The translations under genes were made by a program, and so were the position numbers. A stretch of DNA of 64,000 nucleotides from Escherichia phage FEC14. The stretch lies in the sequence record MG383452; one strand, written 5' to 3'. Below the pieces are notes generated by a model. The model was given only the letters and a program-made list of their open reading frames with translations, was not told the origin of the DNA and did not search any database. The number at the start of each line of letters is the position of its first letter. Within the stretch, counting starts at the first letter, position 1. This document shows positions 1 to 64,000 of the stretch, in pieces.

Positions 1-20
1 GTGGGTTATTGAAGAAGTAA

Positions 21-36
21 AGGGGCTTTTGCCCCT
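21..36 (-). terminator. GC-rich hairpin (AGGGGC-TTTT-GCCCCT) with flanking T-run, just 3' of the 50..688 gene
   Basis: Inverted repeat read in sequence; lies immediately downstream of the minus-strand stop at 50; shares the TTATTGAAGAAGTAAA flank with the hairpin near 35245. Confidence 0.4.
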
Positions 37-49
37 TTTATTGAATATT

Positions 50-688
50 TTAAGGTGTTGGATTGACAACGGGAATATGGAACCTGATTCCAGAGACAAT
101 GTCCTTCAGCTGAGGCTTCCAGCCGTCCACCAGGCGGGACAACGCGTTAGAACCAGGATAGACAATAATGATGTCGCTTCCGGTTACATTATGTTGAGGG
201 AATTGTGACATGTATTGCTCCATCGTCACCCCTGGGTCTATCAACACAGGACCGACATCCGAAGATGCATATGTTGCCCCCAAACCGTCGACGCCCCATG
301 CTAGTATTCCATAATCAGGAATATTGGCTTCAGAAGTTATGGTGAATCCGAAGATACGATTCAGCGCAGAAAAATCATACACGCCGTGAGCACTGTCATA
401 TGTCAGATAACCCTTTGACAGCATATCAGCGAATATCGCGTCTGTGTCACCAGTTGCCGGAGTCGGTATGGTAAACAATAACTCACCAGCAGGAGGGGAT
501 GGATACGTGCCGAGCGCATAAAGGCACCAAGCGTCAATGCATTTCTTGATGAATGCTTCAGGCGCGACATAATCCGCAAGGCGCATTGTACCGGAATATT
601 CTGAAGTAATGATCCCTTCCTTCGCGCCCTGAATGGCCAGAAATACCATTATGTGTTCATATCCGGTCTGAGATGGAGTGATATTCAT
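50..688 (-). CDS. hypothetical protein (212 aa), translationally coupled to the upstream transglycosylase gene
   Basis: Long minus-strand ORF co-oriented with neighbours; start overlaps stop of the 688..1305 ORF; no motif recognised. Confidence 0.5.
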   Translation of the reverse strand: MNITPSQTGYEHIMVFLAIQGAKEGIITSEYSGTMRLADYVAPEAFIKKCIDAWCLYALGTYPSPPAGELLFTIPTPATGDTDAIFADMLSKGYLTYDSAHGVYDFSALNRIFGFTITSEANIPDYGILAWGVDGLGATYASSDVGPVLIDPGVTMEQYMSQFPQHNVTGSDIIIVYPGSNALSRLVDGWKPQLKDIVSGIRFHIPVVNPTP

Positions 689-1305
689 TATCTGGTCCTC
701 TTGAGTTTCTCAATCGTGCGCTTATTCATGGCGATCACTCCTGGGTCGACCTTTGGGTTTATTGCCATGCCTTTGAAAGACACACATCGTTGAAGATATT
801 TAGCCTTCTTCACGACGTCGGCTGCATAAGAATTGGATTTCTGGTTACGATTGAACCCAGCATTGTAAGAGGAAAGGGATTTGCGGATGTTTTGGTTATG
901 ATATTCTAGCCAGAAATTCATTTCATCAAGGGCAGCATTGGCAGCATATTCTTGATTGACCAGTAATTTGATCGCCACGTTGGCGTAACACTTCTGTGTT
1001 TTGCATCCCTCCCGTTTCCCGACGGTTTGGACGCGATTTTGAAATGCCCCCATATTAGCCGATTTGAGGTTATTCCGCATGGATACAACATCTTCTCCAG
1101 CGCGGCTTTCCCTCCATGATATTGCGGCGAGAGTGAAACCAAGGTCTTGTTGTTTTCCCACGTGATAGGCTGTGGCCATGGTTGAAAGTTGTTGATCAGA
1201 AAACTCATAATCACATTGGGTGGTACTTTGGGAAGCGTGCACACTCCCGCTGGCAATGGTAAAGGTCACGGACAAGGCCATGGCCTTCAACGTTGTCATC
1301 GTCAT
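688..1305 (-). CDS. secreted lytic transglycosylase (SLT-domain, lysozyme-like)
   Basis: N-terminal signal peptide (MTMTTLKAMALSVTFTIASGSVHA); SLT catalytic motifs ES (ISWRESRAG), GAFQ and SYNAG read in the translation; AAGGAA RBS upstream. Confidence 0.6.
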   Translation of the reverse strand: MTMTTLKAMALSVTFTIASGSVHASQSTTQCDYEFSDQQLSTMATAYHVGKQQDLGFTLAAISWRESRAGEDVVSMRNNLKSANMGAFQNRVQTVGKREGCKTQKCYANVAIKLLVNQEYAANAALDEMNFWLEYHNQNIRKSLSSYNAGFNRNQKSNSYAADVVKKAKYLQRCVSFKGMAINPKVDPGVIAMNKRTIEKLKRTR

Positions 1306-1371
1306 GATGGCGTTCCTTATGTGTTTGTCGACTTGCAGCTCGCTGGAGCCTCCTGACAGGGTTAAAAGATA

Positions 1372-1397
1372 AAGGGCACTTGATATTTAGTGCCCTT
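1372..1397 (-). terminator. hairpin AAGGGCACT-loop-AGTGCCCTT followed by T-rich tract; loop contains a CTAAATA motif
   Basis: Inverted repeat 3' of the 1402..1686 ORF and about 80 nt 5' of the transglycosylase gene. Confidence 0.4.
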
Positions 1398-1401
1398 CAC
1401 C

Positions 1402-1686
1402 TTATTCGTAGATCAGATGGTATGATTCCTCGATGCATTCCAACCAACCGTAGACAAATTCCATAGGATCATCCCAAGCTGTATTGGAAGCAATAGTGAA
1501 ATCCCCGTCCAAGATTTGCATGTCAGTATATTTGTTGAAACCTAACACGGCATCAACGACTATTAAGCCACCTTGCTCTAGATAACGCTTTGGGGTCAAC
1601 GTCACCTGATAATGTTTGTTTCGCTGATTCCATAACTCGACAGCGATATCACAAGCAATCTGAATTTCATCTTTCTCTTCTGACAT
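1402..1686 (-). CDS. hypothetical protein (94 aa)
   Basis: Minus-strand ORF in co-oriented gene array; no motif recognised. Confidence 0.4.
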   Translation of the reverse strand: MSEEKDEIQIACDIAVELWNQRNKHYQVTLTPKRYLEQGGLIVVDAVLGFNKYTDMQILDGDFTIASNTAWDDPMEFVYGWLECIEESYHLIYE

Positions 1687-1996
1687 ATGTTTGTCTCAAA
1701 TATTCAGTAAAAGATTTACCCAACTTACGGAATAGTTTAATACGACCGATCACTTTGACATAAACATCTCCATGACATGGGCGCGGCTTACACCAGCATC
1801 CCAAGGTCTTTCCATCTAATTCAAGGAGTTCATCTTCGGTGATATCCCCTTCAATCAGGCGCACATACAAGTCGTCTTCAAACAACTCAATACAGTTTCC
1901 CCGCCCGTGGTCTTTGACCTCGAACGGGTTTCCCCATTTGCCAGGACGGCCAATGTAGACGTCGTGTGGTTCCTTCTTGAAGTGGACGACTTTCAT
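1667..1996 (-). CDS. conserved small phage protein with GNPF and C-x-C...C-H Cys/His motif (DUF4326-like, recalled from memory)
   Basis: Motifs GRPGKWGNPF and CWCKPRPCHGD read in translation. Confidence 0.4.
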   Translation of the reverse strand: MKVVHFKKEPHDVYIGRPGKWGNPFEVKDHGRGNCIELFEDDLYVRLIEGDITEDELLELDGKTLGCWCKPRPCHGDVYVKVIGRIKLFRKLGKSFTEYLRQTYVRRER

Positions 1997-2147
1997 ATGA
2001 TTGTATCAGCTAACCAGTATGCTGCCCAAACGCTTACACCACCGTACATAAAACCATAGATAATTTCTCCAGAGTTTATGTGGCGTAAACACATATTCAC
2101 AGAACAAATTGTGATTAAAATCAAAAATACCAAACAAATAGTAGCCA

Positions 2148-2462
2148 TCATGACATATCCTCATAATTAGATAGATTGATCAAGAAGGGCAGGTTCCGGT
2201 CATATATGAGGTCAATGGCCTTGCGGCTACCCACAGCCTCACATGTCCAATAACTGTAATTCCCTGCGATCTTCAATGCTAGTCGGACGACATGACGCCT
2301 CATATTGTACTGAGCCAACTGATATCGGGCGCGTGTCTTCTTGCGCCAGCATTGATTCTCCGCTTTGTACTTGTAGAGGATCATCAGGCGAACGGCTTTG
2401 TACAGGCGCTTTTCAGCGCCCTTGGATTTCTTTGATACACGAATCAGGCTACCCATGATCAA
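2148..2462 (-). CDS. hypothetical basic protein (104 aa)
   Basis: Minus-strand ORF abutting gp46 stop; Lys/Arg-rich; no motif recognised. Confidence 0.35.
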   Translation of the reverse strand: MIMGSLIRVSKKSKGAEKRLYKAVRLMILYKYKAENQCWRKKTRARYQLAQYNMRRHVVRLALKIAGNYSYWTCEAVGSRKAIDLIYDRNLPFLINLSNYEDMS

Positions 2463-4792
2463 TCCTTCTTAATCACTTCGGTCATGCCATTACGCAGACC
2501 ATAACGAATGTTATGTTGGAAATATTCTTGGAACTCCTGTTCACGCTGACTGATGACAAACAGATTGTTCCCACCAAATTTATGTTTCAGCATCTCAACC
2601 GATTCTTGTACGCCACGCTCGCTCATGTTCTCAAGGATTTCATCTAACACAAACAGGTTACATTGCACCGACGCCTTGAGGTTGGCCACGTCCCGTAGGG
2701 CTAATGTCACAGCCAGATTGAGTCGGCTGCGTTGTCCTGTAGACAGGGAGAATATGCTTTGCCCTTTACGACCTGCAGCGCTCATGGTGATTTCAAATGT
2801 ATCATCAACAGCAATATCCAAGAACATATTGAGTGCTTCAAGATACTCGTTTATTTTACTATTGAGGAAAGGCAAATACAGGCTGATAATTCGAGCCTTG
2901 GTCTGATCATCTTTTAGGAAGAACAGAAGATGGTTCAGGTCTTGCAATTTCTCATCCAACTCTACGCGCCGCGCATTCAGATCTTCCATTAATGCCGTGA
3001 TGCGAGCGATCTCTCCTTCCAGGGCTTCAGTTGGTGTCGGCTTAACCGCCAATTTACGCTCTAAATCGGCAATGGATGCCTCTAGAGGGGCACGGCGTGA
3101 TTTCAGGCTGGTGAGTTTATCAGCCGTGTCGTTGATACTCTTAGAGAGCTGCTCACGCGCTTGACGGATTGACGTCGTGATATCTTCGTAACGGGTGTCT
3201 ACGGCCTTGAGGACGTCGTTAATTTTGGACTGTTGTTCCCGCTGTAAAGATGTTTTCTCAACAGCAGCGACATCATAGAATCCTTGGATGTCGCGTTTTA
3301 ATGTAGCGATCGCCGATTCCGCTTCTCGGATTTCATTGCGCAAAGCATCCAGTTCTTTGTCAATAACCGAAATCTGAGAAGATAATTCTGAATCTCTGAC
3401 ATTGTAATTCTCAATCAGGGAATTCACTTCTTCTAGGGCTGTATCAACCTGAAGAATCTTGTCAGTCAGTTCACTGATTTGTGGATAATATTGACTTTCA
3501 ATGCGTGATTTGGTATCGTCCGACACTAATTGCGTACACGTAGGGCAAGTGCCCATATCGTGGAAACGTTTGATGGCAGATTCATGTCCTTCCATTTCTG
3601 TTACGAATTTGATACGGAAGTTCTCACCCTGCTGACGCCGCGCTAATGCTTTGTTCAGTTCATCCAGGTTAGCATTCCGTTGGCTGACCAGATCATTTTT
3701 ACGTTCCGCGACTACCGCCATTCTCTCCCGAATTTCTTGTAATGAACGTTCGCCATCAGACACCTCGATACGTTCATAGTCTTCAGCCTTGGTATCAGCA
3801 TCATCCTGAACTGCTTGGATTTTGGCCGCATACTCTTCATTGATGGAATCGATATCCACCTTCATTTCAGCGTTCAGGCGATTACGGACTTCTGATAATT
3901 CAGTTTCTAATTTAGAATCTTGGGCACGGAATTCCGTCAGTTCGTCTTGAGAAGCACCAATATCTGAATTCAAACTATTCAGACGTTCCTTCTCTTGGAC
4001 AAGGATATCAGCAGATTGTTGCTGGATCATCGCATTGGAATTATTGATCTGTTCCAACTGCGCTTGCTGGCCTTTTAAATTTACATCATGAAAGGCGTAA
4101 TCATTGGTGACCGTCGTGAGTTCATTCGTTACTGTCTTGATAGATGCTTTTACATCTTCATTCATCAGACTGAAGAACCCCAAATCCCAGATTGTCTCTA
4201 CCATAGCGCGACGGTCGGCAGTGTACATTTCCGTGAATGGGATGAACTTCTCTTTGCCCAGAACCAGGGAGTTCTCAAACATCTTCTGGTCCACGCCAAT
4301 CAGGTTCACAATATATTTGTTCATGTCGGCTTTGGCCGCATCATTCACGACCTTCTTCCACTCACCGTCTACCATCTGATAGACTTCTACGAAATCAGGT
4401 TTGATACCACGACGGACTTTCCATTCACTTCCTCGAGTGGAGAACTCAACTTCACCCACGCATTCCTTTTTGTTTTGGGAATTGACTAATCCGGCTTTCT
4501 TTTCTTTCTTGCTGTATGTGTCATTATACAGAACGAAGAACAGCAGCCAGACAAGCATGGTGGATTTACCAGCGCCATTGTCATCGGATGTAACCAAGGT
4601 TGCCGAATTGCGTTGGTAATCAATTTCCATGAATTCATTACCGATAGAACGGAAGTTTTTAGCGCGACCGCGATGGAAAGTCAGTTTGTGGGTAATTTCC
4701 CCACGAATTTCAAATGGTACTTCAACAGAAACAGGAGTGTCCGCTTCTTTCAACAGCGAACCAAATTTTGATAATAGGTCTACATTGTTCAT
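2459..4792 (-). CDS. 46: recombination endonuclease ATPase subunit gp46 (Rad50/SbcC-like)
   Basis: Walker A GAGKST near N-terminus, long central coiled-coil, C-terminal LFVLDEILE...NLFVISQREQEF matching T4 gp46 C-terminus (LILDEVFD...VFIISHKD); immediately downstream of the gp47 gene as in T4. Confidence 0.9.
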   Translation of the reverse strand: MNNVDLLSKFGSLLKEADTPVSVEVPFEIRGEITHKLTFHRGRAKNFRSIGNEFMEIDYQRNSATLVTSDDNGAGKSTMLVWLLFFVLYNDTYSKKEKKAGLVNSQNKKECVGEVEFSTRGSEWKVRRGIKPDFVEVYQMVDGEWKKVVNDAAKADMNKYIVNLIGVDQKMFENSLVLGKEKFIPFTEMYTADRRAMVETIWDLGFFSLMNEDVKASIKTVTNELTTVTNDYAFHDVNLKGQQAQLEQINNSNAMIQQQSADILVQEKERLNSLNSDIGASQDELTEFRAQDSKLETELSEVRNRLNAEMKVDIDSINEEYAAKIQAVQDDADTKAEDYERIEVSDGERSLQEIRERMAVVAERKNDLVSQRNANLDELNKALARRQQGENFRIKFVTEMEGHESAIKRFHDMGTCPTCTQLVSDDTKSRIESQYYPQISELTDKILQVDTALEEVNSLIENYNVRDSELSSQISVIDKELDALRNEIREAESAIATLKRDIQGFYDVAAVEKTSLQREQQSKINDVLKAVDTRYEDITTSIRQAREQLSKSINDTADKLTSLKSRRAPLEASIADLERKLAVKPTPTEALEGEIARITALMEDLNARRVELDEKLQDLNHLLFFLKDDQTKARIISLYLPFLNSKINEYLEALNMFLDIAVDDTFEITMSAAGRKGQSIFSLSTGQRSRLNLAVTLALRDVANLKASVQCNLFVLDEILENMSERGVQESVEMLKHKFGGNNLFVISQREQEFQEYFQHNIRYGLRNGMTEVIKKD

Positions 4793-4794
4793 TA

Positions 4795-5910
4795 TTATGC
4801 ATCCAATGTGTTCAAACGTTGTTGGGCAGCATTATAAAATTGTTCTGCAAGTTTGCAAACATTTTCAGGGCGCTGGATATTGTTGGCTGCGCGGATATCA
4901 TTTTTCAAGACTTCTACAGCATCAGTAGCCACCATCTCTTCAGTGACTTCTACCTTCTCGGAAGCAACAGTAATCGTCCGATCGATGAAGTTGTAATCGA
5001 TGCATTTACAGCGCTTCAATGCGTCACAGAACTTTTCATAATGCTTGGCATTGTCACGGTTCTGTACAATCACCTTAACGATTTGCCCTTCAATACCCAA
5101 AACATTGTTTAACCAATCGGGGTCGATCCAATTACCTTCAGTATCAGAAGACATTTGTGTGTAGTCGTATTCCACGAACCGGAACAACGTTTGTTGTTCG
5201 TTGTTGGGGATAAACAATTCCCCGCCATTCATGTCGTCTACATAGAATCCTCGGTTCGTCCCGTCTTTGTGGTCTTCCCAGGTAAGATGATAAGGAGTCC
5301 CAATATACTGAATGTTACCTTCCATCGAACGGGTATGGAAATGTCCGGTATCCACGCGCTCGAATTTCGAAAGGAGCGCCAAGTCGATCTGACCTTTATC
5401 ACATACAGAGGACTGGTACATTTTGAACCCTGCCAACTCCAGATGCGCAAAACAGTACTTGGCGTCTGTATCTTGTATCGCTTTAATGGACGCATCATAG
5501 TTCTCTTTGTTAATCCACGGCAGTAGGAGGGTCTTGACACCTTCAATCATTACTTCAGTTGGTTCGCTGTAATAATGATAAACATCCGGTGCCAATTCAT
5601 TAAGATAAGAAGGCCAGTTAATGCGATTGGACTCTTCTAACGTGATATCATGGTTTCCAACGATGCCATTCCATTTGATACCCGCCTTTCTCAGGGCTGG
5701 CGTTAATTCATCTTTCAACCAATCTTTATCGCGACCATACATGAATTTGCGAACATCAAACGTATCACCAAATTGCCACACTTCTTTAATATCGGCGTCA
5801 ACCAATTCTGGAATAAAATAATTGATGAGATAATTCTTTATGAATTCTCGAACGTAACGGGAACCATTACGGCTCCCGATATGTAAATCGCCAATTTTAG
5901 CAATCGCCAT
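4795..5910 (-). CDS. 47: recombination nuclease subunit gp47 (Mre11/SbcD-like phosphoesterase)
   Basis: Phosphoesterase motifs GDLHIG, GDTFDVRK, VGNHD, GHFH align with T4 gp47 (GDWHLG, GDIFDVRK, VGNHD, GHFH). Confidence 0.9.
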   Translation of the reverse strand: MAIAKIGDLHIGSRNGSRYVREFIKNYLINYFIPELVDADIKEVWQFGDTFDVRKFMYGRDKDWLKDELTPALRKAGIKWNGIVGNHDITLEESNRINWPSYLNELAPDVYHYYSEPTEVMIEGVKTLLLPWINKENYDASIKAIQDTDAKYCFAHLELAGFKMYQSSVCDKGQIDLALLSKFERVDTGHFHTRSMEGNIQYIGTPYHLTWEDHKDGTNRGFYVDDMNGGELFIPNNEQQTLFRFVEYDYTQMSSDTEGNWIDPDWLNNVLGIEGQIVKVIVQNRDNAKHYEKFCDALKRCKCIDYNFIDRTITVASEKVEVTEEMVATDAVEVLKNDIRAANNIQRPENVCKLAEQFYNAAQQRLNTLDA

Positions 5911-6703
5911 TATTTTGTTGCTCCCGTTCTAATGCTCGTTTCTTTGCTTCTTCCCAATCTGGTTCCATAGAACATATTTCGTCTTCCAGATTGAATTGAG
6001 TAGAGCCGAAGTCATAGTCTGAATTATCTTCGGCGTCGGCGGTAATGGTATTTTCACTCTTTGTGAGACATTGAAGTATACCGCGAGGAATTTTCTTATT
6101 CTTTTCCTCTTCTTTGATGGCGATTTGCTTTTGGCGTTCCTTTTCGCGCTGTGCTTCTTTCTTAGTTTCAAAATTTCCGATACGCTCACGGAAGTCCATT
6201 GTTATACCAGTGCTGTCTACGAATGTCTGTTGCTGGAAGTCTGGGTCATCTGATAATGCAGCGAAACCACCTGCTTCTTCAAATGAACGCAACTTGATAT
6301 AATTGTGTTCTTCTTCACTGGTGAGTTTCTTGGCGAATGAACGATCGGCGCACATCGTTACCCAAGAGAAGAAATTGATTTTTCCTTTCTTGCCGATATG
6401 ACTGACGTCAAATGTATGGAGGTAACGAAGAATGTTAACAACGGCCTCACTGACCATGTCTTCGCGGTATGGATAATCACGATAGTTGTAGCGCATACTC
6501 ATGTTCTTAATAATCATCTGAACATTCATGGCCACATAATTGGGGATTCTTGGTAGGGGTGTTCCTTCGGCCAAAGCCTTTTTGCGAGCCGGAATCCAAT
6601 CTCTCAATATTCCAACAACACGGTCATTATCTTCGTCTGTGAAATATTTGGTGACGTTATCACCCCTGTCTACAAAATTCATACCCATCGTGATAATCCT
6701 CAA
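5897..6703 (-). CDS. 55: late-transcription sigma factor gp55-like, with extended charged C-terminal tail
   Basis: Central region (YNYRDY...LHTFD...FAKKLTSEEE) parallels T4 gp55 (FNFSGY...LHNFD...QRIKKERKE); sits directly upstream of gp47 as in T4 (55, alpha-gt, 47, 46). Confidence 0.55.
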   Translation of the reverse strand: MRIITMGMNFVDRGDNVTKYFTDEDNDRVVGILRDWIPARKKALAEGTPLPRIPNYVAMNVQMIIKNMSMRYNYRDYPYREDMVSEAVVNILRYLHTFDVSHIGKKGKINFFSWVTMCADRSFAKKLTSEEEHNYIKLRSFEEAGGFAALSDDPDFQQQTFVDSTGITMDFRERIGNFETKKEAQREKERQKQIAIKEEEKNKKIPRGILQCLTKSENTITADAEDNSDYDFGSTQFNLEDEICSMEPDWEEAKKRALEREQQNNGDC

Positions 6704-7242
6704 ATACCAATGAATTCATTGAAAGAACCAACGACTTTCTTGACCGAGAAACGGTTATTTTCAAGAACCATTGAACTATCTTCTTTGGCTCTAACGCTCC
6801 ACTGATCCGCAATTTCGTTGCCCATCGTTCCTGCATGACCTTTCACCCATTTTAATTCAAGTTCACAAATTGAACAAACTTTGTCATAATAATCGAACAA
6901 CTCGAGCAGAAGTTCTGTGTTCTTAGGCGGCATTCCTTCATATTCCCATTTACGACGCCACTCCAAAACGCTATTGATAACATATTGGCTGTCGGATATG
7001 ATGCGGGCTGGGGGAATGCAGCGTTCACCGCAATTAGAGAATTTCCATAGGATCTTCATTGCGTTTATAACCCCGAGTAACTCAGCTATATTGTTCGTTG
7101 ACGGCGGGGGTAAATACCCATAAAACACTTTCCATTGCTCTCCAGTGATTGGACTGATGGCAAATGCCCAACCAGCGGCTCGTGTCTTCTGAGGGGATGA
7201 TGCCCCGTCAGTGTATATTTCAATCATGTATAAGTATCCCAA
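6700..7242 (-). CDS. ribonuclease HI (bacterial RnhA-type)
   Basis: RNase H motifs IYTDGAS, NNIAEL, SDSQYVIN, VKGHAG..GNE.AD align with E. coli RnhA (IFTDGSC, NNRMEL, TDSQYV, VKGHAGHPENERCD). Confidence 0.8.
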   Translation of the reverse strand: MGYLYMIEIYTDGASSPQKTRAAGWAFAISPITGEQWKVFYGYLPPPSTNNIAELLGVINAMKILWKFSNCGERCIPPARIISDSQYVINSVLEWRRKWEYEGMPPKNTELLLELFDYYDKVCSICELELKWVKGHAGTMGNEIADQWSVRAKEDSSMVLENNRFSVKKVVGSFNEFIGI

Positions 7243-7269
7243 ACTGGTTTTATCGATGAGGAACGAATC

Positions 7270-8037
7270 ATGTCAGAACGCGCATATCGTTTCAGTCTGA
7301 CCGCCCCAGAAATTGAGCGTTTGCTCTTGTCTATAAATGATTCCATACAAAAGCTGGACATCATTTATGACTACACGGCGGGTGGGACTGAAGGTCAAGT
7401 CGCAGCTGCGTCAGCTGTCAAAAACATGTGGCTAAAACTTAATGAGATGGTCACAGGTGAAGGTCTTAAAGACGCAATCAATGCAGCTAACGACAGCAAC
7501 GTATTCACCGATTATTATAAGTCTATTTTAGATCGCGAAACTTGGAAATTTATTGGTTCTCCGGCAGATTTATTAGCAAGGGACGATATAGACACTTCCA
7601 ATTTTGAAGGCGGTGAAGTAATCCTCCTACAAAAGAACGCTTCGGGCAACCCAGAATTCCAATACTGGAAAAGAACTCCTGTGGCAGGAGGTGATCCAAT
7701 ATTTGGTTGGGAATCTGTTTATGAAGGAAACTCCAACGACTCTTCTATTGATATTCCGGTTGTTGGGACCAGCATACTGAAGACAATCCCAAAAGCATTG
7801 TTTCATATGGTCGAATTCAGAGTACACGCTCGAGAGTCTACCCTCGGTCATTGGCAGGACACTGATGGCAAAATCGGTTATCGTGGTGAAGATCTGATTT
7901 ATAGCCTGTATAATCATGTTCAAACCAAACCGATCGCAAATATATCTTTCAGCCAAGATGTGGACAATATGATTATCACGATAACGACACTTGAACCAAA
8001 TATCAAGTGCCATTTATCGTTTATTGCGGGTTATTAA
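7270..8037 (+). CDS. hypothetical protein (255 aa), one of the few plus-strand genes
   Basis: Long plus-strand ORF in the gap between two minus-strand genes, GAGGAA RBS before ATG; stop overlaps the DinG stop convergently. Confidence 0.5.
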   Translation: MSERAYRFSLTAPEIERLLLSINDSIQKLDIIYDYTAGGTEGQVAAASAVKNMWLKLNEMVTGEGLKDAINAANDSNVFTDYYKSILDRETWKFIGSPADLLARDDIDTSNFEGGEVILLQKNASGNPEFQYWKRTPVAGGDPIFGWESVYEGNSNDSSIDIPVVGTSILKTIPKALFHMVEFRVHARESTLGHWQDTDGKIGYRGEDLIYSLYNHVQTKPIANISFSQDVDNMIITITTLEPNIKCHLSFIAGY

Positions 8038-9755
8038 ACCTCAAACACTGCATCGGTGAACCAGGTTGGGAAGAATTCTGGGTTGCGCATCATAAGAGAT
8101 TCAAAGGATGAATCAATGATGTATGTCGCAGCCCAGTCATCAACACCCCTGACCGAACGCCCACACATTTGAACAATGCGCAGTACTGCATTGCGGAAAT
8201 ATGCCGACGGATCCACTGAATTGATATGTGCTATCAGTGGATCGCCCAGATAATCATAAGGGACTTTGATCAGTATTTGGAAACGGCTGTAATCCCCTTT
8301 GAAATCATAACCTTCTTCCATAGCCGGACTGGCAATGACGCATGGGGACTTTGTTCTAAAAGCATTTTCCATAATATCCATCAACGCCTTTCGGGTGCGC
8401 GGAACATGGATAAAATTCTGATATTTACTGAATTTTTGTATTGCCAAGGCGCGATCATAACTCACTGTATGGATAATGCCGGACTGACCTGGGTGGAACG
8501 CGATTATTTCATCAATATATTCCGTCAACCTTTTCATTTCATAGTCGCCCATATTGTTAGTCATCTTCACTATGGGCATATAGTTGACTTTTCTGTTTTC
8601 AATTGGGATAGGGTTGCCGATCTGAATGGAATGATAATCCCCCTGTCGAATACCCAATGAACGAGCATAAGAATCTATGCCGCAGATCGTTGCTGACATA
8701 TGAACGTGATAATCGGCTTTTCGGAATAACCCGAATTCGCTTACATCAGAAGGCATAACAGGTTTAAACCGGATAAAATCTTCCCCCTTTTCTTGCACAA
8801 TAAATGTACTTGCTTGGGTTTGTGACATAATACCGCAATAATCACTCAAGTTATGCAAGACATCTATAATGTCTGCGAGTTTCATCACTTGGCTTTCACT
8901 CAAGCGATCATCTTCGACCAATTCTTCAAGAACTTCCAACAAATTTTCTACTTTGAGATGGAGGTCTTCAAACATTGAATGTAGTTCACCAGACAAAGAA
9001 TATAACTTGCCCAGGACATAGTCCTTGGTGCGTTCTACGATATCACCAATGGTAGAGACGATCTCCTTGCCCTCAGGGATAGAACGCAGCCCCTCCACGG
9101 CCTTTGTATTGTATTCCATGATCGTGTGCTCTAGGAGCGTAGAGGGCATTTTATGGCACTCGTCAAGGATCAGCATATCGGAACGGTTTTCGGGCTTCAT
9201 GCAGATGGTTGTACACATTTCGATCATCATGGCAGCATTAGTACAACGCAATGATGAAATATCCGTCCACAAATTACGCGCCTGTACATAAGGACAGCGG
9301 CGTTTGCTACAATGCCCGTCACGGCATGCTATACGGCATTGGACAGCATTGTAATACACATCTGGATGTACGTGGCAACGATAGTTCTTCTTGCCTTTTA
9401 GGATGTCTATCGCCACCGCCTTTTCAGCAGCATACTGATCTTGCAGACCTTTGGTCGGGGTGCTGATAGAAGTGCGAAATTGCCCATAAGGATCAGCCTG
9501 TAAAACTAGATGGCGAATCACTTTATGAATGGTAGTGCCAATCAAAGATTTACCGACACCTGTCGGAGCTTCAATGATGACATGTTTAACCTTTTTGTTG
9601 ATAAGCGCATCTATGGCTTCGACGATGCATTCCATCTGGCCTGGGTTCGCTTTGTCATATGGGAATTCATCTTTGGTAAGGCGTTGTATTTCTTCCACAG
9701 GAACCTTACGGCCTATGGCGTCAATCGCCTTTCGGTGTTGATTAAATGCTGTCAC
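8034..9755 (-). CDS. DinG/XPD-family (Rad3-like) DNA helicase with Fe-S cluster cysteines
   Basis: Walker A APTGVGKS, DEAH box LILDECH, four-Cys cluster (CHVH...CRIACRDGHCSKRRCPY) typical of Fe-S helicases; AGGAGGAA RBS. Confidence 0.8.
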   Translation of the reverse strand: MTAFNQHRKAIDAIGRKVPVEEIQRLTKDEFPYDKANPGQMECIVEAIDALINKKVKHVIIEAPTGVGKSLIGTTIHKVIRHLVLQADPYGQFRTSISTPTKGLQDQYAAEKAVAIDILKGKKNYRCHVHPDVYYNAVQCRIACRDGHCSKRRCPYVQARNLWTDISSLRCTNAAMMIEMCTTICMKPENRSDMLILDECHKMPSTLLEHTIMEYNTKAVEGLRSIPEGKEIVSTIGDIVERTKDYVLGKLYSLSGELHSMFEDLHLKVENLLEVLEELVEDDRLSESQVMKLADIIDVLHNLSDYCGIMSQTQASTFIVQEKGEDFIRFKPVMPSDVSEFGLFRKADYHVHMSATICGIDSYARSLGIRQGDYHSIQIGNPIPIENRKVNYMPIVKMTNNMGDYEMKRLTEYIDEIIAFHPGQSGIIHTVSYDRALAIQKFSKYQNFIHVPRTRKALMDIMENAFRTKSPCVIASPAMEEGYDFKGDYSRFQILIKVPYDYLGDPLIAHINSVDPSAYFRNAVLRIVQMCGRSVRGVDDWAATYIIDSSFESLMMRNPEFFPTWFTDAVFEV

Positions 9756-9890
9756 GTTGTTCCTCCTTTGGATTCTGTTATAGTTTACCCGAATCCCAAC
9801 AACGAAAAAGCCGAGGCATTAACCTCGGCTTCTCCTTTTAGCCTTGCGCCGCTGCACTGCAGACATGCGCTGGGCCGACGCCTGGTGTGA

Positions 9891-10169
9891 TTACTGGCCG
9901 TTGGCAGCAGCTTTCAGACCTTCACCGACTTTGAATTTAACTACATTTTTCGCTTCGATCTGGATCTGTTGTCCGTTCAGCGGGTTGCGGCCAGTGCGCG
10001 CTTCCTGATGTTTAACTTCGAACGCGCCGAAGCCTACGAATTGGACAGATTGGCCAGCCGCGACTGCAGTTTTCACGCCATTGATAAAAGATGCAACGAT
10101 TTTCTCAGCTTCGCCTTTGGTCATACCCTGGGTTTGAGCGATGTGAGCGATAAAATCAGTACGGTTCAT
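9891..10169 (-). CDS. HU/IHF-family DNA-binding protein
   Basis: From internal Met (MNRTDFIAHIAQ...) aligns end to end with E. coli HU incl. FVGFGAFEV and RTGRNPLNG arm motif; track ORF has a 12-aa N-terminal extension judged spurious. Confidence 0.8.
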   Translation of the reverse strand: MNRTDFIAHIAQTQGMTKGEAEKIVASFINGVKTAVAAGQSVQFVGFGAFEVKHQEARTGRNPLNGQQIQIEAKNVVKFKVGEGLKAAANGQ

Positions 10170-10252
10170 TCGGATTACTCCAGTTAGTTGTTTACGATGT
10201 TTCACTACAAGAGGACTACAGCTTACCTAACAAATACTATTGAATAAAGCGT

Positions 10253-11047
10253 TTATTTGCCGACGTTTAGCATTTTACTTGAGCCTGAACCATCAACAAT
10301 CAGAGTACATTTCCCGCTGTTGGCGCAAGATTGCAACACCATGTTATATTCGTGTTGTAAATATTCAGGTGTCAGAGATGTCGTCAGTTTCTGATTCGCC
10401 CTGGCTTCTTGGTCTCGAATTTCAACGTTCTTTCTTGCTGTATCCAAACGTTTGTCGGCCATGACATTATCACGGATAGATTGCTCAATCGAAGGATCTG
10501 TCAGCGCCTTTTTGACCAACACGCGTGTGATTGTGAACATGCCAGGTGCAGCTGTTTCTAATTGCTGCTGGGTGCGTTCCTTGATCATCTTTTCTAACTC
10601 AGCCCGTTGGGTGTGAATTGTCATAGAATCCAAAGAGGAAACGGCGTCCATCGTTGAGGATGCTGCGGCGGTTTTAACCAGGTTGAATCCCACCGCTATC
10701 GTGCCGTCACCGAGTTCAGCGCTCTGACCTGCAAATTTGGTATGGAACCAAGGAACCTTCGCGACGTTCGGTGTGTAATAAACGTCCACATCCAGATCTT
10801 CCAAGGTCAGGTTGTCTTTGGCCTTTGGCGTCATTTTCGTCAGACTCACAACGGCTTCTTTGGTCGTGTAAACATCCACGCTTGAAACAAAGCTGGTGTA
10901 GATCCCCGCTGTTACAGGGTTCATGTCTACTTCACCCCATTGGGTGCGAACGCCGACATTACCTTCATCGATAACGCCACCACAACCAGAAAGTAGACTT
11001 GCAGCCAGAACCATAATTGCACCAAACACCAATTTCTTGAACATCAA
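10253..11047 (-). CDS. lipoprotein (264 aa), possible SPFH/band-7-like
   Basis: Signal peptide with lipobox LLSGC read in translation; downstream fold assignment is a guess. Confidence 0.55.
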   Translation of the reverse strand: MMFKKLVFGAIMVLAASLLSGCGGVIDEGNVGVRTQWGEVDMNPVTAGIYTSFVSSVDVYTTKEAVVSLTKMTPKAKDNLTLEDLDVDVYYTPNVAKVPWFHTKFAGQSAELGDGTIAVGFNLVKTAAASSTMDAVSSLDSMTIHTQRAELEKMIKERTQQQLETAAPGMFTITRVLVKKALTDPSIEQSIRDNVMADKRLDTARKNVEIRDQEARANQKLTTSLTPEYLQHEYNMVLQSCANSGKCTLIVDGSGSSKMLNVGK

Positions 11048-11262
11048 TGTACCCCTTCAAAAATGTAGATATATGCACCCAATGTGAGTGCAGTTATTGT
11101 AACCGAAGAAATCAGCAGTAGGAAAGTTACTCTCACCCGTTTGCGCCAACGTTTACTTCGGTAGATTTTAGTCTCTTTCAAGTATTTGAAAAAGAAAAAT
11201 AAAATGAATGTTGAAATTACGAATATGAACAGATAACGGATTAACCCGATCATATTTCCCAC
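11044..11262 (-). CDS. small membrane protein (72 aa, two predicted TM segments)
   Basis: Two hydrophobic stretches separated by a basic loop (KRWRKRVR); overlaps lipoprotein start. Confidence 0.4.
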   Translation of the reverse strand: MGNMIGLIRYLFIFVISTFILFFFFKYLKETKIYRSKRWRKRVRVTFLLLISSVTITALTLGAYIYIFEGVH

Positions 11263-11570
11263 CCTGTGCTACGCAGATGATCAAAATAATCGTTGAGTTC
11301 GTCAATATCTTCGATATCAACCCAACGATCATCCAGACCCATATCATTTAGATCTTCTTCAGTCAGATCATGTTGGTATATTTGAACGCCGGAAGCATTA
11401 CAATAATCCGGCTTGATGTTATTGTTATACTGAAACAGGTCGTAATCAGCCAGAGTATTCTTCAGGCGCTGCGCTTCTTCAAATGTTGGAACCTCAACAT
11501 GAAAAGCGATCCCAGGAACCTGGGGAATATGCCAAACGCGAAATTTAAGTTCAAACGGTTTATTCGACAT
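11250..11570 (-). CDS. hypothetical acidic protein (106 aa)
   Basis: Minus-strand ORF in co-oriented array. Confidence 0.4.
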   Translation of the reverse strand: MSNKPFELKFRVWHIPQVPGIAFHVEVPTFEEAQRLKNTLADYDLFQYNNNIKPDYCNASGVQIYQHDLTEEDLNDMGLDDRWVDIEDIDELNDYFDHLRSTGWEI

Positions 11571-11889
11571 GGGGTTCTCCCTGAGACAGTATGGTTTTCA
11601 TCTGTTCACGCGTGATAATTGTTTCAACAAGATTCTCGTCAATCATCATTTCGTTTAACAGTTCACAACCCAGCACGTGTGGTCGCGCCATATACGGCAT
11701 CGTGTTGAGTTTTTCTTCTATGTCAAGAACGCGCTTGACAGTCAGACCCATAGAAGAAAAGGGAACAGGATAAAAGAATGAAATGATCTGATTATCCATC
11801 CCGTTTGAAAATCTTACCAACAATACATCACACCATACGCCGGACATATTACACCTCCAGACGGTTACAATGAGAAAGCGCGTTATCAA
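11560..11889 (-). CDS. hypothetical protein (109 aa)
   Basis: Minus-strand ORF in co-oriented array. Confidence 0.35.
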   Translation of the reverse strand: MITRFLIVTVWRCNMSGVWCDVLLVRFSNGMDNQIISFFYPVPFSSMGLTVKRVLDIEEKLNTMPYMARPHVLGCELLNEMMIDENLVETIITREQMKTILSQGEPHVE

Positions 11890-12538
11890 TCTGTTCCCGA
11901 GACAGATATTCCAACGGGTTGCGAGAATACGCGTCTAACAGCAGCAGTTGGAGCACAGCGCGATTACGAGTTTCACTCTCCATCATGATACCGTTCATAT
12001 GTGGTGAACGGGCTGTCCATACAACATACTGACCTAAATCGTCGTTGGCAGTCAGGCTAATGCGAAACTGATTACACAATTTGTCGATTAACGCATAATC
12101 ATATGTGAACGTCCCTTCAGTTTTCCAGCTTGATTTCTTCACCTGAAGAGCTTCACCACGAGTTCTGAATTCTAACGTCACTCCATGAGTTTCATTGTCG
12201 AAATGAACAACTCTCTGAGTTTCATTTTTCAGAGTCCGGTTCATATTATGTACGAAGAAACGGGCGTCGATCTCCCTATTGCTCATGGAATTAAAATCGA
12301 TCGGCCAAAAACGAGCGCGCATAATCGCGCCTTCTGGCAATACAATTAGTCCATTTTCACGGGAGACATAGCAAAGACGTTTAACTGCAGGGTCAGGATG
12401 TTCCACACAATAAACGGAAATTCCAGTGGGAAGGATAGCGTGGGCGACAACACCAGATCTTTCAAAATATAAATTACCCTGGTCAGCCCCGATGATAATA
12501 CGGCTCTTGTTGTTCATAATACGGCTCTTGTTGTTCAT
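11849..12538 (-). CDS. hypothetical protein (229 aa) with duplicated N-terminus MNNKSRI-MNNKSRI
   Basis: ORF begins inside a perfect 21-bp tandem duplication that includes the ATG. Confidence 0.5.
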   Translation of the reverse strand: MNNKSRIMNNKSRIIIGADQGNLYFERSGVVAHAILPTGISVYCVEHPDPAVKRLCYVSRENGLIVLPEGAIMRARFWPIDFNSMSNREIDARFFVHNMNRTLKNETQRVVHFDNETHGVTLEFRTRGEALQVKKSSWKTEGTFTYDYALIDKLCNQFRISLTANDDLGQYVVWTARSPHMNGIMMESETRNRAVLQLLLLDAYSRNPLEYLSREQIDNALSHCNRLEV

Positions 12539-12541
12539 AAT
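12495..12541. repeat. perfect 21-bp tandem duplication (2 copies plus partial) spanning the start codon of the 11849..12538 gene
   Basis: ATAATACGGCTCTTGTTGTTC repeated head-to-tail, read directly. Confidence 0.7.
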
Positions 12542-12560
12542 ATAGATCTCTCAAATAAAA

Positions 12561-12581
12561 GGCGGTTTAATAATAACCGCC
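12561..12581 (-). terminator. hairpin GGCGGTT-loop-AACCGCC followed by U-run on minus strand
   Basis: 3' of the 12596..13390 ORF. Confidence 0.45.
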
Positions 12582-12595
12582 CTAATGTTATTGAA

Positions 12596-13390
12596 TTATT
12601 TTATATCACCGACATACATGTTCAAACTTTCATCCCATTCTAAACGAACACGAATAGTGCCAGAATCGTTTGGGAAAGACAATTTGTCGCACATATGACG
12701 ATTTGCATATGTTCCGCTCTTATTAACAGGATAATCTTTACCTTCACCGATTGCGAATCGTTTGAAGTTCCGACTCACCATCATATTGATGTTAGGCCAC
12801 TGCAATTGTTCCCGTAGGGTTTTGCACAATATAATCTTCCCATTAGACCGGAAAGACACGAATAAATCATTTGGTGAAGAAAATCGCCTTTCTTGCGGGC
12901 ATAATTGCCTGATTGAAATAAATTCAGATTCTTCTTTATTCTCAACTGGAGACTTCACGGGTTCTTCTTTTCGTTTTTCTGCATATTGCTCAACAGCCTT
13001 TTGGCTGACAGGCGGCAGATCAATAGAAGGGGAGATGACTGCGGGCTTAACGACTGGTGAAGTACGAGCAGCAACAAGTTTTTCCTGAGCTTCCAGAATT
13101 CTCTCTTGGCGAGATTTTGGTCGAGTATCAACCTTGGAGCTGAAATCACAAACCGTAACCCAATCACCCTGATCATTGCGCTTGGCAACCAGAGTCAGTT
13201 TATAGATGATGCCCTGCAGCTTGCTTTCGCGCATAGTGTCTGCGAACCAGAAAGCACAACCCTGCTCGAACTTTTCAGCGAAGATGACGCGTCCGTCTTC
13301 GTGAATCAGAATGACCTTTGCTTTGTTGGGCGCGAACATCTTATTCTTTTCAATGATCGATTCGGCGATCTTTTTGGTAATAATCATCAC
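12596..13390 (-). CDS. hypothetical protein (264 aa)
   Basis: Long minus-strand ORF; no motif recognised. Confidence 0.5.
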   Translation of the reverse strand: MMIITKKIAESIIEKNKMFAPNKAKVILIHEDGRVIFAEKFEQGCAFWFADTMRESKLQGIIYKLTLVAKRNDQGDWVTVCDFSSKVDTRPKSRQERILEAQEKLVAARTSPVVKPAVISPSIDLPPVSQKAVEQYAEKRKEEPVKSPVENKEESEFISIRQLCPQERRFSSPNDLFVSFRSNGKIILCKTLREQLQWPNINMMVSRNFKRFAIGEGKDYPVNKSGTYANRHMCDKLSFPNDSGTIRVRLEWDESLNMYVGDIK

Positions 13391-13437
13391 GAAGTATTTC
13401 CTTTCAGTTCAATGGAAGTTAAATTTTAACCTGAAAA

Positions 13438-13758
13438 TTATCTTTGATTTCCAACGAAATTAGTCGCTATTTCCCGACACATAGTCAGATCTTTGATCGT
13501 CTGTTTGCTATTGTCGGCAGCGGACTCCATCATTGGCAAATCCAAAGCATTCTCTATTTGATCCACGCTGTAGAGATCAAGGCGTTTCAACTCACCTTCA
13601 TAATCTGATAAAAGGATGGATGTATCTTTATCATCAGGGTGAAATTGTTGATAAGTAGACAACCAGGCCGCACACATATTCAATTTGCTAGCCGGAGTTG
13701 CCACAACTTGGAATGATGCCAACATAGAAAAGAATAACAAGAATATTATGTTTCTCAT
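13438..13758 (-). CDS. small secreted protein (106 aa, signal peptide)
   Basis: N-terminal MRNIIFLLFFSMLASFQVVA signal-like sequence. Confidence 0.5.
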   Translation of the reverse strand: MRNIIFLLFFSMLASFQVVATPASKLNMCAAWLSTYQQFHPDDKDTSILLSDYEGELKRLDLYSVDQIENALDLPMMESAADNSKQTIKDLTMCREIATNFVGNQR

Positions 13759-14444
13759 CTTTCGTTCTCCTTCATCATATTATCACAGTCAATTCTTGTT
13801 TGCTTGAGTTCACGGGCAAGCCTGGGATCATCAAGATTGACAGACAAATTAGTGGAAAGATCTTTCAAACCATTCTGAACACGGTCTTCATAATAATGAT
13901 CATTTTCCACCAGCCATGCTCTCAGGCCAAGGGCGCGAGTCCGCCATTCCTTTTTCAAACGTCGATCTGATTCTTGATCAGCACTGTATTCAAATACTCG
14001 GATACATTGGTTGCCATCATTGATGAGATCCAGCTGACGTCGGCCAACCTGCACACCTTTTTGTAATGCTGGAGAAGGAAGAGAACGGCACTGTCTTACG
14101 GTCATTCGTCCTTGTGTGCCCATACGACCAGTCATGATGAGATCGCCAGCCTCCATGCCTCCTCGATTAAATTCTTTGTCGTTCATATATCCTTTCAGGT
14201 TGAACGCGCCTTGCTTATATCGATTAAACTCAATACCAGCATTTACAACGGCATCTGTGACATTACCTGTGGCCCAGAGTTCAGCAAAGTTCTCTATGGA
14301 ACCAGTTTTGTCTATAGCGACGGCTTGGGAGAACCCAGCACAGTAGGAAAGATCAGACCACAGTTTTTCACCTGTGGAGTTCAGCTTGGCGGTGGCAGGA
14401 AGTGCCAGACCAGCCAGCACAACCCCGATGATTAAACGTTTCAT
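13755..14444 (-). CDS. secreted protein (about 229 aa from internal Met MKRLIIGVVLAGLALPATA)
   Basis: Signal peptide begins at internal Met preceded by GGAGA RBS; track ORF 13755..14609 has a 55-aa extension that overlaps the upstream gene. Confidence 0.5.
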   Translation of the reverse strand: MKRLIIGVVLAGLALPATAKLNSTGEKLWSDLSYCAGFSQAVAIDKTGSIENFAELWATGNVTDAVVNAGIEFNRYKQGAFNLKGYMNDKEFNRGGMEAGDLIMTGRMGTQGRMTVRQCRSLPSPALQKGVQVGRRQLDLINDGNQCIRVFEYSADQESDRRLKKEWRTRALGLRAWLVENDHYYEDRVQNGLKDLSTNLSVNLDDPRLARELKQTRIDCDNMMKENER

Positions 14445-14523
14445 GGTGATTCTCCTTATTTCATTGGATAAAATGATAGGGCTGTCACCATGTTGAGTAA
14501 AGGGTTTCAATAAACTATCGTAT

Positions 14524-14973
14524 TCAGAAACGGGTATCGCTGACCGTTCTGTATCGCACACCCTGAAACTGTTTAGCGAGTTTAACAAATTCCATCGCTG
14601 GCAAATCAACTTTGTAGACCTTCATGCGCTGTTTGCCGTCCATGTTCAACGCAGCGACAAATCGGTGAGACCCGTCAACAACGTAATTGTCAGAAGACAC
14701 CCAAACTCGACCCATGGGCTTCTTATTTCTGATCTGCTTCATAATCTTCCAGACCTTCATTTTATTGATTTCGTTCTGGGTAAGACGAAGCATTTTGATG
14801 GGCACTTGCGCAGCATCTATGGACACGCCGTTGTCTTCAAGATATTTGTGAAAATCTTCTTGTTTGTCGGCATCGATTTGCGGCATAGAAGAACGAGAAA
14901 GCCCGAGGTTCCCAACAGGAATCCTCAGGCCATTTATGATATTCATCCAGTCAATAAAGGATGTAAGGAACAT
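14524..14973 (-). CDS. hypothetical protein (149 aa)
   Basis: Minus-strand ORF. Confidence 0.45.
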   Translation of the reverse strand: MFLTSFIDWMNIINGLRIPVGNLGLSRSSMPQIDADKQEDFHKYLEDNGVSIDAAQVPIKMLRLTQNEINKMKVWKIMKQIRNKKPMGRVWVSSDNYVVDGSHRFVAALNMDGKQRMKVYKVDLPAMEFVKLAKQFQGVRYRTVSDTRF

Positions 14974-15010
14974 GACACACCTCGGGATATAGGGTTATCC
15001 CTTAGTTAGT

Positions 15011-15289
15011 TCATTCGGACTTAAACAGCAATTCGCGAACAGAAGTCCCAACGATATTTTGGGCGTTCAACAAACGAGTTAAATCATCCATGTCGTATGC
15101 TGAATTGGTGACATGGCCCAAGATAATCGCCAACATTCCCTCCAGCGCTCTCCGATTGTTATTCTCTTCAATGTCAAACTTAATTTCAACAAATCGAGAT
15201 AGCATTCTGGATTGAGCATGAGTTTCGTTGGTTTTGCTCTGTATAATATCTTTGATTTCCGAACGAGCAATACTTCTTTGATCTGTCAT
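15011..15289 (-). CDS. hypothetical protein (92 aa), MTDQ N-terminus
   Basis: ORF preceded by conserved GAAGGAA RBS cassette shared with the next gene. Confidence 0.45.
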   Translation of the reverse strand: MTDQRSIARSEIKDIIQSKTNETHAQSRMLSRFVEIKFDIEENNNRRALEGMLAIILGHVTNSAYDMDDLTRLLNAQNIVGTSVRELLFKSE

Positions 15290-15312
15290 GATATAGTTCC
15301 TTCATTTCAAAT

Positions 15313-15334
15313 GGGCGGGGCAAAGATACCCCGC
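15313..15334 (-). terminator. hairpin GGCGGGG-loop-CCCCGCC within a repeated 5'UTR cassette
   Basis: Inverted repeat between the 15342..15848 and 15011..15289 genes; near-identical copy near 15862. Confidence 0.4.
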
Positions 15335-15341
15335 CGTGGGT

Positions 15342-15848
15342 TTATAGGGTAACAAGTGATACGGTAAAAACCATCGTCCCATCTGTTGCCATTTTTCTTG
15401 AAACTGGGAAGACGCGAGGCTGACAGAATATCCATTCTTTCTCCATGGACGCCAAGTCCAGCATATCCATTTCTGATTCATCGCCTTTGTTCACAAATTT
15501 TTCTAGAGAACCAAAGACATTAAGCCCCTCTGGGAGTCCGTTTCGATGTTTATAACAAATGCGGGCAACAGCTTTGGTTCCATACGATTTAGAAAATTGT
15601 TTGGCCACATGCTTCAGTTCGCTGAAACTAAGACAAGAATCCCATGTCTGAAACATGTCTCCTCGTTCAAACATCATCTCCAAACGCGCAACGTCCTCTT
15701 TAGGCAACCCGCGATAAAGTGTGGTCATCTGCGGTTCGCGTAATTCTTGCACCAGACCACGGATGGCAGGGGAAACAGTGCCAGGGCGCATGATGTGGGA
15801 CTTATCATGGACGAGGTAAAATAAATCTTGAATTTGTTGATCGGTCAT
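15342..15848 (-). CDS. hypothetical protein (168 aa), MTDQ N-terminus
   Basis: Minus-strand ORF with the same upstream cassette as 15011..15289. Confidence 0.5.
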   Translation of the reverse strand: MTDQQIQDLFYLVHDKSHIMRPGTVSPAIRGLVQELREPQMTTLYRGLPKEDVARLEMMFERGDMFQTWDSCLSFSELKHVAKQFSKSYGTKAVARICYKHRNGLPEGLNVFGSLEKFVNKGDESEMDMLDLASMEKEWIFCQPRVFPVSRKMATDGTMVFTVSLVTL

Positions 15849-15861
15849 GATGTATTTCCTT

Positions 15862-15884
15862 CATTTCAAATAGGCGGGGTAATC
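15862..15884 (-). terminator. hairpin GGCGGGG-loop-CCCCACC, second copy of the repeated cassette
   Basis: Inverted repeat 3' of the 15908..16147 ORF. Confidence 0.4.
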
Positions 15885-15907
15885 ATACCCCACCCTAAGT
15901 TATAGAA

Positions 15908-16147
15908 TTAACTGATGTGCTTCAGAAGAGCGAAGAGGATCGCGGCCTTGGCTTTCACCTTTCCGACGACGCCTGTTTCGACGTCGACTTCTTCGGCAAC
16001 CCAATCTTTTCCCTTCTTGCTGATGATAACATCGCGGCGCTGGGCATATACTTCTTTGGTCGCATACACACGACGGAACCCTTTAGCGCGGAGCAAGCCC
16101 CAATTACGATCAATCTCCACTGAAGTTTCTACCATTTTGTTCTTCAT
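15908..16147 (-). CDS. hypothetical protein (79 aa)
   Basis: Minus-strand ORF. Confidence 0.4.
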   Translation of the reverse strand: MKNKMVETSVEIDRNWGLLRAKGFRRVYATKEVYAQRRDVIISKKGKDWVAEEVDVETGVVGKVKAKAAILFALLKHIS

Positions 16148-16237
16148 GATATAATCTTACCTTTCAACCTGGTGAACCCATCGTTCGCCAGTTATTGAAT
16201 AATACGCATTTGCCTTATAGAAGTAAACCCCTAAAAG

Positions 16238-16263
16238 TAAAAATCCCCAACGTTTGTTGGGGA
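16238..16263 (-). terminator. hairpin ATCCCCAAC-loop-GTTGGGGAT followed by TTTTTACTTTT on the minus strand
   Basis: Strong inverted repeat plus U-run directly 3' of the ACP-like gene. Confidence 0.55.
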
Positions 16264-16270
16264 TCTTCAG

Positions 16271-16603
16271 TTACTTGCGCAGGGCAACCACGTATTCGGC
16301 AAGTTCACCCATGGTCGGGTCGTCGCCTTTACCGCCCAGCCAGCCATCAGAGATCTCGACATTGAACTCTTCTTCTAGTTCCATGACGATTTCGATGGCA
16401 TCAAGATCGTCGCCGCCGAGGTCTTTCTTGGTGCGGAGGCCAGCCAGTTTATCCAGGGCGTCATTCATAATCACTTCCGCGTCGACGATGCCTTTGATGC
16501 TGCTCTTGTCTTCGTCACTGACTTCCAGGTTCAGATTGTCAGTGGCGTACTGAGCCAGGTGACGCATTACTTCAACATAAGTTGGTTTGTTTGACATAAG
16601 CAT
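16271..16603 (-). CDS. acyl-carrier-protein-like protein with Asp in place of the phosphopantetheine-attachment Ser
   Basis: DLGGDDLDAIEIVMELEEEFNVEISD aligns with E. coli ACP [26 protein letters not shown]; the conserved Ser is Asp here. Confidence 0.6.
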   Translation of the reverse strand: MLMSNKPTYVEVMRHLAQYATDNLNLEVSDEDKSSIKGIVDAEVIMNDALDKLAGLRTKKDLGGDDLDAIEIVMELEEEFNVEISDGWLGGKGDDPTMGELAEYVVALRK

Positions 16604-16606
16604 ATC

Positions 16607-16626
16607 TCAAAATGAAGGCGGGTTTC
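16607..16626 (-). terminator. hairpin GGCGGG-loop-CCCGCC 3' of the vWA gene
   Basis: Inverted repeat between the vWA stop and the ACP-like start. Confidence 0.4.
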
Positions 16627-16640
16627 CCCGCCAGTTGAAT

Positions 16641-18893
16641 TTAGATTTTGACTTCTTTTTCAGCCAGTTCGGCAGTGACAGTGTATTTCACCCCATCAAC
16701 TTCCACATCCATAGTGGATTCTTCCAAATCCAGGTCGGTAAACCAACCATGGCCTGCAACAATCCCATAAACTACCTTGGACAGCGTTTTGTTCAGAGAT
16801 CGAACTTCGTTGATAGCTGCTTTTGCTGCATCACCAATCCAACTTTCGATCAGCTTTTTCTGAGTCTCTTCCGGTACGCTGGTGATCATCGGCGATTTAA
16901 CAAACGCATTGTATTCGGCCAGGGCATTAGCGATCAGCTGATCAGCGACATTCAGTTTTTTACCGTCCGTCTGTTTTTTGATAACAGACGCGATGCTCGG
17001 CAGTGAAGATGCGCCTTTGATTTTCACATTCAATTCACGACTCATATAGACATCGGTTGATTCTACAGAAGAAGTCTTCGGTGAAAATCCATAGTCGCGA
17101 ATGCCGTTTGCTGACAGGAAATCAGCCGCTTCTTTGCCATATTTTGAAGCCAGACCAGTAGCGTTGCCTTTGCCAACCAGTTCATCACGGTAGAATTTCA
17201 GAACTTTTTGCTTTGCCTTCAATGCTTCACGGCGCACATTGTCTGCAAAGAATTCAGCAGCACTGATATTCTTTGTCATGGCGCGGTTAACCATTGGGAC
17301 ACTTTCCAGATTTACAATGAAGACTTCCGGCCCACCAAACACATGAACACCCATGGCAGTCAAATCCTGTGCCACCTTAGCCCGAATAATCGGAGAATCT
17401 GCAGTGATAGGCATTGTTTTCAGGTTGATGATACCATCCTTGACAATGGTGTAATTGCGATAACGCCAGGTTCCCAGCTCTTCAGGAAGTTCATATTTCT
17501 TCTGTACAAACTCAGGCACAACAACCGTTCCGTGTTGAACTGTCTGCACACTGATGTTAGGACGTTCTGAATTGTAGACCAAATTGCTGATCGGGACAAT
17601 CCCTTTATCATCTGCTGGATTGAATTCGGGGGTCCAATCTTCGTGCTCGGCCAGTTTGAGCGCCAGGGCTTTACGCTCTTCTTTAGAAGTCGCATTCGCA
17701 ATCTCTTCGGCCAACTTGTCTTCGGTGTCATCAACTTTCTGTACAGTACCGCGCCCAATGCTCTTGTAAGAGAATAGCGGATGCTTAGTGACAATAGAGA
17801 CATCTGCTTCAGCCAGATACGTCAGAACATCAACAATGGTGGTGGCGTCTTCAGCCGGAACCATATTATAATCGATGCCATCAACTCCTCGCAGAGATTC
17901 GTCTACGATAGCCTGGGTCAGATCGACTTTGATGTTGGAATAGTCCTGCTTGGTGAAACAGTTGCTGTATTGTTTGATGAAGCGGACGTCACCCGTTTTC
18001 TTCAGCGCAGCCCAAACCAAATCTGCGTCCATGGTATACACGCCGTAAAATGCCAGCACGTATGCCGCTTGGATGTCTGCCAGATTATCCAGCTGGTCGA
18101 TCATGTTGGGGTTTACAACCCACAGCTGAGAAACGCTTTCAGGGATGCTGACGTGGCCAATAGGGTGCTCTTCATCAGGATGCACAGCTAAAACAGTCGC
18201 CACGCCATTTTCAACATAAATGGCATGGGTGTAAACCAGGGGAACATCGACCACCACTTTCGGTGAAGAAGTTTTTAGCACGTTTTCCAATTCGGTCTGA
18301 TATTCATTCTGGCCTTCGGCGAATACGTGGGTCGCACCAGAACGTTCTGCCATTAGCGCCAGCAGTTCGCGATTACAATACCAACCGTATTCGATGAAGG
18401 TAATGTTATCAAACGCTTTGGGCAGTACTTCAGCGGCATCCAGGATTTCATTAGAACGCCAGCAGTTGTCATATCCGTCAGTCATGAATGCCAGGTTATT
18501 AACATAACCAGGTTTATTCAGGCTAATGGCAGTTTCCGCAGCCAATTTCAGCGGCTCAACAAAACCAGTACAACCAGAAGGCTTCAGGAAACGGTCAATT
18601 AGATTATTGATCTCAGTGAGATCAGTTGCACTGTTAATCTGACGTCCGGCAAATACCGTTCCGAAATCACCGCGAGATGAAAAGTAAAGGATGCTCACAG
18701 TATCTTCCGGTTTCACCAGGGAAGGCAGGTTCTCCTTCAGATGCTTACGGACTTCTGGAAGTGAACGATACATGGAACCGGAGATATCCACAACGATTAC
18801 ATGGTTAGACGGCGCGACGGTCGCAACCGCATTCTTAAATGTTAATGATTCAATCATCGTTATTACCTTCTTTAGTGGTATGGACGGCTTCAC
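16641..18893 (-). CDS. von Willebrand factor A (vWA) domain protein (about 740 aa)
   Basis: N-terminal MIDAS-type motif VIVVDISGSM plus downstream Thr/Asp positions typical of vWA; likely true start at MIESL (about 18857), coupled to an upstream small ORF. Confidence 0.65.
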   Translation of the reverse strand: MKPSIPLKKVITMIESLTFKNAVATVAPSNHVIVVDISGSMYRSLPEVRKHLKENLPSLVKPEDTVSILYFSSRGDFGTVFAGRQINSATDLTEINNLIDRFLKPSGCTGFVEPLKLAAETAISLNKPGYVNNLAFMTDGYDNCWRSNEILDAAEVLPKAFDNITFIEYGWYCNRELLALMAERSGATHVFAEGQNEYQTELENVLKTSSPKVVVDVPLVYTHAIYVENGVATVLAVHPDEEHPIGHVSIPESVSQLWVVNPNMIDQLDNLADIQAAYVLAFYGVYTMDADLVWAALKKTGDVRFIKQYSNCFTKQDYSNIKVDLTQAIVDESLRGVDGIDYNMVPAEDATTIVDVLTYLAEADVSIVTKHPLFSYKSIGRGTVQKVDDTEDKLAEEIANATSKEERKALALKLAEHEDWTPEFNPADDKGIVPISNLVYNSERPNISVQTVQHGTVVVPEFVQKKYELPEELGTWRYRNYTIVKDGIINLKTMPITADSPIIRAKVAQDLTAMGVHVFGGPEVFIVNLESVPMVNRAMTKNISAAEFFADNVRREALKAKQKVLKFYRDELVGKGNATGLASKYGKEAADFLSANGIRDYGFSPKTSSVESTDVYMSRELNVKIKGASSLPSIASVIKKQTDGKKLNVADQLIANALAEYNAFVKSPMITSVPEETQKKLIESWIGDAAKAAINEVRSLNKTLSKVVYGIVAGHGWFTDLDLEESTMDVEVDGVKYTVTAELAEKEVKI

Positions 18894-19020
18894 CTTCCGG
18901 CTTCGCCAGCATGTGTTCTATGAATTCGCGATTAGTTTCAATCTGTTGGATTAAAACTTCGCTGGGTTTAAACTGTGAGTCAAGAGAGTCAACTCCTGAA
19001 CGCAAAAATGGTTTGGTCAT
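18856..19020 (-). CDS. small ORF (about 55 aa) whose stop overlaps the vWA start (ATGA); not in the supplied track
   Basis: Hand translation MTKPFLRSGVDSLDSQFKPSEV...; boundaries approximate. Confidence 0.3.
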
Positions 19021-19021
19021 A

Positions 19022-19381
19022 TCAATTCCCTTTCACTTCCATGACACCAGAAATATTCTTCAGGGCTTCACGGACTTCCGACGCCTTATCTTTCTTTACA
19101 ATCACAACAATGAAAGAAAAGTTCTTTTTCTTACGCCAATTCTTGAAATGAGTGACCAACTGGATATCTTTCTCTTCAGCACCACTTTCTCCAGCTACAG
19201 GGATATAAACTGTGCCTGACTCAATTACGACATCAGCATCGTCTGGAATATTTTCATCGAGTTCTTCACGGTATTCTCCATTAACTTTGACGCAATGATC
19301 ATCGTGCCAAGCACCCTTTTCCCAATATTCGTCATCGTTATAGTAGGCGTTGAATTCAACACCTTTCATTTTTACGGACAT
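19022..19381 (-). CDS. hypothetical acidic protein (119 aa)
   Basis: Minus-strand ORF. Confidence 0.45.
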   Translation of the reverse strand: MSVKMKGVEFNAYYNDDEYWEKGAWHDDHCVKVNGEYREELDENIPDDADVVIESGTVYIPVAGESGAEEKDIQLVTHFKNWRKKKNFSFIVVIVKKDKASEVREALKNISGVMEVKGN

Positions 19382-19481
19382 GATTTCCTCGCTTTACAAT
19401 TGGACCATTATACCTTGGCTTGTTAATTGAAACGCCCAGCAATTTGCCGGACGTTATTGATTTTGAAAGACTTTTGAAGAA

Positions 19482-20207
19482 TTACAAGTAGGACACCACG
19501 ATGGCTCTATACAGCGCCCCCACGGAATCATCAGGTTCGGCTTTCGGATCTAACAAGAATTTCTTAACACGATCACAAGCTGCTTGGCGTTTGTCTTCTG
19601 ATAGGTCACACCACGGATAATCCCCTGAAGCAGCATTACACGTTTTCGCCAAACGCAAGACAAGTTCAGAATTTAGTTCTTCAGAAGTCATGAACGAGCG
19701 AAGATACGCTTCCACCAAAGATCTTGCTTCACCATTACGTCGTTCGTTATAACGTTCATTATCGGTGCGAACAAATTCAACTCGAAATCCCCGACTTGGA
19801 TCCTTGGGATGACGAAACACGACGGATTGTCCTTTACCCTTAAGGAATTCAGAACCACCCATCTCATGTATCGCTTCCCTTTCTGACACATATTCATCAA
19901 TGTTGATCTTAGCATCTTTGACGGACACATCGATGATCTGCTTTTCTACCATCGCGCGATATGCTTCTAGTTCCCACAGCTGGGAGAAGGTCTTTTCATA
20001 GGCCAGTTTCTTACCCAACTCTTCATCAAAGTTGGCTGGGTCGATAGAAGTTGAACTATTCTTACCCCACACAACGAACCCATTGTCCATCTTGAAATGG
20101 CATGTAATGACGCGGTGACCACCAACTTCACGGTCTTCATAAATCACTTCAGCAATATGTGACTTCAGAAGTTCTGGTGTGAGTTTAATCCCTTCACGAT
20201 TACCCAT
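19482..20207 (-). CDS. hypothetical protein (241 aa)
   Basis: Minus-strand ORF. Confidence 0.5.
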   Translation of the reverse strand: MGNREGIKLTPELLKSHIAEVIYEDREVGGHRVITCHFKMDNGFVVWGKNSSTSIDPANFDEELGKKLAYEKTFSQLWELEAYRAMVEKQIIDVSVKDAKINIDEYVSEREAIHEMGGSEFLKGKGQSVVFRHPKDPSRGFRVEFVRTDNERYNERRNGEARSLVEAYLRSFMTSEELNSELVLRLAKTCNAASGDYPWCDLSEDKRQAACDRVKKFLLDPKAEPDDSVGALYRAIVVSYL

Positions 20208-20451
20208 TATTCACCCCCACTTTCACCAAACGATCCAGTAATTGGTAAATCTTGCGGGGACAACGCCTTAAATCTTCATCCGACAGATATAGCACTTCGG
20301 TCTGAATATCTTTAAAAGTTGAAAGGTTATTCAACTCAGATTCGACGACGGTTTTCAATTGCGTATACGCTTCATCGCAATAATTTCGGCGGTTGCAATC
20401 GGTCATTACCTGAGATAACTTTTCAAAAGATTCTTGTATTTCCTTTGACAT
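20200..20451 (-). CDS. hypothetical protein (83 aa)
   Basis: Minus-strand ORF. Confidence 0.4.
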   Translation of the reverse strand: MSKEIQESFEKLSQVMTDCNRRNYCDEAYTQLKTVVESELNNLSTFKDIQTEVLYLSDEDLRRCPRKIYQLLDRLVKVGVNNG

Positions 20452-20860
20452 CGTTTGACACCTCTAGTTGGTCACACACAGATATTACTTTACGGCACGT
20501 GTCGATATCGAATAAACCGATATGGCAGTCGCGTTTCTTGATCCCCAGATTATGAGCCAGCCAGCTGTAAGCATCACTCCTGCTCCTCTGCCCACTTTTC
20601 CAGATAGGGTCAAACGACCTATGAGCTTCCTGCTTAGCAGCACGGAGAGCGGCATTCGCCATCCTTCCCAGAGGTTGTCTACCATCCCCATGGGTATGGC
20701 AACCCACACGAGCGTCGCATGGCGAGCATACCCAAAACTTCAGTTTGTGTAGATCTGGGCGATGAGGGTAGAGTACATCACCCCCGACGTATTTGGCAGG
20801 AAGGCCGCAGTAATCACAGATGACAGGTTTCATATTCTTTGTCCAAAAGAAACCCCGCAC
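20423..20860 (-). CDS. Cys-rich zinc-ribbon protein
   Basis: Paired Cys motifs CDYCG...CSPCDARVGCH...C...C. Confidence 0.4.
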   Translation of the reverse strand: MRGFFWTKNMKPVICDYCGLPAKYVGGDVLYPHRPDLHKLKFWVCSPCDARVGCHTHGDGRQPLGRMANAALRAAKQEAHRSFDPIWKSGQRSRSDAYSWLAHNLGIKKRDCHIGLFDIDTCRKVISVCDQLEVSNDVKGNTRIF

Positions 20861-20892
20861 ACGGCGGGGTTGCTCAGGCCGGAGCCGACAGA

Positions 20893-21264
20893 TTATTTCA
20901 ACAGAGCTTCCAGTTCTTCAAGAGATTTACCTTCAAGCTCCTGCTGTTTCTTACGCTGGATCAGTTCCAGAATAACCTGGTTGTTCGCTTTACGTTCGGC
21001 GGCGGTTGCGCTTTCGTCACGTTCTTTCAGTTTAACACCGATGATCGCTTTCACGATATCGAAACGCAGTTGTAACTGAGAGTCGACTGCGCTTTTCACG
21101 CCGATGAAATCTTCTTCATCGCTGGCGGCTTCCTTCACCTGACGGCTGAGGTCTTTCGCCAGTTCGTTTAGGGCATTCAGGTTCAGATCCCAAACCTGCT
21201 CAACAGATAGCAGACCTTTGTTAGAGTTGAAACGCAGTTTTAAACGGGTTGCTTGATCAAACAT
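20893..21264 (-). CDS. hypothetical coiled-coil protein (123 aa)
   Basis: Minus-strand ORF; heptad-like charged sequence. Confidence 0.45.
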   Translation of the reverse strand: MFDQATRLKLRFNSNKGLLSVEQVWDLNLNALNELAKDLSRQVKEAASDEEDFIGVKSAVDSQLQLRFDIVKAIIGVKLKERDESATAAERKANNQVILELIQRKKQQELEGKSLEELEALLK

Positions 21265-21301
21265 TTCATTGTTCCTTATTACGAATTTGTGGTCAAATCA
21301 A

Positions 21302-23320
21302 TTAGAAGATGACTTTTACAGTACGGTTAAACGCGCCGGACACTTTGACGAACACGTGGTTGCGTTGCGTCGTTGAGAATCCCAGACCGGACAGTTGGTT
21401 TTCATTCGGCTGGACTTTCATTTTACTACCCAACATTTCAAAAACCTTACGATGTTTATCCAGTTCCGGCTTCAGATATTCGTTGTAGAAACCACGAGTA
21501 CCTTCAGGATTAGCACAGCCTTCAAGAATGAAGAACACATGCTTGTTACCAGTTTGCTCCCCATCCCAATGGTTTGGTGAATTCAGAACCAGCTGTACTT
21601 TCTGGAAGGTCGCAGTCTTGATACCCCAAACTTCTTTAGACTTATCAACATTAGCCAGTTCGGACTTAATGCTAACGACTTGTTTGTCTTTAACAGTCAG
21701 GATGACTGCAGTGATACGCCCCTGATCTTTCAGGCCAGGATGGCTGAAACGATGCGTTGCGCCTTTGTATTCTACTTCGACTTCAAACCCTTCGTCGATC
21801 TTTTCACGTTGATTGTAGTTGTGGATTTCGAAACGGTATTCACCATCGCGCAGCTTGCTTTCATCTGTAAAGATGATATTTTCCACCGGAGCGCGGTTTG
21901 GATCAATACCATCCATACCGTTCATATCGATATCCAGATGGGCACCTGTCATAGAGCGACGATCACGGAAGTACACGTGCTCCATATTGTTAAAGAACAT
22001 ATGAAGATCGAGGTCGTCGTTATTGTGCCACGCCAAGGAAACGCGCAGATACCCGTCAACTTTACCACCAGCAGCCTTTACACGTTCTTTAATGGAATCG
22101 GTCACTTCACCGTTGTAAGACCAGGAGAACCCGTTGTTCCACTTGAACAGGTTAGGCGCATCTGGGTTCGCCGGAGCAACCAGGGACATCAGGTTGCTAG
22201 TATGAGAATTCTCTACAAGCACTTCCATTGAATGCGCTTTTGGCAGAACATTGCTCAGGAAATCATCAACGCTGATCTCTTCAACTTTTTCCAGGGACTT
22301 GGTCGGAGTTTTCACTTCGGCGGCCAGCTGTGCAAACGGATCCATCGCTTTCTGAGCAGCCAGATCTGCGAACAGAACGTTGTTGATTGTCAGATCATCG
22401 TAAACCGCATAACGACGCGCCAGTGAGTCTTCCAAACCCAGAGCAATAACTTCTTTCTGAGCGTTTTCGATCATGGATTTTGAAACCAGCGCTGTCGGAC
22501 GTTTGTAGTTCGCCGGAGCAACTTTGGATTCAAACGATTTAACAGCCTTTTCCAGTTCCACGCCTTCGCTGATATCTGTCAGCAGAGTGCCGATAACTGT
22601 GTTACGGATGCCGTGTGGAACATGATTGTTTGAACGGTATCCAGTATGCCATGCCCACAGAGAACGGGCTGATTCGGGGATTTGTTCATACGCTTTTTTG
22701 GTTTCAACAAATCCCTTCACTGCTGCTTTGTGTTCTGCGCCGCGATACAGAGAATTCTGGTCAATCAGTTCCAGAACGATTTCAGCTGATTCCAGAGTAA
22801 TTTCACGCAGACCGCGTTCAAACAATTCAATAGCCTGGCGGATTTCACCTTTTTTCGAAGCGATTGCGTCCGGACGCAGAACATAGCTACCCAGCAGGTC
22901 GGTGTGGAAGTGGTTGTAGGTGCGGACATTGCCGTCTTTCATTTCGTGATTCGACTCAACACCGACTTTCTTGGTATCGTTGAAGTACACGTCGACGATT
23001 ACGTGTTGCTTGACATACGCAGACAGCGCCGCAGCCACCACGTCATATTCATTACCCAGATCAATGTTGTCCCAGATAGAAATTACGTTCAGGTCGGAGT
23101 CGATGGTGATCACACCGCCGATGTTACGGATGAATTGTTTACAGCAGGTGCAGTCGTGCTCAGTACGCTCACGGTAGAGCGGGTTGGTACCAGCAGGGAA
23201 AGATGCCAGATACAGATCCCAAAGAGCATCTTTATCGATATTGGTCATGAACAGACCAGTTGCGGACATCGCCAGCACGTTGTTATTAACTGCCGTTGCG
23301 AAGGGTTTGAATTCTGCCAT
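21302..23320 (-). CDS. large uncharacterised protein (672 aa)
   Basis: Long uninterrupted minus-strand ORF; no family recognised by eye (no polymerase B, ligase or Walker motifs). Confidence 0.6.
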   Translation of the reverse strand: MAEFKPFATAVNNNVLAMSATGLFMTNIDKDALWDLYLASFPAGTNPLYRERTEHDCTCCKQFIRNIGGVITIDSDLNVISIWDNIDLGNEYDVVAAALSAYVKQHVIVDVYFNDTKKVGVESNHEMKDGNVRTYNHFHTDLLGSYVLRPDAIASKKGEIRQAIELFERGLREITLESAEIVLELIDQNSLYRGAEHKAAVKGFVETKKAYEQIPESARSLWAWHTGYRSNNHVPHGIRNTVIGTLLTDISEGVELEKAVKSFESKVAPANYKRPTALVSKSMIENAQKEVIALGLEDSLARRYAVYDDLTINNVLFADLAAQKAMDPFAQLAAEVKTPTKSLEKVEEISVDDFLSNVLPKAHSMEVLVENSHTSNLMSLVAPANPDAPNLFKWNNGFSWSYNGEVTDSIKERVKAAGGKVDGYLRVSLAWHNNDDLDLHMFFNNMEHVYFRDRRSMTGAHLDIDMNGMDGIDPNRAPVENIIFTDESKLRDGEYRFEIHNYNQREKIDEGFEVEVEYKGATHRFSHPGLKDQGRITAVILTVKDKQVVSIKSELANVDKSKEVWGIKTATFQKVQLVLNSPNHWDGEQTGNKHVFFILEGCANPEGTRGFYNEYLKPELDKHRKVFEMLGSKMKVQPNENQLSGLGFSTTQRNHVFVKVSGAFNRTVKVIF

Positions 23321-23433
23321 GGTATAGTCTTCCTGTTTCAGTTCAAAGTGAGCGCCCTTATCGGGGCGCGTCGTTAAAGTGAGGTCAATATATACGTTGA
23401 AAAAGTTATTGAAGAACGAAGTAACGCGATTCT

Positions 23434-24690
23434 TTATTCAGGTTTCTTCAAACGATCTAATAAATTGACCGATCCGCGATTGAGGACAATTTCATCGCAT
23501 CGATTTTTGTATCTCCCGCCTCCATCATAACCGACCTTGCCGCGTGGCTTTTCCCCTCTCTCGATAGCCTCAACACAGCGGGTGTACTTGCTCAATTCAC
23601 AGAACATGTTCTCCAGCTGCATGACGTTCATGCACTGATCTTCCGGCGCTTCGGCTGACCAGAACTGCTCTTGGACATAACCATACTGAGCAAACAATTG
23701 ATACTGATGATCACGAACCCAGAATATGCATTCTTCATGAGTCATGCCGTCCTTATCCAGGAACATCAGGTCAATACCCGCACGGCAACCTGGACCAGCA
23801 ATAGTGAAATGATTCTCACTGAATGGATATTCATCGATGTATGTAAAATCAACCCAAATCTGGTATGCCAAGAATGGTCCAAGCCCCTCAATGTCGTCAT
23901 ACATCGCCTGGTAAACAGAGTCGGGACGGCTAAATTCCCTGAGGCGATCAAAGTAATGAGGGTGTTTGTTGACGAATGCCTTCAAAGAGCGAATGACTCG
24001 CATCGGCATGTATGGTTCCCAGCCTTCTATTTTGTATTCACCAGGATTATCTTCGGCCAGCTTCTTGGCAACCTTGTAATCCATTTCATCTATAACACCA
24101 CCCACCCGATGGACTTTTACCTTCATGCCGCCAAAGCGTTGCTCCTTATGGTTGACAACCAGTTCAGGGAAAGCTAGGCATTGTTTCAGACCGCCTGTAT
24201 TAAACGCATTGGTGAAAACTTTGCCACCTTTAGATTCGAATTCCTGAAGAACATCTCGACACCATTCAAGATTTATGTTTCCGAATTCTTCGATCGTCCA
24301 TGGACCACCCAAAGCCTGTATAGGTTCCCACATGTTGTACATGCGGAACAATACACAGTTAAACATTTTGTCAGATAGCGTGAGATCCTGATCGAGGATG
24401 ATATTATTGATCAAATTTCGAGACTGCCTATCGTGCTCTCTCCGGACGTTACAGAACTTGACCTGCCGTAGTATGGGATTATCCGTCCAAGGAGCAGGAA
24501 GACGCTGGACGTCCTTTCTCACGTGGATCTTATAACGCTCGCTCATCCATTCGTATGCGAGTTGTTTATGGAATGGGCTTAACATGGGATGTGCAGATTT
24601 AATTTTAACTTCCCGAACACCGCAATAAGGAATGTCACACGGTTTATCTTTCATGGTATCCTCTCTAGAATACAAAAAAACAGAGGCCAT
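23434..24690 (-). CDS. uncharacterised protein (418 aa)
   Basis: Long minus-strand ORF; no family recognised. Confidence 0.6.
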   Translation of the reverse strand: MASVFLYSREDTMKDKPCDIPYCGVREVKIKSAHPMLSPFHKQLAYEWMSERYKIHVRKDVQRLPAPWTDNPILRQVKFCNVRREHDRQSRNLINNIILDQDLTLSDKMFNCVLFRMYNMWEPIQALGGPWTIEEFGNINLEWCRDVLQEFESKGGKVFTNAFNTGGLKQCLAFPELVVNHKEQRFGGMKVKVHRVGGVIDEMDYKVAKKLAEDNPGEYKIEGWEPYMPMRVIRSLKAFVNKHPHYFDRLREFSRPDSVYQAMYDDIEGLGPFLAYQIWVDFTYIDEYPFSENHFTIAGPGCRAGIDLMFLDKDGMTHEECIFWVRDHQYQLFAQYGYVQEQFWSAEAPEDQCMNVMQLENMFCELSKYTRCVEAIERGEKPRGKVGYDGGGRYKNRCDEIVLNRGSVNLLDRLKKPE

Positions 24691-24725
24691 TATAGCCTCT
24701 GTTGTTTAGTGAATAACGGATTATA

Positions 24726-25682
24726 TTAATCGAAGCGAGAGAGGTGTGTCACAGTGTTTTGAACAGGTGCGCACGCGTATACACGAACATTAGCACCCCA
24801 CACCCCACACAGCTTAGGCATATTGGTATCGTTAATGATATACGCTGGCACATAACTTTCAATTTGGCCGTTAACATCTACGGGTCGAGAAGATTTTTCA
24901 ACTGCCATAGAAAGAATTATTTCCAACGTTTTTGGAGATACCAACGCCACGCCGTTCAAATCATCAACAAATACCTGACCTTCTTCAATTGCCATGCTGG
25001 CAACGATGTCATTGATCTGACGGGAAGGGGTATTCGTCAGCATATCAGAGAAATCAGGCTCTTTGAACACAGCCATGTTTTTCAGGAATTTTCCTTTCGG
25101 ATATTCTTTGCCATTCCACATCACAGTCTCATTCACTTTGATGCATGCCTGAGGGAATTCACCTTCAACACGTAACTGGCCATCTGGGAAACCGCGTGAA
25201 TAATAATATTCCAGTGCCGGACCGACTTCATCTTCTGAGCGAATAAATTTGCTCATGTTGGAGGCATAAACACGCTGCAAGCACTCATCGCCGTTGAAAC
25301 CAGCAATGTGTGCCACGCCGTCATTGACTGTTGTGATGTCGCCCTGAGCGTCCAAAATCTGGCGCATAATGTCTTTGATGTCGACAACAGCAGGTTCTTT
25401 CAGGACTCGCGGAGATGCAGTGAACTCAATTTTCACCTCGTGGTCGAAATAAGCCGCTTCCAGTAATTCGCGGGTCTCTTCCAGAACCAGTTTGGCCTGA
25501 TTGCGAATTTTACCGAAGTCAGGGGCTGTAATATCTCCAGCCGCATTACCAAAAGCCAAATTCAATCTCACGTTTTTATTAAATGTAGTTGTCATAATAT
25601 AGCGACTCCAGTTATTCGCTTTTTGCCCGACTTGGGCGAATAGTGTATTTTGGAACCAATTTCCACTCAGAAACTTGGTCAT
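24726..25682 (-). CDS. uncharacterised protein (318 aa), N-terminal region weakly resembling all-alpha NTP pyrophosphohydrolases (MazG/dCTPase-like)
   Basis: KLVLEETRELLEAAYF segment resembles the E-x-x-E-L-L-E helix of MazG-like enzymes; weak. Confidence 0.5.
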   Translation of the reverse strand: MTKFLSGNWFQNTLFAQVGQKANNWSRYIMTTTFNKNVRLNLAFGNAAGDITAPDFGKIRNQAKLVLEETRELLEAAYFDHEVKIEFTASPRVLKEPAVVDIKDIMRQILDAQGDITTVNDGVAHIAGFNGDECLQRVYASNMSKFIRSEDEVGPALEYYYSRGFPDGQLRVEGEFPQACIKVNETVMWNGKEYPKGKFLKNMAVFKEPDFSDMLTNTPSRQINDIVASMAIEEGQVFVDDLNGVALVSPKTLEIILSMAVEKSSRPVDVNGQIESYVPAYIINDTNMPKLCGVWGANVRVYACAPVQNTVTHLSRFD

Positions 25683-26076
25683 GTTTTACAACTTTGATCC
25701 GAGACATGTCAGCCACTTCGGTTATTTGTTCCGGATGCAAGATCTTAACCATATTCCATTGCTCCAGAAGCCGTATAATCCGATTCATACGCAGGACATC
25801 TTCACGCGTAAAGCCGTTGTAGTGCCCATCTAGCATGAACAAATGCTTGAAATGCACGATGTGATATCTGCCAAATTTATGCAGGATATGGCACGTTTGA
25901 TACAAGGTGTTAGGCTCTTGACGAGTGTTAACCCCTATCCGACTCAGCGTTTCCTTGATACCCAGGAAAATCCCTGGTTTGTCTTGGTTCAATTGAACTT
26001 CAACCATACAGTCAACAATGCTGGCCTCATCGTTGACAGCTGAAAGTTTTAAGATGTCCAGCGTATTACGCGCCAT
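25612..26076 (-). CDS. regA: translational repressor RegA
   Basis: IKETLSRIG...LYQTCHILHKFGRYHIVHFKHLFMLDG...SEWKLVPKYTI aligns with T4 RegA (VKETLTRMG...LYQSCHILQKKGLYYIVHFKEMLRMDG...HEWKLVPKYTI); true start may be the internal Met at about 26007. Confidence 0.75.
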   Translation of the reverse strand: MARNTLDILKLSAVNDEASIVDCMVEVQLNQDKPGIFLGIKETLSRIGVNTRQEPNTLYQTCHILHKFGRYHIVHFKHLFMLDGHYNGFTREDVLRMNRIIRLLEQWNMVKILHPEQITEVADMSRIKVVKHDQVSEWKLVPKYTIRPSRAKSE

Positions 26077-26105
26077 GACTCATACCCCTTTAACAATTAT
26101 TTGAA

Positions 26106-26528
26106 TTACTTAGCCTTGCGCGGTTTGGCTTTTTCGTTGCTGTTGGAACGTTCGACCTTCGCCTTGATTTCAGCCAGGACTTCTTTCGGCAGGAATCGAA
26201 CATATTCTGAAGCCTTTTCAGGACTGATGTAATAATACTCAGAAATCAATTTCACATCAGGATCCATAGCTCCCTTCTTAGACCACTTGTCATAGCGACG
26301 TTTTGCCGGAATGCTATGAAACGCCAGGTTCCATTGCATCCAAGGAGTAATGGCATGGAAGCGGTTCATTTGTTCGGCAACCACAAGCGTGTCTTTACTC
26401 TGAGCAAGGCCGCGCCGAGTCATGAAAGGATCAAATGCCTTTCTGATTTCGGGGTCTTCGGTCATCAACAGATTCTCTTTGGTGCTATTCAACGCACCGA
26501 GGTAATCGAACAGTGACGGAGCGGCCAT
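26106..26528 (-). CDS. 62: clamp-loader small subunit gp62
   Basis: PAKRRYDKWSK matches T4 gp62 PRGKRYGKWAK; position between gp44 and regA as in T4. Confidence 0.6.
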   Translation of the reverse strand: MAAPSLFDYLGALNSTKENLLMTEDPEIRKAFDPFMTRRGLAQSKDTLVVAEQMNRFHAITPWMQWNLAFHSIPAKRRYDKWSKKGAMDPDVKLISEYYYISPEKASEYVRFLPKEVLAEIKAKVERSNSNEKAKPRKAK

Positions 26529-26532
26529 AATA

Positions 26533-27522
26533 TTACTTCCATTTGATGTTGAGCATGACGTTAGTCAAGAAGTAAACGCCGTGTAACCAGACGTCGCCGA
26601 CGGAACGATGTTCAATCTGAGACTGACCACAGACGCATACCAGATCAGGGATTGACTCGTTTTGAATCAAAGGAGTCTTTTCCTTGTTCTGGGGAACGCA
26701 GAAATGGAAGAAACGGGAATAAAAATCTTCAGTGATGTAGTTTTGGTTGTCGGTCACCCACTGCTTCATCCCAGCCCAATCATTGGTTTTCAGGAAATCA
26801 ACCAACGCTTGGAATTCCCCTGCTTTAACCTGTGCCAGAGCGCGTTCATCGATTTTACCAAACGTGGTGGCATTATCCTGAAGAGTTCCCATAATTTTGC
26901 GATTATCTGGGAAATATGATTTCACAATGGAAGCAATTACACCAGCTTCATACGGAATGCCTTCCTCTGTCAGGATAGTTGCGCAACGACGCATGAATTG
27001 GAGTTTAACTTCATCTGCTTCCTTTTCAGACCAGATAAAATCAATTTCACGACAGCGGGAACGCAGAGGTTCATTAACGCGCTGTTTCGCATTAGTCGTC
27101 AGGATGAAGGAGCAGTTTTTGGAGACTTTCTCTACGATGCCTTTCAGGGATTCCTGTGCCGCCATGGAAAGTCGCTCAACTTCATCAAGGATAACGACTT
27201 TGCGGCCACCGAAAACACTGACGCCAGTTGCGTATTGAATAACGCGGTCACGAATGACATCAATGCTGTTATCCAGTGACGCATTGATCATCAACGGTTT
27301 GATACAACCGATTTCGTTACACACAGCCAGAGCAGAAGTAGTCTTGCCCGTACCAGGCTGAGGGGAATAGAACAGCATTGAGGGGATGTTTCCATTGCCT
27401 GATGTAACATAGCCATGGATTTTTGCACGGACGTCTGAAGGGAGGACGATCTCATCCAGATTGTCAGGGCGATATTTGTTTTCCCACGCATATTGATCTG
27501 TGACGATAGTGATGTTAGACAT
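26533..27522 (-). CDS. 44: clamp-loader AAA+ ATPase gp44
   Basis: KYRP...LDE...P-loop PQPGTGKTT, DEVERL (Walker B), SRC motif (RSRCREIDF); adjacent to gp45 and gp62. Confidence 0.85.
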   Translation of the reverse strand: MSNITIVTDQYAWENKYRPDNLDEIVLPSDVRAKIHGYVTSGNGNIPSMLFYSPQPGTGKTTSALAVCNEIGCIKPLMINASLDNSIDVIRDRVIQYATGVSVFGGRKVVILDEVERLSMAAQESLKGIVEKVSKNCSFILTTNAKQRVNEPLRSRCREIDFIWSEKEADEVKLQFMRRCATILTEEGIPYEAGVIASIVKSYFPDNRKIMGTLQDNATTFGKIDERALAQVKAGEFQALVDFLKTNDWAGMKQWVTDNQNYITEDFYSRFFHFCVPQNKEKTPLIQNESIPDLVCVCGQSQIEHRSVGDVWLHGVYFLTNVMLNIKWK

Positions 27523-27552
27523 TGCAGCCTCTTTAGATAAAACGTTTCAAAG

Positions 27553-27569
27553 GGCGGGGAAACCCCGCC
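27553..27569 (-). terminator. hairpin GGCGGGG-AAA-CCCCGCC followed by U-rich tract on the minus strand
   Basis: Inverted repeat 3' of gp45, 5' of gp44. Confidence 0.45.
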
Positions 27570-27599
27570 ACCGATAATAAAGCACCGAATCGTTATTGA

Positions 27600-28283
27600 T
27601 TAATCCAGCTGCATGCCGACGTAATAGTTGATGGTGCCGTCTGCGGATTGGAAGTTAACCAGTTGCATTTCGGCACAGGCGCGGATCACATAGTTGCCTT
27701 CGATCATTTTCAGGTTGACCACATCAACAGGCATAGCAAAATCACCCAGAGTTGTTTCACCCAACTCAACAGTGTAATCGTTGGAATTGTCGATAGTAGT
27801 AGTCGTGCCCACCAGACGAGTTTTACCGCCGCTGGCAACCAGACGTACAGTTTTGTGGCCCAGAGTAGAACAGGCGCGGGTCAGCTCTTTCATTTTTTCA
27901 GGAGTGACTGTTGCTTCAAATTCTACAGACGGGAGATCGATGCTGTCTGCCGGAACGACAGTCAGTTCTTTAGCGGAACGCCAGAATTGCAGTTGGGAGT
28001 TTTCACCTTTCAGCAAAATGTGGTCTTCCGACATTTCAATTTTACCGCCTTTAAAACTCGGCAGACGCTGGATTGCCAGCAATTTGGTCAGATCCAGAAT
28101 CGGGAATTCGAACGGGAAGTCTTCGTCAATGTCGGCAATAGCGATAACTGTACTGGAATCGTTAACAGTGCGCAACTTTTTACCAGGTGCCAGAACGATA
28201 GAGGGGCAGATGGTTTCAAAGTTAGCCAGCAGTTGTAAAGTGCGTTCGGAGAGAGTGATCTCTTGCATTAGTTGTATCCTCAA
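27600..28283 (-). CDS. 45: sliding clamp gp45
   Basis: 227 aa (T4 gp45 is 228 aa); N-terminal LQLLANFETI matches T4 TALLKNFATI; gene order 45-44-62. Confidence 0.8.
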   Translation of the reverse strand: MRIQLMQEITLSERTLQLLANFETICPSIVLAPGKKLRTVNDSSTVIAIADIDEDFPFEFPILDLTKLLAIQRLPSFKGGKIEMSEDHILLKGENSQLQFWRSAKELTVVPADSIDLPSVEFEATVTPEKMKELTRACSTLGHKTVRLVASGGKTRLVGTTTTIDNSNDYTVELGETTLGDFAMPVDVVNLKMIEGNYVIRACAEMQLVNFQSADGTINYYVGMQLD

Positions 28284-28607
28284 AATATAGTGGGGTTCAA
28301 GTCATATTTGACGCAAATTAGTATCGCGTGTTTGTAGTTATAGAACAAGTGATAAATTGCCCTACGCGCGATAAATAAATGCCTGACGGCATTTATAATA
28401 TTCTGTTTTAATAAAACCTTTCTTTATCAGTCTACTCGCTTCGCTCGTGATAATACTCGTTGCTCGCAAAGCTCACAACTCGTATATTACGCACGGATTG
28501 TTCAACAAGAAAGCGATTTTTATTCAACAAGTAAAATATTTTATTTGGTCTAAACAGAGCATGACATTATTATGTAGCCAAGTTTGCTAACACGTGAGAA
28601 ATAATAT
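28284..28607. promoter_or_regulatory. AT-rich non-coding region (about 320 bp) upstream of gp45, divergent from a plus-strand ORF
   Basis: Longest ORF-free AT-rich stretch in the window; probable promoter cluster; function not resolved. Confidence 0.4.
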
Positions 28608-28973
28608 ATGAAGCAATTTGTTGGTTTATACGCAGTAGGGGAAGACCAAGAAGCAATTCTTTCCATATCAGAACAACGTTCGTCATTAAAAGGCGTTTAT
28701 TTACAAAGCCTTTTCTGTACATCGGGGTTTATTGTGTCACCGATGTTGGTGATACCATTACTCCCAAATAACAAAGGTCTGTATGTTGGCATTATTCAAC
28801 AAGGCCAGGCGCGGGAAGTGAAAGTTGTTCCACTGCTGGCATCTAATGAAGAATTGTTTTCTCAGATTCTTGAGCCGAAAGTGCTACAACAATGTATTGG
28901 CACGATCGACTGTTTATTTGGTTCCAACAAAGAAGGCGAGGCAACCCCCGCCTATGTGAATCAAGATATTTGA
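28608..28973 (+). CDS. hypothetical protein (121 aa), plus strand
   Basis: Plus-strand ORF filling the gap before uvsW; weak RBS. Confidence 0.35.
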   Translation: MKQFVGLYAVGEDQEAILSISEQRSSLKGVYLQSLFCTSGFIVSPMLVIPLLPNNKGLYVGIIQQGQAREVKVVPLLASNEELFSQILEPKVLQQCIGTIDCLFGSNKEGEATPAYVNQDI

Positions 28974-28978
28974 AATGG

Positions 28979-30481
28979 TTAGAGCGCCACTTTTTTCATT
29001 TTAACAGGGTGGCGCTCCATAAGATAAAATTTATATCTCTCATGAGAATGCCTGAGAGCATGGTTGTAGGAACCGTTGTAACGCAGGTTGTCTACCAGGT
29101 CCCAGATTCGCGCAACATCCTTAGAGGAATGCTGACGCATCAAACGCCCCAATGTCTGTATAACACGGATATAAGATTTGCTGGGATGGGCCAATATCAG
29201 ATGATGGAGTTTTTTGATAGATACGCCCTGTTGCATAGTACCATATGATGCTAACAGTGTTATATCTTCCCCTTCTTCCATAGCAGCCTGAATCTGTTTA
29301 CGAACTTCTGTCTTGACTTCCCCGTTGATGACGAATACGTTTTTCTTGACTGCCGATAGCATTTCATAAACCAACATCATGTGTGCATCGATACGTTCGA
29401 ACATGACTGCGACGTTCCCTTTCAAAGATAGAGCCATTCGGGCTATCAATTCATTGCGGCGTTCGTTAGCAATGAGGAATTCTATTTCCTTTTGATACTC
29501 AGCACCGTGCATTTCAATACAGTCTGCCATAGGATGTATGACTTCAATCATATTAACATTGATGTCTGCCGCATATCCTAGATCGATTAAATCGCGCGCT
29601 GTAATAATTTTATGATATGCGCCAAAGTGAGCAACGACTTGTAACCCTGCGACCTTTGTATTCGCCAGGGTTCCGGTTACTCCCAAACGTTGATCAGCGT
29701 TAATACAGTTGTTCAAGATGTAAGACAATTTATCTGATTTTGATGTATGTACTTCGTCAACGACGATATCTCCAAATTGATGGAACCACTCTTTGGGTTG
29801 GTTCTGGATACCTTGCCAAGTTGAAATAACTATGGGTTTGAAAATCTCTTTCGTTGCCCCTTCGTATATTGTCTGGACGTTCATCAATGGCTTCCATTCT
29901 GTCCCGTGGCTATATTCTTCGAAGTTGTCATACAACTGAGTCACCAAATGAATGGATGGTACAACAATTAACGTCCTCAGATTACTTTCGAGGGCATCTC
30001 TGCGTTGCCTGTAGTAACGCGCCATGATGTACAAAATAAAGGATTTGCCAGCACTCGTGGCAGCTTCGAGGACACATCTGCTTTGGCGTATTGCTGTGGC
30101 AACAGAATCAAATTGATAATCGCGGACAATCGCTTTTTGATATTGTTTGTTTTCGTCTCGGTACACCGCATTCAATGTATCGATGAACGCATGAATTTCT
30201 TCATCCGGAATGTCTTGAATATATTTTAAGGCCGGATCTAATTTGATGGTGTAACCGTTCATCTTACAGAATTTGAACACCTCAAATAACAGGCCGATGT
30301 CGATAAGCCCAGAACTCTTTGTGAACAACCGCACTACGCCGTCCCATTTACTGAACGGATTCGGTTGGAAATTAGGATCTTCAAATTTGAAGTAATCGTT
30401 GAGTTCTTCACGGATATAATCCTCGGCAAGGATCCGCATTCTAACTTCGTTCACTTTGACTATTTGGATCTCAGACATCAC
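28979..30481 (-). CDS. uvsW: UvsW SF2 DNA/RNA helicase
   Basis: ATSAGKS (Walker A), DEVH box, length 500 aa and overall colinearity with T4 UvsW (PTSAGRS, DECH). Confidence 0.85.
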   Translation of the reverse strand: MMSEIQIVKVNEVRMRILAEDYIREELNDYFKFEDPNFQPNPFSKWDGVVRLFTKSSGLIDIGLLFEVFKFCKMNGYTIKLDPALKYIQDIPDEEIHAFIDTLNAVYRDENKQYQKAIVRDYQFDSVATAIRQSRCVLEAATSAGKSFILYIMARYYRQRRDALESNLRTLIVVPSIHLVTQLYDNFEEYSHGTEWKPLMNVQTIYEGATKEIFKPIVISTWQGIQNQPKEWFHQFGDIVVDEVHTSKSDKLSYILNNCINADQRLGVTGTLANTKVAGLQVVAHFGAYHKIITARDLIDLGYAADINVNMIEVIHPMADCIEMHGAEYQKEIEFLIANERRNELIARMALSLKGNVAVMFERIDAHMMLVYEMLSAVKKNVFVINGEVKTEVRKQIQAAMEEGEDITLLASYGTMQQGVSIKKLHHLILAHPSKSYIRVIQTLGRLMRQHSSKDVARIWDLVDNLRYNGSYNHALRHSHERYKFYLMERHPVKMKKVAL

Positions 30482-30507
30482 TAATTTCCCCCAATATTAT
30501 GGAGTAT

Positions 30508-31281
30508 TTAGCGATCCGCCCAGATTCCTTTCTGTTCTTTACCCATTTTGTGATACAGACGGACACGATCAAACATTTTAGAAATAACGTCTTTGCGATC
30601 GAATTCGATTATGGTGGGAACAAGGGCATTTTCGTTGGATATAATATTGATTAAACGCTCTATCTTGACATTAAACATTTGTTGAAACATGACTGAGTAT
30701 AGACACAATTGAATACTATAATCTTCTATCATGCTTCGAGTTTTTAGGGTGTTGGATGTTTTGAAATCGATTATGCTTGGAATTCCTTCGTAAACCCCGA
30801 TGAGGTCAACACGACCAGCAAGACCCAGGACTTCGCTATATAATGGAATCTCTTGTGCATATATCTTGCTCATTTTGTTAAGGTAGGGGAAAACCTGTTT
30901 GAACATAAACACGTATTCCCCTGCAGCTTCCAGAACTTCCTTCATTGGTCTGTTTTTGAGATACAACTCACAAGCCAAATGAAGTTTTTCCCCACGGTCT
31001 GCGCAACGATGTGTTTCTATATCAGCAGCTTCATGTCCCAACTTGTCCCGCCAGGCTTCTAACCATGTGTGGTCACCAGTACGCCCTAACATGGTCGTCA
31101 CTGAAGTTAGTTTGACTCCAGTGGGGGAAACATAGTGACGACCATTTTCGGTAGTTACGCAAGTCAGTTCCTTAAACGGCAAGGAATATTGCTGAAATGT
31201 GTGATGACGATTTTCAAAGTCATTAAGTTTGCGCAAAGCCTGTAGAGAAACCATTACATCCCATCCAAATATTTTCGCCAA
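30508..31281 (-). CDS. putative PD-(D/E)xK nuclease
   Basis: GRVDLIGVYEGIPSIIDFKTS fits D...(D/E)xK catalytic motif; located between uvsW and uvsY. Confidence 0.45.
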   Translation of the reverse strand: MAKIFGWDVMVSLQALRKLNDFENRHHTFQQYSLPFKELTCVTTENGRHYVSPTGVKLTSVTTMLGRTGDHTWLEAWRDKLGHEAADIETHRCADRGEKLHLACELYLKNRPMKEVLEAAGEYVFMFKQVFPYLNKMSKIYAQEIPLYSEVLGLAGRVDLIGVYEGIPSIIDFKTSNTLKTRSMIEDYSIQLCLYSVMFQQMFNVKIERLINIISNENALVPTIIEFDRKDVISKMFDRVRLYHKMGKEQKGIWADR

Positions 31282-31709
31282 TCAATAGCATTCTTCACTT
31301 CATATCCGAGTTTGTTCAAACGATCTAAGCAACTTTCGATGAACTTGACTTTGGCTTTCTGCTCTTGAAGCATGCTAGACAATTCGATATAATCATCATC
31401 TGCTTTTACCCATACGTCTATATCAGATTTCAGGGGGCGAACTTTTAATGGACGTTCAACATAAACGTTGGGTGGCAATTCCCCTGCATAAAATCGGCGT
31501 AAATAGAGATCTATTTGGCGGAATTTGCCAGTTAGATACTCCAGATATCTTCCTTCACGAATATAATGGCGTTGCACAGTCATCCACGAACGACCAATTT
31601 TCAATGACATTTGGTCTAAGTTCATGTCTTCAGGATTTACCGAAATAAGAGGCTCCAATTCTGCCATTATATCTTCGGTTTTCATCGTTTCAAGTTTTGT
31701 TTCGCTCAT
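31254..31709 (-). CDS. uvsY: recombination mediator UvsY
   Basis: Size and C-terminal half (YLRRFYAGE...) resemble T4 UvsY (RLDYYSGRGDG...); neighbourhood with uvsW. Confidence 0.55.
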   Translation of the reverse strand: MSETKLETMKTEDIMAELEPLISVNPEDMNLDQMSLKIGRSWMTVQRHYIREGRYLEYLTGKFRQIDLYLRRFYAGELPPNVYVERPLKVRPLKSDIDVWVKADDDYIELSSMLQEQKAKVKFIESCLDRLNKLGYEVKNAIDWRKYLDGM

Positions 31710-31762
31710 GATTTATTCCCTGCTGTTTCAACTCTCTGTATTATAACTCTCTGTATTATAAC

Positions 31763-32260
31763 TTATTGTTTATCAATTTCGCGGGTGACGCGAGTCGGAG
31801 TCAGTTTCAAATATTTGAACGTGACAGTCGTGACCAGTTGGGGAACCGCAGCATCCACATCCACCAATACGTTGTCCAAAGCTGTGGGACGGGCTTCTTC
31901 CAACAACAATTGTAGACCAACAGGGCGATTCATGTTATTAAGAAGGTCGATGGTGATGTCACGGCTAACAGCTAAATCAGATCCAGCATTGGACGCAATC
32001 CAATTGTAAATCTGTTCCCAGTTGTACCAACTCTCATCGATAACGAACGTAAATACGATGGGGTCATACGTGAGACGTTCTGAAGGTATGGAGTTGAGCA
32101 CATCGCCAGGGGATGGACCCTCGATACCTTCAGAATACACTCCAGGAATACTGAAGTCATGTATTGAACGAGTAAGCAATATCAGGTCTCCGATAGTTAA
32201 GCGCCATTTATCGGAAGCCGCGAAATTAGGATTTTCGTTTTTGAATTGTACACCTGTCAT
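31763..32260 (-). CDS. hypothetical protein (165 aa)
   Basis: Minus-strand ORF. Confidence 0.45.
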   Translation of the reverse strand: MTGVQFKNENPNFAASDKWRLTIGDLILLTRSIHDFSIPGVYSEGIEGPSPGDVLNSIPSERLTYDPIVFTFVIDESWYNWEQIYNWIASNAGSDLAVSRDITIDLLNNMNRPVGLQLLLEEARPTALDNVLVDVDAAVPQLVTTVTFKYLKLTPTRVTREIDKQ

Positions 32261-32290
32261 GTTAGCACCTTTGCTGTGGAGAACGTTTTA

Positions 32291-32944
32291 GTGTTCCTGA
32301 CACGCGGATTCAGAAAATGGATCATGACGATGATAATGGTGCTTGCACTCACAAGTTGCCGTATCTTTGTCACGTCCGTCATTTCTGTAACCGACCTCTG
32401 GGATCCTGAAATCAGAACCATACCTGTTAACATCTCAGCCGACATTGATAAATGCAATAAAAATATTCTGAATCAAGTAGTATCTGATTTTCAGAACTTT
32501 CAGACTCTTCAAGCTGTTGGTTGTTTTGATGATAACAACCAGTCACTGAGACCATACTGGAAAACCACGATTCCCCTATTGAGGAAAGGTGACGAAGGAA
32601 AGATCCCATATCTATCCGCAAGTATTTATTACTCTCAGAATAATAGCATCATAGCGACTTTCAACCCTTCTTTCTTTGACAAACTCAGAAGGAATACTCA
32701 AGCAAGGGACGTAGAAATCACCAGAGACGTTGCAATATCATTTCAGATAGTTAATAACACCAAATCTCCGATCCGAATTGCCACTCAGGGTGTTTTCGTT
32801 AATGGATCTGCTGTAGGTAATGAAATGAACATCTATGAAATAAGACCAGGCGGTAAAGTATGGATTCGAATGAGTGATGTTGGGGTGAACTCCCTGGTGA
32901 TGGAAGGTATCGAACCAGTGGGAGTTCTCCCCGCTAGACATTGA
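32291..32944 (+). CDS. plus-strand lipoprotein (start likely GTG giving MFLTRGFRKWIMTMIMVLALTSC signal with lipobox)
   Basis: Lipobox LTSC after a hydrophobic segment; GGAGA RBS before an in-frame GTG; track ORF 32246..32944. Confidence 0.45.
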   Translation: MFLTRGFRKWIMTMIMVLALTSCRIFVTSVISVTDLWDPEIRTIPVNISADIDKCNKNILNQVVSDFQNFQTLQAVGCFDDNNQSLRPYWKTTIPLLRKGDEGKIPYLSASIYYSQNNSIIATFNPSFFDKLRRNTQARDVEITRDVAISFQIVNNTKSPIRIATQGVFVNGSAVGNEMNIYEIRPGGKVWIRMSDVGVNSLVMEGIEPVGVLPARH

Positions 32945-33673
32945 TTATTTCAGGGACTCTTTTAATTCTGGAGTCCCTATTTTATCAATAACGCCTCCAG
33001 CACAGAGATCTTTGGCCCATTCTTCAAGAACATTCGCAAAAGAGAAGTTTAGACATTCTTTGATCATACTTTCAATATGAGCAAGTTCTGCAGCTATCCC
33101 ATCGGTGATATCGTTTATAACTCCATTGACGGCGGTTATTGCCTCATTGATATGTCCTGTTACTTCAGCAGCCAATTGCTGTAGTTTTGCCATCTCTTCT
33201 GAGGCACCTTCCATAATCATGTCATACAATTCCGATATCTTGTTTGTTACGGTCTGTAGAGCACCTTCCATAGCATTCAGCCATTGGCGTCCTAAATCCT
33301 GAACAACACCAAAAGCCTTGTTGATCAAATCACAATTGTTTGGCTCTCGTGATATACCCTTCAGACCTGATTTGTATGACACGGAAGTACCGATGCGAGA
33401 ATACGCGTCATTGATACTTTGGTCGCCATATGTGTTCAGTGTCGTTATCCCCGTGTTGGCGGTGCTATACATGGTGGTGGCTGCTGTGAGTTTTTCTGGT
33501 GTTAGTCCACCAGCCGCCATAGCCGCCTGCATCTCCGGAGTCGCGTTGGCAGTTATCAATGGTATATTGGTACTACCACTGGTGATTAAATCCTGTGAGG
33601 GTCCGGAGAGGGACGGAAGCGGGTTGCTAAATGCATTACCAGAGGAAAGGACATCGTAGATTTGTGCGTTCAT
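32945..33673 (-). CDS. hypothetical protein (242 aa), Gly/Ser/Thr-rich N-terminus and helical C-terminus
   Basis: Minus-strand ORF. Confidence 0.5.
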   Translation of the reverse strand: MNAQIYDVLSSGNAFSNPLPSLSGPSQDLITSGSTNIPLITANATPEMQAAMAAGGLTPEKLTAATTMYSTANTGITTLNTYGDQSINDAYSRIGTSVSYKSGLKGISREPNNCDLINKAFGVVQDLGRQWLNAMEGALQTVTNKISELYDMIMEGASEEMAKLQQLAAEVTGHINEAITAVNGVINDITDGIAAELAHIESMIKECLNFSFANVLEEWAKDLCAGGVIDKIGTPELKESLK

Positions 33674-33704
33674 AAAATACCCCCAATTTTGGGGGTATTT
33701 ATAA

Positions 33705-33875
33705 TCACGGAAGATGATAGATAAAATTCTCGCAGAACTTTTTGGTGTATTTCTTTAGAAATATAAATTTAGGTTCGCGTGGTGTATCTTTCAGATCATT
33801 TAGTGTGATATAACTGATTCGCGCCAGAAAGTACATGGTAAAAGCGACACAAAGAATCAAAATTAATTGCAGCAT
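33705..33875 (-). CDS. possible small hydrophobic membrane protein (about 56 aa)
   Basis: Internal Met of track ORF 33705..33965 preceded by GGAG; single TM-like segment LQLILILCVAFTMYFLA. Confidence 0.25.
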   Translation of the reverse strand: MLQLILILCVAFTMYFLARISYITLNDLKDTPREPKFIFLKKYTKKFCENFIYHLP

Positions 33876-33909
33876 AGCTAACTCCATATGGGTGTGAAGG
33901 CAAACATAT

Positions 33910-34332
33910 TTATAACAATCGTTTGGTTTTGGGTTTGCCCATGAGAGTGATATTGACATTGACACCTGCTTTTTTCATGCGGGTAATCATGTCTTGCGTC
34001 CCAGTAGACGAACCATCCCATAATGCAATTCCAAAGACCTCAAGACCTTTTTGTTTGGCCAGGGTTGTAGCTTTGTCTAACATATCTTTGTTACGTTGGT
34101 TTCCTGCGCCTTTCCCATATATCGTGTGATAATTCTTAGGGATCTCCATTGGTGTAACATGAACATAATTGATTTCACACCAATCACGAGATATCAAGTC
34201 CACACCAACCGCTTCACCTTCTATAAAAGTTTCGATCTCGTGGGGATCTAACAGTTCATCCAGTTTGGCGAAGATTTTATCCCGCTCGGTTATTGAGCGG
34301 GAACCTGTAATGAGCACGACATATTTCTTCAT
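33910..34332 (-). CDS. SLOG-family Rossmann-like protein (DUF2493-like, recalled from memory)
   Basis: From internal Met MKKYVVLITGSR...; motifs ITGSR, GEAVGVD, YGKGAGNQRNKDMLD. Confidence 0.45.
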   Translation of the reverse strand: MKKYVVLITGSRSITERDKIFAKLDELLDPHEIETFIEGEAVGVDLISRDWCEINYVHVTPMEIPKNYHTIYGKGAGNQRNKDMLDKATTLAKQKGLEVFGIALWDGSSTGTQDMITRMKKAGVNVNITLMGKPKTKRLL

Positions 34333-34337
34333 AGAAC

Positions 34338-34655
34338 TCACAGCGCCCCAAGATTGCTGATGACGTACAGGCTGCACAAGGGAGTCCCTGATGAACGAGG
34401 TTCTATGCTCATTCCCGAGAGGCGGATCAGTTCCAGCAAACCGTCGGTGGTCTGATACGCACGAGTCGAACCGTTTGGACGATATAGCTCCAACTCGGTT
34501 CGCCCTTCCTTTAATGCGTTACGGATGCGAGTGAACACACTGTGGGCTTGATATTTTTGACGTAGAATATCTAAACGGGTGATGAGATTTCGACTGCGGC
34601 TGCGACGTCCCGTTGACGAAACAACTAATTTCATTTCTGGTGTTTTACAAGCCAT
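34338..34655 (-). CDS. hypothetical protein (105 aa)
   Basis: Minus-strand ORF. Confidence 0.35.
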   Translation of the reverse strand: MACKTPEMKLVVSSTGRRSRSRNLITRLDILRQKYQAHSVFTRIRNALKEGRTELELYRPNGSTRAYQTTDGLLELIRLSGMSIEPRSSGTPLCSLYVISNLGAL

Positions 34656-34723
34656 GTTATAGTCCTCTATTTGTAGGGGTCGGGTATGATTTTAACATAC
34701 CCGTTCAAATGGTTTAGAACAAA

Positions 34724-35188
34724 TTACAGATCTTGGCACTGATCGCAATATTCGTCGTATGTGAATGTCTCATCACACAGACCGTCACGCATCATATTGG
34801 CCTTGGCTTCGCCAAATATTTTCAGGGTGATAACGTTGCCGCCTAAATCTTTACGAAGTTCGTTCGGCTTGGTTTCTATGAAGTCGAACACCACAAAGAA
34901 CCCTTCGGTGACATATTTGATGGTTTTGTTGCTCAGCTTACGAATGCCACCGTTCTTTTTGAAGATAGAGGTGCGGAGGTTTTCGAATTCAGCCAGGTTG
35001 TCATCGTGATTCTTGATAGCGTTCAGCATTGCGTCAAGGTCGATTTCAGGACGAAGCATTTTGACCTGATCTTCGCGGTCATAAGAAGTGAAAGATTCTA
35101 TGTTGGTGATGCCCAGAGCGTTCTTAACAAACGCGTCAAATTTGGTGAAATTGTTGAATGCCCAGACGGAGATTTTTACGGTTGTCAT
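34724..35188 (-). CDS. hypothetical protein (154 aa)
   Basis: Minus-strand ORF. Confidence 0.5.
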   Translation of the reverse strand: MTTVKISVWAFNNFTKFDAFVKNALGITNIESFTSYDREDQVKMLRPEIDLDAMLNAIKNHDDNLAEFENLRTSIFKKNGGIRKLSNKTIKYVTEGFFVVFDFIETKPNELRKDLGGNVITLKIFGEAKANMMRDGLCDETFTYDEYCDQCQDL

Positions 35189-35244
35189 GGTGTAGTTCCT
35201 TCATTTCAGAGTCAGTGTTGTGCTGCTTATGGAATGAAGTATAC

Positions 35245-35271
35245 GGGGTTTATTGAAGAAGTAAACCCCGT
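35245..35271 (-). terminator. hairpin CGGGGTTTA-loop-TAAACCCCG with the TTATTGAAGAAGTAAA element
   Basis: Inverted repeat 3' of the 35292..35546 ORF; element also found at window start. Confidence 0.4.
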
Positions 35272-35291
35272 TTATTGAATAAATTTTAAAT

Positions 35292-35546
35292 TTATTTGAA
35301 GCGATCAGGAAGAGTGTCGTGAACCTCAGCGCTCAGCACCAGGAACTTGCCGTCTTTAGTAGGGAAGCAGTAGTCTTTCTTGATGTGGCGCATGTGTTCA
35401 GCCGTAGCCGCTACACAGTCGTTAGTCACGTCGGTCTTCTCACCTACCCACATACTGGTTTTGGTATTCAATGTACCTTGGAAGATAGTGCCCGTCAACG
35501 GGCTTGCTCCAATCTTTTTGATTCTCATAATTTCTCCCAAGTCCAT
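35292..35546 (-). CDS. hypothetical protein (84 aa)
   Basis: Minus-strand ORF. Confidence 0.4.
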   Translation of the reverse strand: MDLGEIMRIKKIGASPLTGTIFQGTLNTKTSMWVGEKTDVTNDCVAATAEHMRHIKKDYCFPTKDGKFLVLSAEVHDTLPDRFK

Positions 35547-35899
35547 GTTTGCGCCTTGGCTTTTCCGACTACTGGAACGTTACGGTGCATGTTTCTGAAG
35601 CTGCCTGTCTGATAAAAACAGATCCTGATGCGTTCATTTTCGGTATGCTGTGCCCAAACATGATGACCGTCTGGGTATGGGTCGTGACCAGCGCTACCTC
35701 CTTGTAGAGCTGTTTTGGTAACGACATAATGCCCTTGCATGTAACCGAAGAATCCCTCAGGGGTGATATAACCAGAGTCCGTTTGCCAATCTCCCTTGCA
35801 ATTAGAATACAAGAAATGCTTAGGCACCTGAGTTTCAATGGTCATTTCTTCTGTGAGAACGAACACATCGCCGACTTGAAGCAGTGGTAAATTGCTCAT
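35525..35899 (-). CDS. hypothetical protein (124 aa)
   Basis: Minus-strand ORF. Confidence 0.45.
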   Translation of the reverse strand: MSNLPLLQVGDVFVLTEEMTIETQVPKHFLYSNCKGDWQTDSGYITPEGFFGYMQGHYVVTKTALQGGSAGHDPYPDGHHVWAQHTENERIRICFYQTGSFRNMHRNVPVVGKAKAQTWTWEKL

Positions 35900-35910
35900 A
35901 TATTAATCTC

Positions 35911-36357
35911 TCACATGTTGCTGATTTTAAATAAAGTCGGAACATAGCACGGGTGTTGTTCACAGGACATGAAGGTATCAAAACGGGAACCTTTAACCAA
36001 GCCAGGCAGTTCGCCTTTCTTCAGGAGATCACGCACTAACTCTTGCGTGTCATACCAACTTTTTGCTGGATTGGATTGGGCTTCTGAAACTCGGATTTTC
36101 AACTCCCCAGTCGAATAATATTTACCGCTTTCCTTCATATAATAAAGGTTGACGGTCAGATATTGAGGAGAATCTATTTCTTCCCAACCGTTATCAACCA
36201 AGTCTTGGCGGTCATTGTCGTGACTTTGATAATCAATGTCACCGCTGGCCAATTTATAGCATTTGAAAATGCGAAAACCTTCGATAGGTGTATCGATGTC
36301 GCTACGAAAAAACTGGGAACGTCCTGGACTAATAAAGATATAATTTTGTTTAGACAT
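35911..36357 (-). CDS. hypothetical protein (148 aa)
   Basis: Minus-strand ORF. Confidence 0.5.
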   Translation of the reverse strand: MSKQNYIFISPGRSQFFRSDIDTPIEGFRIFKCYKLASGDIDYQSHDNDRQDLVDNGWEEIDSPQYLTVNLYYMKESGKYYSTGELKIRVSEAQSNPAKSWYDTQELVRDLLKKGELPGLVKGSRFDTFMSCEQHPCYVPTLFKISNM

Positions 36358-36432
36358 GATGTAGTTCTCTCTTCAAAGTGTTATGTTGTGACAGTTGGGT
36401 AATGATGGTTCATTACCCATTTATTGAAAACA

Positions 36433-36747
36433 TTAACAATTATCTTTAGACTCGTCTTCACAATTTGGGTGATAAAACGTTCCCAGTTTAGTATGGATGA
36501 CGTCCATGTGAGCATTGATTCTATCGATGAAATCGTCCTGCTCTCCTTGTATGTTAAGGATAGCACCAACAAGACCTGGATTGTGTGTTGATTTTTCTTC
36601 AGAATCAGATTCGGGAAATTCACCATCTAATTGTCGACGAATATTGATCACATTAGTGAGGATGTCAAAAAGACGTTCTTTTTGGGTGCGGGAATTAATG
36701 AGGATTTGTGACACGGATTGTTCAGAGGTAATATTTCGGGTTGTCAT
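36433..36747 (-). CDS. hypothetical protein (104 aa)
   Basis: Minus-strand ORF. Confidence 0.45.
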   Translation of the reverse strand: MTTRNITSEQSVSQILINSRTQKERLFDILTNVINIRRQLDGEFPESDSEEKSTHNPGLVGAILNIQGEQDDFIDRINAHMDVIHTKLGTFYHPNCEDESKDNC

Positions 36748-36834
36748 GACTGATACTCCTGTTGTAAGAAAGTTATATCGTACAACAGGAATTGTTATTG
36801 AACTATTCGCGTATTAAATCGTTACGATAAACAA

Positions 36835-37071
36835 TCACGTATTTTGAGAAACATATTTCAGATATGCGTATTTGTAACCTTCCTCGGTGAGTACACACAG
36901 ATGTGTATCTCGACCTTTTGGTACGTTTTTAACATCAACTCGTTTACAAAACCCCAGGGAGGCCAATTCGGCTTCTCCAGATTTAGCAGGTATTTCCCCA
37001 GCTTCACGAGGTCCAAACCAGAAAAGAACGAATAGAGTATCGACTGCACCGCCAGATAATTGATGAGACAT
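36835..37071 (-). CDS. small protein (78 aa from internal Met MSHQLSGG...)
   Basis: Strong AAAGGAGG RBS before the internal ATG; track N-terminal extension runs through the gp23 terminator. Confidence 0.45.
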   Translation of the reverse strand: MSHQLSGGAVDTLFVLFWFGPREAGEIPAKSGEAELASLGFCKRVDVKNVPKGRDTHLCVLTEEGYKYAYLKYVSQNT

Positions 37072-37126
37072 TTTAACCTCCTTTGATAAATGAGGCTTTA
37101 TTATCTTACATATCCCTATAAAGAAA

Positions 37127-37146
37127 AACCCCGCCGAAGCGGGGTT
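37127..37146 (-). terminator. intrinsic terminator AACCCCGCCGAAGCGGGGTT with flanking T/A runs, 3' of gp23
   Basis: Perfect GC hairpin with tetraloop; identical 20-mer recurs near 43483 and 63717. Confidence 0.65.
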
Positions 37147-37165
37147 TGTTATCAAAACCTGTCGC

Positions 37166-38488
37166 TTAGAACAGAGATTTGATCAGACCTTTGCGGAAAT
37201 ACGGGTTGCTGTCTTGAGCAATACCGTCAGCAGTCACGTAAACCTGCGGGTCTTGGTTAGCCGGAATCTGTACGAACGGGTTAGCACAGATGCCGTAACG
37301 GGTTTTGAACGCCATACGCGGAGCGAAGGTGGTTTCACCCTGGGTGCGGTACATTTCCAGCGGCACATACGGTGCGAAGAAGATACCGGCATCCAGCGCA
37401 GTTGCGCCTTTGTATGCCAGGGTGATATATTCTGCTACAGCATACGGGTCAACATAGACGCGCATGCCGTTGGACAGAACACCAGCGAAGGTCTGGCCAG
37501 TCGGGTCAACAGCCAGTTTAGTGTTTTCCTGCAGAACCGGAGCATAGTCCAGCATGCCAGACATCGCCAGAGCGGATGCCACGTTCGGAGAACACAGAAC
37601 ACGGTTGCCTTTACCACGACGGGTGTCAACACCGATACCGTTCGCTTCAACTTCCAGCATGAAAGTCAGGAACTTCCATTTTTCCAGCGCCCAACGACCG
37701 GAGATGTCCTGCGCGATATCAACAACACCGTTGGTGCCGAATTTTTTGAAGCGAACAGCACTGAAGTTCATGGTACGGATGAATTCACGGTTCATTTCCG
37801 CCTGAATTTCAGTTACCATCACGTCAGACAGGATATTATCCACGTCTTCGCCGTGAATTGCCATCATGTCCTGACGCAGTTCATGGCTGTAATCAGCGTA
37901 CAGGCCGCGAGACTTGGCAGTAACAGTCGCTTTCTGAACAGTGATACCAACACGCGCCCAAGGGTTGGTGGTAGTACCCAGCAGTTCAGCATCACTTGAC
38001 GGCATACCTTTACCGATAGTGGTCACGCCAGAGCCGGAACCTTCGATCTCAGCCTGACTAAAGCCAGACGGGTCGCCAGCCTGTACAGTACCATCACCGG
38101 AATAGCCGGAATCGGCTTCCTGCATGAACAGTTCTTTACGAGACTGTGCGGTGTTGGAACTGTCACCAACGCCCTGGCGAGCGCGCAGTGCAAAGATCTG
38201 ACCGTCAGGACCAGACAGCGGCTGAACACCGAAGAAGTCCATCGCGATGTTGATCGGCGCCAGACGTTTTGCCATGTCGATCAGAACTGGCTGCCATTTA
38301 CCGACAGTGCTGTTCACAGAACCAGGTGCGTCAGATTCGCCCAGGTTTTTTGCGTTCCATTCAGCCTGGTTCTGCATCAGACGGATGGTTACGTTTTCGG
38401 CAGACAGAGGTTGAATAGCTTCAGATTCTTTTTGGAGAACTGGCAGCCACTGTTTGCGCATTTCTTCGGTTACAAGTTTCTTAGTCAT
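37166..38488 (-). CDS. 23: major capsid protein gp23
   Basis: Region FFGVQPLSGPDGQIFALR and C-terminus MAFKTRYGICANPF align with T4 gp23 (ICGVQPMNSPTGQVFALR, MGFKTRYGIGINPF); AAGGAA RBS. Confidence 0.95.
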   Translation of the reverse strand: MTKKLVTEEMRKQWLPVLQKESEAIQPLSAENVTIRLMQNQAEWNAKNLGESDAPGSVNSTVGKWQPVLIDMAKRLAPINIAMDFFGVQPLSGPDGQIFALRARQGVGDSSNTAQSRKELFMQEADSGYSGDGTVQAGDPSGFSQAEIEGSGSGVTTIGKGMPSSDAELLGTTTNPWARVGITVQKATVTAKSRGLYADYSHELRQDMMAIHGEDVDNILSDVMVTEIQAEMNREFIRTMNFSAVRFKKFGTNGVVDIAQDISGRWALEKWKFLTFMLEVEANGIGVDTRRGKGNRVLCSPNVASALAMSGMLDYAPVLQENTKLAVDPTGQTFAGVLSNGMRVYVDPYAVAEYITLAYKGATALDAGIFFAPYVPLEMYRTQGETTFAPRMAFKTRYGICANPFVQIPANQDPQVYVTADGIAQDSNPYFRKGLIKSLF

Positions 38489-38546
38489 GATGCTCGTTCC
38501 TTACATTGATATTCAGTTAAGTTGAAATTACTTAGTAGTTCAAAAT

Positions 38547-38568
38547 CAAGCCCCCTTTCGAGGGCTGT
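38547..38568 (-). terminator. hairpin 3' of gp22 followed by TGATTTTG on the minus strand
   Basis: Imperfect inverted repeat AGCCC...GGGCT between gp22 and gp23. Confidence 0.35.
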
Positions 38569-38579
38569 GGCTGCTAAAA

Positions 38580-39419
38580 TTAGCCGTTCAGCAAAGCACT
38601 GATCTGGCGACGGACGGCTTCGTTGACTTCTTTGCCAACTTCGTCTTTGTCGTCATCGTCATCGTCATCATCGTCGGCTTCACCTTCTTTCTTCGGTTTT
38701 TTACCTTCTTTGATGTCTTTTTCAGACTTGTCGCCATCCGGCTTGCCTTTTTCATTGTCTTTGCCGACTTTATCAGAGAAGTCATCTTTGCCTTCTACCA
38801 GGTTACGGAAGGTGCGCACACGGGATTCAAATTCAGACTCGGTCTGGAATTCAATACCTTCCAGCAGGTTGACAACAGTGTCTTTCTTGGTGTCAACCAT
38901 GCCTTCACAAATGCGATCAATTACGTCGGTGCGCTGGCGTTTAGTCTCGCTTTCTTTGAGCTGAGCCAACTCTGTATTAGCCATATTGGCGCGTTGTTCT
39001 GCTTCAGCAAGGCGACTGGTGAGGGCGGCAATCTGACCGTCTGGGTCAGTAGCGAAACTCACACCTGCTTCTTTCAGCACGTTGGAGAAACCAGTGAGGA
39101 AGCGTTCAGCAGCTTCAGTTTTGATCTGAGCGTCAATAGCTGGGGCATTTTTGTTAGCCCATTCTTCAACCACCGCGTTGAGGAATGAGTCAACTTTCCC
39201 AGCCAATTGCAGAATGAAATTTTCTTTCAGGTCGGCGATTTCTTTCTGGTGAGATTCTACCAAATTCAGGCGCTCGACGTTGCCAGCTGCTTCGGTTTCT
39301 TGGATAGCTTTCAGACGAGCCGCTTCAACTTTCGATTCCAGCAAATTGGATACTTTATCCAGGAAATCTGGGCTGATGCCGTTAACGCCTTCAAACAGAT
39401 TTTGCAATTCAGGTTTCAT
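38580..39419 (-). CDS. 22: prohead core scaffold protein gp22
   Basis: Position between gp21 and gp23, helical Ala/Glu-rich sequence, poly-Asp acidic tail (DDDDDDDDKDE), size near T4 gp22. Confidence 0.7.
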   Translation of the reverse strand: MKPELQNLFEGVNGISPDFLDKVSNLLESKVEAARLKAIQETEAAGNVERLNLVESHQKEIADLKENFILQLAGKVDSFLNAVVEEWANKNAPAIDAQIKTEAAERFLTGFSNVLKEAGVSFATDPDGQIAALTSRLAEAEQRANMANTELAQLKESETKRQRTDVIDRICEGMVDTKKDTVVNLLEGIEFQTESEFESRVRTFRNLVEGKDDFSDKVGKDNEKGKPDGDKSEKDIKEGKKPKKEGEADDDDDDDDDKDEVGKEVNEAVRRQISALLNG

Positions 39420-39447
39420 GATAGTTTCCTTCTGAACGATTTTTCAG

Positions 39448-39454
39448 TATTTAG
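39448..39454 (-). promoter_or_regulatory. candidate late promoter CTAAATA (minus-strand sense) about 30 nt upstream of gp22
   Basis: Motif recurs upstream of several late structural genes. Confidence 0.45.
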
Positions 39455-39465
39455 TGAGCTGAAAT

Positions 39466-40134
39466 TCAGCCCAGATGATTCAATGCTGCATCAAGGCGGC
39501 GCAGGAAATCGTCTTCAACCTGGATATTGGTTTTCACCAACTGGTCTACAACTTTCCCTTTAACATCACGAGGCATCCAAATACCCGAAGCCTCATCAAG
39601 CTGCCATTCAACAGATTCACTCACAGCCTTAACATAACAAACTTGTCCAGAAGGACGGTCGACTGCATCAACAGCGGTGAGCATAAAGCCAGGCTGAACG
39701 TCATCATAACCGTTTACTGACTTGGTCTCACCCAGGCCACGTGTAGACACGGCCAGATTGAAGTCTGCTTCGGCCAATGCACGTATGATTTGGCCTTTTG
39801 GTGTATTTAAAATTCGCGCCCGACCGATGGCATTAGTGCCTTCCCAGCGAAGGGATTCGGTTTTGAGCGCTGCTTCCACCAGATTAGGGAAAGGATAGTC
39901 AGGATGTGTGACTTCACCGATTGCGCGACGATCTTGGATATACTCTTTGTCGTATGCTTCGACAGCAGGAATACCCACTTTCTGCAGATCATAGTTACGC
40001 CCGTTACGGTTGACTTGGTTACACATCACAAACGGACCTTCGATGAACATGGCCTTCCCACCAGTTGAGGTTGTGGCCTCACCGATTTGAAGATCCTTCC
40101 CTATCGCTGTGATCTCACGCAACAGTTTCATCAT
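39466..40134 (-). CDS. 21: prohead protease gp21
   Basis: Size (222 aa vs 212 in T4) and position between gp68 and gp22. Confidence 0.75.
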   Translation of the reverse strand: MMKLLREITAIGKDLQIGEATTSTGGKAMFIEGPFVMCNQVNRNGRNYDLQKVGIPAVEAYDKEYIQDRRAIGEVTHPDYPFPNLVEAALKTESLRWEGTNAIGRARILNTPKGQIIRALAEADFNLAVSTRGLGETKSVNGYDDVQPGFMLTAVDAVDRPSGQVCYVKAVSESVEWQLDEASGIWMPRDVKGKVVDQLVKTNIQVEDDFLRRLDAALNHLG

Positions 40135-40141
40135 AAACTCC

Positions 40142-40459
40142 TTACTTGTTCTTACTCAGTCCCATCATTTTGCGGAACTTCATAGCCTTTTTCTTGCGGC
40201 GCTCGATTTTACGTTGATAGCCCATTCCCATACGCTTTTTAGAGCGGAGAGCTTTGCGGTTGCCGATCTTGCGAACACGACGTTCGCTGGCGTCCATAAC
40301 TTCACAACGTGAACCATCAGCCGACAATTTGAACCCAGGGGCACATTTCAAGCGGCGGCGGCGTTTACCACGAGCGTTCACTTTATCGATGACTCGCTGC
40401 TCGTCCATACGAGAGGCCAGGAAATCAGCGAACGTGGCGATCTCTGTGATTTCCATCAT
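40142..40459 (-). CDS. 68: prohead core protein gp68-like (basic C-terminus)
   Basis: Position between portal and protease; highly basic C-terminal half. Confidence 0.45.
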   Translation of the reverse strand: MMEITEIATFADFLASRMDEQRVIDKVNARGKRRRRLKCAPGFKLSADGSRCEVMDASERRVRKIGNRKALRSKKRMGMGYQRKIERRKKKAMKFRKMMGLSKNK

Positions 40460-40466
40460 GCATCTC

Positions 40467-40638
40467 CTTACTGGCCGTTGTTGTTTGAATTCATATCAGC
40501 TGCGATAGAATCCAGAACATATGCTGTGCCTTGGTTTAATAGTTCTTGACTACGTGCATCAAGTTCCATGTTGCATTCTGCAACAGCAGTTTCAGTGTCA
40601 CCGTCAATTACTGCACGAACGATATCAATTGCGCTCAT
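40467..40638 (-). CDS. 67: prohead core protein gp67-like small ORF (about 56 aa), not in the supplied track
   Basis: Hand translation MSAIDIVRAVIDGDTETAVAE... preceded by GGAGA RBS and a CTAAATA motif; boundaries approximate. Confidence 0.4.
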
Positions 40639-40665
40639 GATTTTGATCTCCGAATTAATTTTCTA

Positions 40666-40672
40666 TATTTAG
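40666..40672 (-). promoter_or_regulatory. candidate late promoter CTAAATA upstream of the gp67-like ORF
   Basis: Motif about 28 nt upstream of ATG. Confidence 0.4.
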
Positions 40673-40679
40673 TTGAACT

Positions 40680-42362
40680 TTAAATACTATCGTCTGTTGA
40701 ACCGGAGAATGGGATAGTCTCAGGTTTAAACTTCAACGGACTAACATCTGAACCGCTATAATTGCCAGTTTCATCTGCTTGAACCTTCGGATAGAGACCT
40801 TTCTTCTTCTCTTCCGCGATCTTCGTTTGTTGTTCTTTAACTTCTTCATCAGACATACGCAATACATTTCTCATGACGTAGTCTATGGAGAAAATGGAAC
40901 CAACAAATGGCTCAACAGTGTTCAATGAAGCCAGACGATCATTCAAGATAGCGTTTTCTTGTTGTTCACGAATGTAACTATCGGATGTGAATTCAAACTT
41001 TATAAACGGTTTGATCTTCTCATTCCAATCCTTTTCATCCGTAACGCCTTTCAAAATTAACTGGCGGCGCAAGAATTCCATGAAGAAATGGGAGTAACGG
41101 CGTCGTAACCCAGCACAGAACTTGCTGAAGCGCAGCTCTTCCTGTGTAATCTCCGCAAGGTTAGAACCCCCAATGTTAATAGATCCTTCCTCTTGGAGGC
41201 GGCTCTTAGGGATCATTAGAGCATCATAGAGTTTTTCACGGAAATAGTTCACGTGATCCATTTCGCCCAATTGATTCCCACCCCCAACAGTCGCAATCTC
41301 TGTAGCATTCTGACCTTCGCGGCGCGGCAACCAATAATCCTCTGCAATACCCATAAGATGGGCATTACCTGTTATCTTACCAGTGGTGCGGTCATATGCG
41401 TTGCGGTTTTTGAATTTACCCATCATCATGGTCATGTATTCTTCAGCAGATTTCTTACCGAGAGTACCGACGTCAAGATAGAATGCGCGTTTCTCAGGGG
41501 CGCGAGTGATGGCATAAATTACAGTCGCATCTTCAGTCGTAACCAGGTTGTTCAACGGACGGATAGCAGGATTTAAAAGGCCTGGGACAATACCATTGGC
41601 CAATGGCTCTTCACCACTATCGATGTAAACAATGCTTTCGTCATCGAATACGAGTTCTTGCTGTGAAGGCTGGAAGTTCTGGGAAGTACCAGATTGGCCA
41701 GTGAATTGGTTTCGATTATAATTCGGGTTGTAATAATACTTCAATGTTACAGATTCTATTGCTTCAATACCGCCTTCACGCATCGCCTTCTCAACGATAT
41801 AGACAGGACGAATGCAACGAGAATCAAGCATAACCAATTTCTTGATCCCGCCTTTTTTATTCGTGGGATCAACGATGACATGATATGCTTGTCGACCGTC
41901 AACATACCATTTCCGGATCTTCTGATATGCTGTATTGTCAAAGTCCATCAAGTGCATAACTTCTTTGAAGCATTCGGTGATAGATTCTTTAACAGTATCA
42001 GATATCCCTTCAACTTTGTCAAGGTTTACTGTCACTGGAGTTTCATCTTCCTCACAGGTGACAACGTCATTAACAATGATGTCCACAGCTTTGCGGATTT
42101 CTGGCTGCTGGGCCATGGACTGATATTCTTCCACAACTGTTTTAACGCTGAGAAGTTCACTCTCAACGCCAACATAGTTGTAGGTGTTTGCACCGCCCTG
42201 AAGGATTATAGAACCGTCTTGAGCATCGTCCAGAGCAACAACTGTCGCCTTGGTGAGCAACAATTCATCTTGTTTTTGGGCTAACTTATCGGTGTCGACT
42301 TTGGCATTGACTAAACCGCCGCCGCCAAACAAACCGAAGAACCCTGTGCCGTATCCAGCCAT
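40680..42362 (-). CDS. 20: portal vertex protein gp20
   Basis: 560 aa; position between tail tube gp19 and prohead core genes as in T4. Confidence 0.85.
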   Translation of the reverse strand: MAGYGTGFFGLFGGGGLVNAKVDTDKLAQKQDELLLTKATVVALDDAQDGSIILQGGANTYNYVGVESELLSVKTVVEEYQSMAQQPEIRKAVDIIVNDVVTCEEDETPVTVNLDKVEGISDTVKESITECFKEVMHLMDFDNTAYQKIRKWYVDGRQAYHVIVDPTNKKGGIKKLVMLDSRCIRPVYIVEKAMREGGIEAIESVTLKYYYNPNYNRNQFTGQSGTSQNFQPSQQELVFDDESIVYIDSGEEPLANGIVPGLLNPAIRPLNNLVTTEDATVIYAITRAPEKRAFYLDVGTLGKKSAEEYMTMMMGKFKNRNAYDRTTGKITGNAHLMGIAEDYWLPRREGQNATEIATVGGGNQLGEMDHVNYFREKLYDALMIPKSRLQEEGSINIGGSNLAEITQEELRFSKFCAGLRRRYSHFFMEFLRRQLILKGVTDEKDWNEKIKPFIKFEFTSDSYIREQQENAILNDRLASLNTVEPFVGSIFSIDYVMRNVLRMSDEEVKEQQTKIAEEKKKGLYPKVQADETGNYSGSDVSPLKFKPETIPFSGSTDDSI

Positions 42363-42396
42363 GATCTAAGTCCTCAACATTTTCTTGTAATTAGTG

Positions 42397-42416
42397 AGGG
42401 GGAATAACATTCCCCC
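42397..42416 (-). promoter_or_regulatory. strong hairpin GGGGGAAT-loop-ATTCCCCC between gp19 and gp20
   Basis: Perfect 8-bp GC-rich inverted repeat; no clear U-run, so may be a processing or attenuation element, not a terminator. Confidence 0.35.
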
Positions 42417-42429
42417 AGCACCGAGGACA

Positions 42430-42963
42430 TTACAATGACTTGTCAGAAACGGCTTGGAAATAACGCAAGTCGACAGTGAACTGTGTGTAAGAGTCCATTG
42501 CCGACATATCGAGTTCCAATTGGCCGAGGTTTTGAGGCCAGCCACCCTGCAAAGTCCATGTCTTAGTCACGTTGTCATTCGCGTCCAGAAGTTCCATGAT
42601 GATATCACGGAAATAATCATCTGGATTCGCGCTGGCGCGGTTGTTTTCACTACCGTTGATGAATTGCTGCCACACTTCAAAAGCATTGTATGGAGCGTTG
42701 TTCACCACGTTAATGAACGTCACAGGAAGCGCTTCGAAACGACGATCCCCTGGGAACGGAAGTTCACGACCACCCCAGGGCACCAGAATTTCGCCCAGCT
42801 GACCTGTTGGGGTGTTGGTGGTTACAGCCAGCAAGGACACGTCACGAATTGTGTCGGAACCAGCAACAAAAGAAGGAAAGTTTACAGTCACACGCCAGCG
42901 GTGTTGGCGTTGTACGCCGCCCCCTCGTGACATGGCTGCGCGAAACTCATTGACTGTCGCCAT
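42430..42963 (-). CDS. 19: tail tube protein gp19
   Basis: 177 aa, position between sheath and portal. Confidence 0.75.
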   Translation of the reverse strand: MATVNEFRAAMSRGGGVQRQHRWRVTVNFPSFVAGSDTIRDVSLLAVTTNTPTGQLGEILVPWGGRELPFPGDRRFEALPVTFINVVNNAPYNAFEVWQQFINGSENNRASANPDDYFRDIIMELLDANDNVTKTWTLQGGWPQNLGQLELDMSAMDSYTQFTVDLRYFQAVSDKSL

Positions 42964-42993
42964 TTTTATATCTCCAAATAAGAGTACACAATT

Positions 42994-43452
42994 CTAATTA
43001 GTCGTCAATCTTTTAATCTTCATGGAAGAAAGATCGAAACCATGATGAACATTACTTGAAACAGGTTCGATTTCACACAATTCCCAACGGGGATCTATGA
43101 GAGAAACAAGACCAATGTGTTCACCTGTGGATGTCAATTTTGCTGCAGTTTTACCCAGCATATGACTTCCATCATTACCGCCTTTATTCATGTTGTAACC
43201 CATCTCATAAGAATTATATTGAGCGATGAGTTGCTTCTCTAATTCCCATTTATGGACTTCATCGGTCTGAGCAATTACAACGAAAGTAAATCCAGATGTT
43301 CCATACTTACGCATAGCATCATACAATTCACTTTGGACTCCATGATGAAAAGCATTCGCAAAATGCTGATCATATCTTCGTTGTGGGTCATTGGTCACAC
43401 CGATGTAGACCTTTCCATTAGTTATCGTTTCAATTTTGTATGCGTATATCAT
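42994..43452 (-). CDS. GIY-YIG homing endonuclease (free-standing)
   Basis: N-terminal IYAYKIE...GKVYIGVT...RRYDQH is a canonical GIY-YIG motif; inserted between gp18 and gp19. Confidence 0.8.
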   Translation of the reverse strand: MIYAYKIETITNGKVYIGVTNDPQRRYDQHFANAFHHGVQSELYDAMRKYGTSGFTFVVIAQTDEVHKWELEKQLIAQYNSYEMGYNMNKGGNDGSHMLGKTAAKLTSTGEHIGLVSLIDPRWELCEIEPVSSNVHHGFDLSSMKIKRLTTN

Positions 43453-43482
43453 TCAATAACTCAAATCAATAAGACAAAGGAA

Positions 43483-43502
43483 AACCCCGCCGAAGCGGGG
43501 TT
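43483..43502 (-). terminator. intrinsic terminator AACCCCGCCGAAGCGGGGTT 3' of gp18
   Basis: Same 20-mer hairpin as after gp23; followed by T-rich tract on the minus strand. Confidence 0.6.
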
Positions 43503-43510
43503 GGTCATTT

Positions 43511-45406
43511 TTATGAAGCAGCAACGATGCCGCCACCGGATTCGATTTCGCTGAACTCCATATCTGGTCGAACTGCAGCAAAATCCAAATAAATCCAGTT
43601 AATGCTGTACTCAGGCTTCAACCAAATACCAGCAACCATTTGGTTTGCCGCAATGATATCAGCAGTGTTGTTGTCTTCATCACATTTGACTTTACCATCG
43701 TAAATCGCGCCCATATTTGCCAGCTGGCGAATATATGGACGAACCGCATTGCTGAACAGACCACGTGTAAACGCGTCATTGTTCTCACCAAGATAGTATT
43801 TGGCGATTGCGGCGATGTTCTGCTCAGCCATGATGAACAGGCCACGAACGTTGATACGGTCAAACGCCGACGGGCGGGTCAGGCCAGTTTTGTCACCATA
43901 CAGGACGATGCCTTCATTGGAGAAGGTTACGATGCTGTTGATCTGGTTGCGGTACAACACAGCACGTTCATCAGAAGATGCAGACCACGCCATTCGATTA
44001 TAGTTGTTGTATTTACCACGGTTGTGGAACGCCGGAGATTTGTAGATACCCGCGATTTCAATGCTTCGCGCCCAAACACCTGCGGTGCCACCACAAGCCG
44101 GAATCCAACGCATTTTGTCGTTGTACTTGTCGTACACATATGCCCAGTTATCATCCATGAAGAAATAAGAAGAGTCGCGAACAAGGCTTTCACGCCAAGC
44201 AACGACATCATCCATTTCACGACCACGGTTGCCAACAACCGTATCACGGAGCGGGGATACGAAAGATACCGTATCTTTTCGCTCAGTAGATAAGTCGATC
44301 AATGCTTGTTGCTCAATCAGTTCTTCACAGTACGCAAATACTGGCTTCGCATCATATGCTTCAGCATTGTTCAAGACTTGGATAGCTGCCACGCGGTTGA
44401 TGTTATAATCGTCTACGCCGCCTTCTAATTCAACAACACCTGCGGCCAGAGCGGTAGCGAAGGTGTACACCCAATTTGATGTATCATTGATGACATCTTT
44501 GAAGTACGCATTCGCGCCATCGGACTTTTTGGAACCCTGTGTGTTCTGCATGAGTTCGTATTTTTCGATAATAGAACCAGATGCGCCAACAGTGGTAATC
44601 ACGGCGGTTGCAGTCAGCCCCTTATCATCTGGAACAATAGCAGTAACTGTCTGGGGACCAATAGCTTTATGGGTCACGATGACAGTGTTGGACTTCACGA
44701 CAACAGAAGAATAAACACTTGTCAGGGAAGTTAGTGCTGTACCGATTTTGGTTGCCAAATCGGCTGGAGTATCAGTATCCAGATATGCGATATCTTCACC
44801 TGCCACACTGATGGTGCCAGCAGCAGTAGCCGTACCAGAAACGGAGATACGGTCAACCTGACCGACCGCGCCAGCAGAGTCGGTAATGCGACCAACTTTG
44901 TCTACGACAACTACATGGAATTCACCAGACTGAGGTGCGTATGCAAAGTTATTACGGAATTCCCAAGTTGAGAATCCAGCAGCATCACAAACATTGATAG
45001 CAATATCATTACCCAGGGAACCTGGATAACGACCAGTCCAAGTGATGGACGCCGAAGGACTTGCTGTTTCAAAATCCAGTTTGTTTTTGATCGCAATCGC
45101 TGTCTGACCTTTGGTAACAGAGTTCTTGGCCAGAGGACCAACAACACGGGTCACCCATGCCATAGAGCTGTAAGACAAAAAGTCCGCGATTACGAGAAAA
45201 TCGGTCGCAGTACTGTCGTTGGGTTTGAAGAATTTCTTCACCAAACCTGTCTCACCACCAGTCACCAGCACTGGAAGTTCAACTTCACCCCATTGAAATT
45301 TTCCGACGGTCGCGCCCTGAACAACAACGGACGGGGACGTCTGAAGCGTGGCATCACGCTCAGTCCACTGAACGGACGGCGCAACGCTGAAGCTTTGAGT
45401 TGCCAT
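43511..45406 (-). CDS. 18: tail sheath protein gp18
   Basis: GKFQWG motif near N-terminus matches T4 gp18; true start taken as internal ATG (MATQSF) with GAAGGAA RBS, since the track start at 45439 appears to be a non-ATG codon. Confidence 0.9.
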   Translation of the reverse strand: MATQSFSVAPSVQWTERDATLQTSPSVVVQGATVGKFQWGEVELPVLVTGGETGLVKKFFKPNDSTATDFLVIADFLSYSSMAWVTRVVGPLAKNSVTKGQTAIAIKNKLDFETASPSASITWTGRYPGSLGNDIAINVCDAAGFSTWEFRNNFAYAPQSGEFHVVVVDKVGRITDSAGAVGQVDRISVSGTATAAGTISVAGEDIAYLDTDTPADLATKIGTALTSLTSVYSSVVVKSNTVIVTHKAIGPQTVTAIVPDDKGLTATAVITTVGASGSIIEKYELMQNTQGSKKSDGANAYFKDVINDTSNWVYTFATALAAGVVELEGGVDDYNINRVAAIQVLNNAEAYDAKPVFAYCEELIEQQALIDLSTERKDTVSFVSPLRDTVVGNRGREMDDVVAWRESLVRDSSYFFMDDNWAYVYDKYNDKMRWIPACGGTAGVWARSIEIAGIYKSPAFHNRGKYNNYNRMAWSASSDERAVLYRNQINSIVTFSNEGIVLYGDKTGLTRPSAFDRINVRGLFIMAEQNIAAIAKYYLGENNDAFTRGLFSNAVRPYIRQLANMGAIYDGKVKCDEDNNTADIIAANQMVAGIWLKPEYSINWIYLDFAAVRPDMEFSEIESGGGIVAAS

Positions 45407-45448
45407 AATATCATTCCTTCTCGGTAGAGTTTCGCTCAATTTGAAAGA

Positions 45449-45455
45449 TATTTAG
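45449..45455 (-). promoter_or_regulatory. candidate late promoter CTAAATA upstream of gp18
   Basis: Motif about 40 nt upstream of the proposed gp18 ATG, just after the gp17 stop. Confidence 0.45.
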
Positions 45456-45458
45456 TGA

Positions 45459-47669
45459 TCAATTCTTAAACCACTCATCCATGGTCATCCCTGACATTTC
45501 GTTGAAAACTTGAATACCCCCGAAACCAGGCAAATGCTCAGTTTCGGATGGGGTGTCTCCAACGACTAAACCACCAAATGGGAATACCTGCTGAGATTCA
45601 GTTGAAGACATTCGGTTTCTCATGTCCTGAGAAATACTTGTAGATGTCAAATCACTGAACCATTCTTGTTTAACTGCCCAAGAATATAAGACCAACGGCA
45701 TGACACAGTCATCGTGACAACCGTCATCGGCTTCATACCGAGCGCCTTTGAACACAAATGTACTGAGTTCATCTATCGTGTCCTGGTCTTCTATCACCAA
45801 CATTTCTTTCTCAATGAGCGCTTTCAGGTTAGCACAACCGATAGATCGGACTTTTCTGTTGGTATTGATACCAGGTTCCGGTTTACGTCCACCAATCCGT
45901 TTCCCCGTCCCTTTGTTATCTGTTGATGTGAATATGATTTCTGGATATTCTATCTCTTGATAAAGAATTGTAATAACCTGACCGCCGACGTCGTTGTTTG
46001 TTTCAACAAGGACAGGGCATTCCCCGTATTCGGTGCACATATCAGCTATCGTGTATGCATACATCATAGGAGGTATCGTGTTATTCCTGTACTTGGCTGC
46101 TATAACATGCGGATATTCAGTTATATCCAGAATTGTTAAGACGGAATAATCTCCTTCCACCCCCTTCCCAGTGTCCGCAATCCCAAAGTAGAGACGTTGT
46201 GGGTCGTATTCCTTATAAATCTTGGTGAATTCATTAGGTTCCCGATACAACTTGGACGTCATTTTATCTAAGCATTTGGCCGGAATCAATGAACCCACGG
46301 AACCACGGAACTTAATGCCAAATTCTTGATCGAAACGAGCATCCCCCAGACGGGCACGTTGTTTGGTTTCCCAATCTGGATCTTTGGTATATGCCGGAAC
46401 CTTATACCATGGGACTTCAGTTAGGTGGAAGTCGTTGTATTGTGGATGGCGCGGATCTGCTTTGGTGACAATATCATAGAACAACCCTCGCTGGCCTTTC
46501 GGAGTACTTGTCAAAATACAGCGTGATGTATCGGCAGATGCAATGGCTGGGAAAGTTGATTCCCAAAATTCAAAGTCGTTTTCGATAAACGCGACTTCGT
46601 CAACGTACAAGAGCGATACAGAACGACCACGGATGGAGTCCGAAGACGTGGCATAAGCGTATATCTTAGAACCATTCTCAAACTCTATCAGGGTAGAACC
46701 AAACTTCTCACAACCCTGCTGAAGGAAGAATGGGAGGTCCTGATACGCCTTCCTGATACGGTCAAGAATTTCAATCGCTTGTTTCTCTTTGTTTGCCAGT
46801 ACCGCGATTTCTTTGTCTGAGTGGAACATCGCATACCAAAGAAGAAACGCAGCCACGACCGTGGTATTATGGCTGAGGAACCCATTCGTGTAATAACGTT
46901 GATCGCTGGACTTGACTTGCAAGTCATACATGTGGTGGTACTCACCAGTCTCCCAGATCTCAGAGATGAATTCTATTCCCTCCTGGGTCATTATGGCATC
47001 TCCGGCCTCCATGTCTTTAGCAAATACTTCGCGCCCATATTCATTGAAGAACATGTGCTCATCTGCGACATGAATTGTGCGTCCGGTTTCAGTCCTGACA
47101 ACGTATTCAGCGTATTCTTTCGTTTTATGAGCGGCAATAACCGGAACCCAGCCAGTGTCGGACTCAACAAAATATCGTTTCCCGAAACGGCTGTCTACAA
47201 ACTTATTGTGGTTGCCAATGGTATTCAGTGGCACAGCATGGTTCGGTCCTTCGAAGCGCTTGTGAAGCTCTTCTATGGTGAGATGCAACTCTTGTTGACT
47301 GATTGTATCATAGACATAAACAAGAGTATCACCACGGACGCATTTACCGGACTGACGAGCCTGGACGACCGCATTGAATCGATAGTCCTGAAAGTCGTGG
47401 AACAACTGCTTCTGATAATCATGCATATCGAAAAGGATAAAGCCCTTATCGATCGTGGTTATCTTGTAATAGTTGGCGGCGAAGTAGTGTGCATCCATAG
47501 AACATTCAACGAATTCGTCTTCTTGTTCATCTGTCAGCATTAACTCGACTCGAGGAGCACGCACAGAAGGTTTGCGCATGAACGTTTGGTCCATACGCAA
47601 TTTCACATCGTCTATTTTGAACCCCGTTTTAATTGGGGCATATTCTATATCACGCTTCTGATACGCCAT
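45459..47669 (-). CDS. 17: large terminase subunit gp17, interrupted by an in-frame mini-intein
   Basis: N-extein ends QARQSGK and C-extein begins TTVVAAFLL, together reconstituting Walker A (T4: SRQLGKTTVVAIFL); 736 aa total. Confidence 0.9.
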   Translation of the reverse strand: MAYQKRDIEYAPIKTGFKIDDVKLRMDQTFMRKPSVRAPRVELMLTDEQEDEFVECSMDAHYFAANYYKITTIDKGFILFDMHDYQKQLFHDFQDYRFNAVVQARQSGKCVRGDTLVYVYDTISQQELHLTIEELHKRFEGPNHAVPLNTIGNHNKFVDSRFGKRYFVESDTGWVPVIAAHKTKEYAEYVVRTETGRTIHVADEHMFFNEYGREVFAKDMEAGDAIMTQEGIEFISEIWETGEYHHMYDLQVKSSDQRYYTNGFLSHNTTVVAAFLLWYAMFHSDKEIAVLANKEKQAIEILDRIRKAYQDLPFFLQQGCEKFGSTLIEFENGSKIYAYATSSDSIRGRSVSLLYVDEVAFIENDFEFWESTFPAIASADTSRCILTSTPKGQRGLFYDIVTKADPRHPQYNDFHLTEVPWYKVPAYTKDPDWETKQRARLGDARFDQEFGIKFRGSVGSLIPAKCLDKMTSKLYREPNEFTKIYKEYDPQRLYFGIADTGKGVEGDYSVLTILDITEYPHVIAAKYRNNTIPPMMYAYTIADMCTEYGECPVLVETNNDVGGQVITILYQEIEYPEIIFTSTDNKGTGKRIGGRKPEPGINTNRKVRSIGCANLKALIEKEMLVIEDQDTIDELSTFVFKGARYEADDGCHDDCVMPLVLYSWAVKQEWFSDLTSTSISQDMRNRMSSTESQQVFPFGGLVVGDTPSETEHLPGFGGIQVFNEMSGMTMDEWFKN
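46866..47342 (-). mobile_element. mini-intein (about 159 aa) inserted in the Walker A P-loop of gp17
   Basis: Insert starts with Cys directly after GK, ends with His-Asn, followed by Thr; no homing-endonuclease domain (too short). Confidence 0.7.
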
Positions 47670-48336
47670 CGTCTTCTTCCTTCACATCAACTGTTTCACC
47701 ATCAATGATTTCATCTTCTGGTTGTTGTGCGGCCTTTGCTTGTGCTCTTTCTTCAGCGCGGCGGCGTGCATCTTCGATCGTCTTCAATAAATCGCGAGAA
47801 GATCGCGCCTTTTTCCCAACCGATACTGTTGTTGTTCCGTCTGGTGAAGTTGTAACATCCACTGTCGTGTCATCAACAGGTGGTTCTTTATCACCTGTTA
47901 CTGCCTTGATGGTTTTCTGGTTTTCCATCAAGTCTTTATTCAGACCTCGCATGAGTTCACCCAATTCACGGAAAACAGAAAATGCTCGCGGAGCTTCTGT
48001 GGATGCAGCCAATTTAGCGGCTTGTCCCATCATGAACATTGTGGCTTCTTGCATGGCATATGTTGTGTCGCGTATCCGTTTGTAATCCGTTGTAGCATCA
48101 GTGTCCGCAAACTCAGGTACTTTGGATTCCTTGGAAGCAATATCCTCCAATGAAGGCGGTTCAGGAATCGGCTGATACCCTTCCGGACGTTCACCAAACC
48201 ATTCACCTGTATTTTCATCGAAGTCAATACCTGGACGAGGGGCGACAGCCTCCATTGCCTCCTTCCCAACTTCGTCTCGGGCAGTCACCGCATCAAGTGT
48301 GGCGAGTAACCTTTCTGACATATTGCTCATGATCAA
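47650..48336 (-). CDS. 16: small terminase subunit gp16
   Basis: Located immediately upstream of and overlapping gp17; central region resembles T4 gp16. Confidence 0.65.
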   Translation of the reverse strand: MIMSNMSERLLATLDAVTARDEVGKEAMEAVAPRPGIDFDENTGEWFGERPEGYQPIPEPPSLEDIASKESKVPEFADTDATTDYKRIRDTTYAMQEATMFMMGQAAKLAASTEAPRAFSVFRELGELMRGLNKDLMENQKTIKAVTGDKEPPVDDTTVDVTTSPDGTTTVSVGKKARSSRDLLKTIEDARRRAEERAQAKAAQQPEDEIIDGETVDVKEEDDGVSEA

Positions 48337-49031
48337 TCCTCCGGATGATGTATGCCGTCTTTATCAACTCGGAACCATTCAGGAAGTTCCGACCATGGCA
48401 TGTTCAAATCATTAGACATTTCAATAATTATCTCTTTGATGACGTTTGGATCCCCACCGCCCGAACCATCATCAACCCAATAATCTTCTCCATAGATGTG
48501 ACCATGTAATTGAAAATTGAATGAACAATCTATGTGTGGTGATTCTGTTGCGTCTCCTTCCCAGTTGTCAGAAATCGTGTGATTTACCAACATTATCTTC
48601 ACGTTCTGATCTTGAGATAAAGTGTCGTTGTCCTTTATCTGACAGTCAACAGAAGGAGTGAACACAGAATAAATTTGTTCCAACACCTGTAGCATTTCGA
48701 CCAGTTTCTTCGTTCTGATGTTATATTCAAAATCTATAATGATCGGAATTCGTTGTTTGGACCGCGCAGTTGCAGTCGATATCTGATTATGATACGACTT
48801 GGTCACCTGTTTATTGATTTCGAACTGACCAAAGGACATTGTTGCAAATGGCAGCATATTGGCTGGCACGTTCCTGTTGAGGTCATTACGGCGGCCAATG
48901 GCCATATGCAGCGGGATTTCCATCAAGCCACGTTCGGTTTTGACTTTTAAATCCGACATGATAGCGTTGAAAACATGGATATATTTCAACAACGATTCAT
49001 GGTAGAAATATTTTTCAAATGGTCTGGCCAT
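48333..49031 (-). CDS. 15: tail sheath stabiliser / tail completion protein gp15
   Basis: N-terminal region parallels T4 gp15; position between gp14 and gp16. Confidence 0.6.
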   Translation of the reverse strand: MARPFEKYFYHESLLKYIHVFNAIMSDLKVKTERGLMEIPLHMAIGRRNDLNRNVPANMLPFATMSFGQFEINKQVTKSYHNQISTATARSKQRIPIIIDFEYNIRTKKLVEMLQVLEQIYSVFTPSVDCQIKDNDTLSQDQNVKIMLVNHTISDNWEGDATESPHIDCSFNFQLHGHIYGEDYWVDDGSGGGDPNVIKEIIIEMSNDLNMPWSELPEWFRVDKDGIHHPED

Positions 49032-49033
49032 GA

Positions 49034-49675
49034 TTATTCCCCGAAGTCTATCTTCATTTTATTGGGCGAAAGATCTTTCTCTATTTCGTCCGCAAATTGG
49101 TTATCCGTTTGCAGGCTGGCGTCTTTGTACACACCGTCTCCTTCCAGATCCTGCAATCGTTTATCGATATCGTCTATTTCAGATACACCTGTATCGAAAT
49201 CTTCGTTACCGTATTGGAACAACGTACATGGTAGGGAATATGTGTACCATTTCCCAAATTGCATGAATTCTTCATCGTTGTTCGGGTTATTCACTTTAAA
49301 TATTTTGTTAGCCATAGGCAGATATATCAAATCACCTTCTTGAGGCATTTGTTCAAGGCCTGGACCATTACCAATAACTTCTGAAAAACGACGACGAGCA
49401 ATAGTGAAGGTCACTTCATCTTGTAATTGGATACCGCCGAACTTTTCCCACATCTGTGTGTTGAAGCCTTGATAATCCTGCATATACACTTCGATGTCAA
49501 ACGCTTGGTCGAATTTGTGTTCGGCCTCGTTTAAAATTGGGTATTTTTCAACAATAGAACGTGGGATATACTTGACGTCAATCCCACGCAATTGTATCAT
49601 CTCGACCACCAAGTCATCAATTAATTTTTGAGTACCTTGATGTGCTGTATAGTTGAAATATTTTGAAGTAGCCAT
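49034..49675 (-). CDS. 14: neck protein gp14
   Basis: Position between gp13 and gp15; MAT... N-terminus; preceded by CTAAATA motif and GAGGG RBS. Confidence 0.55.
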   Translation of the reverse strand: MATSKYFNYTAHQGTQKLIDDLVVEMIQLRGIDVKYIPRSIVEKYPILNEAEHKFDQAFDIEVYMQDYQGFNTQMWEKFGGIQLQDEVTFTIARRRFSEVIGNGPGLEQMPQEGDLIYLPMANKIFKVNNPNNDEEFMQFGKWYTYSLPCTLFQYGNEDFDTGVSEIDDIDKRLQDLEGDGVYKDASLQTDNQFADEIEKDLSPNKMKIDFGE

Positions 49676-49698
49676 GACTTTACCCTCAATTTTGAAGG

Positions 49699-49705
49699 TA
49701 TTTAG
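49699..49705 (-). promoter_or_regulatory. candidate late promoter CTAAATA upstream of gp14-gp17 operon
   Basis: Motif about 25 nt upstream of gp14 ATG. Confidence 0.45.
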
Positions 49706-49736
49706 TCAATCATTAATTCTTTTGAGGAATTGATAA

Positions 49737-49949
49737 ATGAAGGTTGAAGATATTAAAGAAACTCGTGACGGAAGGCGTGTGAGAATTATCTGTGTAGATG
49801 CTAAAATCGCCGATGGTTCATATAACATTGTGGGTCTTATCAAAGGCGAAAAGGATAATGATTTTATTGAATGGTGGGACGAAAAGAACGTGGTTGATGG
49901 TTATATTCTAGCAAATTCAGATCCTTCCGGACGCGACATCAAGTTATAA
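49737..49949 (+). CDS. small plus-strand protein (70 aa) embedded in the late operon
   Basis: GAGGAA RBS 9 nt before ATG; followed by a bidirectional hairpin. Confidence 0.45.
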   Translation: MKVEDIKETRDGRRVRIICVDAKIADGSYNIVGLIKGEKDNDFIEWWDEKNVVDGYILANSDPSGRDIKL

Positions 49950-49954
49950 AAAGA

Positions 49955-49972
49955 AAGGCGGGATAACCCGCC
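49955..49972. terminator. bidirectional hairpin AGGCGGG-ATAA-CCCGCCT between the plus-strand small gene and gp13
   Basis: Inverted repeat between convergent genes. Confidence 0.45.
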
Positions 49973-49977
49973 TTCTC

Positions 49978-50787
49978 TTATCCCATCATAAAATCGATAG
50001 GGTATTGCTGACCAGTACGCAATTCTTCCTCCAGCCGCTCTATCTCGGTCTCGGCCTCACTGAACATACTATCACCATCCAGTTCGATACCACCAGGGAG
50101 ACGGATGCCTCTTGCCTTCTTAAGCACCTCTGCCCAACGGCGCTTGACCAATGCAGTCGCATACGCTTTCAACCACATATCATTCCATGCTTCAGCGTTT
50201 TCTTCCGATTCGGGGTCGATATTTTGATAACAACGAAAAGCCAGAGTTTCATCAACAATGGCAGCAAACTGCGGGTAAAGGCGTCGCTGGAACTTCTTGT
50301 ACACAAAATTACGGCGAACATTTAAGACGCTTGTGATATCCGACAGGCGTTGTTGCATGGAAACATAATCAATGAGACGAATAGAAACCAGCGCTGCTTT
50401 GGGGACAAGCATTGCTTGAGCCATTTGCCATTGAGGAGTTGCCCAGTTTCCGATTGACTCAATAGGAGGTCCAGGGATAACTTCAATCACATCGTCAATA
50501 TCATCGGGAAATTCTATATATCCCTTGTCGATATCTTCTTGTTTAACTTGGTACAGGAAGAACGCATCTTGGCTACCATCACGATGATATTCCCAAAATT
50601 TCTGCAGAGCATCATCGACTGCATCTTCGACTTGTGAACTGTCAAGGTTAATTTGGATCACAGGAGCGCCCAATTTACGCAAGACATAATTCATAAAAGA
50701 TTTTTTGTCTCGAATCTTATTGACGGCCATTGTTATTCCCCTTTTGCTGCAAATCAGATACAGTAATCCGCAGTGTGCGAACATCAT
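49978..50787 (-). CDS. 13: neck protein gp13
   Basis: Position upstream of gp14 in the T4 order 13-14-15-16-17; 269 aa. Confidence 0.55.
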   Translation of the reverse strand: MMFAHCGLLYLICSKRGITMAVNKIRDKKSFMNYVLRKLGAPVIQINLDSSQVEDAVDDALQKFWEYHRDGSQDAFFLYQVKQEDIDKGYIEFPDDIDDVIEVIPGPPIESIGNWATPQWQMAQAMLVPKAALVSIRLIDYVSMQQRLSDITSVLNVRRNFVYKKFQRRLYPQFAAIVDETLAFRCYQNIDPESEENAEAWNDMWLKAYATALVKRRWAEVLKKARGIRLPGGIELDGDSMFSEAETEIERLEEELRTGQQYPIDFMMG

Positions 50788-51058
50788 CTGAAAGACTGCT
50801 GCTATTGAGTTTTAACTCAGCCATGTTTTGTTTGACATATGCGAGGTCAGTATTCATGATCGCCATACGTTCACTCATGTCATTCACTTTCTGAAGAACT
50901 TGATCCATCTTGTTGGAATCTCGTTCCAATACATTCACGCGCGTTTCCATCCCGCCCATGAACCAAAGGAACGATGCTGCCGAGACCAATGCAGAAGCCA
51001 CGACGGCAGTTAAGATACCACGGATGTCAAGCCCCGTTCTTTCAGCTTGCGTCGCCAT
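50717..51058 (-). CDS. membrane-anchored coiled-coil protein (113 aa)
   Basis: N-terminal TM segment ILTAVVASALVSAASFLWFMG followed by heptad-like sequence. Confidence 0.4.
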   Translation of the reverse strand: MATQAERTGLDIRGILTAVVASALVSAASFLWFMGGMETRVNVLERDSNKMDQVLQKVNDMSERMAIMNTDLAYVKQNMAELKLNSSSLSDDVRTLRITVSDLQQKGNNNGRQ

Positions 51059-51329
51059 TCTGACCTCCTTCGGGGATTTCGATCCCCAACTTTTCGGCCA
51101 TCATTTTGATTGTCGCCTCCAGATTAGATATCTGGTTTGATTGTTCAACAATGGTGGCTTCACGAGTTTCATTGCGTTGACGGGCTTGCAATGCAGCCAT
51201 GCCAGCGGCGTGATCGGTGCAAATAATCGCGCCAGGGCAAGAACTGCTTCTCAACATGGATGCGTGCCCCTGTACTTTCACTCCACGCATATCTTTATCC
51301 TCTATTGGTTTGGTGGGCTTTACGCCCAC
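51042..51329 (-). CDS. hypothetical protein (95 aa)
   Basis: Minus-strand ORF overlapping the next gene start. Confidence 0.35.
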   Translation of the reverse strand: MGVKPTKPIEDKDMRGVKVQGHASMLRSSSCPGAIICTDHAAGMAALQARQRNETREATIVEQSNQISNLEATIKMMAEKLGIEIPEGGQNGDAS

Positions 51330-51342
51330 CTTTCAACATTAT

Positions 51343-54300
51343 TTATGCCAGAGCAATAAGACGGAAGTCTTTAAATGAAGGAGGAGCAACGCGGTTCCCC
51401 CGTACAAGCGCTCGGACTTTCAGGCCAACAAACGGGTTATTGCTCGCCACAGTCTTGTCATACTCATATTCAAAGAATGTGGAACCGTCGTTAACCAGAG
51501 GCGAAGTTGGGGTGACGTCTTCCCAAGCCACACTATCCATCTCTTGCCCTGCTCGTAGAAGTTTCACCTGCACCTTCATCGAAGACTGAGATGGGAGCAT
51601 TGCACCAAAGAACAACTTCACAGTAGAACACGGATTATCAAATCCGATGTCCTTTGTCACGTATTTGAAGACATCTTCAAATGGATCCACACCGTATGAG
51701 TTGAAGATTACGCTCAGGTCATCGCCATCAATCATTGGAGCAGTGTACACGTTGTTTTCACTACGCGTCATGGTGGCTCGGATTTGGAAATCCCCGACCT
51801 GACGATAGATACCTTCAGTCGGCAATGCCACGTCAGTGTCAGTTTCAAACTCAGCCCAATCAGACATAGAATTTGAAGTGGCATCGCGATAACGGTATTC
51901 CAATTTCAGAATTGAACCTTCCAGAGCCGAATTGGTAACGCTGGCATAGAACATATCAACCAGATAATTGCCCAAGAAAGAAGCATTATCTCCACCGATT
52001 TGTCCATTGCTGTCTGCTGCCGTACCGACGTCAATCTTGAATGAAGTATAGCTCGCATCTGTCACAGTAAACGTTTTGTTAAGTTGTTCAGGAGTAAAGC
52101 CACAACCGCCTGTCAATTCAGAAAGAGTGACATTGTTCCCAGCAACCAAACCATGACCAGGTGCAAACACAGTCACAACAGAAGACCCGCTTACGCAGTT
52201 CAGAGTGTTCAATCCCAACGGACGTTGTTTTGGCCCGAGCTTCGGATCAAATGTTACAACGTTCTGTCCAGCCGCAAAGTTGCAACGATATATGCGGAAT
52301 TTCATATCGGCCATTTGGTTCGGAGACCATGTAGAACCGTTTGAAGAAGTGAAGAACACCCCTGTATACGGTTGTTTGGCGATATATTCGTTGGACAGAA
52401 GGTTTTTCTTGCCCATTTCCGCGATATACGCGTTGTAATCCTGAGTATTCGCCAACAAAACGATAGCAAACTCAGTCGATGCTTGCAGATACACCGGATA
52501 ATCAAAGGTGAACTTCGTACCGCCGGAAGAGTCTGTAGAGATCGTCACTTCAGACGGGTTCAAAGTTTTACGAGTAATGACTGTATGAGAAGGTAAGCCA
52601 TTCTCCATCTCGCGAATTTCCAGAGTGATCGGAACATCACGTGACTTGGTAGAGAAGAATACTTCCACGCCTTCGATATACTCGCCGCCATTCTTAGTCG
52701 CCACCATAAACGATTGGGCAATCGGATCACGCCATTGATCAACAACCACTTCAGAAGTAGAAGTTTCGGTGCGAGTACTAGCAGTGTAACCCAGGACACG
52801 AGTGTTGACAAAGGTCTTTTGAATACCTTGTTTCTTACCGAAAGATTTATGAACAATTTCTGCATTGGTCAGTGTATCATCCGCAGATTTACTGTCAACA
52901 GGGCTATCCGTTAAGCGGAACACGTTGTCACCTGTGTTGAACTTGATTGTATCGTTCTGTGGAACGCGGAATACACCTTTAACAGCACCATTGGCATCAG
53001 TGGTGATTGGGTCACCGAAATTACCACCATTCGGTTTGCAATACAGATTGACGTCACGACCAGAGAAGAACGCATACATACGAGTGAAAGGTCGCAGTCC
53101 AGATGCGTCGAAAGAAATATCGATCTCGCGCATGTATGGGATAACTTGCGTCTCCACAATCTGTTCGCCAGTCATGGTCGTGGTTGTTTTGTCCGTGTAT
53201 GTATATGTGGTGACATCACGGGCAGAAACAGTCGTGCGGTAACGATATCCCCACCACACACCACCAGCACCATGCGGCTCCCAAACACGATCAGAAACAG
53301 AAACAGTCCGCCATGTTCCGTACACTGAACCTTCTTGTACAGTACCACGGGTGTTGATCGTTTCATTGATAATACGCGGTGCAACATAATAGTTTTCGAA
53401 CCAGTAGTCTGTGGTCGGGTTAATCTTCAAGAAACCTTCCCAATTGAATACTGCATACGGGTTAACGTTGATCGTCGTCGTCGCATATTCTTGGTTCACT
53501 GAGATTTCAGGCGTGTAATTGCAAACCACCATCCCATCCATCACTTTGTTCCAGCCAACAGGAGTCATGTCAACAACGTTCTGTTGTACAAACGGGCGTA
53601 GACGTCCGTTTTCGGTATCGATAGAACCCATCCAATCTTCAGACAAGTCATCAATCAACCGGAAGTCTTTGAACGGATCAGCTGCAATACCATTTTTGAA
53701 ACGAGGATTACCCGTGATGGGGTCAAACACTTGCTGTGTCATCGCTGAAGATTCCAGCTGTGACAGAGAGGTATAGTATTCAACATTGGAAATACGGGTT
53801 TCCAGTTTACCGATATCGCGCATTGTATAACGACGATTATCAATAGTTCGAATTTGGATATCATCAATATTCGGTGTATACGGCGGGATCAACAATTCAT
53901 ACAAACGCATGGCGTTCGCTGGGATTGCTGGAGAAGCCAGATTATTAGAACTGATGCCTCGAGCCACACCAAACACGCCGTTGTCTGCCAGATAAATCGC
54001 GTCGATACGCGGCAGATAATATTCTGTGTCCAGAATAACTGCAGTGTTTGGACGTACCATATCTGTGTCAGAAGTTCCGTTGGTGATTTTCGGACGGAAA
54101 TCTAAACTATCTGCCAGGCCGTACACCGCGCCTGATGTAGAAGATGTATAATTCGGGATATCTTTATAATCCATCGAAGTATACGAATCAGCAGAGAAGA
54201 AATCACCGGAACTGTGGGCGAAGTATTGATACACCACTGTATACGTCCCTGAGATTGCTCCAGCGCTGGATAACAAGTTAGACTTGTAATACCCTGCATC

Positions 54301-56181
54301 ACGCTGTCCGCCATCTAGGACGAAGCTGGAGGTCACGTCTGCGCCAGTATCGTTTTTGACCGATACCAATTTCCAACCATCGTGATTCGCCAAAGGACGG
54401 CTGGTCTGCGATGTGAACGTCACTGTTTCAGTTGTTTCAGTGATGGTCTTCGTTTTAATTGTGGCCGTGGTACGAATCATCAGCGCCAGCAAATTGATTG
54501 ACTGGTTAGCATTACCACTACCCAGAGAAATCTGCAGCGCCGAACCGACCGGAGAACCAGTCAAAGACAAAGAGCCAGAGATATCGAACTGCGCTTCCGA
54601 ACCATCTGATTTCGCTGCAGAGTACAACGAAAATTCTGGGGAAAAACTATATCCCAGCGGGGCTGAAATAGAACCAGAACCGCTGCTGTCTAGCGTCACC
54701 TTATAAGTTCTGAGGACTGTGTAGTTGATATCCACGGAACCTGTTGGCGCTAATGTTTTAACACCGAAGACCGGAAGAGAGAAGATCAGGTCTACCATAG
54801 AACTCTGGTTAAACTGGTTGGATTCCAGTTCAGCAGAAAACATGGTGATCCCACTTTCTTCATAAGACACTTTGGTGATAGTGGACGCGTCCCCAGTCAC
54901 AACTAAATCACGCATATACAGGCGGAATTCAGTTGAATTGCGTTCAGCGGATATACACAACGCCGTGGCTTGAGTAGCGCCGGATGCGTTCAATAACTTG
55001 TATCGCACAGTGCGAGATATTACTGGAACACCTTTGGAGTTCTTGGTGACCAGATAATTCCCTGTAGCAACTGCGACAGGCGTGTTATTCAGGACATCGG
55101 TATCCCGTGCCTTGTCAACGATCACCAACTCTTCCCCGACGTTTTCGATACGACGACCGCGAACATAGGAAATACCTGGTTTCATTACAGACACGAATTT
55201 ACTTTCGTCGCCGCCATCAGCAGCATTGAATACACCACCGTTGTTATTGACTTTCAGGTGTTCGCGGATGTCGATCTGATGCGTTGAAACGTTGTAATCG
55301 CCGTTGGTTTCATACGTCCGTTGAGCCAACGTGTCTTCCAGAATATTATAGGTGGACTGAGTCACCATAGACTGGATTTTACCATCACGAACTTTGGCCA
55401 GTTCAACAAAGTCTTCAACCACAGCATCATAATCAAATCGAGATAAGACCAGATCTATTCGAAGACGATGAGCGCCTGGGGCTTTGGAGTTAATCGTTCC
55501 CTGAGCATTTGAATAAAGGGATTCGTCTTCAGATTCAGTCACGATGGTTTCAGTGACTTTAAATCCGACGCGGTGGGAAGACGTGTTCGAAGTTTTATCA
55601 ACGATAAGAGTCGCGTCATCAACGTCTAGGAACATCCCACGAATGAAGTAAACGCCTTTCGTCATACGAGCAACGATAGAACCAGTTACAGCAGCCGCGA
55701 TCCCATAACCAATACGAATGAAATTATCATTCACGTCGTAAGTCTGGAAATACAGATTATCGTTAACATGGAATCCGTCAGCATTACCCGCTTCAGTCAT
55801 CTCAAGGATGGCCAACATCGTATCAGGAGCAGACAGATCACGTTCAAGAGACAACACACGCGCTTTGGCGTTATTGTCTTTCCCCAAAACGTAGAGTTCA
55901 GAAATACCTTCCAGATCGGTGAATTCAGTACCACCCGCCAAAGTGAATTTCAAAGAGACTGCGGCATTGGTGATCGTCAGACCGCCAGGGATAACCATAG
56001 AACCATCTTTGAACAGATGGTTGCCCAGTTTTTCAATTTGATCCTGAAGAATAGTCTGCATCTGGTTCAGTTCGCGAGTCTGAACCTTGATAGGCATCGG
56101 ACGAAAAAGAATCCGTGAAAAACGTTTCCCAGGATTCCAGTCATCCCAATACGGGCGACGGTTTAAATTTGTAGATTGCAT
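51343..56181 (-). CDS. giant virion structural protein (1612 aa), probable tail fibre / baseplate-associated
   Basis: Longest ORF in the window, preceded by CTAAATA motif and GGAG RBS, sits within the tailspike/neck block; N-terminal RPYWDDWNPGKRFSRILFRP motif vaguely recalled from phage structural proteins. Confidence 0.65.
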   Translation of the reverse strand: MQSTNLNRRPYWDDWNPGKRFSRILFRPMPIKVQTRELNQMQTILQDQIEKLGNHLFKDGSMVIPGGLTITNAAVSLKFTLAGGTEFTDLEGISELYVLGKDNNAKARVLSLERDLSAPDTMLAILEMTEAGNADGFHVNDNLYFQTYDVNDNFIRIGYGIAAAVTGSIVARMTKGVYFIRGMFLDVDDATLIVDKTSNTSSHRVGFKVTETIVTESEDESLYSNAQGTINSKAPGAHRLRIDLVLSRFDYDAVVEDFVELAKVRDGKIQSMVTQSTYNILEDTLAQRTYETNGDYNVSTHQIDIREHLKVNNNGGVFNAADGGDESKFVSVMKPGISYVRGRRIENVGEELVIVDKARDTDVLNNTPVAVATGNYLVTKNSKGVPVISRTVRYKLLNASGATQATALCISAERNSTEFRLYMRDLVVTGDASTITKVSYEESGITMFSAELESNQFNQSSMVDLIFSLPVFGVKTLAPTGSVDINYTVLRTYKVTLDSSGSGSISAPLGYSFSPEFSLYSAAKSDGSEAQFDISGSLSLTGSPVGSALQISLGSGNANQSINLLALMIRTTATIKTKTITETTETVTFTSQTSRPLANHDGWKLVSVKNDTGADVTSSFVLDGGQRDAGYYKSNLLSSAGAISGTYTVVYQYFAHSSGDFFSADSYTSMDYKDIPNYTSSTSGAVYGLADSLDFRPKITNGTSDTDMVRPNTAVILDTEYYLPRIDAIYLADNGVFGVARGISSNNLASPAIPANAMRLYELLIPPYTPNIDDIQIRTIDNRRYTMRDIGKLETRISNVEYYTSLSQLESSAMTQQVFDPITGNPRFKNGIAADPFKDFRLIDDLSEDWMGSIDTENGRLRPFVQQNVVDMTPVGWNKVMDGMVVCNYTPEISVNQEYATTTINVNPYAVFNWEGFLKINPTTDYWFENYYVAPRIINETINTRGTVQEGSVYGTWRTVSVSDRVWEPHGAGGVWWGYRYRTTVSARDVTTYTYTDKTTTTMTGEQIVETQVIPYMREIDISFDASGLRPFTRMYAFFSGRDVNLYCKPNGGNFGDPITTDANGAVKGVFRVPQNDTIKFNTGDNVFRLTDSPVDSKSADDTLTNAEIVHKSFGKKQGIQKTFVNTRVLGYTASTRTETSTSEVVVDQWRDPIAQSFMVATKNGGEYIEGVEVFFSTKSRDVPITLEIREMENGLPSHTVITRKTLNPSEVTISTDSSGGTKFTFDYPVYLQASTEFAIVLLANTQDYNAYIAEMGKKNLLSNEYIAKQPYTGVFFTSSNGSTWSPNQMADMKFRIYRCNFAAGQNVVTFDPKLGPKQRPLGLNTLNCVSGSSVVTVFAPGHGLVAGNNVTLSELTGGCGFTPEQLNKTFTVTDASYTSFKIDVGTAADSNGQIGGDNASFLGNYLVDMFYASVTNSALEGSILKLEYRYRDATSNSMSDWAEFETDTDVALPTEGIYRQVGDFQIRATMTRSENNVYTAPMIDGDDLSVIFNSYGVDPFEDVFKYVTKDIGFDNPCSTVKLFFGAMLPSQSSMKVQVKLLRAGQEMDSVAWEDVTPTSPLVNDGSTFFEYEYDKTVASNNPFVGLKVRALVRGNRVAPPSFKDFRLIALA

Positions 56182-56214
56182 TTTGATGCTCCATCTAGTG
56201 CCATTTTATAGAGA

Positions 56215-56221
56215 TATTTAG
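56215..56221 (-). promoter_or_regulatory. candidate late promoter CTAAATA upstream of the 1612-aa gene
   Basis: Motif about 35 nt upstream of ATG. Confidence 0.45.
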
Positions 56222-56320
56222 TATACAGCCAACAAACAGATAGAAATAAAAACCCAGTTCCTCCACCTGATAGTTTTGAACTTCCAGTTCCTGTCAGGTT
56301 AACGAGACATAGCAAAAGAA

Positions 56321-56339
56321 AGCCCCCTTATTGGGGGCT
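56321..56339 (-). terminator. hairpin AGCCCCC-TTATT-GGGGGCT followed by TTCTTTTGC on the minus strand
   Basis: 3' of the 744-aa tailspike gene. Confidence 0.5.
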
Positions 56340-56345
56340 TGTATT

Positions 56346-58580
56346 TTAGATTGTTACGTTAGCAATACTTTCCGTGAACCAACCAGATGGAGTCTTAACT
56401 AAAGTAACCATCATCTTAGTTGCATAGTCTACCCTCAAAGCAGTAAAGGCTCCTGCCACATTAAAGTGGAATCTGTCCGTTACAGTAGGCAATGTTGTAT
56501 CAGCACGTTTAAGCACTACCCCACCACCAGATGAATCAGAGATAACTGTCACACGCTGGCCCATATATCCACCGCTAAACCCACTAAGGGTAAGAGTAAT
56601 ACCGGAACCAGTGACTAATACAATATCAACACCATCTACAGGAATAGATGCTAGGGTCTGAGTTGTAGTGTACTTATCAACAGCATTCTGACTAACCCCC
56701 AATTGCTGAATCTTAACTGGAGTACCGTTGCGGTTGAAGTTAATTAGGTTGGAGTCTTTGTTTACGTAAAAAGAGTAGTTAGGAATAGCGCCGGATGCGA
56801 GCATTGCTGTTTCATCTACTGACTCTAATTCTCGCAACTCTTTGTGATAGCGGTTGTAGTTTCTGTTCTGGATATACTTAGCATTCCATTGAGTAAACCA
56901 AATACCACCAAAACCACCTGATTCAGATGTAGAGATTACATAACCATCATCACCACCAGGCATTGATGCGATGTACCCAACAGAATCACTTGTGTTGATA
57001 TCCCCAGTAGGAGCTAACCCCCAAGTAACTAGGTCACGACTAATCCATACTCGGTAGTTAGTACGACCAATAGAATTATCACCTACACCATTAGCACAAG
57101 TAAACGCCCAAGTAAGAACACCATTAACCCCATCAAAAATAGGAACCAGGTCACCCTTACTATCCGATGTAACTAAATCAGATAAGTGCTGCCAGTTCTT
57201 AAACTGATGATCACTGATATAGAATTTCTGAAGCCCTTTAAGGTCTGTGGTGTGGTAAGCACGAGAGTTCATCACCATACGACCATCCGGCAAAAGGTTC
57301 AGTCCGACTTCCCCACCAGATTCTTCGGAACTAAGTACGTAGTCCATGCTGTACTTAATGTCATACTTCATGATGGTAAGGAAAGAATCAACCCGTGAAC
57401 CAGTGACGGTAGACACAATCATTGCCATCTTACCATCCGGTAAAACAACTGGTTTAGTTGGTGAAGTCCAGATAAAATCTGCCGTTGCTGGCTTAAGGGT
57501 AGCAGTAATGTTAGCTGGTGTACGCCATATAGTAGGAGCTTCCGCATCACAGTAGGTAACATATATCTGGGATGATGTATTAGGGTCATTGCCTGGCTGT
57601 GAGTATCCCCAACCCAACTGGCCTTTGCAGGAAGTAAAGTAACAGTATACCCGACCATCTACTGGGTTATACACAGCAGCAATCTCACCGTTCTGATACG
57701 TAGCCCCAAAGTTAGCTACCACTACCTTAGCCGACCAAGACCACCCATTATCAATGGAGTATTTCATAACGATATTACATTGCTGATCTGGAGTAGCACC
57801 AATATCTGTATTGTTACCATGCAACTCATTACAGAAAATCATCAGAGTACCATCACCAGTTTTAACAATCTGGGGCATACGGTAGAAGACGGTATCCGTA
57901 GGGTTAAGTTTATCAATAGCAACGTCTGGAGCAGACCATGCTAAGTTTTTACCAGAGTGACGCTGAACGCCACGGATATGGTGATAAACATTAGGAATAA
58001 CGGTTCTCACCATATTCTCTTGGTTCTGCCATGCAGCTTCTTCGGCAAATTCTTCTTCAATGGTTTTGCCATTAGCCAGTACTACCATGGATGCACCACT
58101 GGTACTGTTAAGCTGTTCCTTCAGATAAGAAGCACCCAAGCCAATCCAATTATCATCACTGGATGGTAAAGAGTTCTGAGGTACAACTTTAGGTAATGAA
58201 CCATTCCAACGATACTGGATACCATTGTGGGTAAGTACATCATTCTTTGTGGATACTATTGCACCAGTAGTAAAAGAACCAGGTAATACATTATATTCAT
58301 TGCGTTGGGAAGCTAGTTCGCCCAGGTCTACAGAACCCCCAGAGTGTACAAGCAGAGCACTGGCGCTAAGGCTAATAGCCGTGGTTCCTGCTGGAATATC
58401 TACAGGCAAGGAATACGCTCTCTGTGTTTCCTTGTCATAAATAACCTTATATCCAGACAAGGACTGTCCTGATTTCGCATAAACGACTTCCGACTTTTTA
58501 CACCCAAATTTACGAGCAATACTGTCTTTGTTCGATTCTTTTGAAGTAGAACCTTTTGGTTGAGCAAATTGCGGATTCAT
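56346..58580 (-). CDS. tailspike protein with sialidase-like (BNR/Asp-box) beta-propeller domain
   Basis: Asp-box YSIDNGWSWS and FRIP-like YRMP read in translation; N-terminal about 150 aa shared with the 710-aa tailspike. Confidence 0.7.
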   Translation of the reverse strand: MNPQFAQPKGSTSKESNKDSIARKFGCKKSEVVYAKSGQSLSGYKVIYDKETQRAYSLPVDIPAGTTAISLSASALLVHSGGSVDLGELASQRNEYNVLPGSFTTGAIVSTKNDVLTHNGIQYRWNGSLPKVVPQNSLPSSDDNWIGLGASYLKEQLNSTSGASMVVLANGKTIEEEFAEEAAWQNQENMVRTVIPNVYHHIRGVQRHSGKNLAWSAPDVAIDKLNPTDTVFYRMPQIVKTGDGTLMIFCNELHGNNTDIGATPDQQCNIVMKYSIDNGWSWSAKVVVANFGATYQNGEIAAVYNPVDGRVYCYFTSCKGQLGWGYSQPGNDPNTSSQIYVTYCDAEAPTIWRTPANITATLKPATADFIWTSPTKPVVLPDGKMAMIVSTVTGSRVDSFLTIMKYDIKYSMDYVLSSEESGGEVGLNLLPDGRMVMNSRAYHTTDLKGLQKFYISDHQFKNWQHLSDLVTSDSKGDLVPIFDGVNGVLTWAFTCANGVGDNSIGRTNYRVWISRDLVTWGLAPTGDINTSDSVGYIASMPGGDDGYVISTSESGGFGGIWFTQWNAKYIQNRNYNRYHKELRELESVDETAMLASGAIPNYSFYVNKDSNLINFNRNGTPVKIQQLGVSQNAVDKYTTTQTLASIPVDGVDIVLVTGSGITLTLSGFSGGYMGQRVTVISDSSGGGVVLKRADTTLPTVTDRFHFNVAGAFTALRVDYATKMMVTLVKTPSGWFTESIANVTI

Positions 58581-58611
58581 AATAAGAATCTCCTGTTTTT
58601 CTCTAGTAAAT

Positions 58612-58630
58612 ACCCTCCGAAGAGGGGTAT
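58612..58630 (-). terminator. hairpin ACCCTC-CGAAGA-GGGGT between the 926-aa and 744-aa tailspike genes
   Basis: Inverted repeat immediately 3' of the 926-aa gene; AGGAGA RBS of the next gene follows. Confidence 0.4.
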
Positions 58631-58634
58631 ATTT

Positions 58635-61415
58635 TTAAATAGAAGAATCCAATATACGGTAACTAATTAACTTAGTAGGGTCTACAGGATTAATCAGGTT
58701 GTAGTACCGTGAAGCTACATAATCATTCTCAGAAGAGAACATACCAACATACACTTTAGCACCTACACCAGAACAGGCATCCCCACCAGCATTGCTATCC
58801 GAGAAGAATGTTAATGAAGAAGTTAATCCGAATATAGAATTAAATGGTACAGCTAAATAAGCGCCTCGGAATGACCGTCTGATTCTCTTACCCGTCTGAA
58901 TATTAAGAATACTCCACCAGAAATATCCAGGTTTAGCACCAATAGCTATATGATATGGCACACCACTTTGTAGTTTAAGGTCGTTAGGTAAATCCCCAGA
59001 TAAAATTTGGGTTGTACCATCGCCCCCCAATAGCAAAGCAATTGTTTGTTTTCCAGAAGCGTCTATAACTAATTGAAGATGAAGACTGTTGGATGTATCA
59101 CTAAACCCTGAACCAATGGCCATGAAGTTAAATACTTCAGCTCCAGATATGGTGGGTACTACAACAGCAGCCATGGTAATACCTTCTGGACCTGCTGTTC
59201 TTGAATACAGTAATTTATCTTTGTTGGCTTGTGATAGTCTCAGACCATTTACTTGCCCTACAGAAGATGGGACACTTACATAAACAGGTGTAGTGCTAAC
59301 ACCATCAAATGTAGGGGTCTCGTTCATGGTTTGCAAACCAGTCTTGGAATAATTAACCAATCCGTTAATGCTCAGGTCGGAATTGGTGGGGTTGATAATA
59401 TTGTTATCACCAATAAAGTTAATGCCCATATAACCAGTCTCAACCACACCATTAATGGTGACACTACAATCATTAGACAGGAACTGAAAATTGCCTGCAC
59501 TAGAGTTAGCACCTGAACCACTATTCGCGGCATAATTGAGTCCTACGAATCCGTTGATAACTGCATCACTTTTGTTAAATACGATGTTGTAGAAAGTGTT
59601 GTTAGCATTGATGCCGTTACGATTGGTGTTCAATCCGTTCATGGAAATTGAATATGACTCGCTAATCTCAATACCATTCCCGCCACAATCTTGTACCTCA
59701 ATACCATTAATAACCATATTCTGGCTGTTATTAATAGTAATGCCTGGAAACTGTCCTACTGTACCATAAGGTTGCCAGTTAGCCCAAATGAATTTACCGC
59801 CAATAATACGACCATTACCACAACCATCAAGAACTAGACATTGTTTACCGCAGGTATTAACCTGGATATTTGTCCAAGTCCAATCAGTAGTAGCACAACG
59901 GACACCCACCTGATTGATGTGGTTGACTAAAAGAGAATCTGTAGTAACACTAAAGTTACCACTATCAATATTTAACCCATATTCATCAAAACCTGCTATA
60001 TGGACCTTAGAAATACACAAGTCCCGTCTTGGGTCTGCGGTAGTGTGGAACGGATAATCGGCTGAGAGACCTGAAGGAGTTTCTACATAGATACCTGTTG
60101 TGCCCGCAGTAAATGACGTGCCTTGTTGTGCACCTGTGCCATATACCCCAAAGGCGTCTAATACAATAAGGGAGCATGTATCTTTTATGGTAATACAATT
60201 CCCAGTAGCAGAAGGCAACTGATGCAACCTTGAGTAATGTAATCCAGACCCATAAATAGACGACGTATTATATTTTAACTGGATATTGCTAACGTAATGT
60301 ACACCAGTTAATTGTGTGGCCTTACCACTATCCACACAAGATTGTACTGGAATAGTATCATCATTAGAACCACCCAAAGCACCAAACATGAATGGGTTAA
60401 CTCTATCAGCATTAACACGTAACCATGCTGCGCCGCCAACAGTTTTGATCACAGTACCGTTATTATCAGTCTTTCCTGTACCATCAATTAACGCACGGAA
60501 TACCCCTCCACCAAGAAGAGTACCCGCAGTGTGTTGCTTAAGAATAATGCGTTGTCCATCCATAGTGGGTTCAGTATTCCTGAGATCAGCAACAGAATGG
60601 CATTCTCCAATATACTTGGCACCATCATTGCGCCCCAGAGTGTTTATCACATTAATAAATGAATCTTCTAAAGGCAACAAATCAACCTGCACATCACCTG
60701 GGTTGTAATTCAATTTCCCAGCAGATACAGAAGAAATGACAGAACCATCAGGAATGGTTGGTAAACCATAACTGGTTTGCGTCGCTATATCATAAACAAC
60801 TTTCTTCCCATCCAACAAAGATATGGTGTCCGTACTAACGATGACTTCAGAGTCTTTTACATTAGCAGAACGGGCGATTTCTTGAATACTTCGGTCAAAC
60901 GCCGGACTGATATTCGGTTGTTTAACAGACATTTCAGCGACTACCCAAACGCCTGCAGTCAGTGCAGTTTGCAAAGACACTTTCCCTGTCGTGCTGTTAT
61001 AGGAATATTCAATTTCGGGTGTTTTGTACTCGCCACCGATATAAAGAGATTGGACACCATAGGATGTGAAATCAGGAGTGAACTCGGTTTCACCCCCTAC
61101 GGCTTGAAATTTGTATATGCGGATACCTTTGGCTGTATCTTCTGGCGAAAGAATTTTATCGAATAAGCAATACACAACATCGCCTTTGGACAATGCGCGC
61201 CCGAGATTCAACGTATTTCCTTCGATTTCAAAGTTGTCTAACGGAACTTGCATACCACCGTTGATTGTGACTACGCCAGTGACAGGATAGAACGGCAAGG
61301 AAAGGAAAGTTTCTCCACCAACATTTGATTTATACGTGAAAGGAATCTGGTGGGGAGCTGTGATTACGCCGCCGAATAATTCTTCTACATTTCTGGTCAT
61401 TTGAAAATACCCCAT
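58635..61415 (-). CDS. tailspike protein with parallel beta-helix (depolymerase-like) domain (926 aa)
   Basis: Repetitive Asn/Gly/Ile-rich rungs (e.g. NGIEISESYSISMNGLNTNRNGINANN) typical of right-handed beta-helices; distinct N-terminus from neighbours. Confidence 0.7.
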   Translation of the reverse strand: MGYFQMTRNVEELFGGVITAPHQIPFTYKSNVGGETFLSLPFYPVTGVVTINGGMQVPLDNFEIEGNTLNLGRALSKGDVVYCLFDKILSPEDTAKGIRIYKFQAVGGETEFTPDFTSYGVQSLYIGGEYKTPEIEYSYNSTTGKVSLQTALTAGVWVVAEMSVKQPNISPAFDRSIQEIARSANVKDSEVIVSTDTISLLDGKKVVYDIATQTSYGLPTIPDGSVISSVSAGKLNYNPGDVQVDLLPLEDSFINVINTLGRNDGAKYIGECHSVADLRNTEPTMDGQRIILKQHTAGTLLGGGVFRALIDGTGKTDNNGTVIKTVGGAAWLRVNADRVNPFMFGALGGSNDDTIPVQSCVDSGKATQLTGVHYVSNIQLKYNTSSIYGSGLHYSRLHQLPSATGNCITIKDTCSLIVLDAFGVYGTGAQQGTSFTAGTTGIYVETPSGLSADYPFHTTADPRRDLCISKVHIAGFDEYGLNIDSGNFSVTTDSLLVNHINQVGVRCATTDWTWTNIQVNTCGKQCLVLDGCGNGRIIGGKFIWANWQPYGTVGQFPGITINNSQNMVINGIEVQDCGGNGIEISESYSISMNGLNTNRNGINANNTFYNIVFNKSDAVINGFVGLNYAANSGSGANSSAGNFQFLSNDCSVTINGVVETGYMGINFIGDNNIINPTNSDLSINGLVNYSKTGLQTMNETPTFDGVSTTPVYVSVPSSVGQVNGLRLSQANKDKLLYSRTAGPEGITMAAVVVPTISGAEVFNFMAIGSGFSDTSNSLHLQLVIDASGKQTIALLLGGDGTTQILSGDLPNDLKLQSGVPYHIAIGAKPGYFWWSILNIQTGKRIRRSFRGAYLAVPFNSIFGLTSSLTFFSDSNAGGDACSGVGAKVYVGMFSSENDYVASRYYNLINPVDPTKLISYRILDSSI

Positions 61416-61434
61416 AAAGGATTTGCCAATATGG

Positions 61435-61441
61435 GGTATTT
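61435..61441 (-). promoter_or_regulatory. candidate late promoter CTAAATACCCCAT upstream of the 926-aa tailspike
   Basis: Part of an about 50-nt module nearly identical to that upstream of the 710-aa tailspike. Confidence 0.45.
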
Positions 61442-61505
61442 AGGCTGAACTAATAAAATTTATAATAAGATCCCCCCGCTTTTGGCGAGGAGGGATGGTT
61501 GTTAA

Positions 61506-63638
61506 TCATATCAATCCGTAAATGACATTGTGTATTGCGATACCACCAACAATAGAGGAAACATTGAAATTAATTTCAGCTTTGTAAGCTCCTGGCGGAA
61601 CGCAATCCACCAAAGCATAAAAGTTGAACGTGTTTCCTACTGGGATGTTATATCCTATGGAATCCGCGACAGCATTTCCTTGCTGGTCCAGGAATCTAAT
61701 TGATGCCAGGGTGGTGGTTGTATTTTTAGCCCAAAAACCAAGTTGAAAATAACGCCCAGGCTCACAGTCAATGATTGTCTGGGTGAAATTAGCCGCTGCA
61801 CCCACTGATGGTACGGATAAGACAAAAGAAGTTGAAAACATTAAATCATTAGGGACATCATTTCCTACAGTAGCGGTGACAACGCCGGATCCAGTTTGTG
61901 ACAGCGCCCAGTTAGATATATTATTAAACTGTCCTGAACCGTTACTAATACTGTTTATATGAGGGCTTACAATGCATCCTAAATCCCAGTTACTTGTGAT
62001 AAATCCTGCGCGTGGATAGCAACCTCTAGACATTACTTTTTTACTTAATCCGCCTATCAACTGCCTTGTGGCAAATCCAGTAGCAATCGTTGTATTCCCA
62101 TAGAGTGGTAGCGAACAATTATTTAGAATAACAACCCCATCCCCGTTGTTTACAATAGGTACTGTAGAATAATCATTTGGCAACAGTATCGTCGAATCAC
62201 TGATGCTTAATCGTGAACTACCATCCACAGTAAACCCAACGAAACTCTGACCTGGTTGATACTCAATGTTACCGTTTGTGAAAACCATAGTTGCGTTATC
62301 AGATAACGCGACAACAGGGTCAAAATATCCTGATTTTTTACCTGCTGGCAGAGAGCAGCTATCGAATATAAATTGACCATTAACAAACGTGAAAGGTCCA
62401 CCGTTGTCAACCATCCAACAATGATTAAATTTTATAACCTCACCGGAATTCGCTGGTGAATTGAAAATAACAGAATTTGTAAAACTTCTGGACAACGTAC
62501 ATTTATCAAAAAGAATACGATATGCATTATCAAGAAACTCAATTCCGGCAGTTGAGATAAACCCGCAATTAGATATTCTTAACTCTGAGACTTCTCCACT
62601 GGTAGAACCACCGATCGCCAATTTCCTGGTCCCTTTTCCAACAAATGACACTCCAGTCATTAACGCAGTTGCGTTAATTACATCTCTATTGGTGTAATCC
62701 GTGTCTGTATTAACAATGGTTAGATAGTAGCCGCCCGTTGCAGATGCAGATTCTATTAGAGTACATTTATTTTTTCCAATAAGTGCACCTTTTGCTATAT
62801 CAAAAATAATCGGTGTTGTTATCTCACCAGAAACAGGGACTACACAGTCAAATCCGACGGCATTTATTTTATTGATGAATATAGCCAAATCTCCGGTTCC
62901 TGTATAACCAGCTTCGTACACATCCACCACACCGTTGAATAATTTCCTTTTCCAAACGACACCATTGCCTTGGAAAGTAACGATATTATCTACCACAGTA
63001 TCTGAGTTAACAGCCACCATAACACCGCCACCAAGATTAAACCCGTCAACATACGAATCAAGAATTATAGAATCACCAATTAATCCTGCTATTGATGATA
63101 ATTCAGAAACTGATGATACGGTTCCTATATAAGATAAGCCATTCGGTTTATTTAAATTACTTTTCAGAGATGCAACACCAACACTCAACCATGCACCTAA
63201 ACCAACGCCACCAGATGTTTCAGGTGTTGAGCCAGCATCGACAGTTTTAGGAAGTGAACCATCCCATCGATATTTTTTATCATCGTGAACAAGAAGTTCA
63301 TTTTTCACATTAATGATATGGCCGAAATTAAAAGAACCAGGTAAAGTCACATATTCTTCGCGGCTTACTGCTAATTCCCCAAGGTCAACAGAGCCAGCGG
63401 AATGAGTGAGGATGGCTTGTTCGTTCAGGCTTATCGCAGTCGTTCCTGAAACAATACCCGAAGGAAGAGAATAAGCCCGTTGGGTAGACTCATCATAAAT
63501 TACTTTAAATCCACCGAGATCAATACCGACAGTGAAATAAATGACTTCGTCTTCTTTGACACCGAAATTTCGAGCGATAGATTGTTTGTTAACTTCTATG
63601 GAAGTGGAGCCGCGTGGTTGATTGAATTGAGAAATCAT
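61506..63638 (-). CDS. tailspike protein with beta-helix domain (710 aa), sharing N-terminal anchor domain with the 744-aa tailspike
   Basis: N-terminal about 150 aa about 60 percent identical to the 744-aa protein (QPRGSTS...KVIYDESTQRAYSLP...GSVDLGEL...YRWDGSLPK). Confidence 0.7.
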   Translation of the reverse strand: MISQFNQPRGSTSIEVNKQSIARNFGVKEDEVIYFTVGIDLGGFKVIYDESTQRAYSLPSGIVSGTTAISLNEQAILTHSAGSVDLGELAVSREEYVTLPGSFNFGHIINVKNELLVHDDKKYRWDGSLPKTVDAGSTPETSGGVGLGAWLSVGVASLKSNLNKPNGLSYIGTVSSVSELSSIAGLIGDSIILDSYVDGFNLGGGVMVAVNSDTVVDNIVTFQGNGVVWKRKLFNGVVDVYEAGYTGTGDLAIFINKINAVGFDCVVPVSGEITTPIIFDIAKGALIGKNKCTLIESASATGGYYLTIVNTDTDYTNRDVINATALMTGVSFVGKGTRKLAIGGSTSGEVSELRISNCGFISTAGIEFLDNAYRILFDKCTLSRSFTNSVIFNSPANSGEVIKFNHCWMVDNGGPFTFVNGQFIFDSCSLPAGKKSGYFDPVVALSDNATMVFTNGNIEYQPGQSFVGFTVDGSSRLSISDSTILLPNDYSTVPIVNNGDGVVILNNCSLPLYGNTTIATGFATRQLIGGLSKKVMSRGCYPRAGFITSNWDLGCIVSPHINSISNGSGQFNNISNWALSQTGSGVVTATVGNDVPNDLMFSTSFVLSVPSVGAAANFTQTIIDCEPGRYFQLGFWAKNTTTTLASIRFLDQQGNAVADSIGYNIPVGNTFNFYALVDCVPPGAYKAEINFNVSSIVGGIAIHNVIYGLI

Positions 63639-63670
63639 GATAATACCCCATAAAGGATGACCAATATGGG

Positions 63671-63677
63671 GTATTTA
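63671..63677 (-). promoter_or_regulatory. candidate late promoter CTAAATACCCCAT upstream of the 710-aa tailspike
   Basis: Second copy of the shared upstream module. Confidence 0.45.
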
Positions 63678-63708
63678 GTCTGAACTAATCAAATTTATGA
63701 ACAAAGGT

Positions 63709-63744
63709 ATAATAAGAACCCCGCCGAAGCGGGGTTCTTATTAT
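63709..63744 (-). terminator. extended palindrome ATAATAAGAACCCCGC-CGAA-GCGGGGTTCTTATTAT
   Basis: Third copy of the AACCCCGCCGAAGCGGGGTT hairpin, here with longer palindromic arms; 3' of a truncated upstream gene. Confidence 0.55.
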
Positions 63745-64000
63745 GATTCTATAATTTTATAGGATAGAGAAACATTACCATCAACTGGAGCAGCATCGAT
63801 TCCTGTCGGTCTTGTTGCGGTCTTAACCATGACACCAGCGATAGTTTGTCCAGCAGTTGCACCAATATACTTAGAGCAATTTACTGAATAAAATAATTGC
63901 CTGTATTCAATATTACCTTGAACCTCACTTAGAACAACATAGGCCGCACCAGCATTAACTGAACAGTTTGTGTGTATGTTTACCTTCTCCCCTGTGGACA
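63742..64000 (-). CDS. 3' end of a further minus-strand gene, probably another tailspike/tail fibre (5' part lies beyond the window)
   Basis: Hand translation of the open frame ending ...APVDGNVSLSYKIIES; C-terminus loosely resembles that of the 926-aa tailspike. Confidence 0.4.

Follow-up and report, generated by a model that had tools for sequence, protein, structure and literature searches.

Organization and conservation of the locus

In Escherichia phage FEC14 (MG383452), of which a 64,000-nt stretch was analysed (hereafter, the window), genes for a bacterial-type RNase HI and a DinG/XPD-family helicase flank a 255-aa gene on the opposite strand. A preliminary description of the sequence had presented the three as one block and left the 255-aa gene uninterpreted. 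The source genome belongs to a Kuttervirus (CBA120/Vi01-like) with 99.5-99.7% identity to CBA120, SFP10 and Se_EM1, and all three open reading frames were present where they had been placed, with the stop codon of the 255-aa gene overlapping that of the helicase as described (Table 1). Conservation across relatives, proposed as a check, was extensive: the 3.5-kb stretch carrying the three genes matched 269 phage records, in 259 of which it was almost complete. Because of these 269 records, the homologues of the 255-aa protein and its detection in virions of two phages, the ORFs are real genes and not chance reading frames.

Table 1. Features of the RNase HI-helicase region, with positions in the window
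Feature	Position	Strand	Basis or remark
gp55-type late sigma factor	5897..6688	-	PHROG 234 'late sigma transcription factor', E 1.7e-53
RNase HI, 175 aa	6700..7227	-	PF00075, PHROG 531, PDB matches, alignment
RNase HI catalytic codons	D7 7207-7209; E49 7081-7083; D79 6991-6993	-	
RNase HI catalytic codons, continued	H131 6835-6837; D141 6805-6807	-	
Late-promoter-like -10 element TATAAGTA	7229..7236	+	Sole such site in window; would serve 255-aa gene
GAGGAA ribosome-binding site of 255-aa gene	7258..7263	+	6 nt ahead of ATG
Virion structural protein, probably late, 255 aa, 28.5 kDa	7270..8037	+	Virion mass spectrometry of homologues, Foldseek, hhalign
Shared stop TTAA	8034..8037	both	255-aa gene TAA, + strand, 8035-8037; helicase TAA, - strand, 8034-8036
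XPD/DinG-superfamily SF2 helicase, 573 aa	8034..9755	-	PF13307, PDB profile search, Foldseek
Helicase motif VI QxxGRxxR (QMCGRSVRG at 529)	residues 529-536	-	
Helicase DECH box	residues 198-201; 9153-9164	-	
Predicted [4Fe-4S] cluster segment	9294..9377	-	C127, C140, C149, C154
Helicase Walker A APTGVGKS	residues 63-70; 9546-9569	-	
GC-rich hairpin	9808..9831		Between HU-like and helicase genes; TTTTTCGTT follows on - strand
HU-like DNA-binding protein	9891..10205	-	PF00216, E 1.2e-29; upstream gene of leftward string

Both enzymes belong to a leftward string on the minus strand that runs, in order, HU-like protein, helicase, RNase HI, gp55, gp47 and gp46, the last two being a Mre11/Rad50-like nuclease. 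The gp55 gene, whose CBA120 counterpart (orf120) is annotated at 792 nt, starts 11 nt past the RNase HI stop codon, and its ribosome-binding site overlaps that stop. The hairpin downstream of the HU-like gene is its terminator on the minus strand; in LIMEstone1 a terminator is annotated at the equivalent place. Hundreds of public genomes already carry annotations for all three genes, and both enzymes are ordinary core genes. LIMEstone1 (ORF092-094) and Sajous1 (gp202-204) carry the identical three genes in identical arrangement, annotated as RNase HI, 'unknown/putative structural protein' and ATP-dependent helicase; these published annotations do not mention a gp9-like domain or Fe-S cysteines, and otherwise show no substantive difference.

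RNase HI

Assignment of the first enzyme to RNase HI was borne out. The protein scored 85.3 bits against PF00075 (cut-off 25.8), covering profile positions 4-139 of 141, matched PHROG 531 (E 2.3e-61), and matched E. coli and Shewanella RNase HI in the PDB at about 1e-9. The mechanically listed ORF spans 6700-7242 on the minus strand, but the true start is almost certainly the ATG at 7225-7227 and not 7242: the gene is annotated at 528 nt in LIMEstone1 and Sajous1, and the homologues align from the methionine of this ATG. The protein then opens MIEIYTDG. In an alignment of E. coli RNase HI with five phage sequences (that of the window and four homologues), D7, E49, D79 and D141, together with H131, were the invariant counterparts of E. 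coli D10, E48, D70, D134 and H124. As judged from this alignment the enzyme is catalytically intact, with a full DEDD plus histidine active site, and would be expected to cleave RNA in RNA:DNA hybrids.

Compared with E. coli RNase HI (rnhA; PDB 1rch/2rn2 family), the phage enzyme shares the PF00075 domain, 31% identity and the motifs TDG, NN..E, DSQY and KGHxG.xxNExxD. It differs in a 9-residue insert after helix A, in a C-terminal extension of ~20 aa ending ...VVGSFNEFIGI that is conserved among phage homologues, and in a basic protrusion that is present but 6 residues shorter, so substrate handling may differ. The rnhA equivalog (NCBIfam NF001236) was rejected at 67.6 bits against a cut-off of 160, leaving the protein as a family member only.

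DinG-like helicase

The helicase gene starts with GTG preceded by AAGGAGG. Profile and fold searches agreed with its previous assignment to the DinG/XPD family, both with E. coli DinG as best match. Of the two results named beforehand as refuting, another helicase family and an RNase H without the DEDD residues, neither was obtained. The protein scored 46.1 bits against PF13307 (Helicase_C_2; cut-off 25.3), and a PDB profile search returned E. coli DinG first (3.7e-19), followed by XPD, Rad3, FANCJ and CHL1. An AF2 model (pLDDT 88.5) was closest in Foldseek to E. coli DinG (6fwr, E 1.6e-25, TM 0.67), and the top 41 PDB fold matches were all DinG, XPD, CHL1 or CasDinG. The modelled fold is a four-domain one, with two RecA-like domains, an Fe-S domain and an arch. 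SF2 motifs, Helicase_C_2 and the helical arch insertion are common to the phage helicase, E. coli DinG and archaeal and eukaryotic XPD, as is the location of a four-cysteine cluster between motifs Ia and II.

C127, C140, C149 and C154 were invariant in 31 helicase sequences, down to 32% identity, and are predicted to be the [4Fe-4S] ligands. When aligned with DinG, C127 corresponds to C120, C149 to C199 and C154 to C205, whereas either C140 or C144 falls at C194. The Kuttervirus helicase carries C144 as an extra cysteine. Relative to E. coli DinG the phage protein is shorter (573 versus 716 aa), only about 15% identical, and has a compact Fe-S segment with 27 residues from first to fourth cysteine versus 85 in DinG. 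It forms part of its own virus-wide clade (PHROG 2488), found in 496 phage records. The NCBIfam equivalogs for DinG (57.7 versus 598 bits) and YoaA (53.7 versus 680 bits) were both rejected. Polarity is presumably 5'-3', as in the family, whose other members also suggest activity on R-loops and D-loops.

The preliminary description had further proposed that the enzymes might act against host defences, a suggestion that found two weak hooks. The first is a full-length match of the helicase to a single PADLOC model (PDLC01439, 'typeIV_DinG, CAS-IV-A associated', E 6.1e-50), and the second a 35%-identical homologue, which on its 262-kb contig has neighbours encoding Tad3, Acb3 and SAM-lyase domains. 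Under such a scenario the helicase, with or without RNase HI, would counteract host immunity by dismantling the crRNA:DNA R-loops of CRISPR effectors, or as a decoy or relative of the type IV helicase CasDinG, structures of which also appeared as fold matches (E about 1e-19 to 1e-20). However, E. coli DinG outranked CasDinG as a fold match, CasDinG was absent from the PDB sequence-profile matches in which E. coli DinG and XPD were present, the canonical Csf4/CasDinG models of PADLOC matched the helicase weakly (20-26 bits), and RNase HI had no PADLOC match. Genomic context also points elsewhere, as the helicase gene lies within a conserved replication, recombination and transcription string in all Ackermannviridae examined and adjoins gp41 and UvsX in other T4-like phages. 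We therefore regard a function in anti-defence as very improbable. A CasDinG locus, which would have type IV cas genes (csf1-3, csf5) and a CRISPR array beside the helicase, was rejected as an identity for the region, the helicase neighbours being the HU-like protein, the virion protein, RNase HI and gp55, and no cas genes were found in any context examined.

The 255-aa gene encodes a virion protein

Counterparts of the 255-aa gene are CBA120 orf123, LIMEstone1 ORF093 (82% identity) and Sajous1 gp203 (97%), among 38 close and about 59 distant homologues of the protein. Published virion mass spectrometry confirmed LIMEstone1 ORF093 as a structural protein (8 peptides, 40.8% coverage), and 39 spectra of Sajous1 gp203 were reported from CsCl-purified virions. 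From this literature on its homologues, the gene encodes a virion component; the spectra speak to presence and not to position within the particle.

The protein has a helical N-terminus and, after a small middle section, ends in an eight-stranded beta domain (about residues 157-255). Its AF2 model had a pLDDT above 90 at residues 160-250 and low confidence for the N-terminal 155 residues. The best full-length PDB fold match in Foldseek was T4 gp9, the baseplate wedge protein that connects the long tail fibres (1qex, E 3.6e-8); hhalign paired residues 157-253 with gp9 176-280 (E 8.2e-5, probability 61%), and BLASTP aligned the two C-terminal domains in the same register. PF23618, the gp9/10 C-terminal domain, gave weak matches in five of 35 family members (best E 0.004), although a Pfam search with the window's own protein gave none. 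Three weak but concordant lines thus suggest a C-terminal domain like the one in T4 gp9/gp10. The similarity would end there: PF07880 (the gp9/10 N-terminal coiled coil and middle sandwich), which spans residues 7-168 of T4 gp9 and scores 247 bits against it, matched none of the 35 family members and has no sequence counterpart in the family, and the middle region is much smaller than in gp9.

Like T4 gp9, the protein is found in the virion, would be expressed from a late-type promoter and is of similar size (255 versus 288 aa). It is probably located at the baseplate periphery, as a trimer with a gp9/gp10-type C-terminal docking domain. Unlike T4, kutterviruses have tailspikes instead of long tail fibres, and any docking partner must therefore differ from that of gp9. 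Also unlike gp9, its gene lies outside the baseplate wedge cluster; in CBA120, other baseplate genes are likewise scattered as oppositely oriented inserts among replication genes.

These findings bear on whether the 255-aa protein could be an accessory subunit of the helicase or of RNase HI, the whole block forming one machine. Adjacency and the deep synteny of the three genes are all that speak for it. Against it, the protein is abundant in purified virions, whereas both enzymes (Sajous1 gp202, the helicase, and gp204, the RNase) are absent from the published table of detected Sajous1 virion proteins; its fold is of the fibre/baseplate type; its gene is on the opposite strand with a late-promoter motif; and Cygsa01 keeps a homologue without a DinG-like helicase at that locus. 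Such a module is effectively refuted, and the three genes do not work as a unit. Describing them as one block was misleading, as the middle gene is a virion gene, probably late and with a putative late promoter of its own, and not a partner of the enzymes.

Putative late promoter and convergent gene arrangement

The motif TATAAGTA lies immediately next to the start codon of RNase HI (CAT at 7225-7227) and deviates at two positions from the local consensus CTAAATA, the Kuttervirus late-gene consensus derived here being aCTAAATAy. At equivalent positions we found TATAAATA in LIMEstone1, where a 'putative late promoter' is annotated, CTAAATA in Vibrio phages K474 and VAP7, and TTAAATAC (TTAAATA type) in Cygsa01. 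Across these five phages including that of the window, which range from close to distant relatives, the motif lies 26-45 nt upstream of the start codon, a range that narrows to about 34-45 nt when only the four closer relatives are counted. The window holds seven occurrences of ACTAAATA versus 1.7 expected, all on the minus strand and mostly just upstream of late structural genes. A -10 element without a -35 element ~30-45 nt before the start is the layout of gp55-type late genes and was found for the 255-aa gene, suggesting that its transcription is gp55-dependent. The gene would thus have a gp55-type promoter of its own, located in the 42-bp spacer beside the RNase HI start, and be transcribed late. 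A search of the literature found no expression data for any Kuttervirus, so the distinction between 'early/middle' and 'late' genes rests on promoter motifs and analogy to T4.

The convergent junction of the 255-aa and helicase genes leaves no room for an intervening terminator, and the hairpin beyond the helicase gene is the first terminator-like structure in the path of any plus-strand late transcript. This allows a reading in which the antisense, stop-overlapping layout is itself functional, and late transcription shuts down the helicase and the rnh-55-47-46 string. A late gp55 transcript from the TATAAGTA site would be antisense to the helicase gene over its full length, and the promoter would in addition occupy the abutting start region of RNase HI; acting by antisense RNA or by transcriptional interference, the two together would amount to negative feedback on gp55 itself. 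Consistent with such coupling, a terminator scan found no plus-strand site between 8037 and 9808, and Kuttervirus and Limestonevirus share the conserved spacer sequence TATCCCAAACTGGTTTTAT. LIMEstone1, K474 and Cygsa01 also keep the opposite orientation and a stop that overlaps a convergent gene by 4 nt (CTAA or TTAA), although the 255-aa homologues of the latter two are only about 30% identical. Yet neither tight packing nor a 4-nt overlap is unusual in a phage genome, and the promoter and terminator scans were at chance level. Moreover, the convergent partner is another ORF and not the helicase in VAP7 and K474, nor is it the helicase in Cygsa01, where an ORF also intervenes between promoter and RNase HI. 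Regulatory coupling is therefore unlikely.

A probable role in phage replication

In T4, RNase H removes lagging-strand primers and Dda is an accessory 5'-3' helicase at the fork, where obstacles are cleared by Dda in T4 and by DinG in E. coli. Neither RNase HI nor a DinG-type helicase is known to be part of the classical T4 replisome, as the preliminary description had stated; the point was reinforced by tblastn, which detected neither T4 rnh (FEN family) nor Dda in the complete CBA120 genome, a search that very distant homologues would escape. UvsW was present at 28979-30478 of the window, and in metagenomic phages helicase homologues immediately follow gp41 and UvsX within T4-like replication modules. 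In E. coli, DinG clears R-loops in living cells, and dinG defects are rescued when RNase H is overproduced (PMC2770101).

Given this context, the earlier proposal of R-loop or primer processing by the two enzymes is plausible. RNase HI would most likely remove the primers of Okazaki fragments and the RNA of origin and transcription R-loops, in place of the FEN-type T4 RNase H, while the DinG-like helicase would most likely unwind R-loops and D-loops and clear obstacles from the path of the fork. The likely functional counterparts of the phage RNase HI and helicase are T4 RNase H and Dda, but they belong to unrelated families, and the correspondence is one of role and not of homology.

We consider it likely that the locus consists of two early or middle DNA-metabolism genes interrupted by an oppositely oriented late structural gene, and, with the same likelihood, that it belongs to the conserved genome backbone of the Ackermannviridae. 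The resemblance to gp9 is only a modest new point, but it contradicts a review stating that Ackermannviridae lack gp9-gp11.

Gene organization of the RNase HI-helicase locus

The preliminary description had grouped an RNase HI gene, an Fe-S helicase gene and a 255-aa gene on the opposite strand into one block. All three ORFs were found at the locus, and the convergent helicase and 255-aa genes do meet on overlapping stop codons, as it had claimed; the block itself did not hold, as the three genes are not one unit. RNase HI and the helicase share a closely packed minus-strand string with genes of replication, recombination and transcription, in which the RNase HI stop lies 11 nt from the gp55 start, gp55 and gp47 overlap, and a 2-nt gap separates gp47 from gp46. 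The CBA120 counterparts are orf120 (gp55 late sigma factor, with gp47 and gp46 ahead of it), orf121 (RNase H), orf123 (hypothetical protein; the 255-aa gene), orf124 (DNA helicase) and orf125 (DNA-binding protein). The region 6500-10000 was 99.5-99.7% identical to the Salmonella and Escherichia kutterviruses Se_EM1, S8, BSP101, SFP10 and CBA120, and was present in 269 phage records, nearly full length in 259 of them. The locus belongs to a well-sequenced, already annotated phage family, Ackermannviridae, and as all genes here are already annotated in public records, finding them is ordinary.

Features of the locus and of other regions of the window
Feature	Position	Strand	Sequence or remark
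gp55/gp47 overlap	5897-5910		14 nt
RNase HI gene	6700-7227	-	175 aa
46-aa ORF (rejected)	7224-7364	-	
Late-promoter-like element of the 255-aa gene	7229-7238	+	TATAAGTATC
Late-promoter-like core ahead of the 255-aa gene		+	TATAAGTA; candidate antisense-interference promoter
255-aa (gp9-like) gene	7270-8037	+	GAGGAA ribosome-binding site, 6 nt ahead of ATG
Convergent stop overlap, 255-aa gene and helicase	8034-8037		TTAA
Helicase gene	8034-9755	-	573 aa; GTG start, AAGGAGG before it
Hairpin and T-run	9808-9831		Ends HU gene
ACTAAATA copies (examples)	39448-39455, 40666-40673, 45449-45456, 49699-49706, 56215-56222, 63672-63679	-	
TTCAATAA copies	12588, 16192, 23406, 35250, 35272, 36421, 36795 (examples)	-	
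UvsW-type helicase gene	28979-30478	-	PF21241 (UvsW_N)
Second gene listed with the UvsW-type gene	30508-31254	-	
Counterpart of CBA120 orf170	32291-32944	+	GTG start

The ORF listing began RNase HI at a TTG (7242), which we rejected in favor of the ATG at 7227 (MIEIYTDG...), because LIMEstone1 and Sajous1 annotate 528-nt genes and homologue alignments begin there. In RefSeq CBA120 (NC_016570), orf121 is too short at 429 nt (142 aa) and loses the first catalytic Asp (D7). The 46-aa ORF was also rejected as a gene: it had no PHROG match, overlapped the orf123 start, and was missing from the CBA120, LIMEstone1 and Sajous1 annotations.

LIMEstone1, Vibrio phages VAP7 and K474 and Pseudomonas phage Cygsa01 all retained the order gp46, gp47, gp55, RNase HI and opposite-strand gp9-like gene (the 255-aa gene, named for the similarity described below); the one departure was in Cygsa01, where an additional minus-strand ORF separated RNase HI from the gp9-like gene. 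The gp9-like proteins of VAP7, K474 and Cygsa01 were 29-35% identical. One small ORF separated the gp9-like gene from the DinG-like helicase in VAP7 and K474, and in Cygsa01 the next helicase, judged by size and neighbors, appears to be UvsW-type beside uvsY and not DinG-like. Convergent stop codons again overlapped by 4 nt (TTAA or CTAA) in LIMEstone1, K474 and Cygsa01, whichever the partner gene. From these synteny differences, we regard the adjacency of helicase and RNase HI as inherited Ackermannviridae backbone order and not as universal linkage.

RNase HI and the DinG-like helicase

RNase HI scored 85.3 bits against Pfam RNase_H (cut-off 25.8) and matched PHROG 531 ('Rnase H') with an E value of 2.3e-61, and its nearest solved structures were bacterial RNase HI enzymes (about 1e-9). 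The DEDD residues (D7, E49, D79, D141; D10, E48, D70, D134 in E. coli) and H131 (H124 in E. coli) were present and invariant in an alignment of E. coli RNase HI with the LIMEstone1, K474, VAP7 and Cygsa01 homologues, which upholds the identification. Compared with E. coli RNase HI, the basic protrusion of the phage protein is 6 residues shorter, 9 residues are inserted, and a conserved tail of roughly 20 residues extends the C-terminus; the protein falls under the NCBIfam rnhA equivalog cut-off. Judged by its sequence, it is a genuine type 1 RNase H, not an rnhA orthologue. Phage homologues keep the tail (window 6700-6780; ...VVGSFNEFIGI), which E. coli RNase HI lacks. T4 RNase H, an unrelated protein, ends in ...NSINEF, and Kuttervirus gp32 has ...SIDEFEQF close to its C-terminus. 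These sequences might represent a common replisome-docking motif or be coincidental.

The helicase passed the Pfam Helicase_C_2 cut-off and matched the NCBIfam DinG, YoaA and Rad3 models far under their equivalog cut-offs. Walker A, the DECH box and QxxGRxxR were invariant in a 31-sequence alignment reaching down to 32% identity, as were exactly four cysteines (C127, C140, C149 and C154). With the profile of this alignment, a PDB search returned E. coli DinG first (3.7e-19), then Rad3/XPD, FANCJ and CHL1. C127, C149 and C154 paired with C120, C199 and C205 of DinG, and the position of C194 was filled by C140 or the Kuttervirus-specific C144; these four DinG cysteines are the cluster ligands. 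The AlphaFold2 model was confident (pLDDT 88.5, pTM 0.87), and its best PDB fold match was DinG (6fwr; E 1.6e-25, TM 0.67), followed by other DinG, XPD, CHL1 and CasDinG structures, with RecQ-type folds much worse. From the sequence profile, the invariant cysteines and the predicted fold, the earlier assignment to the DinG/XPD-family Fe-S helicases is therefore retained at superfamily level. The helicase falls in a virus-wide clade (PHROG 2488; 496 phage records) whose members include Ackermannviridae, PhiW-14, Rhizobium T4-like phages, haloarchaeal tailed viruses and jumbo phages. Homologues in other T4-like metagenomic phages were situated directly after UvsX and gp41, within a string of clamp loader, RegA, exonuclease, DNA polymerase, UvsX, gp41 and helicase; in one phage, the homologue was between nucleotide-metabolism and head genes.

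CBA120 encodes a T4-type replication set (gp43, gp41, gp59, gp61, gp32, gp44/62 and gp45) together with T4-type ligase, UvsX, UvsY and UvsW, and tblastn of T4 RNase H (FEN) and Dda against its whole genome gave no match. Where T4 has a FEN-type RNase H and Dda, Ackermannviridae have RNase HI and the DinG-like helicase; the two enzymes of the window have intact catalytic and cofactor residues. T4 origins use R-loops, and UvsW removes T4 R-loops. A UvsW-type gene, followed by a PD-(D/E)XK nuclease and UvsY, was found in the window, so the phage carries UvsW besides the DinG-like helicase. In E. coli, DinG clears R-loops in vivo, and dinG defects are rescued when RNase H is overproduced (PMC2770101); our literature search for studies of phage-encoded DinG returned bacterial and eukaryotic work only. 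R-loop or primer processing by the two enzymes is a reasonable proposal, in which RNase HI would remove primer and R-loop RNA and the helicase would serve as an accessory 5'-3' motor clearing R-loops, D-loops or transcription complexes, both probably as early or middle functions.

The preliminary description had also suggested action against host defenses. Here, the helicase and RNase HI would jointly form an R-loop-clearing anti-CRISPR or anti-defense device that strips or degrades guide-RNA:DNA hybrids of host effectors, and the helicase clade would be kin to a group of helicases that occur next to type IV-A CRISPR loci. Along its full length, the helicase did match PADLOC model PDLC01439 ('typeIV_DinG, CAS-IV-A associated'; E 6.1e-50), though this model may have been built from the virus-type clade itself, and canonical Csf4 models matched weakly (20-26 bits), with DinG and XPD the better sequence and fold matches. 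Similarly, a 35%-identical homologue lay among anti-defense genes, with Tad3, Acb3 and SAM-lyase domains (L012, a 262-kb contig of GCA_902725575.1), but no cas genes were near helicase homologues in the contexts examined, and we consider such a device very improbable. The contig is of jumbo-phage size, with the homologue at 8001-9614 and a Thg1 domain and IS605-type transposases also nearby. RNase HI and the helicase are annotated core genes of little import in themselves, showing that accessory roles of the replisome are filled by non-T4 protein families.

Putative late promoter of the embedded gene

With just 2 copies in the 64-kb window, the canonical T4 late motif TATAAATA was at chance level, and we therefore derived a local late motif from the upstream regions of structural genes. 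Upstream of the Kuttervirus gp22, portal, tube, sheath, gp14, orf209 and TSP2 genes, about 30-45 nt ahead of the start codon, aCTAAATAy or a close variant was present; the major capsid gene carried ACTAAGTAA. CTAAATA occurred 11 times on the minus strand of the window and once on the plus strand. All 7 copies of ACTAAATA were on the minus strand, mostly directly upstream of late structural genes (1.7 copies expected; 0/100 shuffles reached 7). This motif distribution suggests aCTAAATAy, and not the T4 motif TATAAATA, as the late-promoter core of Kuttervirus. A 42-bp spacer separates the divergent RNase HI and 255-aa genes; in it, the late-promoter-like element of the latter directly adjoins the start codon of RNase HI. 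Equivalent motifs were found in LIMEstone1 (TATAAATATC), K474 (ACTAAATATT) and VAP7 (TCTAAATACT), at a distance of about 34-41 nt from the ATG, and a little further upstream in Cygsa01 (TTAAATAC, about 45 nt); the sequence around the motif in the Vibrio and Pseudomonas phages was otherwise unalignable. The LIMEstone1 authors annotated a putative late promoter at the equivalent site.

Generic sigma-70 promoter and terminator scans of 6000-11000 returned counts at shuffle level, and a TATAAC box was seen ahead of the helicase ribosome-binding site. No plus-strand terminator-like site was found between 8037 and 9808, so the late transcript of the 255-aa gene may, speculatively, continue antisense through the helicase gene. 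Equally speculatively, minus-strand transcripts could reach RNase HI and gp55 only by running antisense through the 255-aa gene. A literature search for Kuttervirus transcriptomics returned nothing relevant.

Elsewhere in the window, TTCAATAA occurred 15 times (4.65 expected; 0/100 shuffles reached 15), with several copies directly upstream of small minus-strand ORFs, and might represent an element of early or middle promoters. The counterpart of CBA120 orf170 is an isolated plus-strand gene in a minus-strand region, abutting gp3 (tail completion) head to head; the 70 nt upstream of it showed no late-promoter motif.

A virion protein with a probable gp9/gp10-type domain

That the 255-aa gene encodes a virion structural protein is established by two published proteomic studies. 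Its LIMEstone1 counterpart, ORF093 (same position, 82% identical), is a 'confirmed structural protein' of 28.32 kDa, detected in virions by 8 unique peptides at 40.8% coverage (PMC3296691); the calculated mass of the window protein is 28.46 kDa. Sajous1 gp203 (97% identical) yielded 39 spectra from CsCl-purified virions, and the flanking gp202 (helicase) and gp204 (RNase) are missing from the virion protein table (PMC10892097). GenBank already labels the SeF6a gene 'baseplate wedge protein' and that of several other records 'structural protein'.

Direct sequence searches with the 255-aa protein gave no match in PDB, Pfam, NCBIfam or PADLOC, and a match to PHROG 3833, of unknown function. Close homologues (at least 55% identity) were confined to Ackermannviridae-like contigs, and an exhaustive profile search added about 50 more distant homologues of the same length. 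In the AlphaFold2 model, residues 1-155 were poor and a C-terminal eight-stranded beta domain was confident (pLDDT above 90); a repeat homologue search from the distant alignment had left just five distant sequences usable for modelling. The best PDB match of the model in Foldseek was T4 gp9 (1qex; E 3.6e-8), and gp9/gp10-type baseplate proteins, tail fibers and Mtd_N proteins matched in a viral structure library. By hhalign, residues 157-253 of the family profile aligned with gp9 176-280 (E 8.2e-5, probability 61%), and two-sequence BLASTP with T4 gp9 gave the same register (E 0.005; IANISFS against IANIAFS). PF23618 (gp9/10 C-terminal domain; gp9 residues 169-272) was matched by 5/35 family members (best E 0.004) and was the sole Pfam family matched by more than one of the 35. 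The family gave no match to the gp9/10 N-terminal domain, PF07880, and we therefore call the product a virion protein whose C-terminal domain is of gp9/gp10 type, rather than an orthologue of gp9. Separately, residues 64-88 (GLKDAINAANDSNVFTDYYKSIL) matched 6-9 tandem repeats in several metagenomic proteins of 500-965 aa, and this xxFTDxxKxxL-type repeat would fit a fibrous or trimeric structural protein.

The similarity to gp9 was overlooked in the literature because tblastn with T4 gp9 and gp10 finds no match in CBA120. Ackermannviridae have been reviewed as being without the peripheral baseplate proteins gp9-gp11 (PMC11721090), and the TSP4 anchor domain's partner on the baseplate was described as still unknown (PMC8825819); the 255-aa protein bears on both statements. 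A search for a cryo-EM structure of an Ackermannviridae baseplate returned nothing relevant. Other CBA120 baseplate genes (gp48/53, gp54 and gp26/5/25) are likewise opposite-strand inserts among replication genes. We postulate that the 255-aa protein is made late and incorporated in the virion, probably at the baseplate periphery. That it is the 'missing' gp9 equivalent of Ackermannviridae, a trimeric socket that would join either the TSP4 anchor domain or the unexplained prongs to the baseplate, is a tentative reading that we think possible without favoring it, more modest but likelier than an R-loop-clearing anti-defense device. What is modestly new here is the presence, in a family reported to lack such proteins, of an embedded late gene for a virion protein that has a gp9/gp10-like domain. 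A conserved virion protein with a docking domain of this type is an obvious candidate for the TSP4 anchor partner, and the question is relevant to host-range engineering of therapeutic and biocontrol phages.

Follow-up and report, generated by a model that had tools for sequence, protein, structure and literature searches.

The window, that is, the whole 64-kb stretch of phage DNA that was analyzed, carries on its minus strand an open reading frame that begins with an ATG at position 10169 and ends with a TAA stop at 9891–9893. It lies between genes for a DinG/Rad3-type helicase and an SPFH/Band 7 lipoprotein (Table 1). The earlier note on this DNA had placed an HU/IHF-family gene at the same coordinates, between a DinG helicase and a lipoprotein gene, and the profile matches, the solved chains, the predicted fold, and the neighboring genes all agree with that assignment. 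A longer, GTG-initiated version of 104 aa was set aside, because its counterpart starting at the ATG has the N terminus MNRTDF, which matches the MNKTQL of bacterial HU, and because the ATG is the start in all public annotations. The Shine-Dalgarno sequence in front of this ATG is kept in four of the five aligned genera.

Table 1. Features of the HU locus, and the DNA modification gene of the same window
Feature	Position	Strand	Description and basis
DinG/Rad3-type helicase	8034–9755	minus	3' neighbor of the HU gene; Helicase_C_2, ResIII, and DEAD matches
GGTAAACTATA, second GGTAARCTRTA copy	9779–9789	minus	Between the terminator and the helicase start
Intrinsic terminator	9800–9836	minus	Stem GCCGAGG/CCTCGGC, then UUUUU; between the HU and helicase genes
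HU-type DNA-binding protein (CDS)	9891–10169	minus	92 aa plus stop; open reading frame and translation, PF00216, PHROG 379
Shine-Dalgarno sequence GGAG	10178–10181	minus	8 nt 5' of the ATG; read from the sequence
Conserved noncoding element TTTATTCAATAGTATTTGTTAGGTAAGCTGTAGTCCTCTTGTAGTG	10203–10248	minus	5' of the HU gene; probable promoter/operator
SPFH/Band 7 lipoprotein	10253–11047	minus	5' neighbor of the HU gene; lipobox LLSGC
5-hmdU DNA kinase	23437–24690	minus	PF18723, E=2.7e-84; two genes 3' of regA (25615–26076)

Residues 1–90 of the predicted protein aligned with the entire Pfam profile PF00216 (Bac_DNA_binding, positions 1–90 of 90) with an E value of 7.7e-30 and a score of 103.4 bits, against a curated cut-off of 22.4, which places the protein in the HU/IHF superfamily. 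It also matched the family PHROG 379, annotated as "DNA binding protein" (E=3.9e-37), and 35 distinct solved HU/IHF chains. An AlphaFold model, for which the input alignment consisted of 28 homologs, had a mean pLDDT of 95.1 and showed the helix-helix-sheet-arm-helix topology of the HU fold, with helices at residues 3–14, 18–37, and 83–89 and strands within residues 42–81. [quoted passage not shown]

The conserved core and arm residues of the family (GFG, F47, F50, R58, G60, R61, N62, P63, and F79) are all present in the window protein, and G46, F47, G48, F50, R58, G60, N62, P63, F79, and K80 are invariant across the 28-sequence alignment. The protein has thereby retained both the residues that make up the dimer core in solved HU/IHF-DNA complexes (GFG, F47, F50, and F79) and the residues of the beta-arm that embrace the DNA (R58, R61, N62, and the intercalating P63). 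Its net charge of +4 and its pI of about 9.7–9.8 are equal to those of ordinary HU, so that the idea of a protein made less basic to suit cationic DNA was rejected. All of these matches are far beyond chance, and the open reading frame is a real, full-length gene of the HU/IHF family.

Upstream of the gene lies a noncoding element of approximately 45 bp, which holds a TTCAATA motif, a –10-like hexamer TAAGCT (TAnnnT), and the direct repeat TGTAG-N6-TGTAG, spaced by 11 bp. The element is nearly invariant in Kuttervirus, Limestonevirus, Aglimvirinae, and Taipeivirus and largely kept in Nezavisimistyvirus, despite the near saturation of synonymous sites in the HU gene itself (dS 0.7–1.3). Three explanations for it were tried and rejected. 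It is not a repeated phage promoter, as it occurs once in the window and is unique across all the loci fetched; a promoter scan found no consensus sigma-70 promoter in it; and as a structured RNA it gave no significant Rfam match, an alifold energy of –0.96 kcal/mol, and a single-sequence z-score of +1.2. The element is probably a dedicated promoter or operator. In addition, AUUUGUUAGGUAA resembles the SELEX consensus of T4 RegA, but the further copies of this RegA-operator-like sequence are at chance level (three, against 2.0 expected), and it was kept as a lead only.

Downstream of the gene, the hairpin of the intrinsic terminator folds at –26.2 kcal/mol (z=–4.3), with none of 200 shuffled sequences being as stable, and the same hairpin was picked up by a pattern scan. 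Its stem shows compensatory changes between genera, being GCCGAGG/CCTCGGC, GCCGGAG/CTCCGGC, or GCCGGGG/CCCCGGC. The motif GGTAARCTRTA has only two exact matches in the window, one at 10217–10227, 5' of the HU gene, and the other between the terminator and the helicase start. Four genera conserve the latter site, a candidate –10 region for the promoter of the helicase gene. Taken together, the upstream element, the good ribosome-binding site, and the strong terminator suggest a separately controlled, probably well-expressed, monocistronic HU unit.

Conservation and genome context

A 2.5-kb query around the HU gene matched 236 phage records, with identities of 99.6% to Salmonella phage SFP10 and 97.6% to Escherichia phage CBA120; the orthologs of the gene are SFP_0101 in the former and orf125/gp098 in the latter. 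The window phage is a Kuttervirus of the family Ackermannviridae (ViI-like), and the T4 frame of reference adopted in the earlier note has to be replaced, as, strictly speaking, the phage is no relative of T4. That frame can be traced to the T4-type replication and late-transcription genes common to the ViI-like phages, which have regA, gp44/62/45, gp55, and gp46/47 of this type.

The HU gene is already known. Public records annotate it for more than 200 genomes of Ackermannviridae, with labels that include "DNA binding protein," "histone-like DNA binding protein," "HU-beta," and even "TF1," and it has been published as a core gene: in a CoreGenes analysis (PMC10892097, Table 5), a "putative DNA binding protein" located between the helicase and the spanin is among 114 Vi01-like core genes. 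Literature searches for functional, transcriptomic, or structural work on the window protein found nothing relevant, and a 2024 review of the Ackermannviridae makes no mention of a DNA-binding or histone-like protein.

Most Kuttervirus records encode a protein with 100% or 98.9% identity to that of the window. Identity decreases to 85% in an Aglimvirinae phage, 82% in Limestonevirus, 78% in Taipeivirus, and 72% in phage CRW-SP2, so that the gene is found at 72%–100% identity in five genera; a further copy, 58% identical, is on a metagenomic contig whose genes follow the same order, and the protein of Erwinia phage phiEa2809 is 47%–48% identical. Between the window and CBA120, the gene differs by four synonymous and no nonsynonymous changes, with 100% amino acid identity. 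Between genera, dN/dS is 0.08–0.25 with dS of 0.7–1.3 or more, synonymous sites being near saturation. The gene is under purifying selection. Its GC content (49.5%) is slightly higher than the window mean (44.3%).

The surroundings of the gene are conserved on one side. The HU gene is followed by a spacer of 125–135 nt, the DinG-like helicase gene, a gene of 255 aa on the opposite strand, RNase H, and the late sigma factor gp55. This order was kept at every locus examined, in Kuttervirus, Limestonevirus, Aglimvirinae, Taipeivirus, Nezavisimistyvirus, and the metagenomic contig. The HU gene heads a conserved block made up of the DinG-like helicase, RNase H, gp55, and gp47/gp46. The genes on its 5' side (for the SPFH lipoprotein and for superinfection exclusion of the gp17 type) differ between genera.

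Relation to bacterial HU, IHF, and TF1

Identity figures were taken from MAFFT alignments, the final one containing 30 sequences. Of the E. coli proteins, HupA (HU-alpha) and HupB (HU-beta) share 40% and 39% identity, respectively, with the window protein, compared with 29% for IhfA and 29%–31%, depending on the alignment, for IhfB. With the bacterial HU proteins (E. coli HupA and HupB, the Bacillus HBsu-type 3RHI and 1HUU, and Anabaena 1P51/1P71), it has in common the fold (TM 0.8–0.9), the length (92 vs. 90 aa), the signature GFGxF...RxGRNPxxG...FKxG, P63, and the charge of +4. It differs from them in being phage-encoded, in its identity of only 39%–44%, in forming a clade of its own, and in scoring below the cut-offs of the NCBIfam models for HU-alpha (NF008023, 67.2 bits vs. 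a cut-off of 162) and HU-beta (NF007945, 67.0 vs. 157). Further differences from E. coli HU are the replacement of R55 by Q and of K83 by E, and a leucine (L64) after the intercalating proline. The first two changes mean that the affinity for DNA could differ from that of host HU.

In a neighbor-joining tree (200–300 bootstraps), the HU proteins of the enteric Ackermannviridae formed a clade with 84%–85% support, apart from HupA and HupB, which grouped together at 78%. Deeper nodes had bootstrap values of 35% or less, and the grouping of all Ackermannviridae HU proteins, a clade of nine members, had about 12%. The tree supports only the shallow enteric clade, and the attempt to read the origin of the gene from it was abandoned. 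The best database matches outside the Ackermannviridae had only 44%–48% identity, and among 62 database matches there was no bacterial relative above about 48%. Recent capture of a host hupA or hupB gene was ruled out by the identity of 39%–40%, the separate clade, the scores below the cut-offs, and the core status and purifying selection of the gene.

We favor, with moderate confidence, the reading that the product is a nucleoid-associated protein of the canonical HU type and that its gene is a vertically inherited core gene of the enterobacterial Ackermannviridae.

The earlier note had compared the gene with that for TF1, the HU homolog of Bacillus phage SPO1, and this likeness did not hold at the level of sequence. 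The window protein is 37% identical to TF1, against 40% for HU-alpha. At position 61 of the arm, it has an arginine (RTGRNPLNG), where TF1 has a phenylalanine (KGFNP) and where an aromatic residue is also found in gp190 of phage SP10 (RKGYNPL) and in the metagenomic P0017 (RQGFNPL). Its core motif is GFGAF instead of the GFL of TF1. TF1, with 99 aa, has a C-terminal tail of nine residues, and SP10 gp190 has 106 aa, whereas the window protein ends two residues past E. coli HU. The neighbor-joining tree placed the Ackermannviridae proteins beside TF1 and SP10 with a bootstrap of only about 11%. Of the phylogenetic comparison that had been proposed against host HU and TF1, one half is clear, as host HU and the window protein do not cluster; the other half gave no positive signal of kinship with TF1. 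Judged by its sequence, the window protein is neither host-derived nor TF1-type.

The likeness to TF1 lies instead in the context. Like TF1 (1WTU/1EXE) and SP10 gp190, the window protein is an HU protein encoded by a large virulent phage that builds its DNA by incorporation of hmdUTP, and its gene is a small separate unit within a replication gene cluster. In SPO1, tf1 has gene 30 on one side and the DNA polymerase gene on the other, and in SP10 the gene for gp190 is located between replication protein and DNA polymerase genes. Work by Geiduschek and Grove is said to have found that TF1 prefers hmU DNA. By analogy, the window protein is probably a functional counterpart of TF1 in position and role, and not a TF1-type protein in sequence.

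HU genes and DNA modification

That the phage DNA might be modified, as the earlier note had suspected, is correct and has already been published, in 2011 and 2018, for the ViI-like phages. In ViI, CBA120, and CBA6, 5-(2-aminoethoxy)methyl-dU (5-NeOmdU) replaces ~40% of T, and is made post-replicatively from 5-hmdU by 5-hmdU DNA kinases, a serine transferase of the aGPT-Pplase type, and a PLP decarboxylase (PMC5889632; PMC8989533). SFP10 has been placed in the ViI-like group (PMC5889632). Thymidine cannot be incorporated by CBA120, the "thymidylate synthase" of which clusters with dUMP hydroxymethylases (PMC3184105). The module downstream from regA that had been described as uncharacterized contains a 5-hmdU DNA kinase (Table 1).

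The principal alternative to a canonical HU protein is that of a TF1-like protein specialized for the hmU/5-NeOmdU DNA of the phage over the T-containing DNA of the host. Such a reader of modified DNA would mark phage DNA for replication or late transcription or, in the manner of TF1, shut off early genes. We consider it possible but doubtful. In its favor, besides the hmU-derived DNA of the genus and the kinase in the window, is the aromatic residue at position 61 in the relatives P0017 and SP10, as in TF1; against it are R61, the intact GFG, and the missing tail of the window protein itself, together with the identities and the weak TF1 grouping given above.

The distribution of HU genes bears on this alternative from both sides. 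The enteric Ackermannviridae all carry HU and the kinase, and the organism counts nearly coincide for searches with HU, kinase, and helicase. The kinase-bearing Vibrio Ackermannviridae-like phages have no HU gene at the helicase locus, and tblastn organism counts had suggested its absence from them; a whole-genome HMM scan overturned this, as phage D504 proved to have, close to its genes for a sigma factor and DNA polymerase, an HU-family gene of very divergent sequence (E=3.7e-12). This type of gene, the product of which in D504 is without the GFG and RNP motifs, is common to 67 Vibrio records. The Acinetobacter phage SH-Ab 15599, which is classified in the Ackermannviridae and has recently been shown to carry alpha-dapT (PMC13458397), also has an HU gene. 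The HU genes of the Vibrio (D504/1.244.A type) and Acinetobacter phages resemble that of the window in family, superfamily, thymidine-hypermodifying background, and nearness to replication genes, but they differ in identity (27%–38%) and locus, and they may not be orthologs of the enteric gene, the clade uniting all of them having a bootstrap of about 12%. An HU gene has thus been retained across the sampled Ackermannviridae despite changes in its sequence and position, and it has likewise been retained in the hmU Spounavirinae, represented by SPO1 with TF1 and SP10 with gp190. In SP10, the DNA of which contains alpha-glutamylthymine, gp190 adjoins a dUMP hydroxymethylase-like "thymidylate synthase" gene, and the 5-hmdU kinase gp186 lies 2.4 kb away. 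By organism counts, ~85% of the 399 kinase records fall in groups with an HU-family gene, compared with about 1% of all 50,697 records, this being a lower bound from three HU-family searches that matched 113–524 records each. Among the matches of the TF1 and HU searches, other well-sampled groups are missing, including T4-like coliphages and the Staphylococcus and Listeria Herelleviridae, which contain T.

On the other side, modified phages exist in which whole-genome HMM scans, the sole basis for these absences, found no HU gene. The Delftia phage PhiW-14, which contains alpha-putrescinylthymine, has no HU-family open reading frame in its 157 kb (best HMM E value of 0.45 with filters off), although it encodes a 5-hmdU kinase and replication proteins of the T4 type and keeps RNase H, gp55, gp47, and gp46 together in one block; the gene for its DinG/Rad3-type helicase, gp070, is found away from this block. 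In the Pseudomonas phage M6 (5-NedU), no HU was found either (best E value of 0.035). Conversely, HU genes are common in phages without known modification, of which there are hundreds, for example, Mu-like Burkholderia and Ralstonia phages, SPbeta-like phages, 0305phi8-36, and Clostridioides and Fusobacterium phages. The co-occurrence of HU and modification reduces to two independent clades, the Ackermannviridae and the Spounavirinae. Because HU is missing in PhiW-14 and M6 and common in phages without known modification, a link to modification is plausible but unproven, and an HU gene is a weak predictor of modified DNA.

The geometry of binding also argues against direct reading. Substituents at C5 occupy the major groove, while the arms of HU and IHF bind in the minor groove, as in the complexes 1IHF and 1P51. 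It follows that a protein of this type could prefer modified DNA only indirectly, through the flexibility or charge of the DNA, as is presumably also the case for TF1; the charge and pI of the window protein are those of ordinary HU.

A broader version of the modification link, which is speculative and in our view unlikely, is that HU proteins are a recurrent, partly convergent accessory of the hmdUTP phages in the Ackermannviridae and Spounavirinae. Its canonical sequence notwithstanding, the window protein would then sense the altered flexibility or charge of hmU/5-NeOmdU DNA and in this way separate phage from host DNA for replication or late transcription, with the 45-bp leader as a control site for autoregulation, for a RegA-type regulator, or for another phage regulator.

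Proposed role of the phage HU protein

An IHF-like, site-specific factor that would bend an origin, a packaging site, or a promoter, possibly acting on its own upstream element (autoregulation), is improbable. The protein does share the fold of IhfA and IhfB, and its best single NCBIfam score was with the IHF-alpha model (76.2 bits, vs. about 67 for HU-alpha and HU-beta), so that some sequence preference is possible. Its C-terminal half also contains VVKFKVG, close to the VVTFRPG of the corresponding strand in E. coli IhfA, and the upstream block with the TGTAG direct repeat is unique and conserved across genera. However, the scores with the IHF models NF001401, NF001222, TIGR00987, and TIGR00988 (58.6–76.2 bits) fall widely short of all the equivalog cut-offs (111–120), and the identity to the IHF subunits is lower than that to HU-alpha. 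Moreover, the window has one HU-family open reading frame, and an HU-family database search found 529 places in 524 records, approximately one in each; with a single gene, there is no alpha/beta heterodimer as in IHF.

It is very improbable that the protein is a host-takeover factor, which would form mixed dimers with HU-alpha or HU-beta or displace HU and so remodel or decondense the nucleoid of the host and redirect its transcription, instead of acting directly on phage DNA. Host HU has the same dimer-core residues GFG, F47, F50, and F79, the gene adjoins the "moron-like" genes for the SPFH lipoprotein and gp17-type superinfection exclusion, and there is a precedent in SPO1, where Gp46 inhibits HU (PMC8892312). 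What is conserved, nevertheless, is the linkage of the gene to the block for replication and late transcription; the accessory genes upstream vary between genera.

That the protein is packaged in the capsid to condense the genome, as HU-family proteins condense DNA and some large viruses, such as ASFV with pA104R, package them, has next to no probability, given that it was not detected by LC-MS/MS in CsCl-purified virions of phage Sajous1 (HU 98.9% identical), in which the minor contaminants SSB, ACP, and the neighboring SPFH lipoprotein were detected, although this negative is weak for a 10-kDa protein that gives few tryptic peptides. The result makes an intracellular role more likely than a packaged one.

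As a canonical HU protein, the product would form a homodimer, the arms of which would enter the minor groove and kink the DNA at P63. Phage DNA would be bent or compacted with little sequence specificity, and distorted intermediates would be preferred. Because the gene appears to form its own transcription unit, is linked to the replication and late-transcription block, and has a product that was not detected in virions, its most likely role would be that of an intracellular architectural cofactor in replication and recombination intermediates; a further role may be in gp55/gp45-coupled late transcription or in condensation before packaging. The substrate would be phage DNA that is first rich in hmU and later contains ~40% 5-NeOmdU, and the protein may supplement or replace host HU when this is limiting or ill-suited to phage DNA.

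As it stands, the finding matters little, as the gene is annotated, belongs to the core genes, and encodes a member of a very well-known protein family. The residual interest lies in the hypothesis of a TF1 analog and in the unusually conserved upstream element. Discrimination between modified and unmodified DNA is now directly testable, as the analysis names the protein and the modified substrates for it, PhiW-14 and M6 as natural negative controls without HU, and a conserved control element. If the protein does discriminate hmU/5-NeOmdU DNA, it could serve as a tool for handling hypermodified DNA, and it would be the second independent nucleoid protein, after TF1, to read the modification of a phage genome.

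Conserved block near the HU gene and motifs repeated in the window

Some 45 bp of non-coding sequence 5' of the HU gene form a block that varies less from one Ackermannviridae genus to another than do the synonymous sites of the gene itself, and that occurs as a single copy within the 64-kb window. A second version of the block's core GGTAAGCTGTA, reading GGTAAACTATA, precedes the helicase gene, and these two sites are the only exact matches to GGTAARCTRTA in the 64 kb. The block also contains TGTAG-N6-TGTAG. The sequence AUUUGUUAGGUAA resembles the T4 RegA SELEX consensus.

Two further sequences are over-represented in the window, namely TTCAATAA (15 observed vs. 4.65±1.87 expected) and TCAATAAC (13 observed vs. 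3.09±1.89 expected). Both lie mostly on the coding strand of intergenic gaps, directly 3' of stop codons, often with a GC-rich hairpin immediately after them, and are sometimes found within promoter arrangements resembling GTTTAC-N17-TATACT. They are candidates for either a phage-specific promoter motif or a terminator-associated motif. The leader of the HU gene contains TTCAATAG.

The accessory cluster directly upstream of the HU gene encodes a lipoprotein of the SPFH/Band-7 type with the lipobox LLSGC, a membrane-like ORF of 72 aa, and a gp17-type superinfection-exclusion protein (PF17420). At the same position in other genera, this cluster is present, rearranged or absent. The lipoprotein has been recorded in virion preparations of phage Sajous1, with three spectra.

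Coordinates of the features (window positions unless another record is named)
Feature	Position	Strand	Remark
Conserved HU upstream block	10203-10248	-	
Second copy of the core	9779-9789	-	
TCAATAA sites	12, 44, 12594, 16198, 19460, 23412, 27599, 35256, 35278, 36427, 36801	-	Each site is given by its first T as read on the minus strand, in + strand numbering (the upper end of the match)
Accessory cluster	10253-11570	-	
Acyl carrier protein	16274-16603	-	In the kinase neighbourhood
VWA-domain protein	16644-18893		In the kinase neighbourhood
672-aa protein	21305-23320		No Pfam match; neighbour of the kinase gene
5-hmdU DNA kinase	23437-24690	-	PF18723, E=2.7e-84
regA	25615-26076		
P0017	3870-4148 of metagenomic contig L016		
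SP10 gp190	10538-10858 of SP10 locus L024		
Highly divergent HU-family gene	132536-132808 of Vibrio phage D504 record (32837-33109 of locus L022)		

Relatives of the HU protein

The metagenomic protein P0017 is 58% identical to the window HU, has the same gene order and, like TF1, carries at arm position 61 the Phe that distinguishes TF1 (RQGFNPL). The TF1-like gp190 of SP10 has Tyr at this position (RKGYNPLN). The residues NPL after the arm Gly are common to the Kuttervirus, P0017 and SP10 proteins, whereas TF1 and bacterial HU lack them.

In the Vibrio Ackermannviridae-like phages, the HU gene is absent from the helicase locus. A highly divergent HU-family gene, undetected by tblastn with the Kuttervirus HU protein, adjoins a large sigma-factor gene, tRNA genes and a DNA polymerase gene, and its product differs in having neither GFG nor the RNP motif. 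Vi01-like phages have a second "putative histone like protein" in their core genome, Vi01 gene product 4, encoded near rIIA/rIIB and topoisomerase II (PMC10892097, Table 5), outside the window. By tblastn it is not an HU-family protein: the search yields roughly a single match to the family in each record (529 places in 524 records).

The Foldseek top match of the AlphaFold HU model (m3f94146b1bb8) is chain B of PDB 9A4H, entitled "integrative model of ACP-DBH1", a title that presumably denotes a complex between acyl carrier protein and HU. The phage's own acyl carrier protein gene lies about 6 kb from the HU gene, and its pairing with this structure match is probably a coincidence.

A hypermodification gene downstream of regA

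Two genes downstream of regA is a gene for a 5-hmdU DNA kinase, which is also adjoined by a MazG-like gene and the gene of a DUF3268 zinc-finger protein. The known thymidine-hypermodification machinery is thus partly encoded within the window.

Follow-up and report, generated by a model that had tools for sequence, protein, structure and literature searches.

Several described systems resemble parts of the locus analyzed here. The spanins lambda Rz/Rz1 and T4 PseT.3/PseT.2 are encoded by adjacent overlapping genes, the larger one first, and both products reach the periplasm, one a coiled coil and the other an unstructured lipoprotein. Spanins are poorly conserved. T4 Spackle (gp61.3) acts in the periplasm, inhibits the gp5 tail lysozyme and binds a strongly basic patch on gp5. 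It has a Sec signal and a small helical bundle of 75 aa, with a disulfide (Cys29-Cys81) joining the N- and C-terminal parts, and its gene lies among replication genes. T4 Imm is a small inner-membrane immunity protein with two TM segments, and the receptor-masking phage proteins T5 Llp and Cor, both small lipoproteins of the outer membrane, bind FhuA. In the SPFH operons, HflK/C-FtsH and stomatin/QmcA/YqiK-NfeD, a Band_7 domain is found with an adjoining membrane anchor (a TM helix or hairpin) and a coiled-coil segment, and a small membrane-protein gene is coupled in the same operon. HflK/C face the periplasm.

The window, a 64,000-nucleotide stretch of Escherichia phage FEC14 (MG383452), belongs to Kuttervirus, a genus of Salmonella/E. 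coli phages, and is 99.3% identical to phage FrontPhageNews. The initial annotation described one cluster of four exported or membrane proteins in it. All four ORFs are present on the minus strand where they had been placed (Table 1), and their export signals were borne out by hydropathy, n/h/c-region anatomy and conservation of the -3/-1 residues in 25-37 homologue clusters. The single cluster gave way to two separable pairs with different phylogenetic distributions: pair A (sec229 and sec106) and pair B (TM2 and an SPFH lipoprotein). The genes are translationally coupled within each pair, and the conservation of each pair across genera shows that this coupling is not due to chance. Between the pairs are four cytoplasmic genes and a terminator-like hairpin (dG -14 kcal/mol, z = -3.5; none of 200 shuffles folded equally well), which separates the pair-A unit from the unit ending in pair B. 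No hydrophobic segment with a Kyte-Doolittle value ≥ 1.6 was found in the three intervening genes nearest pair A. The fourth, a homologue of P22 gp17, is coupled to TM2, its stop overlapping the TM2 start. P22 gp17 is annotated as "superinfection exclusion" and is, according to the literature, actually an anti-exclusion factor. Pair B adjoins this gene inside a variable region.

Table 1. Features of the locus in window coordinates (all on the minus strand).
Feature	Position	Strand	Remarks
Weak sigma-70-like promoter match	14473..14501	-	TTTACT-17-TATCAT; 29 nt upstream of sec229 start
sec229	13755..14444	-	229-aa precursor; predicted Sec signal peptide; pair A, first gene
sec106	13438..13758	-	106-aa precursor; predicted signal peptide cut at VVA↓TP; pair A, second gene
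Three intervening genes	11560..13390	-	without export signals
264-aa protein gene	12596-13390	-	intervening, cytoplasmic
Terminator-like hairpin	12559..12583	-	9-bp GC-rich stem then UUUUAUUU; 3' of the 264-aa cytoplasmic gene
229-aa protein gene ("ImpD" in some records)	11849-12538	-	intervening, cytoplasmic; distinct from sec229
DUF7425 gene	11560-11847	-	intervening, cytoplasmic
P22 gp17 homologue	11250..11570	-	cytoplasmic; PF17420 E = 1e-49; phrog_1510
TM2	11044..11253	-	two-TM hairpin membrane protein, 69 aa; pair B, first gene
SPFH/Band-7 lipoprotein	10253..11044	-	263-aa precursor; PF01145 and lipobox LSGC; pair B, second gene

The promoter match upstream of sec229 is a hint only, since the scan gave 18 such matches against 12.5 ± 3.8 expected from shuffles, which is no enrichment. 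A search for a transcriptome bearing on expression timing found none.

The adjacent signal-peptide proteins of 106 and about 229 aa proved to be as described, with the sec229 stop overlapping the sec106 start (ATGA). sec229 starts at an ATG behind an AAGGAG site, with the N-terminus MKRLIIGVVLAGLALPATA↓KLN. Upstream starts give a 284-aa program-listed ORF and the 251-aa version annotated in FrontPhageNews, and either would bury the signal peptide. The signal consists of an MKR n-region, a 12-residue hydrophobic core and the c-region P-A-T-A↓K. In 25 clusters A17 and A19 are invariant, and P16 and K20 nearly so; distant relatives have clear cleavage sites (AWS↓E and ASA↓A). The uncharged stretch of the leader is 16-17 residues long in 24 of the 25 clusters, and this Gly/Ala-rich leader could escape cleavage and act as a releasable (SAR-type) anchor. 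The predicted mature form of ~210 aa has four conserved cysteines (35, 119, 147 and 220). Its AF2 model is poor (pLDDT 49), with residues 137-229 alone confident and helical. sec106 has the N-terminus MRNIIFLLFFSMLASFQVVA↓TPASK and a cleavage site, A-x-A↓xP, conserved in 37 clusters. The predicted mature form is ~86 aa with a pI of 4.5 and invariant Cys29 and Cys94, and it is modeled confidently as a five-helix bundle (pLDDT 81.5) with no significant fold neighbor except its own orthologue. The conserved signal-peptidase-I sites and paired cysteines suggest that sec229 and sec106 are probably soluble periplasmic proteins.

Pair A was found in every enterobacterial Ackermannviridae genus examined and is a core gene pair of these phages. 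The two genes sit side by side and overlap in Kuttervirus, Agtrevirus, Limestonevirus, Taipeivirus, Miltonvirus, Nezavisimistyvirus and two metagenomic lineages, and sec106 is always partnered by a 229-aa (or 134-165-aa) protein. Across genera sec229 is 83-90% identical, as strongly conserved as the replication helicase (83-85%; HU, 78-86%), and only 9 relatives were found among 1.84 billion representatives. Exclusion genes are not usually conserved to this degree, and an essential role in lysis or assembly would fit as well. In public records sec229 is labeled "hypothetical" or "putative i-spanin", and sec106 "Rz-like spanin", "putative lipoprotein" or "o-spanin".

The initial annotation was right about the lipobox of the pair B lipoprotein and about the two hydrophobic segments of its partner; the lengths it gave, 264 and 72 aa, become 263 and 69 aa when counted from ATG. 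The lipoprotein ATG at 11044 is preceded by a GAAGGGG ribosome-binding site, and the longer count uses a TTG one codon upstream (10253-11047). The longer count for TM2 starts at a GTG; the 69-aa form matches the PhaxI annotation. The N-terminus of the lipoprotein is MFKKLVFGAIMVLAASLLSGC↓GG, with the lipobox LSGC placing the cysteine at residue 21. The function had been called not assignable, and indeed no homology fixes the role of any of the proteins; the lipoprotein, however, is clearly an SPFH/Band-7 protein with a conserved small partner (PF01145, E = 1.3e-12, 48.6 bits against a cut-off of 23.6). It belongs to phrog_200, labeled "lipoprotein". Its SPFH domain (243 aa) begins two residues past the lipidated cysteine, and a coiled-coil stretch, a C-terminal CANSGKC motif and a TLIVDG strand are also present. 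The C-terminal strand aligns weakly with stomatin NSTIVF and resembles its oligomerization motif. The lipobox and the C-terminal CxxxxxC co-occur (41:11 versus 4:2 among 58 clusters; Fisher p = 4e-7), and distant TM-anchored bacterial relatives have neither the Cys pair nor the small partner. The lipoprotein is made, since its peptides were detected by mass spectrometry in phage Sajous1.

TM2 has two hydrophobic 19-mers (Kyte-Doolittle 2.4 and 2.0) on either side of a very basic loop, KYLKETKIYRSKRWRKRVR. The strongly basic loop is therefore predicted to be cytoplasmic and both ends periplasmic. TM2 had no match in any Pfam, PHROG-function or PADLOC family. Its stop overlaps the lipoprotein start (TGATG). 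A small gene lies directly upstream of the SPFH lipoprotein in 10/10 contexts of the lipoprotein clade; the product was translated in nine of these and was a two-TM protein each time, with 57-70-aa genes in the nine other contexts equivalent to TM2. Some of these contexts are unrelated phage-like contigs that encode RNA ligase, RNase T or rIIB. Pair B is missing from most Ackermannviridae (Ag3, RC-2014 and Magnus do not have it at this locus) and is lost in some Kutterviruses; in phage kage a remnant is left. Pair B is an accessory, horizontally mobile module. Like the SPFH operons, it couples a Band_7 protein, with its adjoining anchor and coiled coil, to a small membrane protein. Unlike them, it is phage-encoded, its anchor is a lipobox, it has a periplasmic CxxxxxC, and the TM2-type partner is a small hairpin with no OB-fold or protease domain as in NfeD.

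In the proposed mechanism, sec229 and sec106 would be exported by Sec, cleaved by signal peptidase I and probably fold as disulfide-bonded soluble periplasmic proteins. The lipid-anchored SPFH protein would sit right at the periplasmic face of a membrane and, like other SPFH proteins, would probably oligomerize into a ring or cage. TM2, in the inner membrane with both ends periplasmic, may be a client that is enclosed by this assembly or nucleates it. Both pairs may exclude further phages or protect against envelope-directed host or prophage functions.

Pair A might instead disrupt the outer membrane, as a two-component spanin or a non-canonical version of one, which is how Marshall, PHROG 3843 and several GenBank records have it; we consider this rather unlikely. 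The pair has the gene arrangement of the "separated" spanins, among which Kongari et al. list the Marshall pair in the survey from which the spanin label derives, it is core to the family, and Agtrevirus/Marshall-type sec106 has a lipobox-like LMAGC. The endolysin has no neighboring lysis genes, no outer-membrane disruption function has been identified in the family, and a scan of the window and the rest of PhaxI turned up neither another convincing spanin pair nor another convincing small lipoprotein. The spanin label fails its defining tests, however: sec229 has a short core followed by a conserved P-A-x-A↓K, with textbook cleavage sites in distant homologues, and no N-terminal TMD, and sec106 has no lipobox in the window copy or in 30-31 of 37 clusters. 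The lipobox-like subgroup comprises 6-7 clusters, with AGC in six; its cysteine precedes the conserved VNA↓ cleavage site by four residues, and P0035 carries AGS there, with Ser in place of Cys. Where spanins have a coiled coil and an unstructured lipoprotein, the mature pair A proteins are predicted to be folded, Cys-stapled helical domains (1.4-3.5% Pro), and the cross-genus identity of sec229 is above that expected for spanins. The tables of Kongari et al. themselves show the Marshall pair as a singleton that has zero coiled coil and exceeds all others in periplasmic length, and list PhaxI, CBA120, ECML-4, Vi01, SFP10, Maynard, AG3 and RC-2014 as spanin-less. Pair A is not a canonical spanin, database labels notwithstanding. 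It is unlikely, too, that sec106, possibly with sec229, is a Spackle-like early periplasmic inhibitor of the tail-tip cell-wall hydrolase of superinfecting phages of the same family. sec106 shares its build with Spackle, a cleaved signal and a compact helical bundle with one disulfide (predicted as Cys29-Cys94 in sec106); the acidic mature sec106 would suit a basic target patch, its gene is also set among replication genes, and the high conservation across hosts would be expected if the target is phage-encoded and itself conserved. Yet sec106 matched no PDB chain in sequence, Spackle included, and showed no detectable fold relationship and no PHROG or Pfam link; it is always partnered, and in place of the T4-type lysozyme domain bound by Spackle the Kuttervirus gp5 homologue carries a CHAP domain.

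For pair B, a periplasm-facing phage SPFH assembly could mimic or disturb host HflK/C-FtsH and so alter FtsH access to membrane substrates. Family membership, the orientation with the anchor directly before the SPFH domain, a weak N-terminal similarity to HflC and the automated name of homologues, "regulator of protease activity HflC", agree with this, but the similarity to HflC/HflK is marginal (E = 0.06-0.4; solved SPFH proteins, E ≥ 0.06), the conserved phage-encoded partner suggests a self-contained module, and the analysis found no link to FtsH, making this reading quite doubtful. That TM2 is a holin, pinholin or other lysis-timing protein restrained by an SPFH cage is extremely improbable, even though its size and two TM segments are holin-like and no holin has been identified in Kutterviruses. 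TM2 cannot be an essential holin since pair B is not universal in Ackermannviridae or Kutterviruses, no holin family matched it, and its predicted topology, without a charged C-terminal tail, is unlike a class II holin. Class II holins are N-in/C-in. Finally, all four proteins might form one system, the intervening Kuttervirus genes being later insertions. A metagenomic relative (L024) carries the four genes contiguously, as sec229-sec106-TM2-SPFH, and Erwinia phage Bue1 has only two small ORFs between the pairs; a functional link between pairs A and B is therefore possible. A single system is nevertheless very unlikely: Agtrevirus, Limestonevirus, Taipeivirus, Miltonvirus and a second metagenomic lineage (L025) have pair A without pair B at the locus, five unrelated phage-like contexts have pair B but no pair-A-like gene pair among the genes called within 3.5-4 kb, pair B has been lost from some Kutterviruses, and the hairpin separates the pairs in the window. 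The proximity of the pairs to each other is only marginally beyond chance: when 5-7 exported genes were placed among ~77 genes in a simulation, the probability that 4 of them fell within 10 genes was P ~0.02-0.1, and the independent events are two, not four.

The initial annotation named T4 Imm and Sp as the classic case of such proteins; none of the four proteins is related to T4 Imm, Sp or RI in sequence or fold. TM2 resembles Imm in being small with two predicted TM segments, but it has no Imm-family match and is always coupled to the SPFH lipoprotein. The latter, like Llp and Cor, is a phage-encoded lipoprotein made in the infected cell, but it has an SPFH scaffold domain and no similarity to them was found. 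Superinfection exclusion or envelope protection would be the most plausible class of role for the four proteins; sec106 is Spackle-like in build, and TM2 is Imm-like in size and build. By the defining criteria, the public "i-spanin" and "Rz-like spanin" labels on pair A are wrong. We see an even chance that this virulent Kuttervirus carries two independent coupled envelope gene pairs that guard or modify the envelope of the infected cell, and do not serve lysis.

The four exported or membrane proteins proposed in the initial annotation are all encoded as open reading frames, and two of them changed in length on closer analysis. The first protein, sec229, does begin at the ATG at 14444, with AAGGAG upstream, and has the expected length; longer forms in some records use upstream starts that would bury the signal. 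Mechanical calling yields an open reading frame 55 codons longer that reaches into the preceding gene, and the FrontPhageNews form is 251 aa. The lipoprotein has its lipobox (LSGC, Cys21) and is 263 rather than 264 aa, most plausibly starting at the ATG at 11044 behind a GAAGGGG ribosome-binding site. The small protein, TM2, has the two hydrophobic segments claimed for it and is 69 rather than 72 aa from the ATG at 11253. PhaxI and FrontPhageNews also differ in the start annotated for the HU-like gene downstream (279 and 315 nt).

The four genes form two overlapping pairs. In pair A the stop of sec229 and the start of sec106 share an ATGA, and in pair B the stop of TM2 and the start of the lipoprotein share a TGATG. 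The public labels for pair A are "hypothetical" or "putative i-spanin" (sec229) and "Rz-like spanin", "putative lipoprotein" or "o-spanin" (sec106); for pair B they are "hypothetical" (TM2) and "lipoprotein" or "SPFH domain band 7 family protein". Across bases 10000-15000 there are matches in 274 phage records, the closest being Salmonella phage FrontPhageNews (99.3%), Escherichia phage PhaxI (98.9%) and CBA120 (98.2%), all of the genus Kuttervirus in the family Ackermannviridae. All genes of the region lie on the minus strand, collinear with PhaxI gp107-gp098. Pseudomonas phage Pa-sanjiao (MN871475) and Enterococcus phage Efm 3-10 (OR844945, 7.9 kb) show 97-99% identity to Kuttervirus here; these records are probably mislabelled or contaminant. 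Sigma-70-like matches in the window are not above expectation, TATAAATA occurs only twice in the 64 kb, at chance level, and a literature search found no transcriptome paper.

Coordinates of the genes and signals discussed, in the window or in the named phage or fetched comparison locus (L-numbers)
Feature	Sequence	Position	Strand	Product
149-aa gene, 5' of pair A	window	14524-14973	-	149 aa
sec229 (pair A)	window	13755-14444	-	229 aa
sec229, mechanical open reading frame	window	13755-14609	-	
sec229/sec106 overlap	window	13755-13758	-	
sec106 (pair A)	window	13438-13758	-	106 aa
Terminator-like hairpin	window	12583-12559		
P22 gp17 homologue	window	11250-11570	-	
TM2 (pair B)	window	11044-11253	-	69 aa
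SPFH lipoprotein (pair B)	window	10253-11044	-	263 aa
HU-like gene	window	9891-10205	-	
PhaxI gp049 counterpart	window	50717-51058	-	113 aa
gp5-like baseplate hub protein	PhaxI (L010)	47060-48685		
Endolysin	PhaxI (L013)	54984-55778		
LysM-domain protein	Guerrero (L007)	2187-2504		~104 aa
LysM-domain protein	Magnus (L005)	7458-7772		~104 aa
LysM-domain protein	kage (L009)	2645-2953		~104 aa
P22 gp17 homologue	Bue1 (L008)	5718-6191		~155 aa
P22 gp17 homologue	KNP4 (L006)	6993-7457		~155 aa
TM2-SPFH module and neighbours	metagenomic (L016)	2862-8270		

The initial annotation had treated the four genes as one cluster, which does not hold for the window. The pairs are separated by four cytoplasmic genes, none with a hydrophobic segment, and by a terminator-like hairpin (dG -14 kcal/mol, z = -3.5). 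That they nevertheless make up one linked system is very unlikely. The four genes are contiguous in one metagenomic relative (L024) and nearly so in Erwinia phage Bue1, but pair A occurs without pair B in five lineages, and five unrelated phage-like contexts have pair B with nothing similar to pair A among the called genes within 3.5-4 kb. The co-location of the pairs reads as shared real estate. The stretch from sec106 to the HU gene is evidently a variable slot that collects accessory genes, among them the gp17-like gene, a LysM gene (Guerrero, Magnus and kage) and pair B. The LysM-domain protein has no signal peptide, lies between the gp17-like gene and TM2 or HU in some relatives, and is called "endolysin" in some records. 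It is absent from the window and present in relatives, and the locus upstream of the HU gene is therefore a hot spot for accessory genes. The gp17-like gene (PF17420, E = 1e-49) is carried here by a strictly virulent phage, and its stop overlaps the start of TM2, to which it is translationally coupled; the homologues in Bue1 and Serratia phage KNP4 have an extra C-terminal domain. The database label for the homologue is "superinfection exclusion", although P22 gp17 has been described as counteracting a prophage exclusion system.

Spanins disrupt the outer membrane as a pair, a TMD-anchored i-spanin and a lipoprotein o-spanin. Judged from the sequence, the label "Rz-like spanin / i-spanin" on pair A fails these defining criteria because sec229 has a predicted signal peptide, not a TMD, and sec106 is without a lipobox here. 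sec229 lacks the N-terminal TMD of a type II inner-membrane protein. Its leader consists of MKR, a 12-residue hydrophobic core and P-A-x-A before K, with A17 and A19 invariant in 25 clusters of homologues and an uncharged stretch of 16-17 residues in 24 of them. The distant homologues P0126 and P0127 have classical cleavage sites (AWS/E and ASA/A, the slash marking cleavage), as do the counterparts in KNP4 and Bue1. The sec229 AF2 model is confident only at residues 137-229, a helical bundle, the N-terminal 136 residues having a pLDDT below 50; Kongari et al. give the orthologue of phage Marshall 0 coiled-coil residues and 35% helix. sec106 in the window (MLASFQVVA/TP) has neither a lipobox nor a lipidated Cys, its first Cys (C29) lying in KLNMC eight residues past the hydrophobic region. 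A lipobox-like AGC is found in only 6-7 of 37 sec106 clusters, where the Cys precedes the conserved VNA/ cleavage site by four residues, and cluster P0035, a close relative, has AGS in its place. An alignment of homologue N-termini shows a switch between non-lipobox forms and the lipobox-like LIAGC, with a Cys/Ser toggle at one position, and in several other homologues position -2 or -3 relative to the cleavage site is Cys. Such variation probably leads automated pipelines to call lipoproteins falsely.

Marshall, which has the AGC variant, appears to be where the label began, and it is cited in the i-spanin note of the kage record. Kongari et al. (2018) classed the Marshall pair as a "separated" spanin, but it is a singleton in both of their tables and has the longest periplasmic length of their data set (300 residues) with zero coiled coil. 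They list as spanin-less PhaxI, CBA120, ECML-4, Vi01, SFP10, SJ2, SJ3, Maynard, AG3 and RC-2014. An outer-membrane disruption system, either the spanin as annotated or a non-canonical version, is an unlikely identity for pair A. The genes do overlap with the would-be i-spanin gene first, and the pair is kept in all lineages examined; a literature search found no experimental report of outer-membrane disruption or lambda Rz/Rz1 complementation by pair A. A lipobox scan of the window and of PhaxI 1-63 kb and 125-157 kb returned only the SPFH lipoprotein and a few out-of-frame open reading frames, with no other credible small lipoprotein. The PhaxI endolysin (PG_binding_1 plus N-acetylmuramidase) lacks a signal peptide, and neither a holin nor a spanin gene adjoins its gene. 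A non-canonical lysis role is kept in view because the label fails, the scan gave no other lipoprotein candidate and the endolysin is without lysis neighbours. In that role sec229 and sec106, soluble or as releasable SAR-type periplasmic proteins without spanin membrane anchors, would supply the "spanin-less" Ackermannviridae with their missing system for outer-membrane disruption or lysis control, a proposal we consider very unlikely. A 60-aa open reading frame overlapping PhaxI gp159/gp160 was rejected as a spanin candidate, gp159 having no TMD. The 113-aa counterpart of PhaxI gp049 has one N-terminal TM (~residues 15-35) followed by a heptad-rich helical region, and looks more i-spanin-like in architecture than sec229; its gene sits between neck and virion genes with no lipoprotein gene nearby.

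Pair A is family-restricted with no known relative. A tblastn search gave 276 phage records for sec106 and 272 for sec229, all of them Ackermannviridae of Enterobacterales, and an exhaustive HMMER scan of 1.84 billion representatives gave only nine relatives of sec229, all phage-like. Ag3, RC-2014, Magnus, KNP4, Bue1 and two metagenomic contigs all have the two genes side by side with an overlap, 3' of the ParB-like 149-aa gene. The first gene of KNP4 and Bue1 is limited to the N-terminal domain (134 and 165 aa). The identity of sec229 is 90% with its Ag3 counterpart and 83% with that of Magnus, equalling or topping the helicase (83/85%) and HU (86/78%), and the cytoplasmic genes flanking it fall to 35-60%. 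The 149-aa gene, always 5' of the pair, is 84-93% conserved across genera, has weak similarity to a ParB-like nuclease domain (phrog_1033, E = 0.0016) and aligns with the central part of a far longer PHROG profile (phrog_2859, positions 316-467 of 740).

The four Cys of sec229 are all conserved, as are the A-x-A/xP site, Cys29 and Cys94 of sec106 across its 37 clusters. Mature sec106 is predicted to be acidic (86 aa, pI 4.5), and its AlphaFold model is a confident five-helix bundle (pLDDT 81.5). No meaningful neighbour of either protein was found in the PDB or among viral models, nor any meaningful match of their profiles to PDB sequences. For sec229 the best Foldseek E against the PDB was 2 or above; the query model is poor over the N-terminal 136 residues and this result is therefore uninformative. 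The idea that the three Cys-flanked segments of sec106 and sec229 are repeats of one domain was dropped, a profile comparison of the two giving a probability of 9%.

The lipoprotein of pair B carries a Band_7 domain (PF01145, E = 1.3e-12, 48.6 bits against a cut-off of 23.6) at residues 25-209 and is a member of PHROG 200, "lipoprotein". Of the protein's 58 homologue clusters, which reach down to 34% identity, 57 have a precomputed PF01145 match. Lipobox Cys21 is followed by two residues and then the conserved GVIDxGNVGVRT strand, and in distant relatives that lack a lipobox an N-terminal TM helix takes this position. Beginning two residues past the lipid Cys, the SPFH domain would lie flat against the membrane like SPFH domains elsewhere. 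Over residues 147-250 there is a weak alignment with the C-terminal region of stomatin, in which CTLIV pairs with NSTIVF (E = 0.06-0.1). Lipobox and a C-terminal CxxxxxC occur together in 41 clusters, neither in 11, the lipobox only in 4 and the motif only in 2 (Fisher p = 4e-7, kinship among clusters ignored), which would fit a periplasmic disulfide. Directly after the lipid Cys most members have G and about ten have F, and S, A, N, T and Q do not occur there; G and F at this position can reportedly act as inner-membrane retention signals. Among deposited phages the protein is found in ~168 Kuttervirus records at at least 95% identity, at ~53% in Erwinia phages, and elsewhere only as faint relatives. 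Its peptides were detected by mass spectrometry in preparations of phage Sajous1. Pair B is absent at the equivalent locus of Ag3, RC-2014 and Magnus, and no more than the last 66 codons survive in kage and, apparently, in STP55 and STP07, which makes the pair dispensable. Nothing functional on phage SPFH proteins was found in the literature, which describes one HflK/C-like virulence factor of a Pasteurella prophage, at most a possible relative.

TM2, found in 155 records, has nine Lys/Arg between its hydrophobic segments, so that by the positive-inside rule the loop is predicted to be cytoplasmic and both ends periplasmic. A 57-70-aa gene stands immediately upstream of the SPFH gene, usually overlapping it, in all ten lipoprotein-clade contexts examined. 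Besides the window these are Guerrero, Bue1, a phage-like contig from an assembly of Burkholderia gladioli and six metagenomic lineages in which the neighbouring genes are RNA ligase, RNase T, rIIB or Ackermannviridae ones. All nine partner products translated are two-TM hairpins with a basic loop. The one lipobox-less relative whose context was examined lies among bacterial metabolic genes and has no small partner. Among seven TM2 homologues, no match to NfeD (PF01957) or another family at E ≤ 1 rose above chance level. Like the stomatin-type SPFH-NfeD operons, pair B joins an SPFH protein to an operon partner, but here the protein is lipid-anchored, periplasmic and phage-borne, and its hairpin partner is not NfeD. 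In an unrelated metagenomic phage-like lineage (L016 and L017) an rIIB-like gene directly precedes the TM2-SPFH module. After the module come a gene for a protein with a TM and a coiled coil and, 3 kb further, one of the Bax-inhibitor-1 (YccA-like) family. YccA is a substrate and modulator of FtsH, and this neighbourhood may be meaningful for the module.

Comparison with known exclusion and lysis proteins gave no homologue. None of the four proteins has a Pfam or PHROG match to T4 Imm, holins or the RI antiholin, no sequence or fold homology of sec106 or sec229 to T4 Spackle (gp61.3) was found, and seven proteins of the region have no match to PADLOC anti-phage defence profiles at E ≤ 0.1.

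The explanation that we propose is composite, two independent coupled envelope pairs with roles in guarding or modifying the envelope, and its probability stands at an even balance; its anatomy and its negative results stand on much firmer ground than the proposed function. In pair B, the SPFH lipoprotein would form oligomers on the periplasmic side of a membrane, TM2 serving as client or nucleator, and create a shielded membrane patch. The inner membrane is the more likely location because TM2 is a predicted inner-membrane protein and the distant relatives are TM-anchored. The role would most plausibly be exclusion or protection against envelope-directed attack, since pair B is accessory, recurrently lost and adjoins an anti-exclusion gene. 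Pair A would provide two soluble, disulfide-stabilised periplasmic proteins acting on an Enterobacterales-wide target or a conserved phage component. The most concrete version would be a Spackle-like inhibition of the tail-tip hydrolase, though the Kuttervirus gp5 homologue, with an OB domain, has a CHAP domain rather than a T4-type lysozyme domain, as seen in the PhaxI hub protein.

A new mechanism is not shown for either pair; the result is a corrected annotation and two experimental targets. The spanin label stands on hundreds of Ackermannviridae records and misleads users of automated annotation. Its failure bears on how biocontrol and therapy phages in wide use, such as Vi01, CBA120, PhaxI and their relatives, breach the outer membrane. 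The lipid-anchored SPFH protein with its two-TM partner is a compact, recurrent phage module that could be a handle on periplasm-side SPFH cages. If either pair does confer exclusion, it would matter for the design of cocktails that contain Kuttervirus phages.
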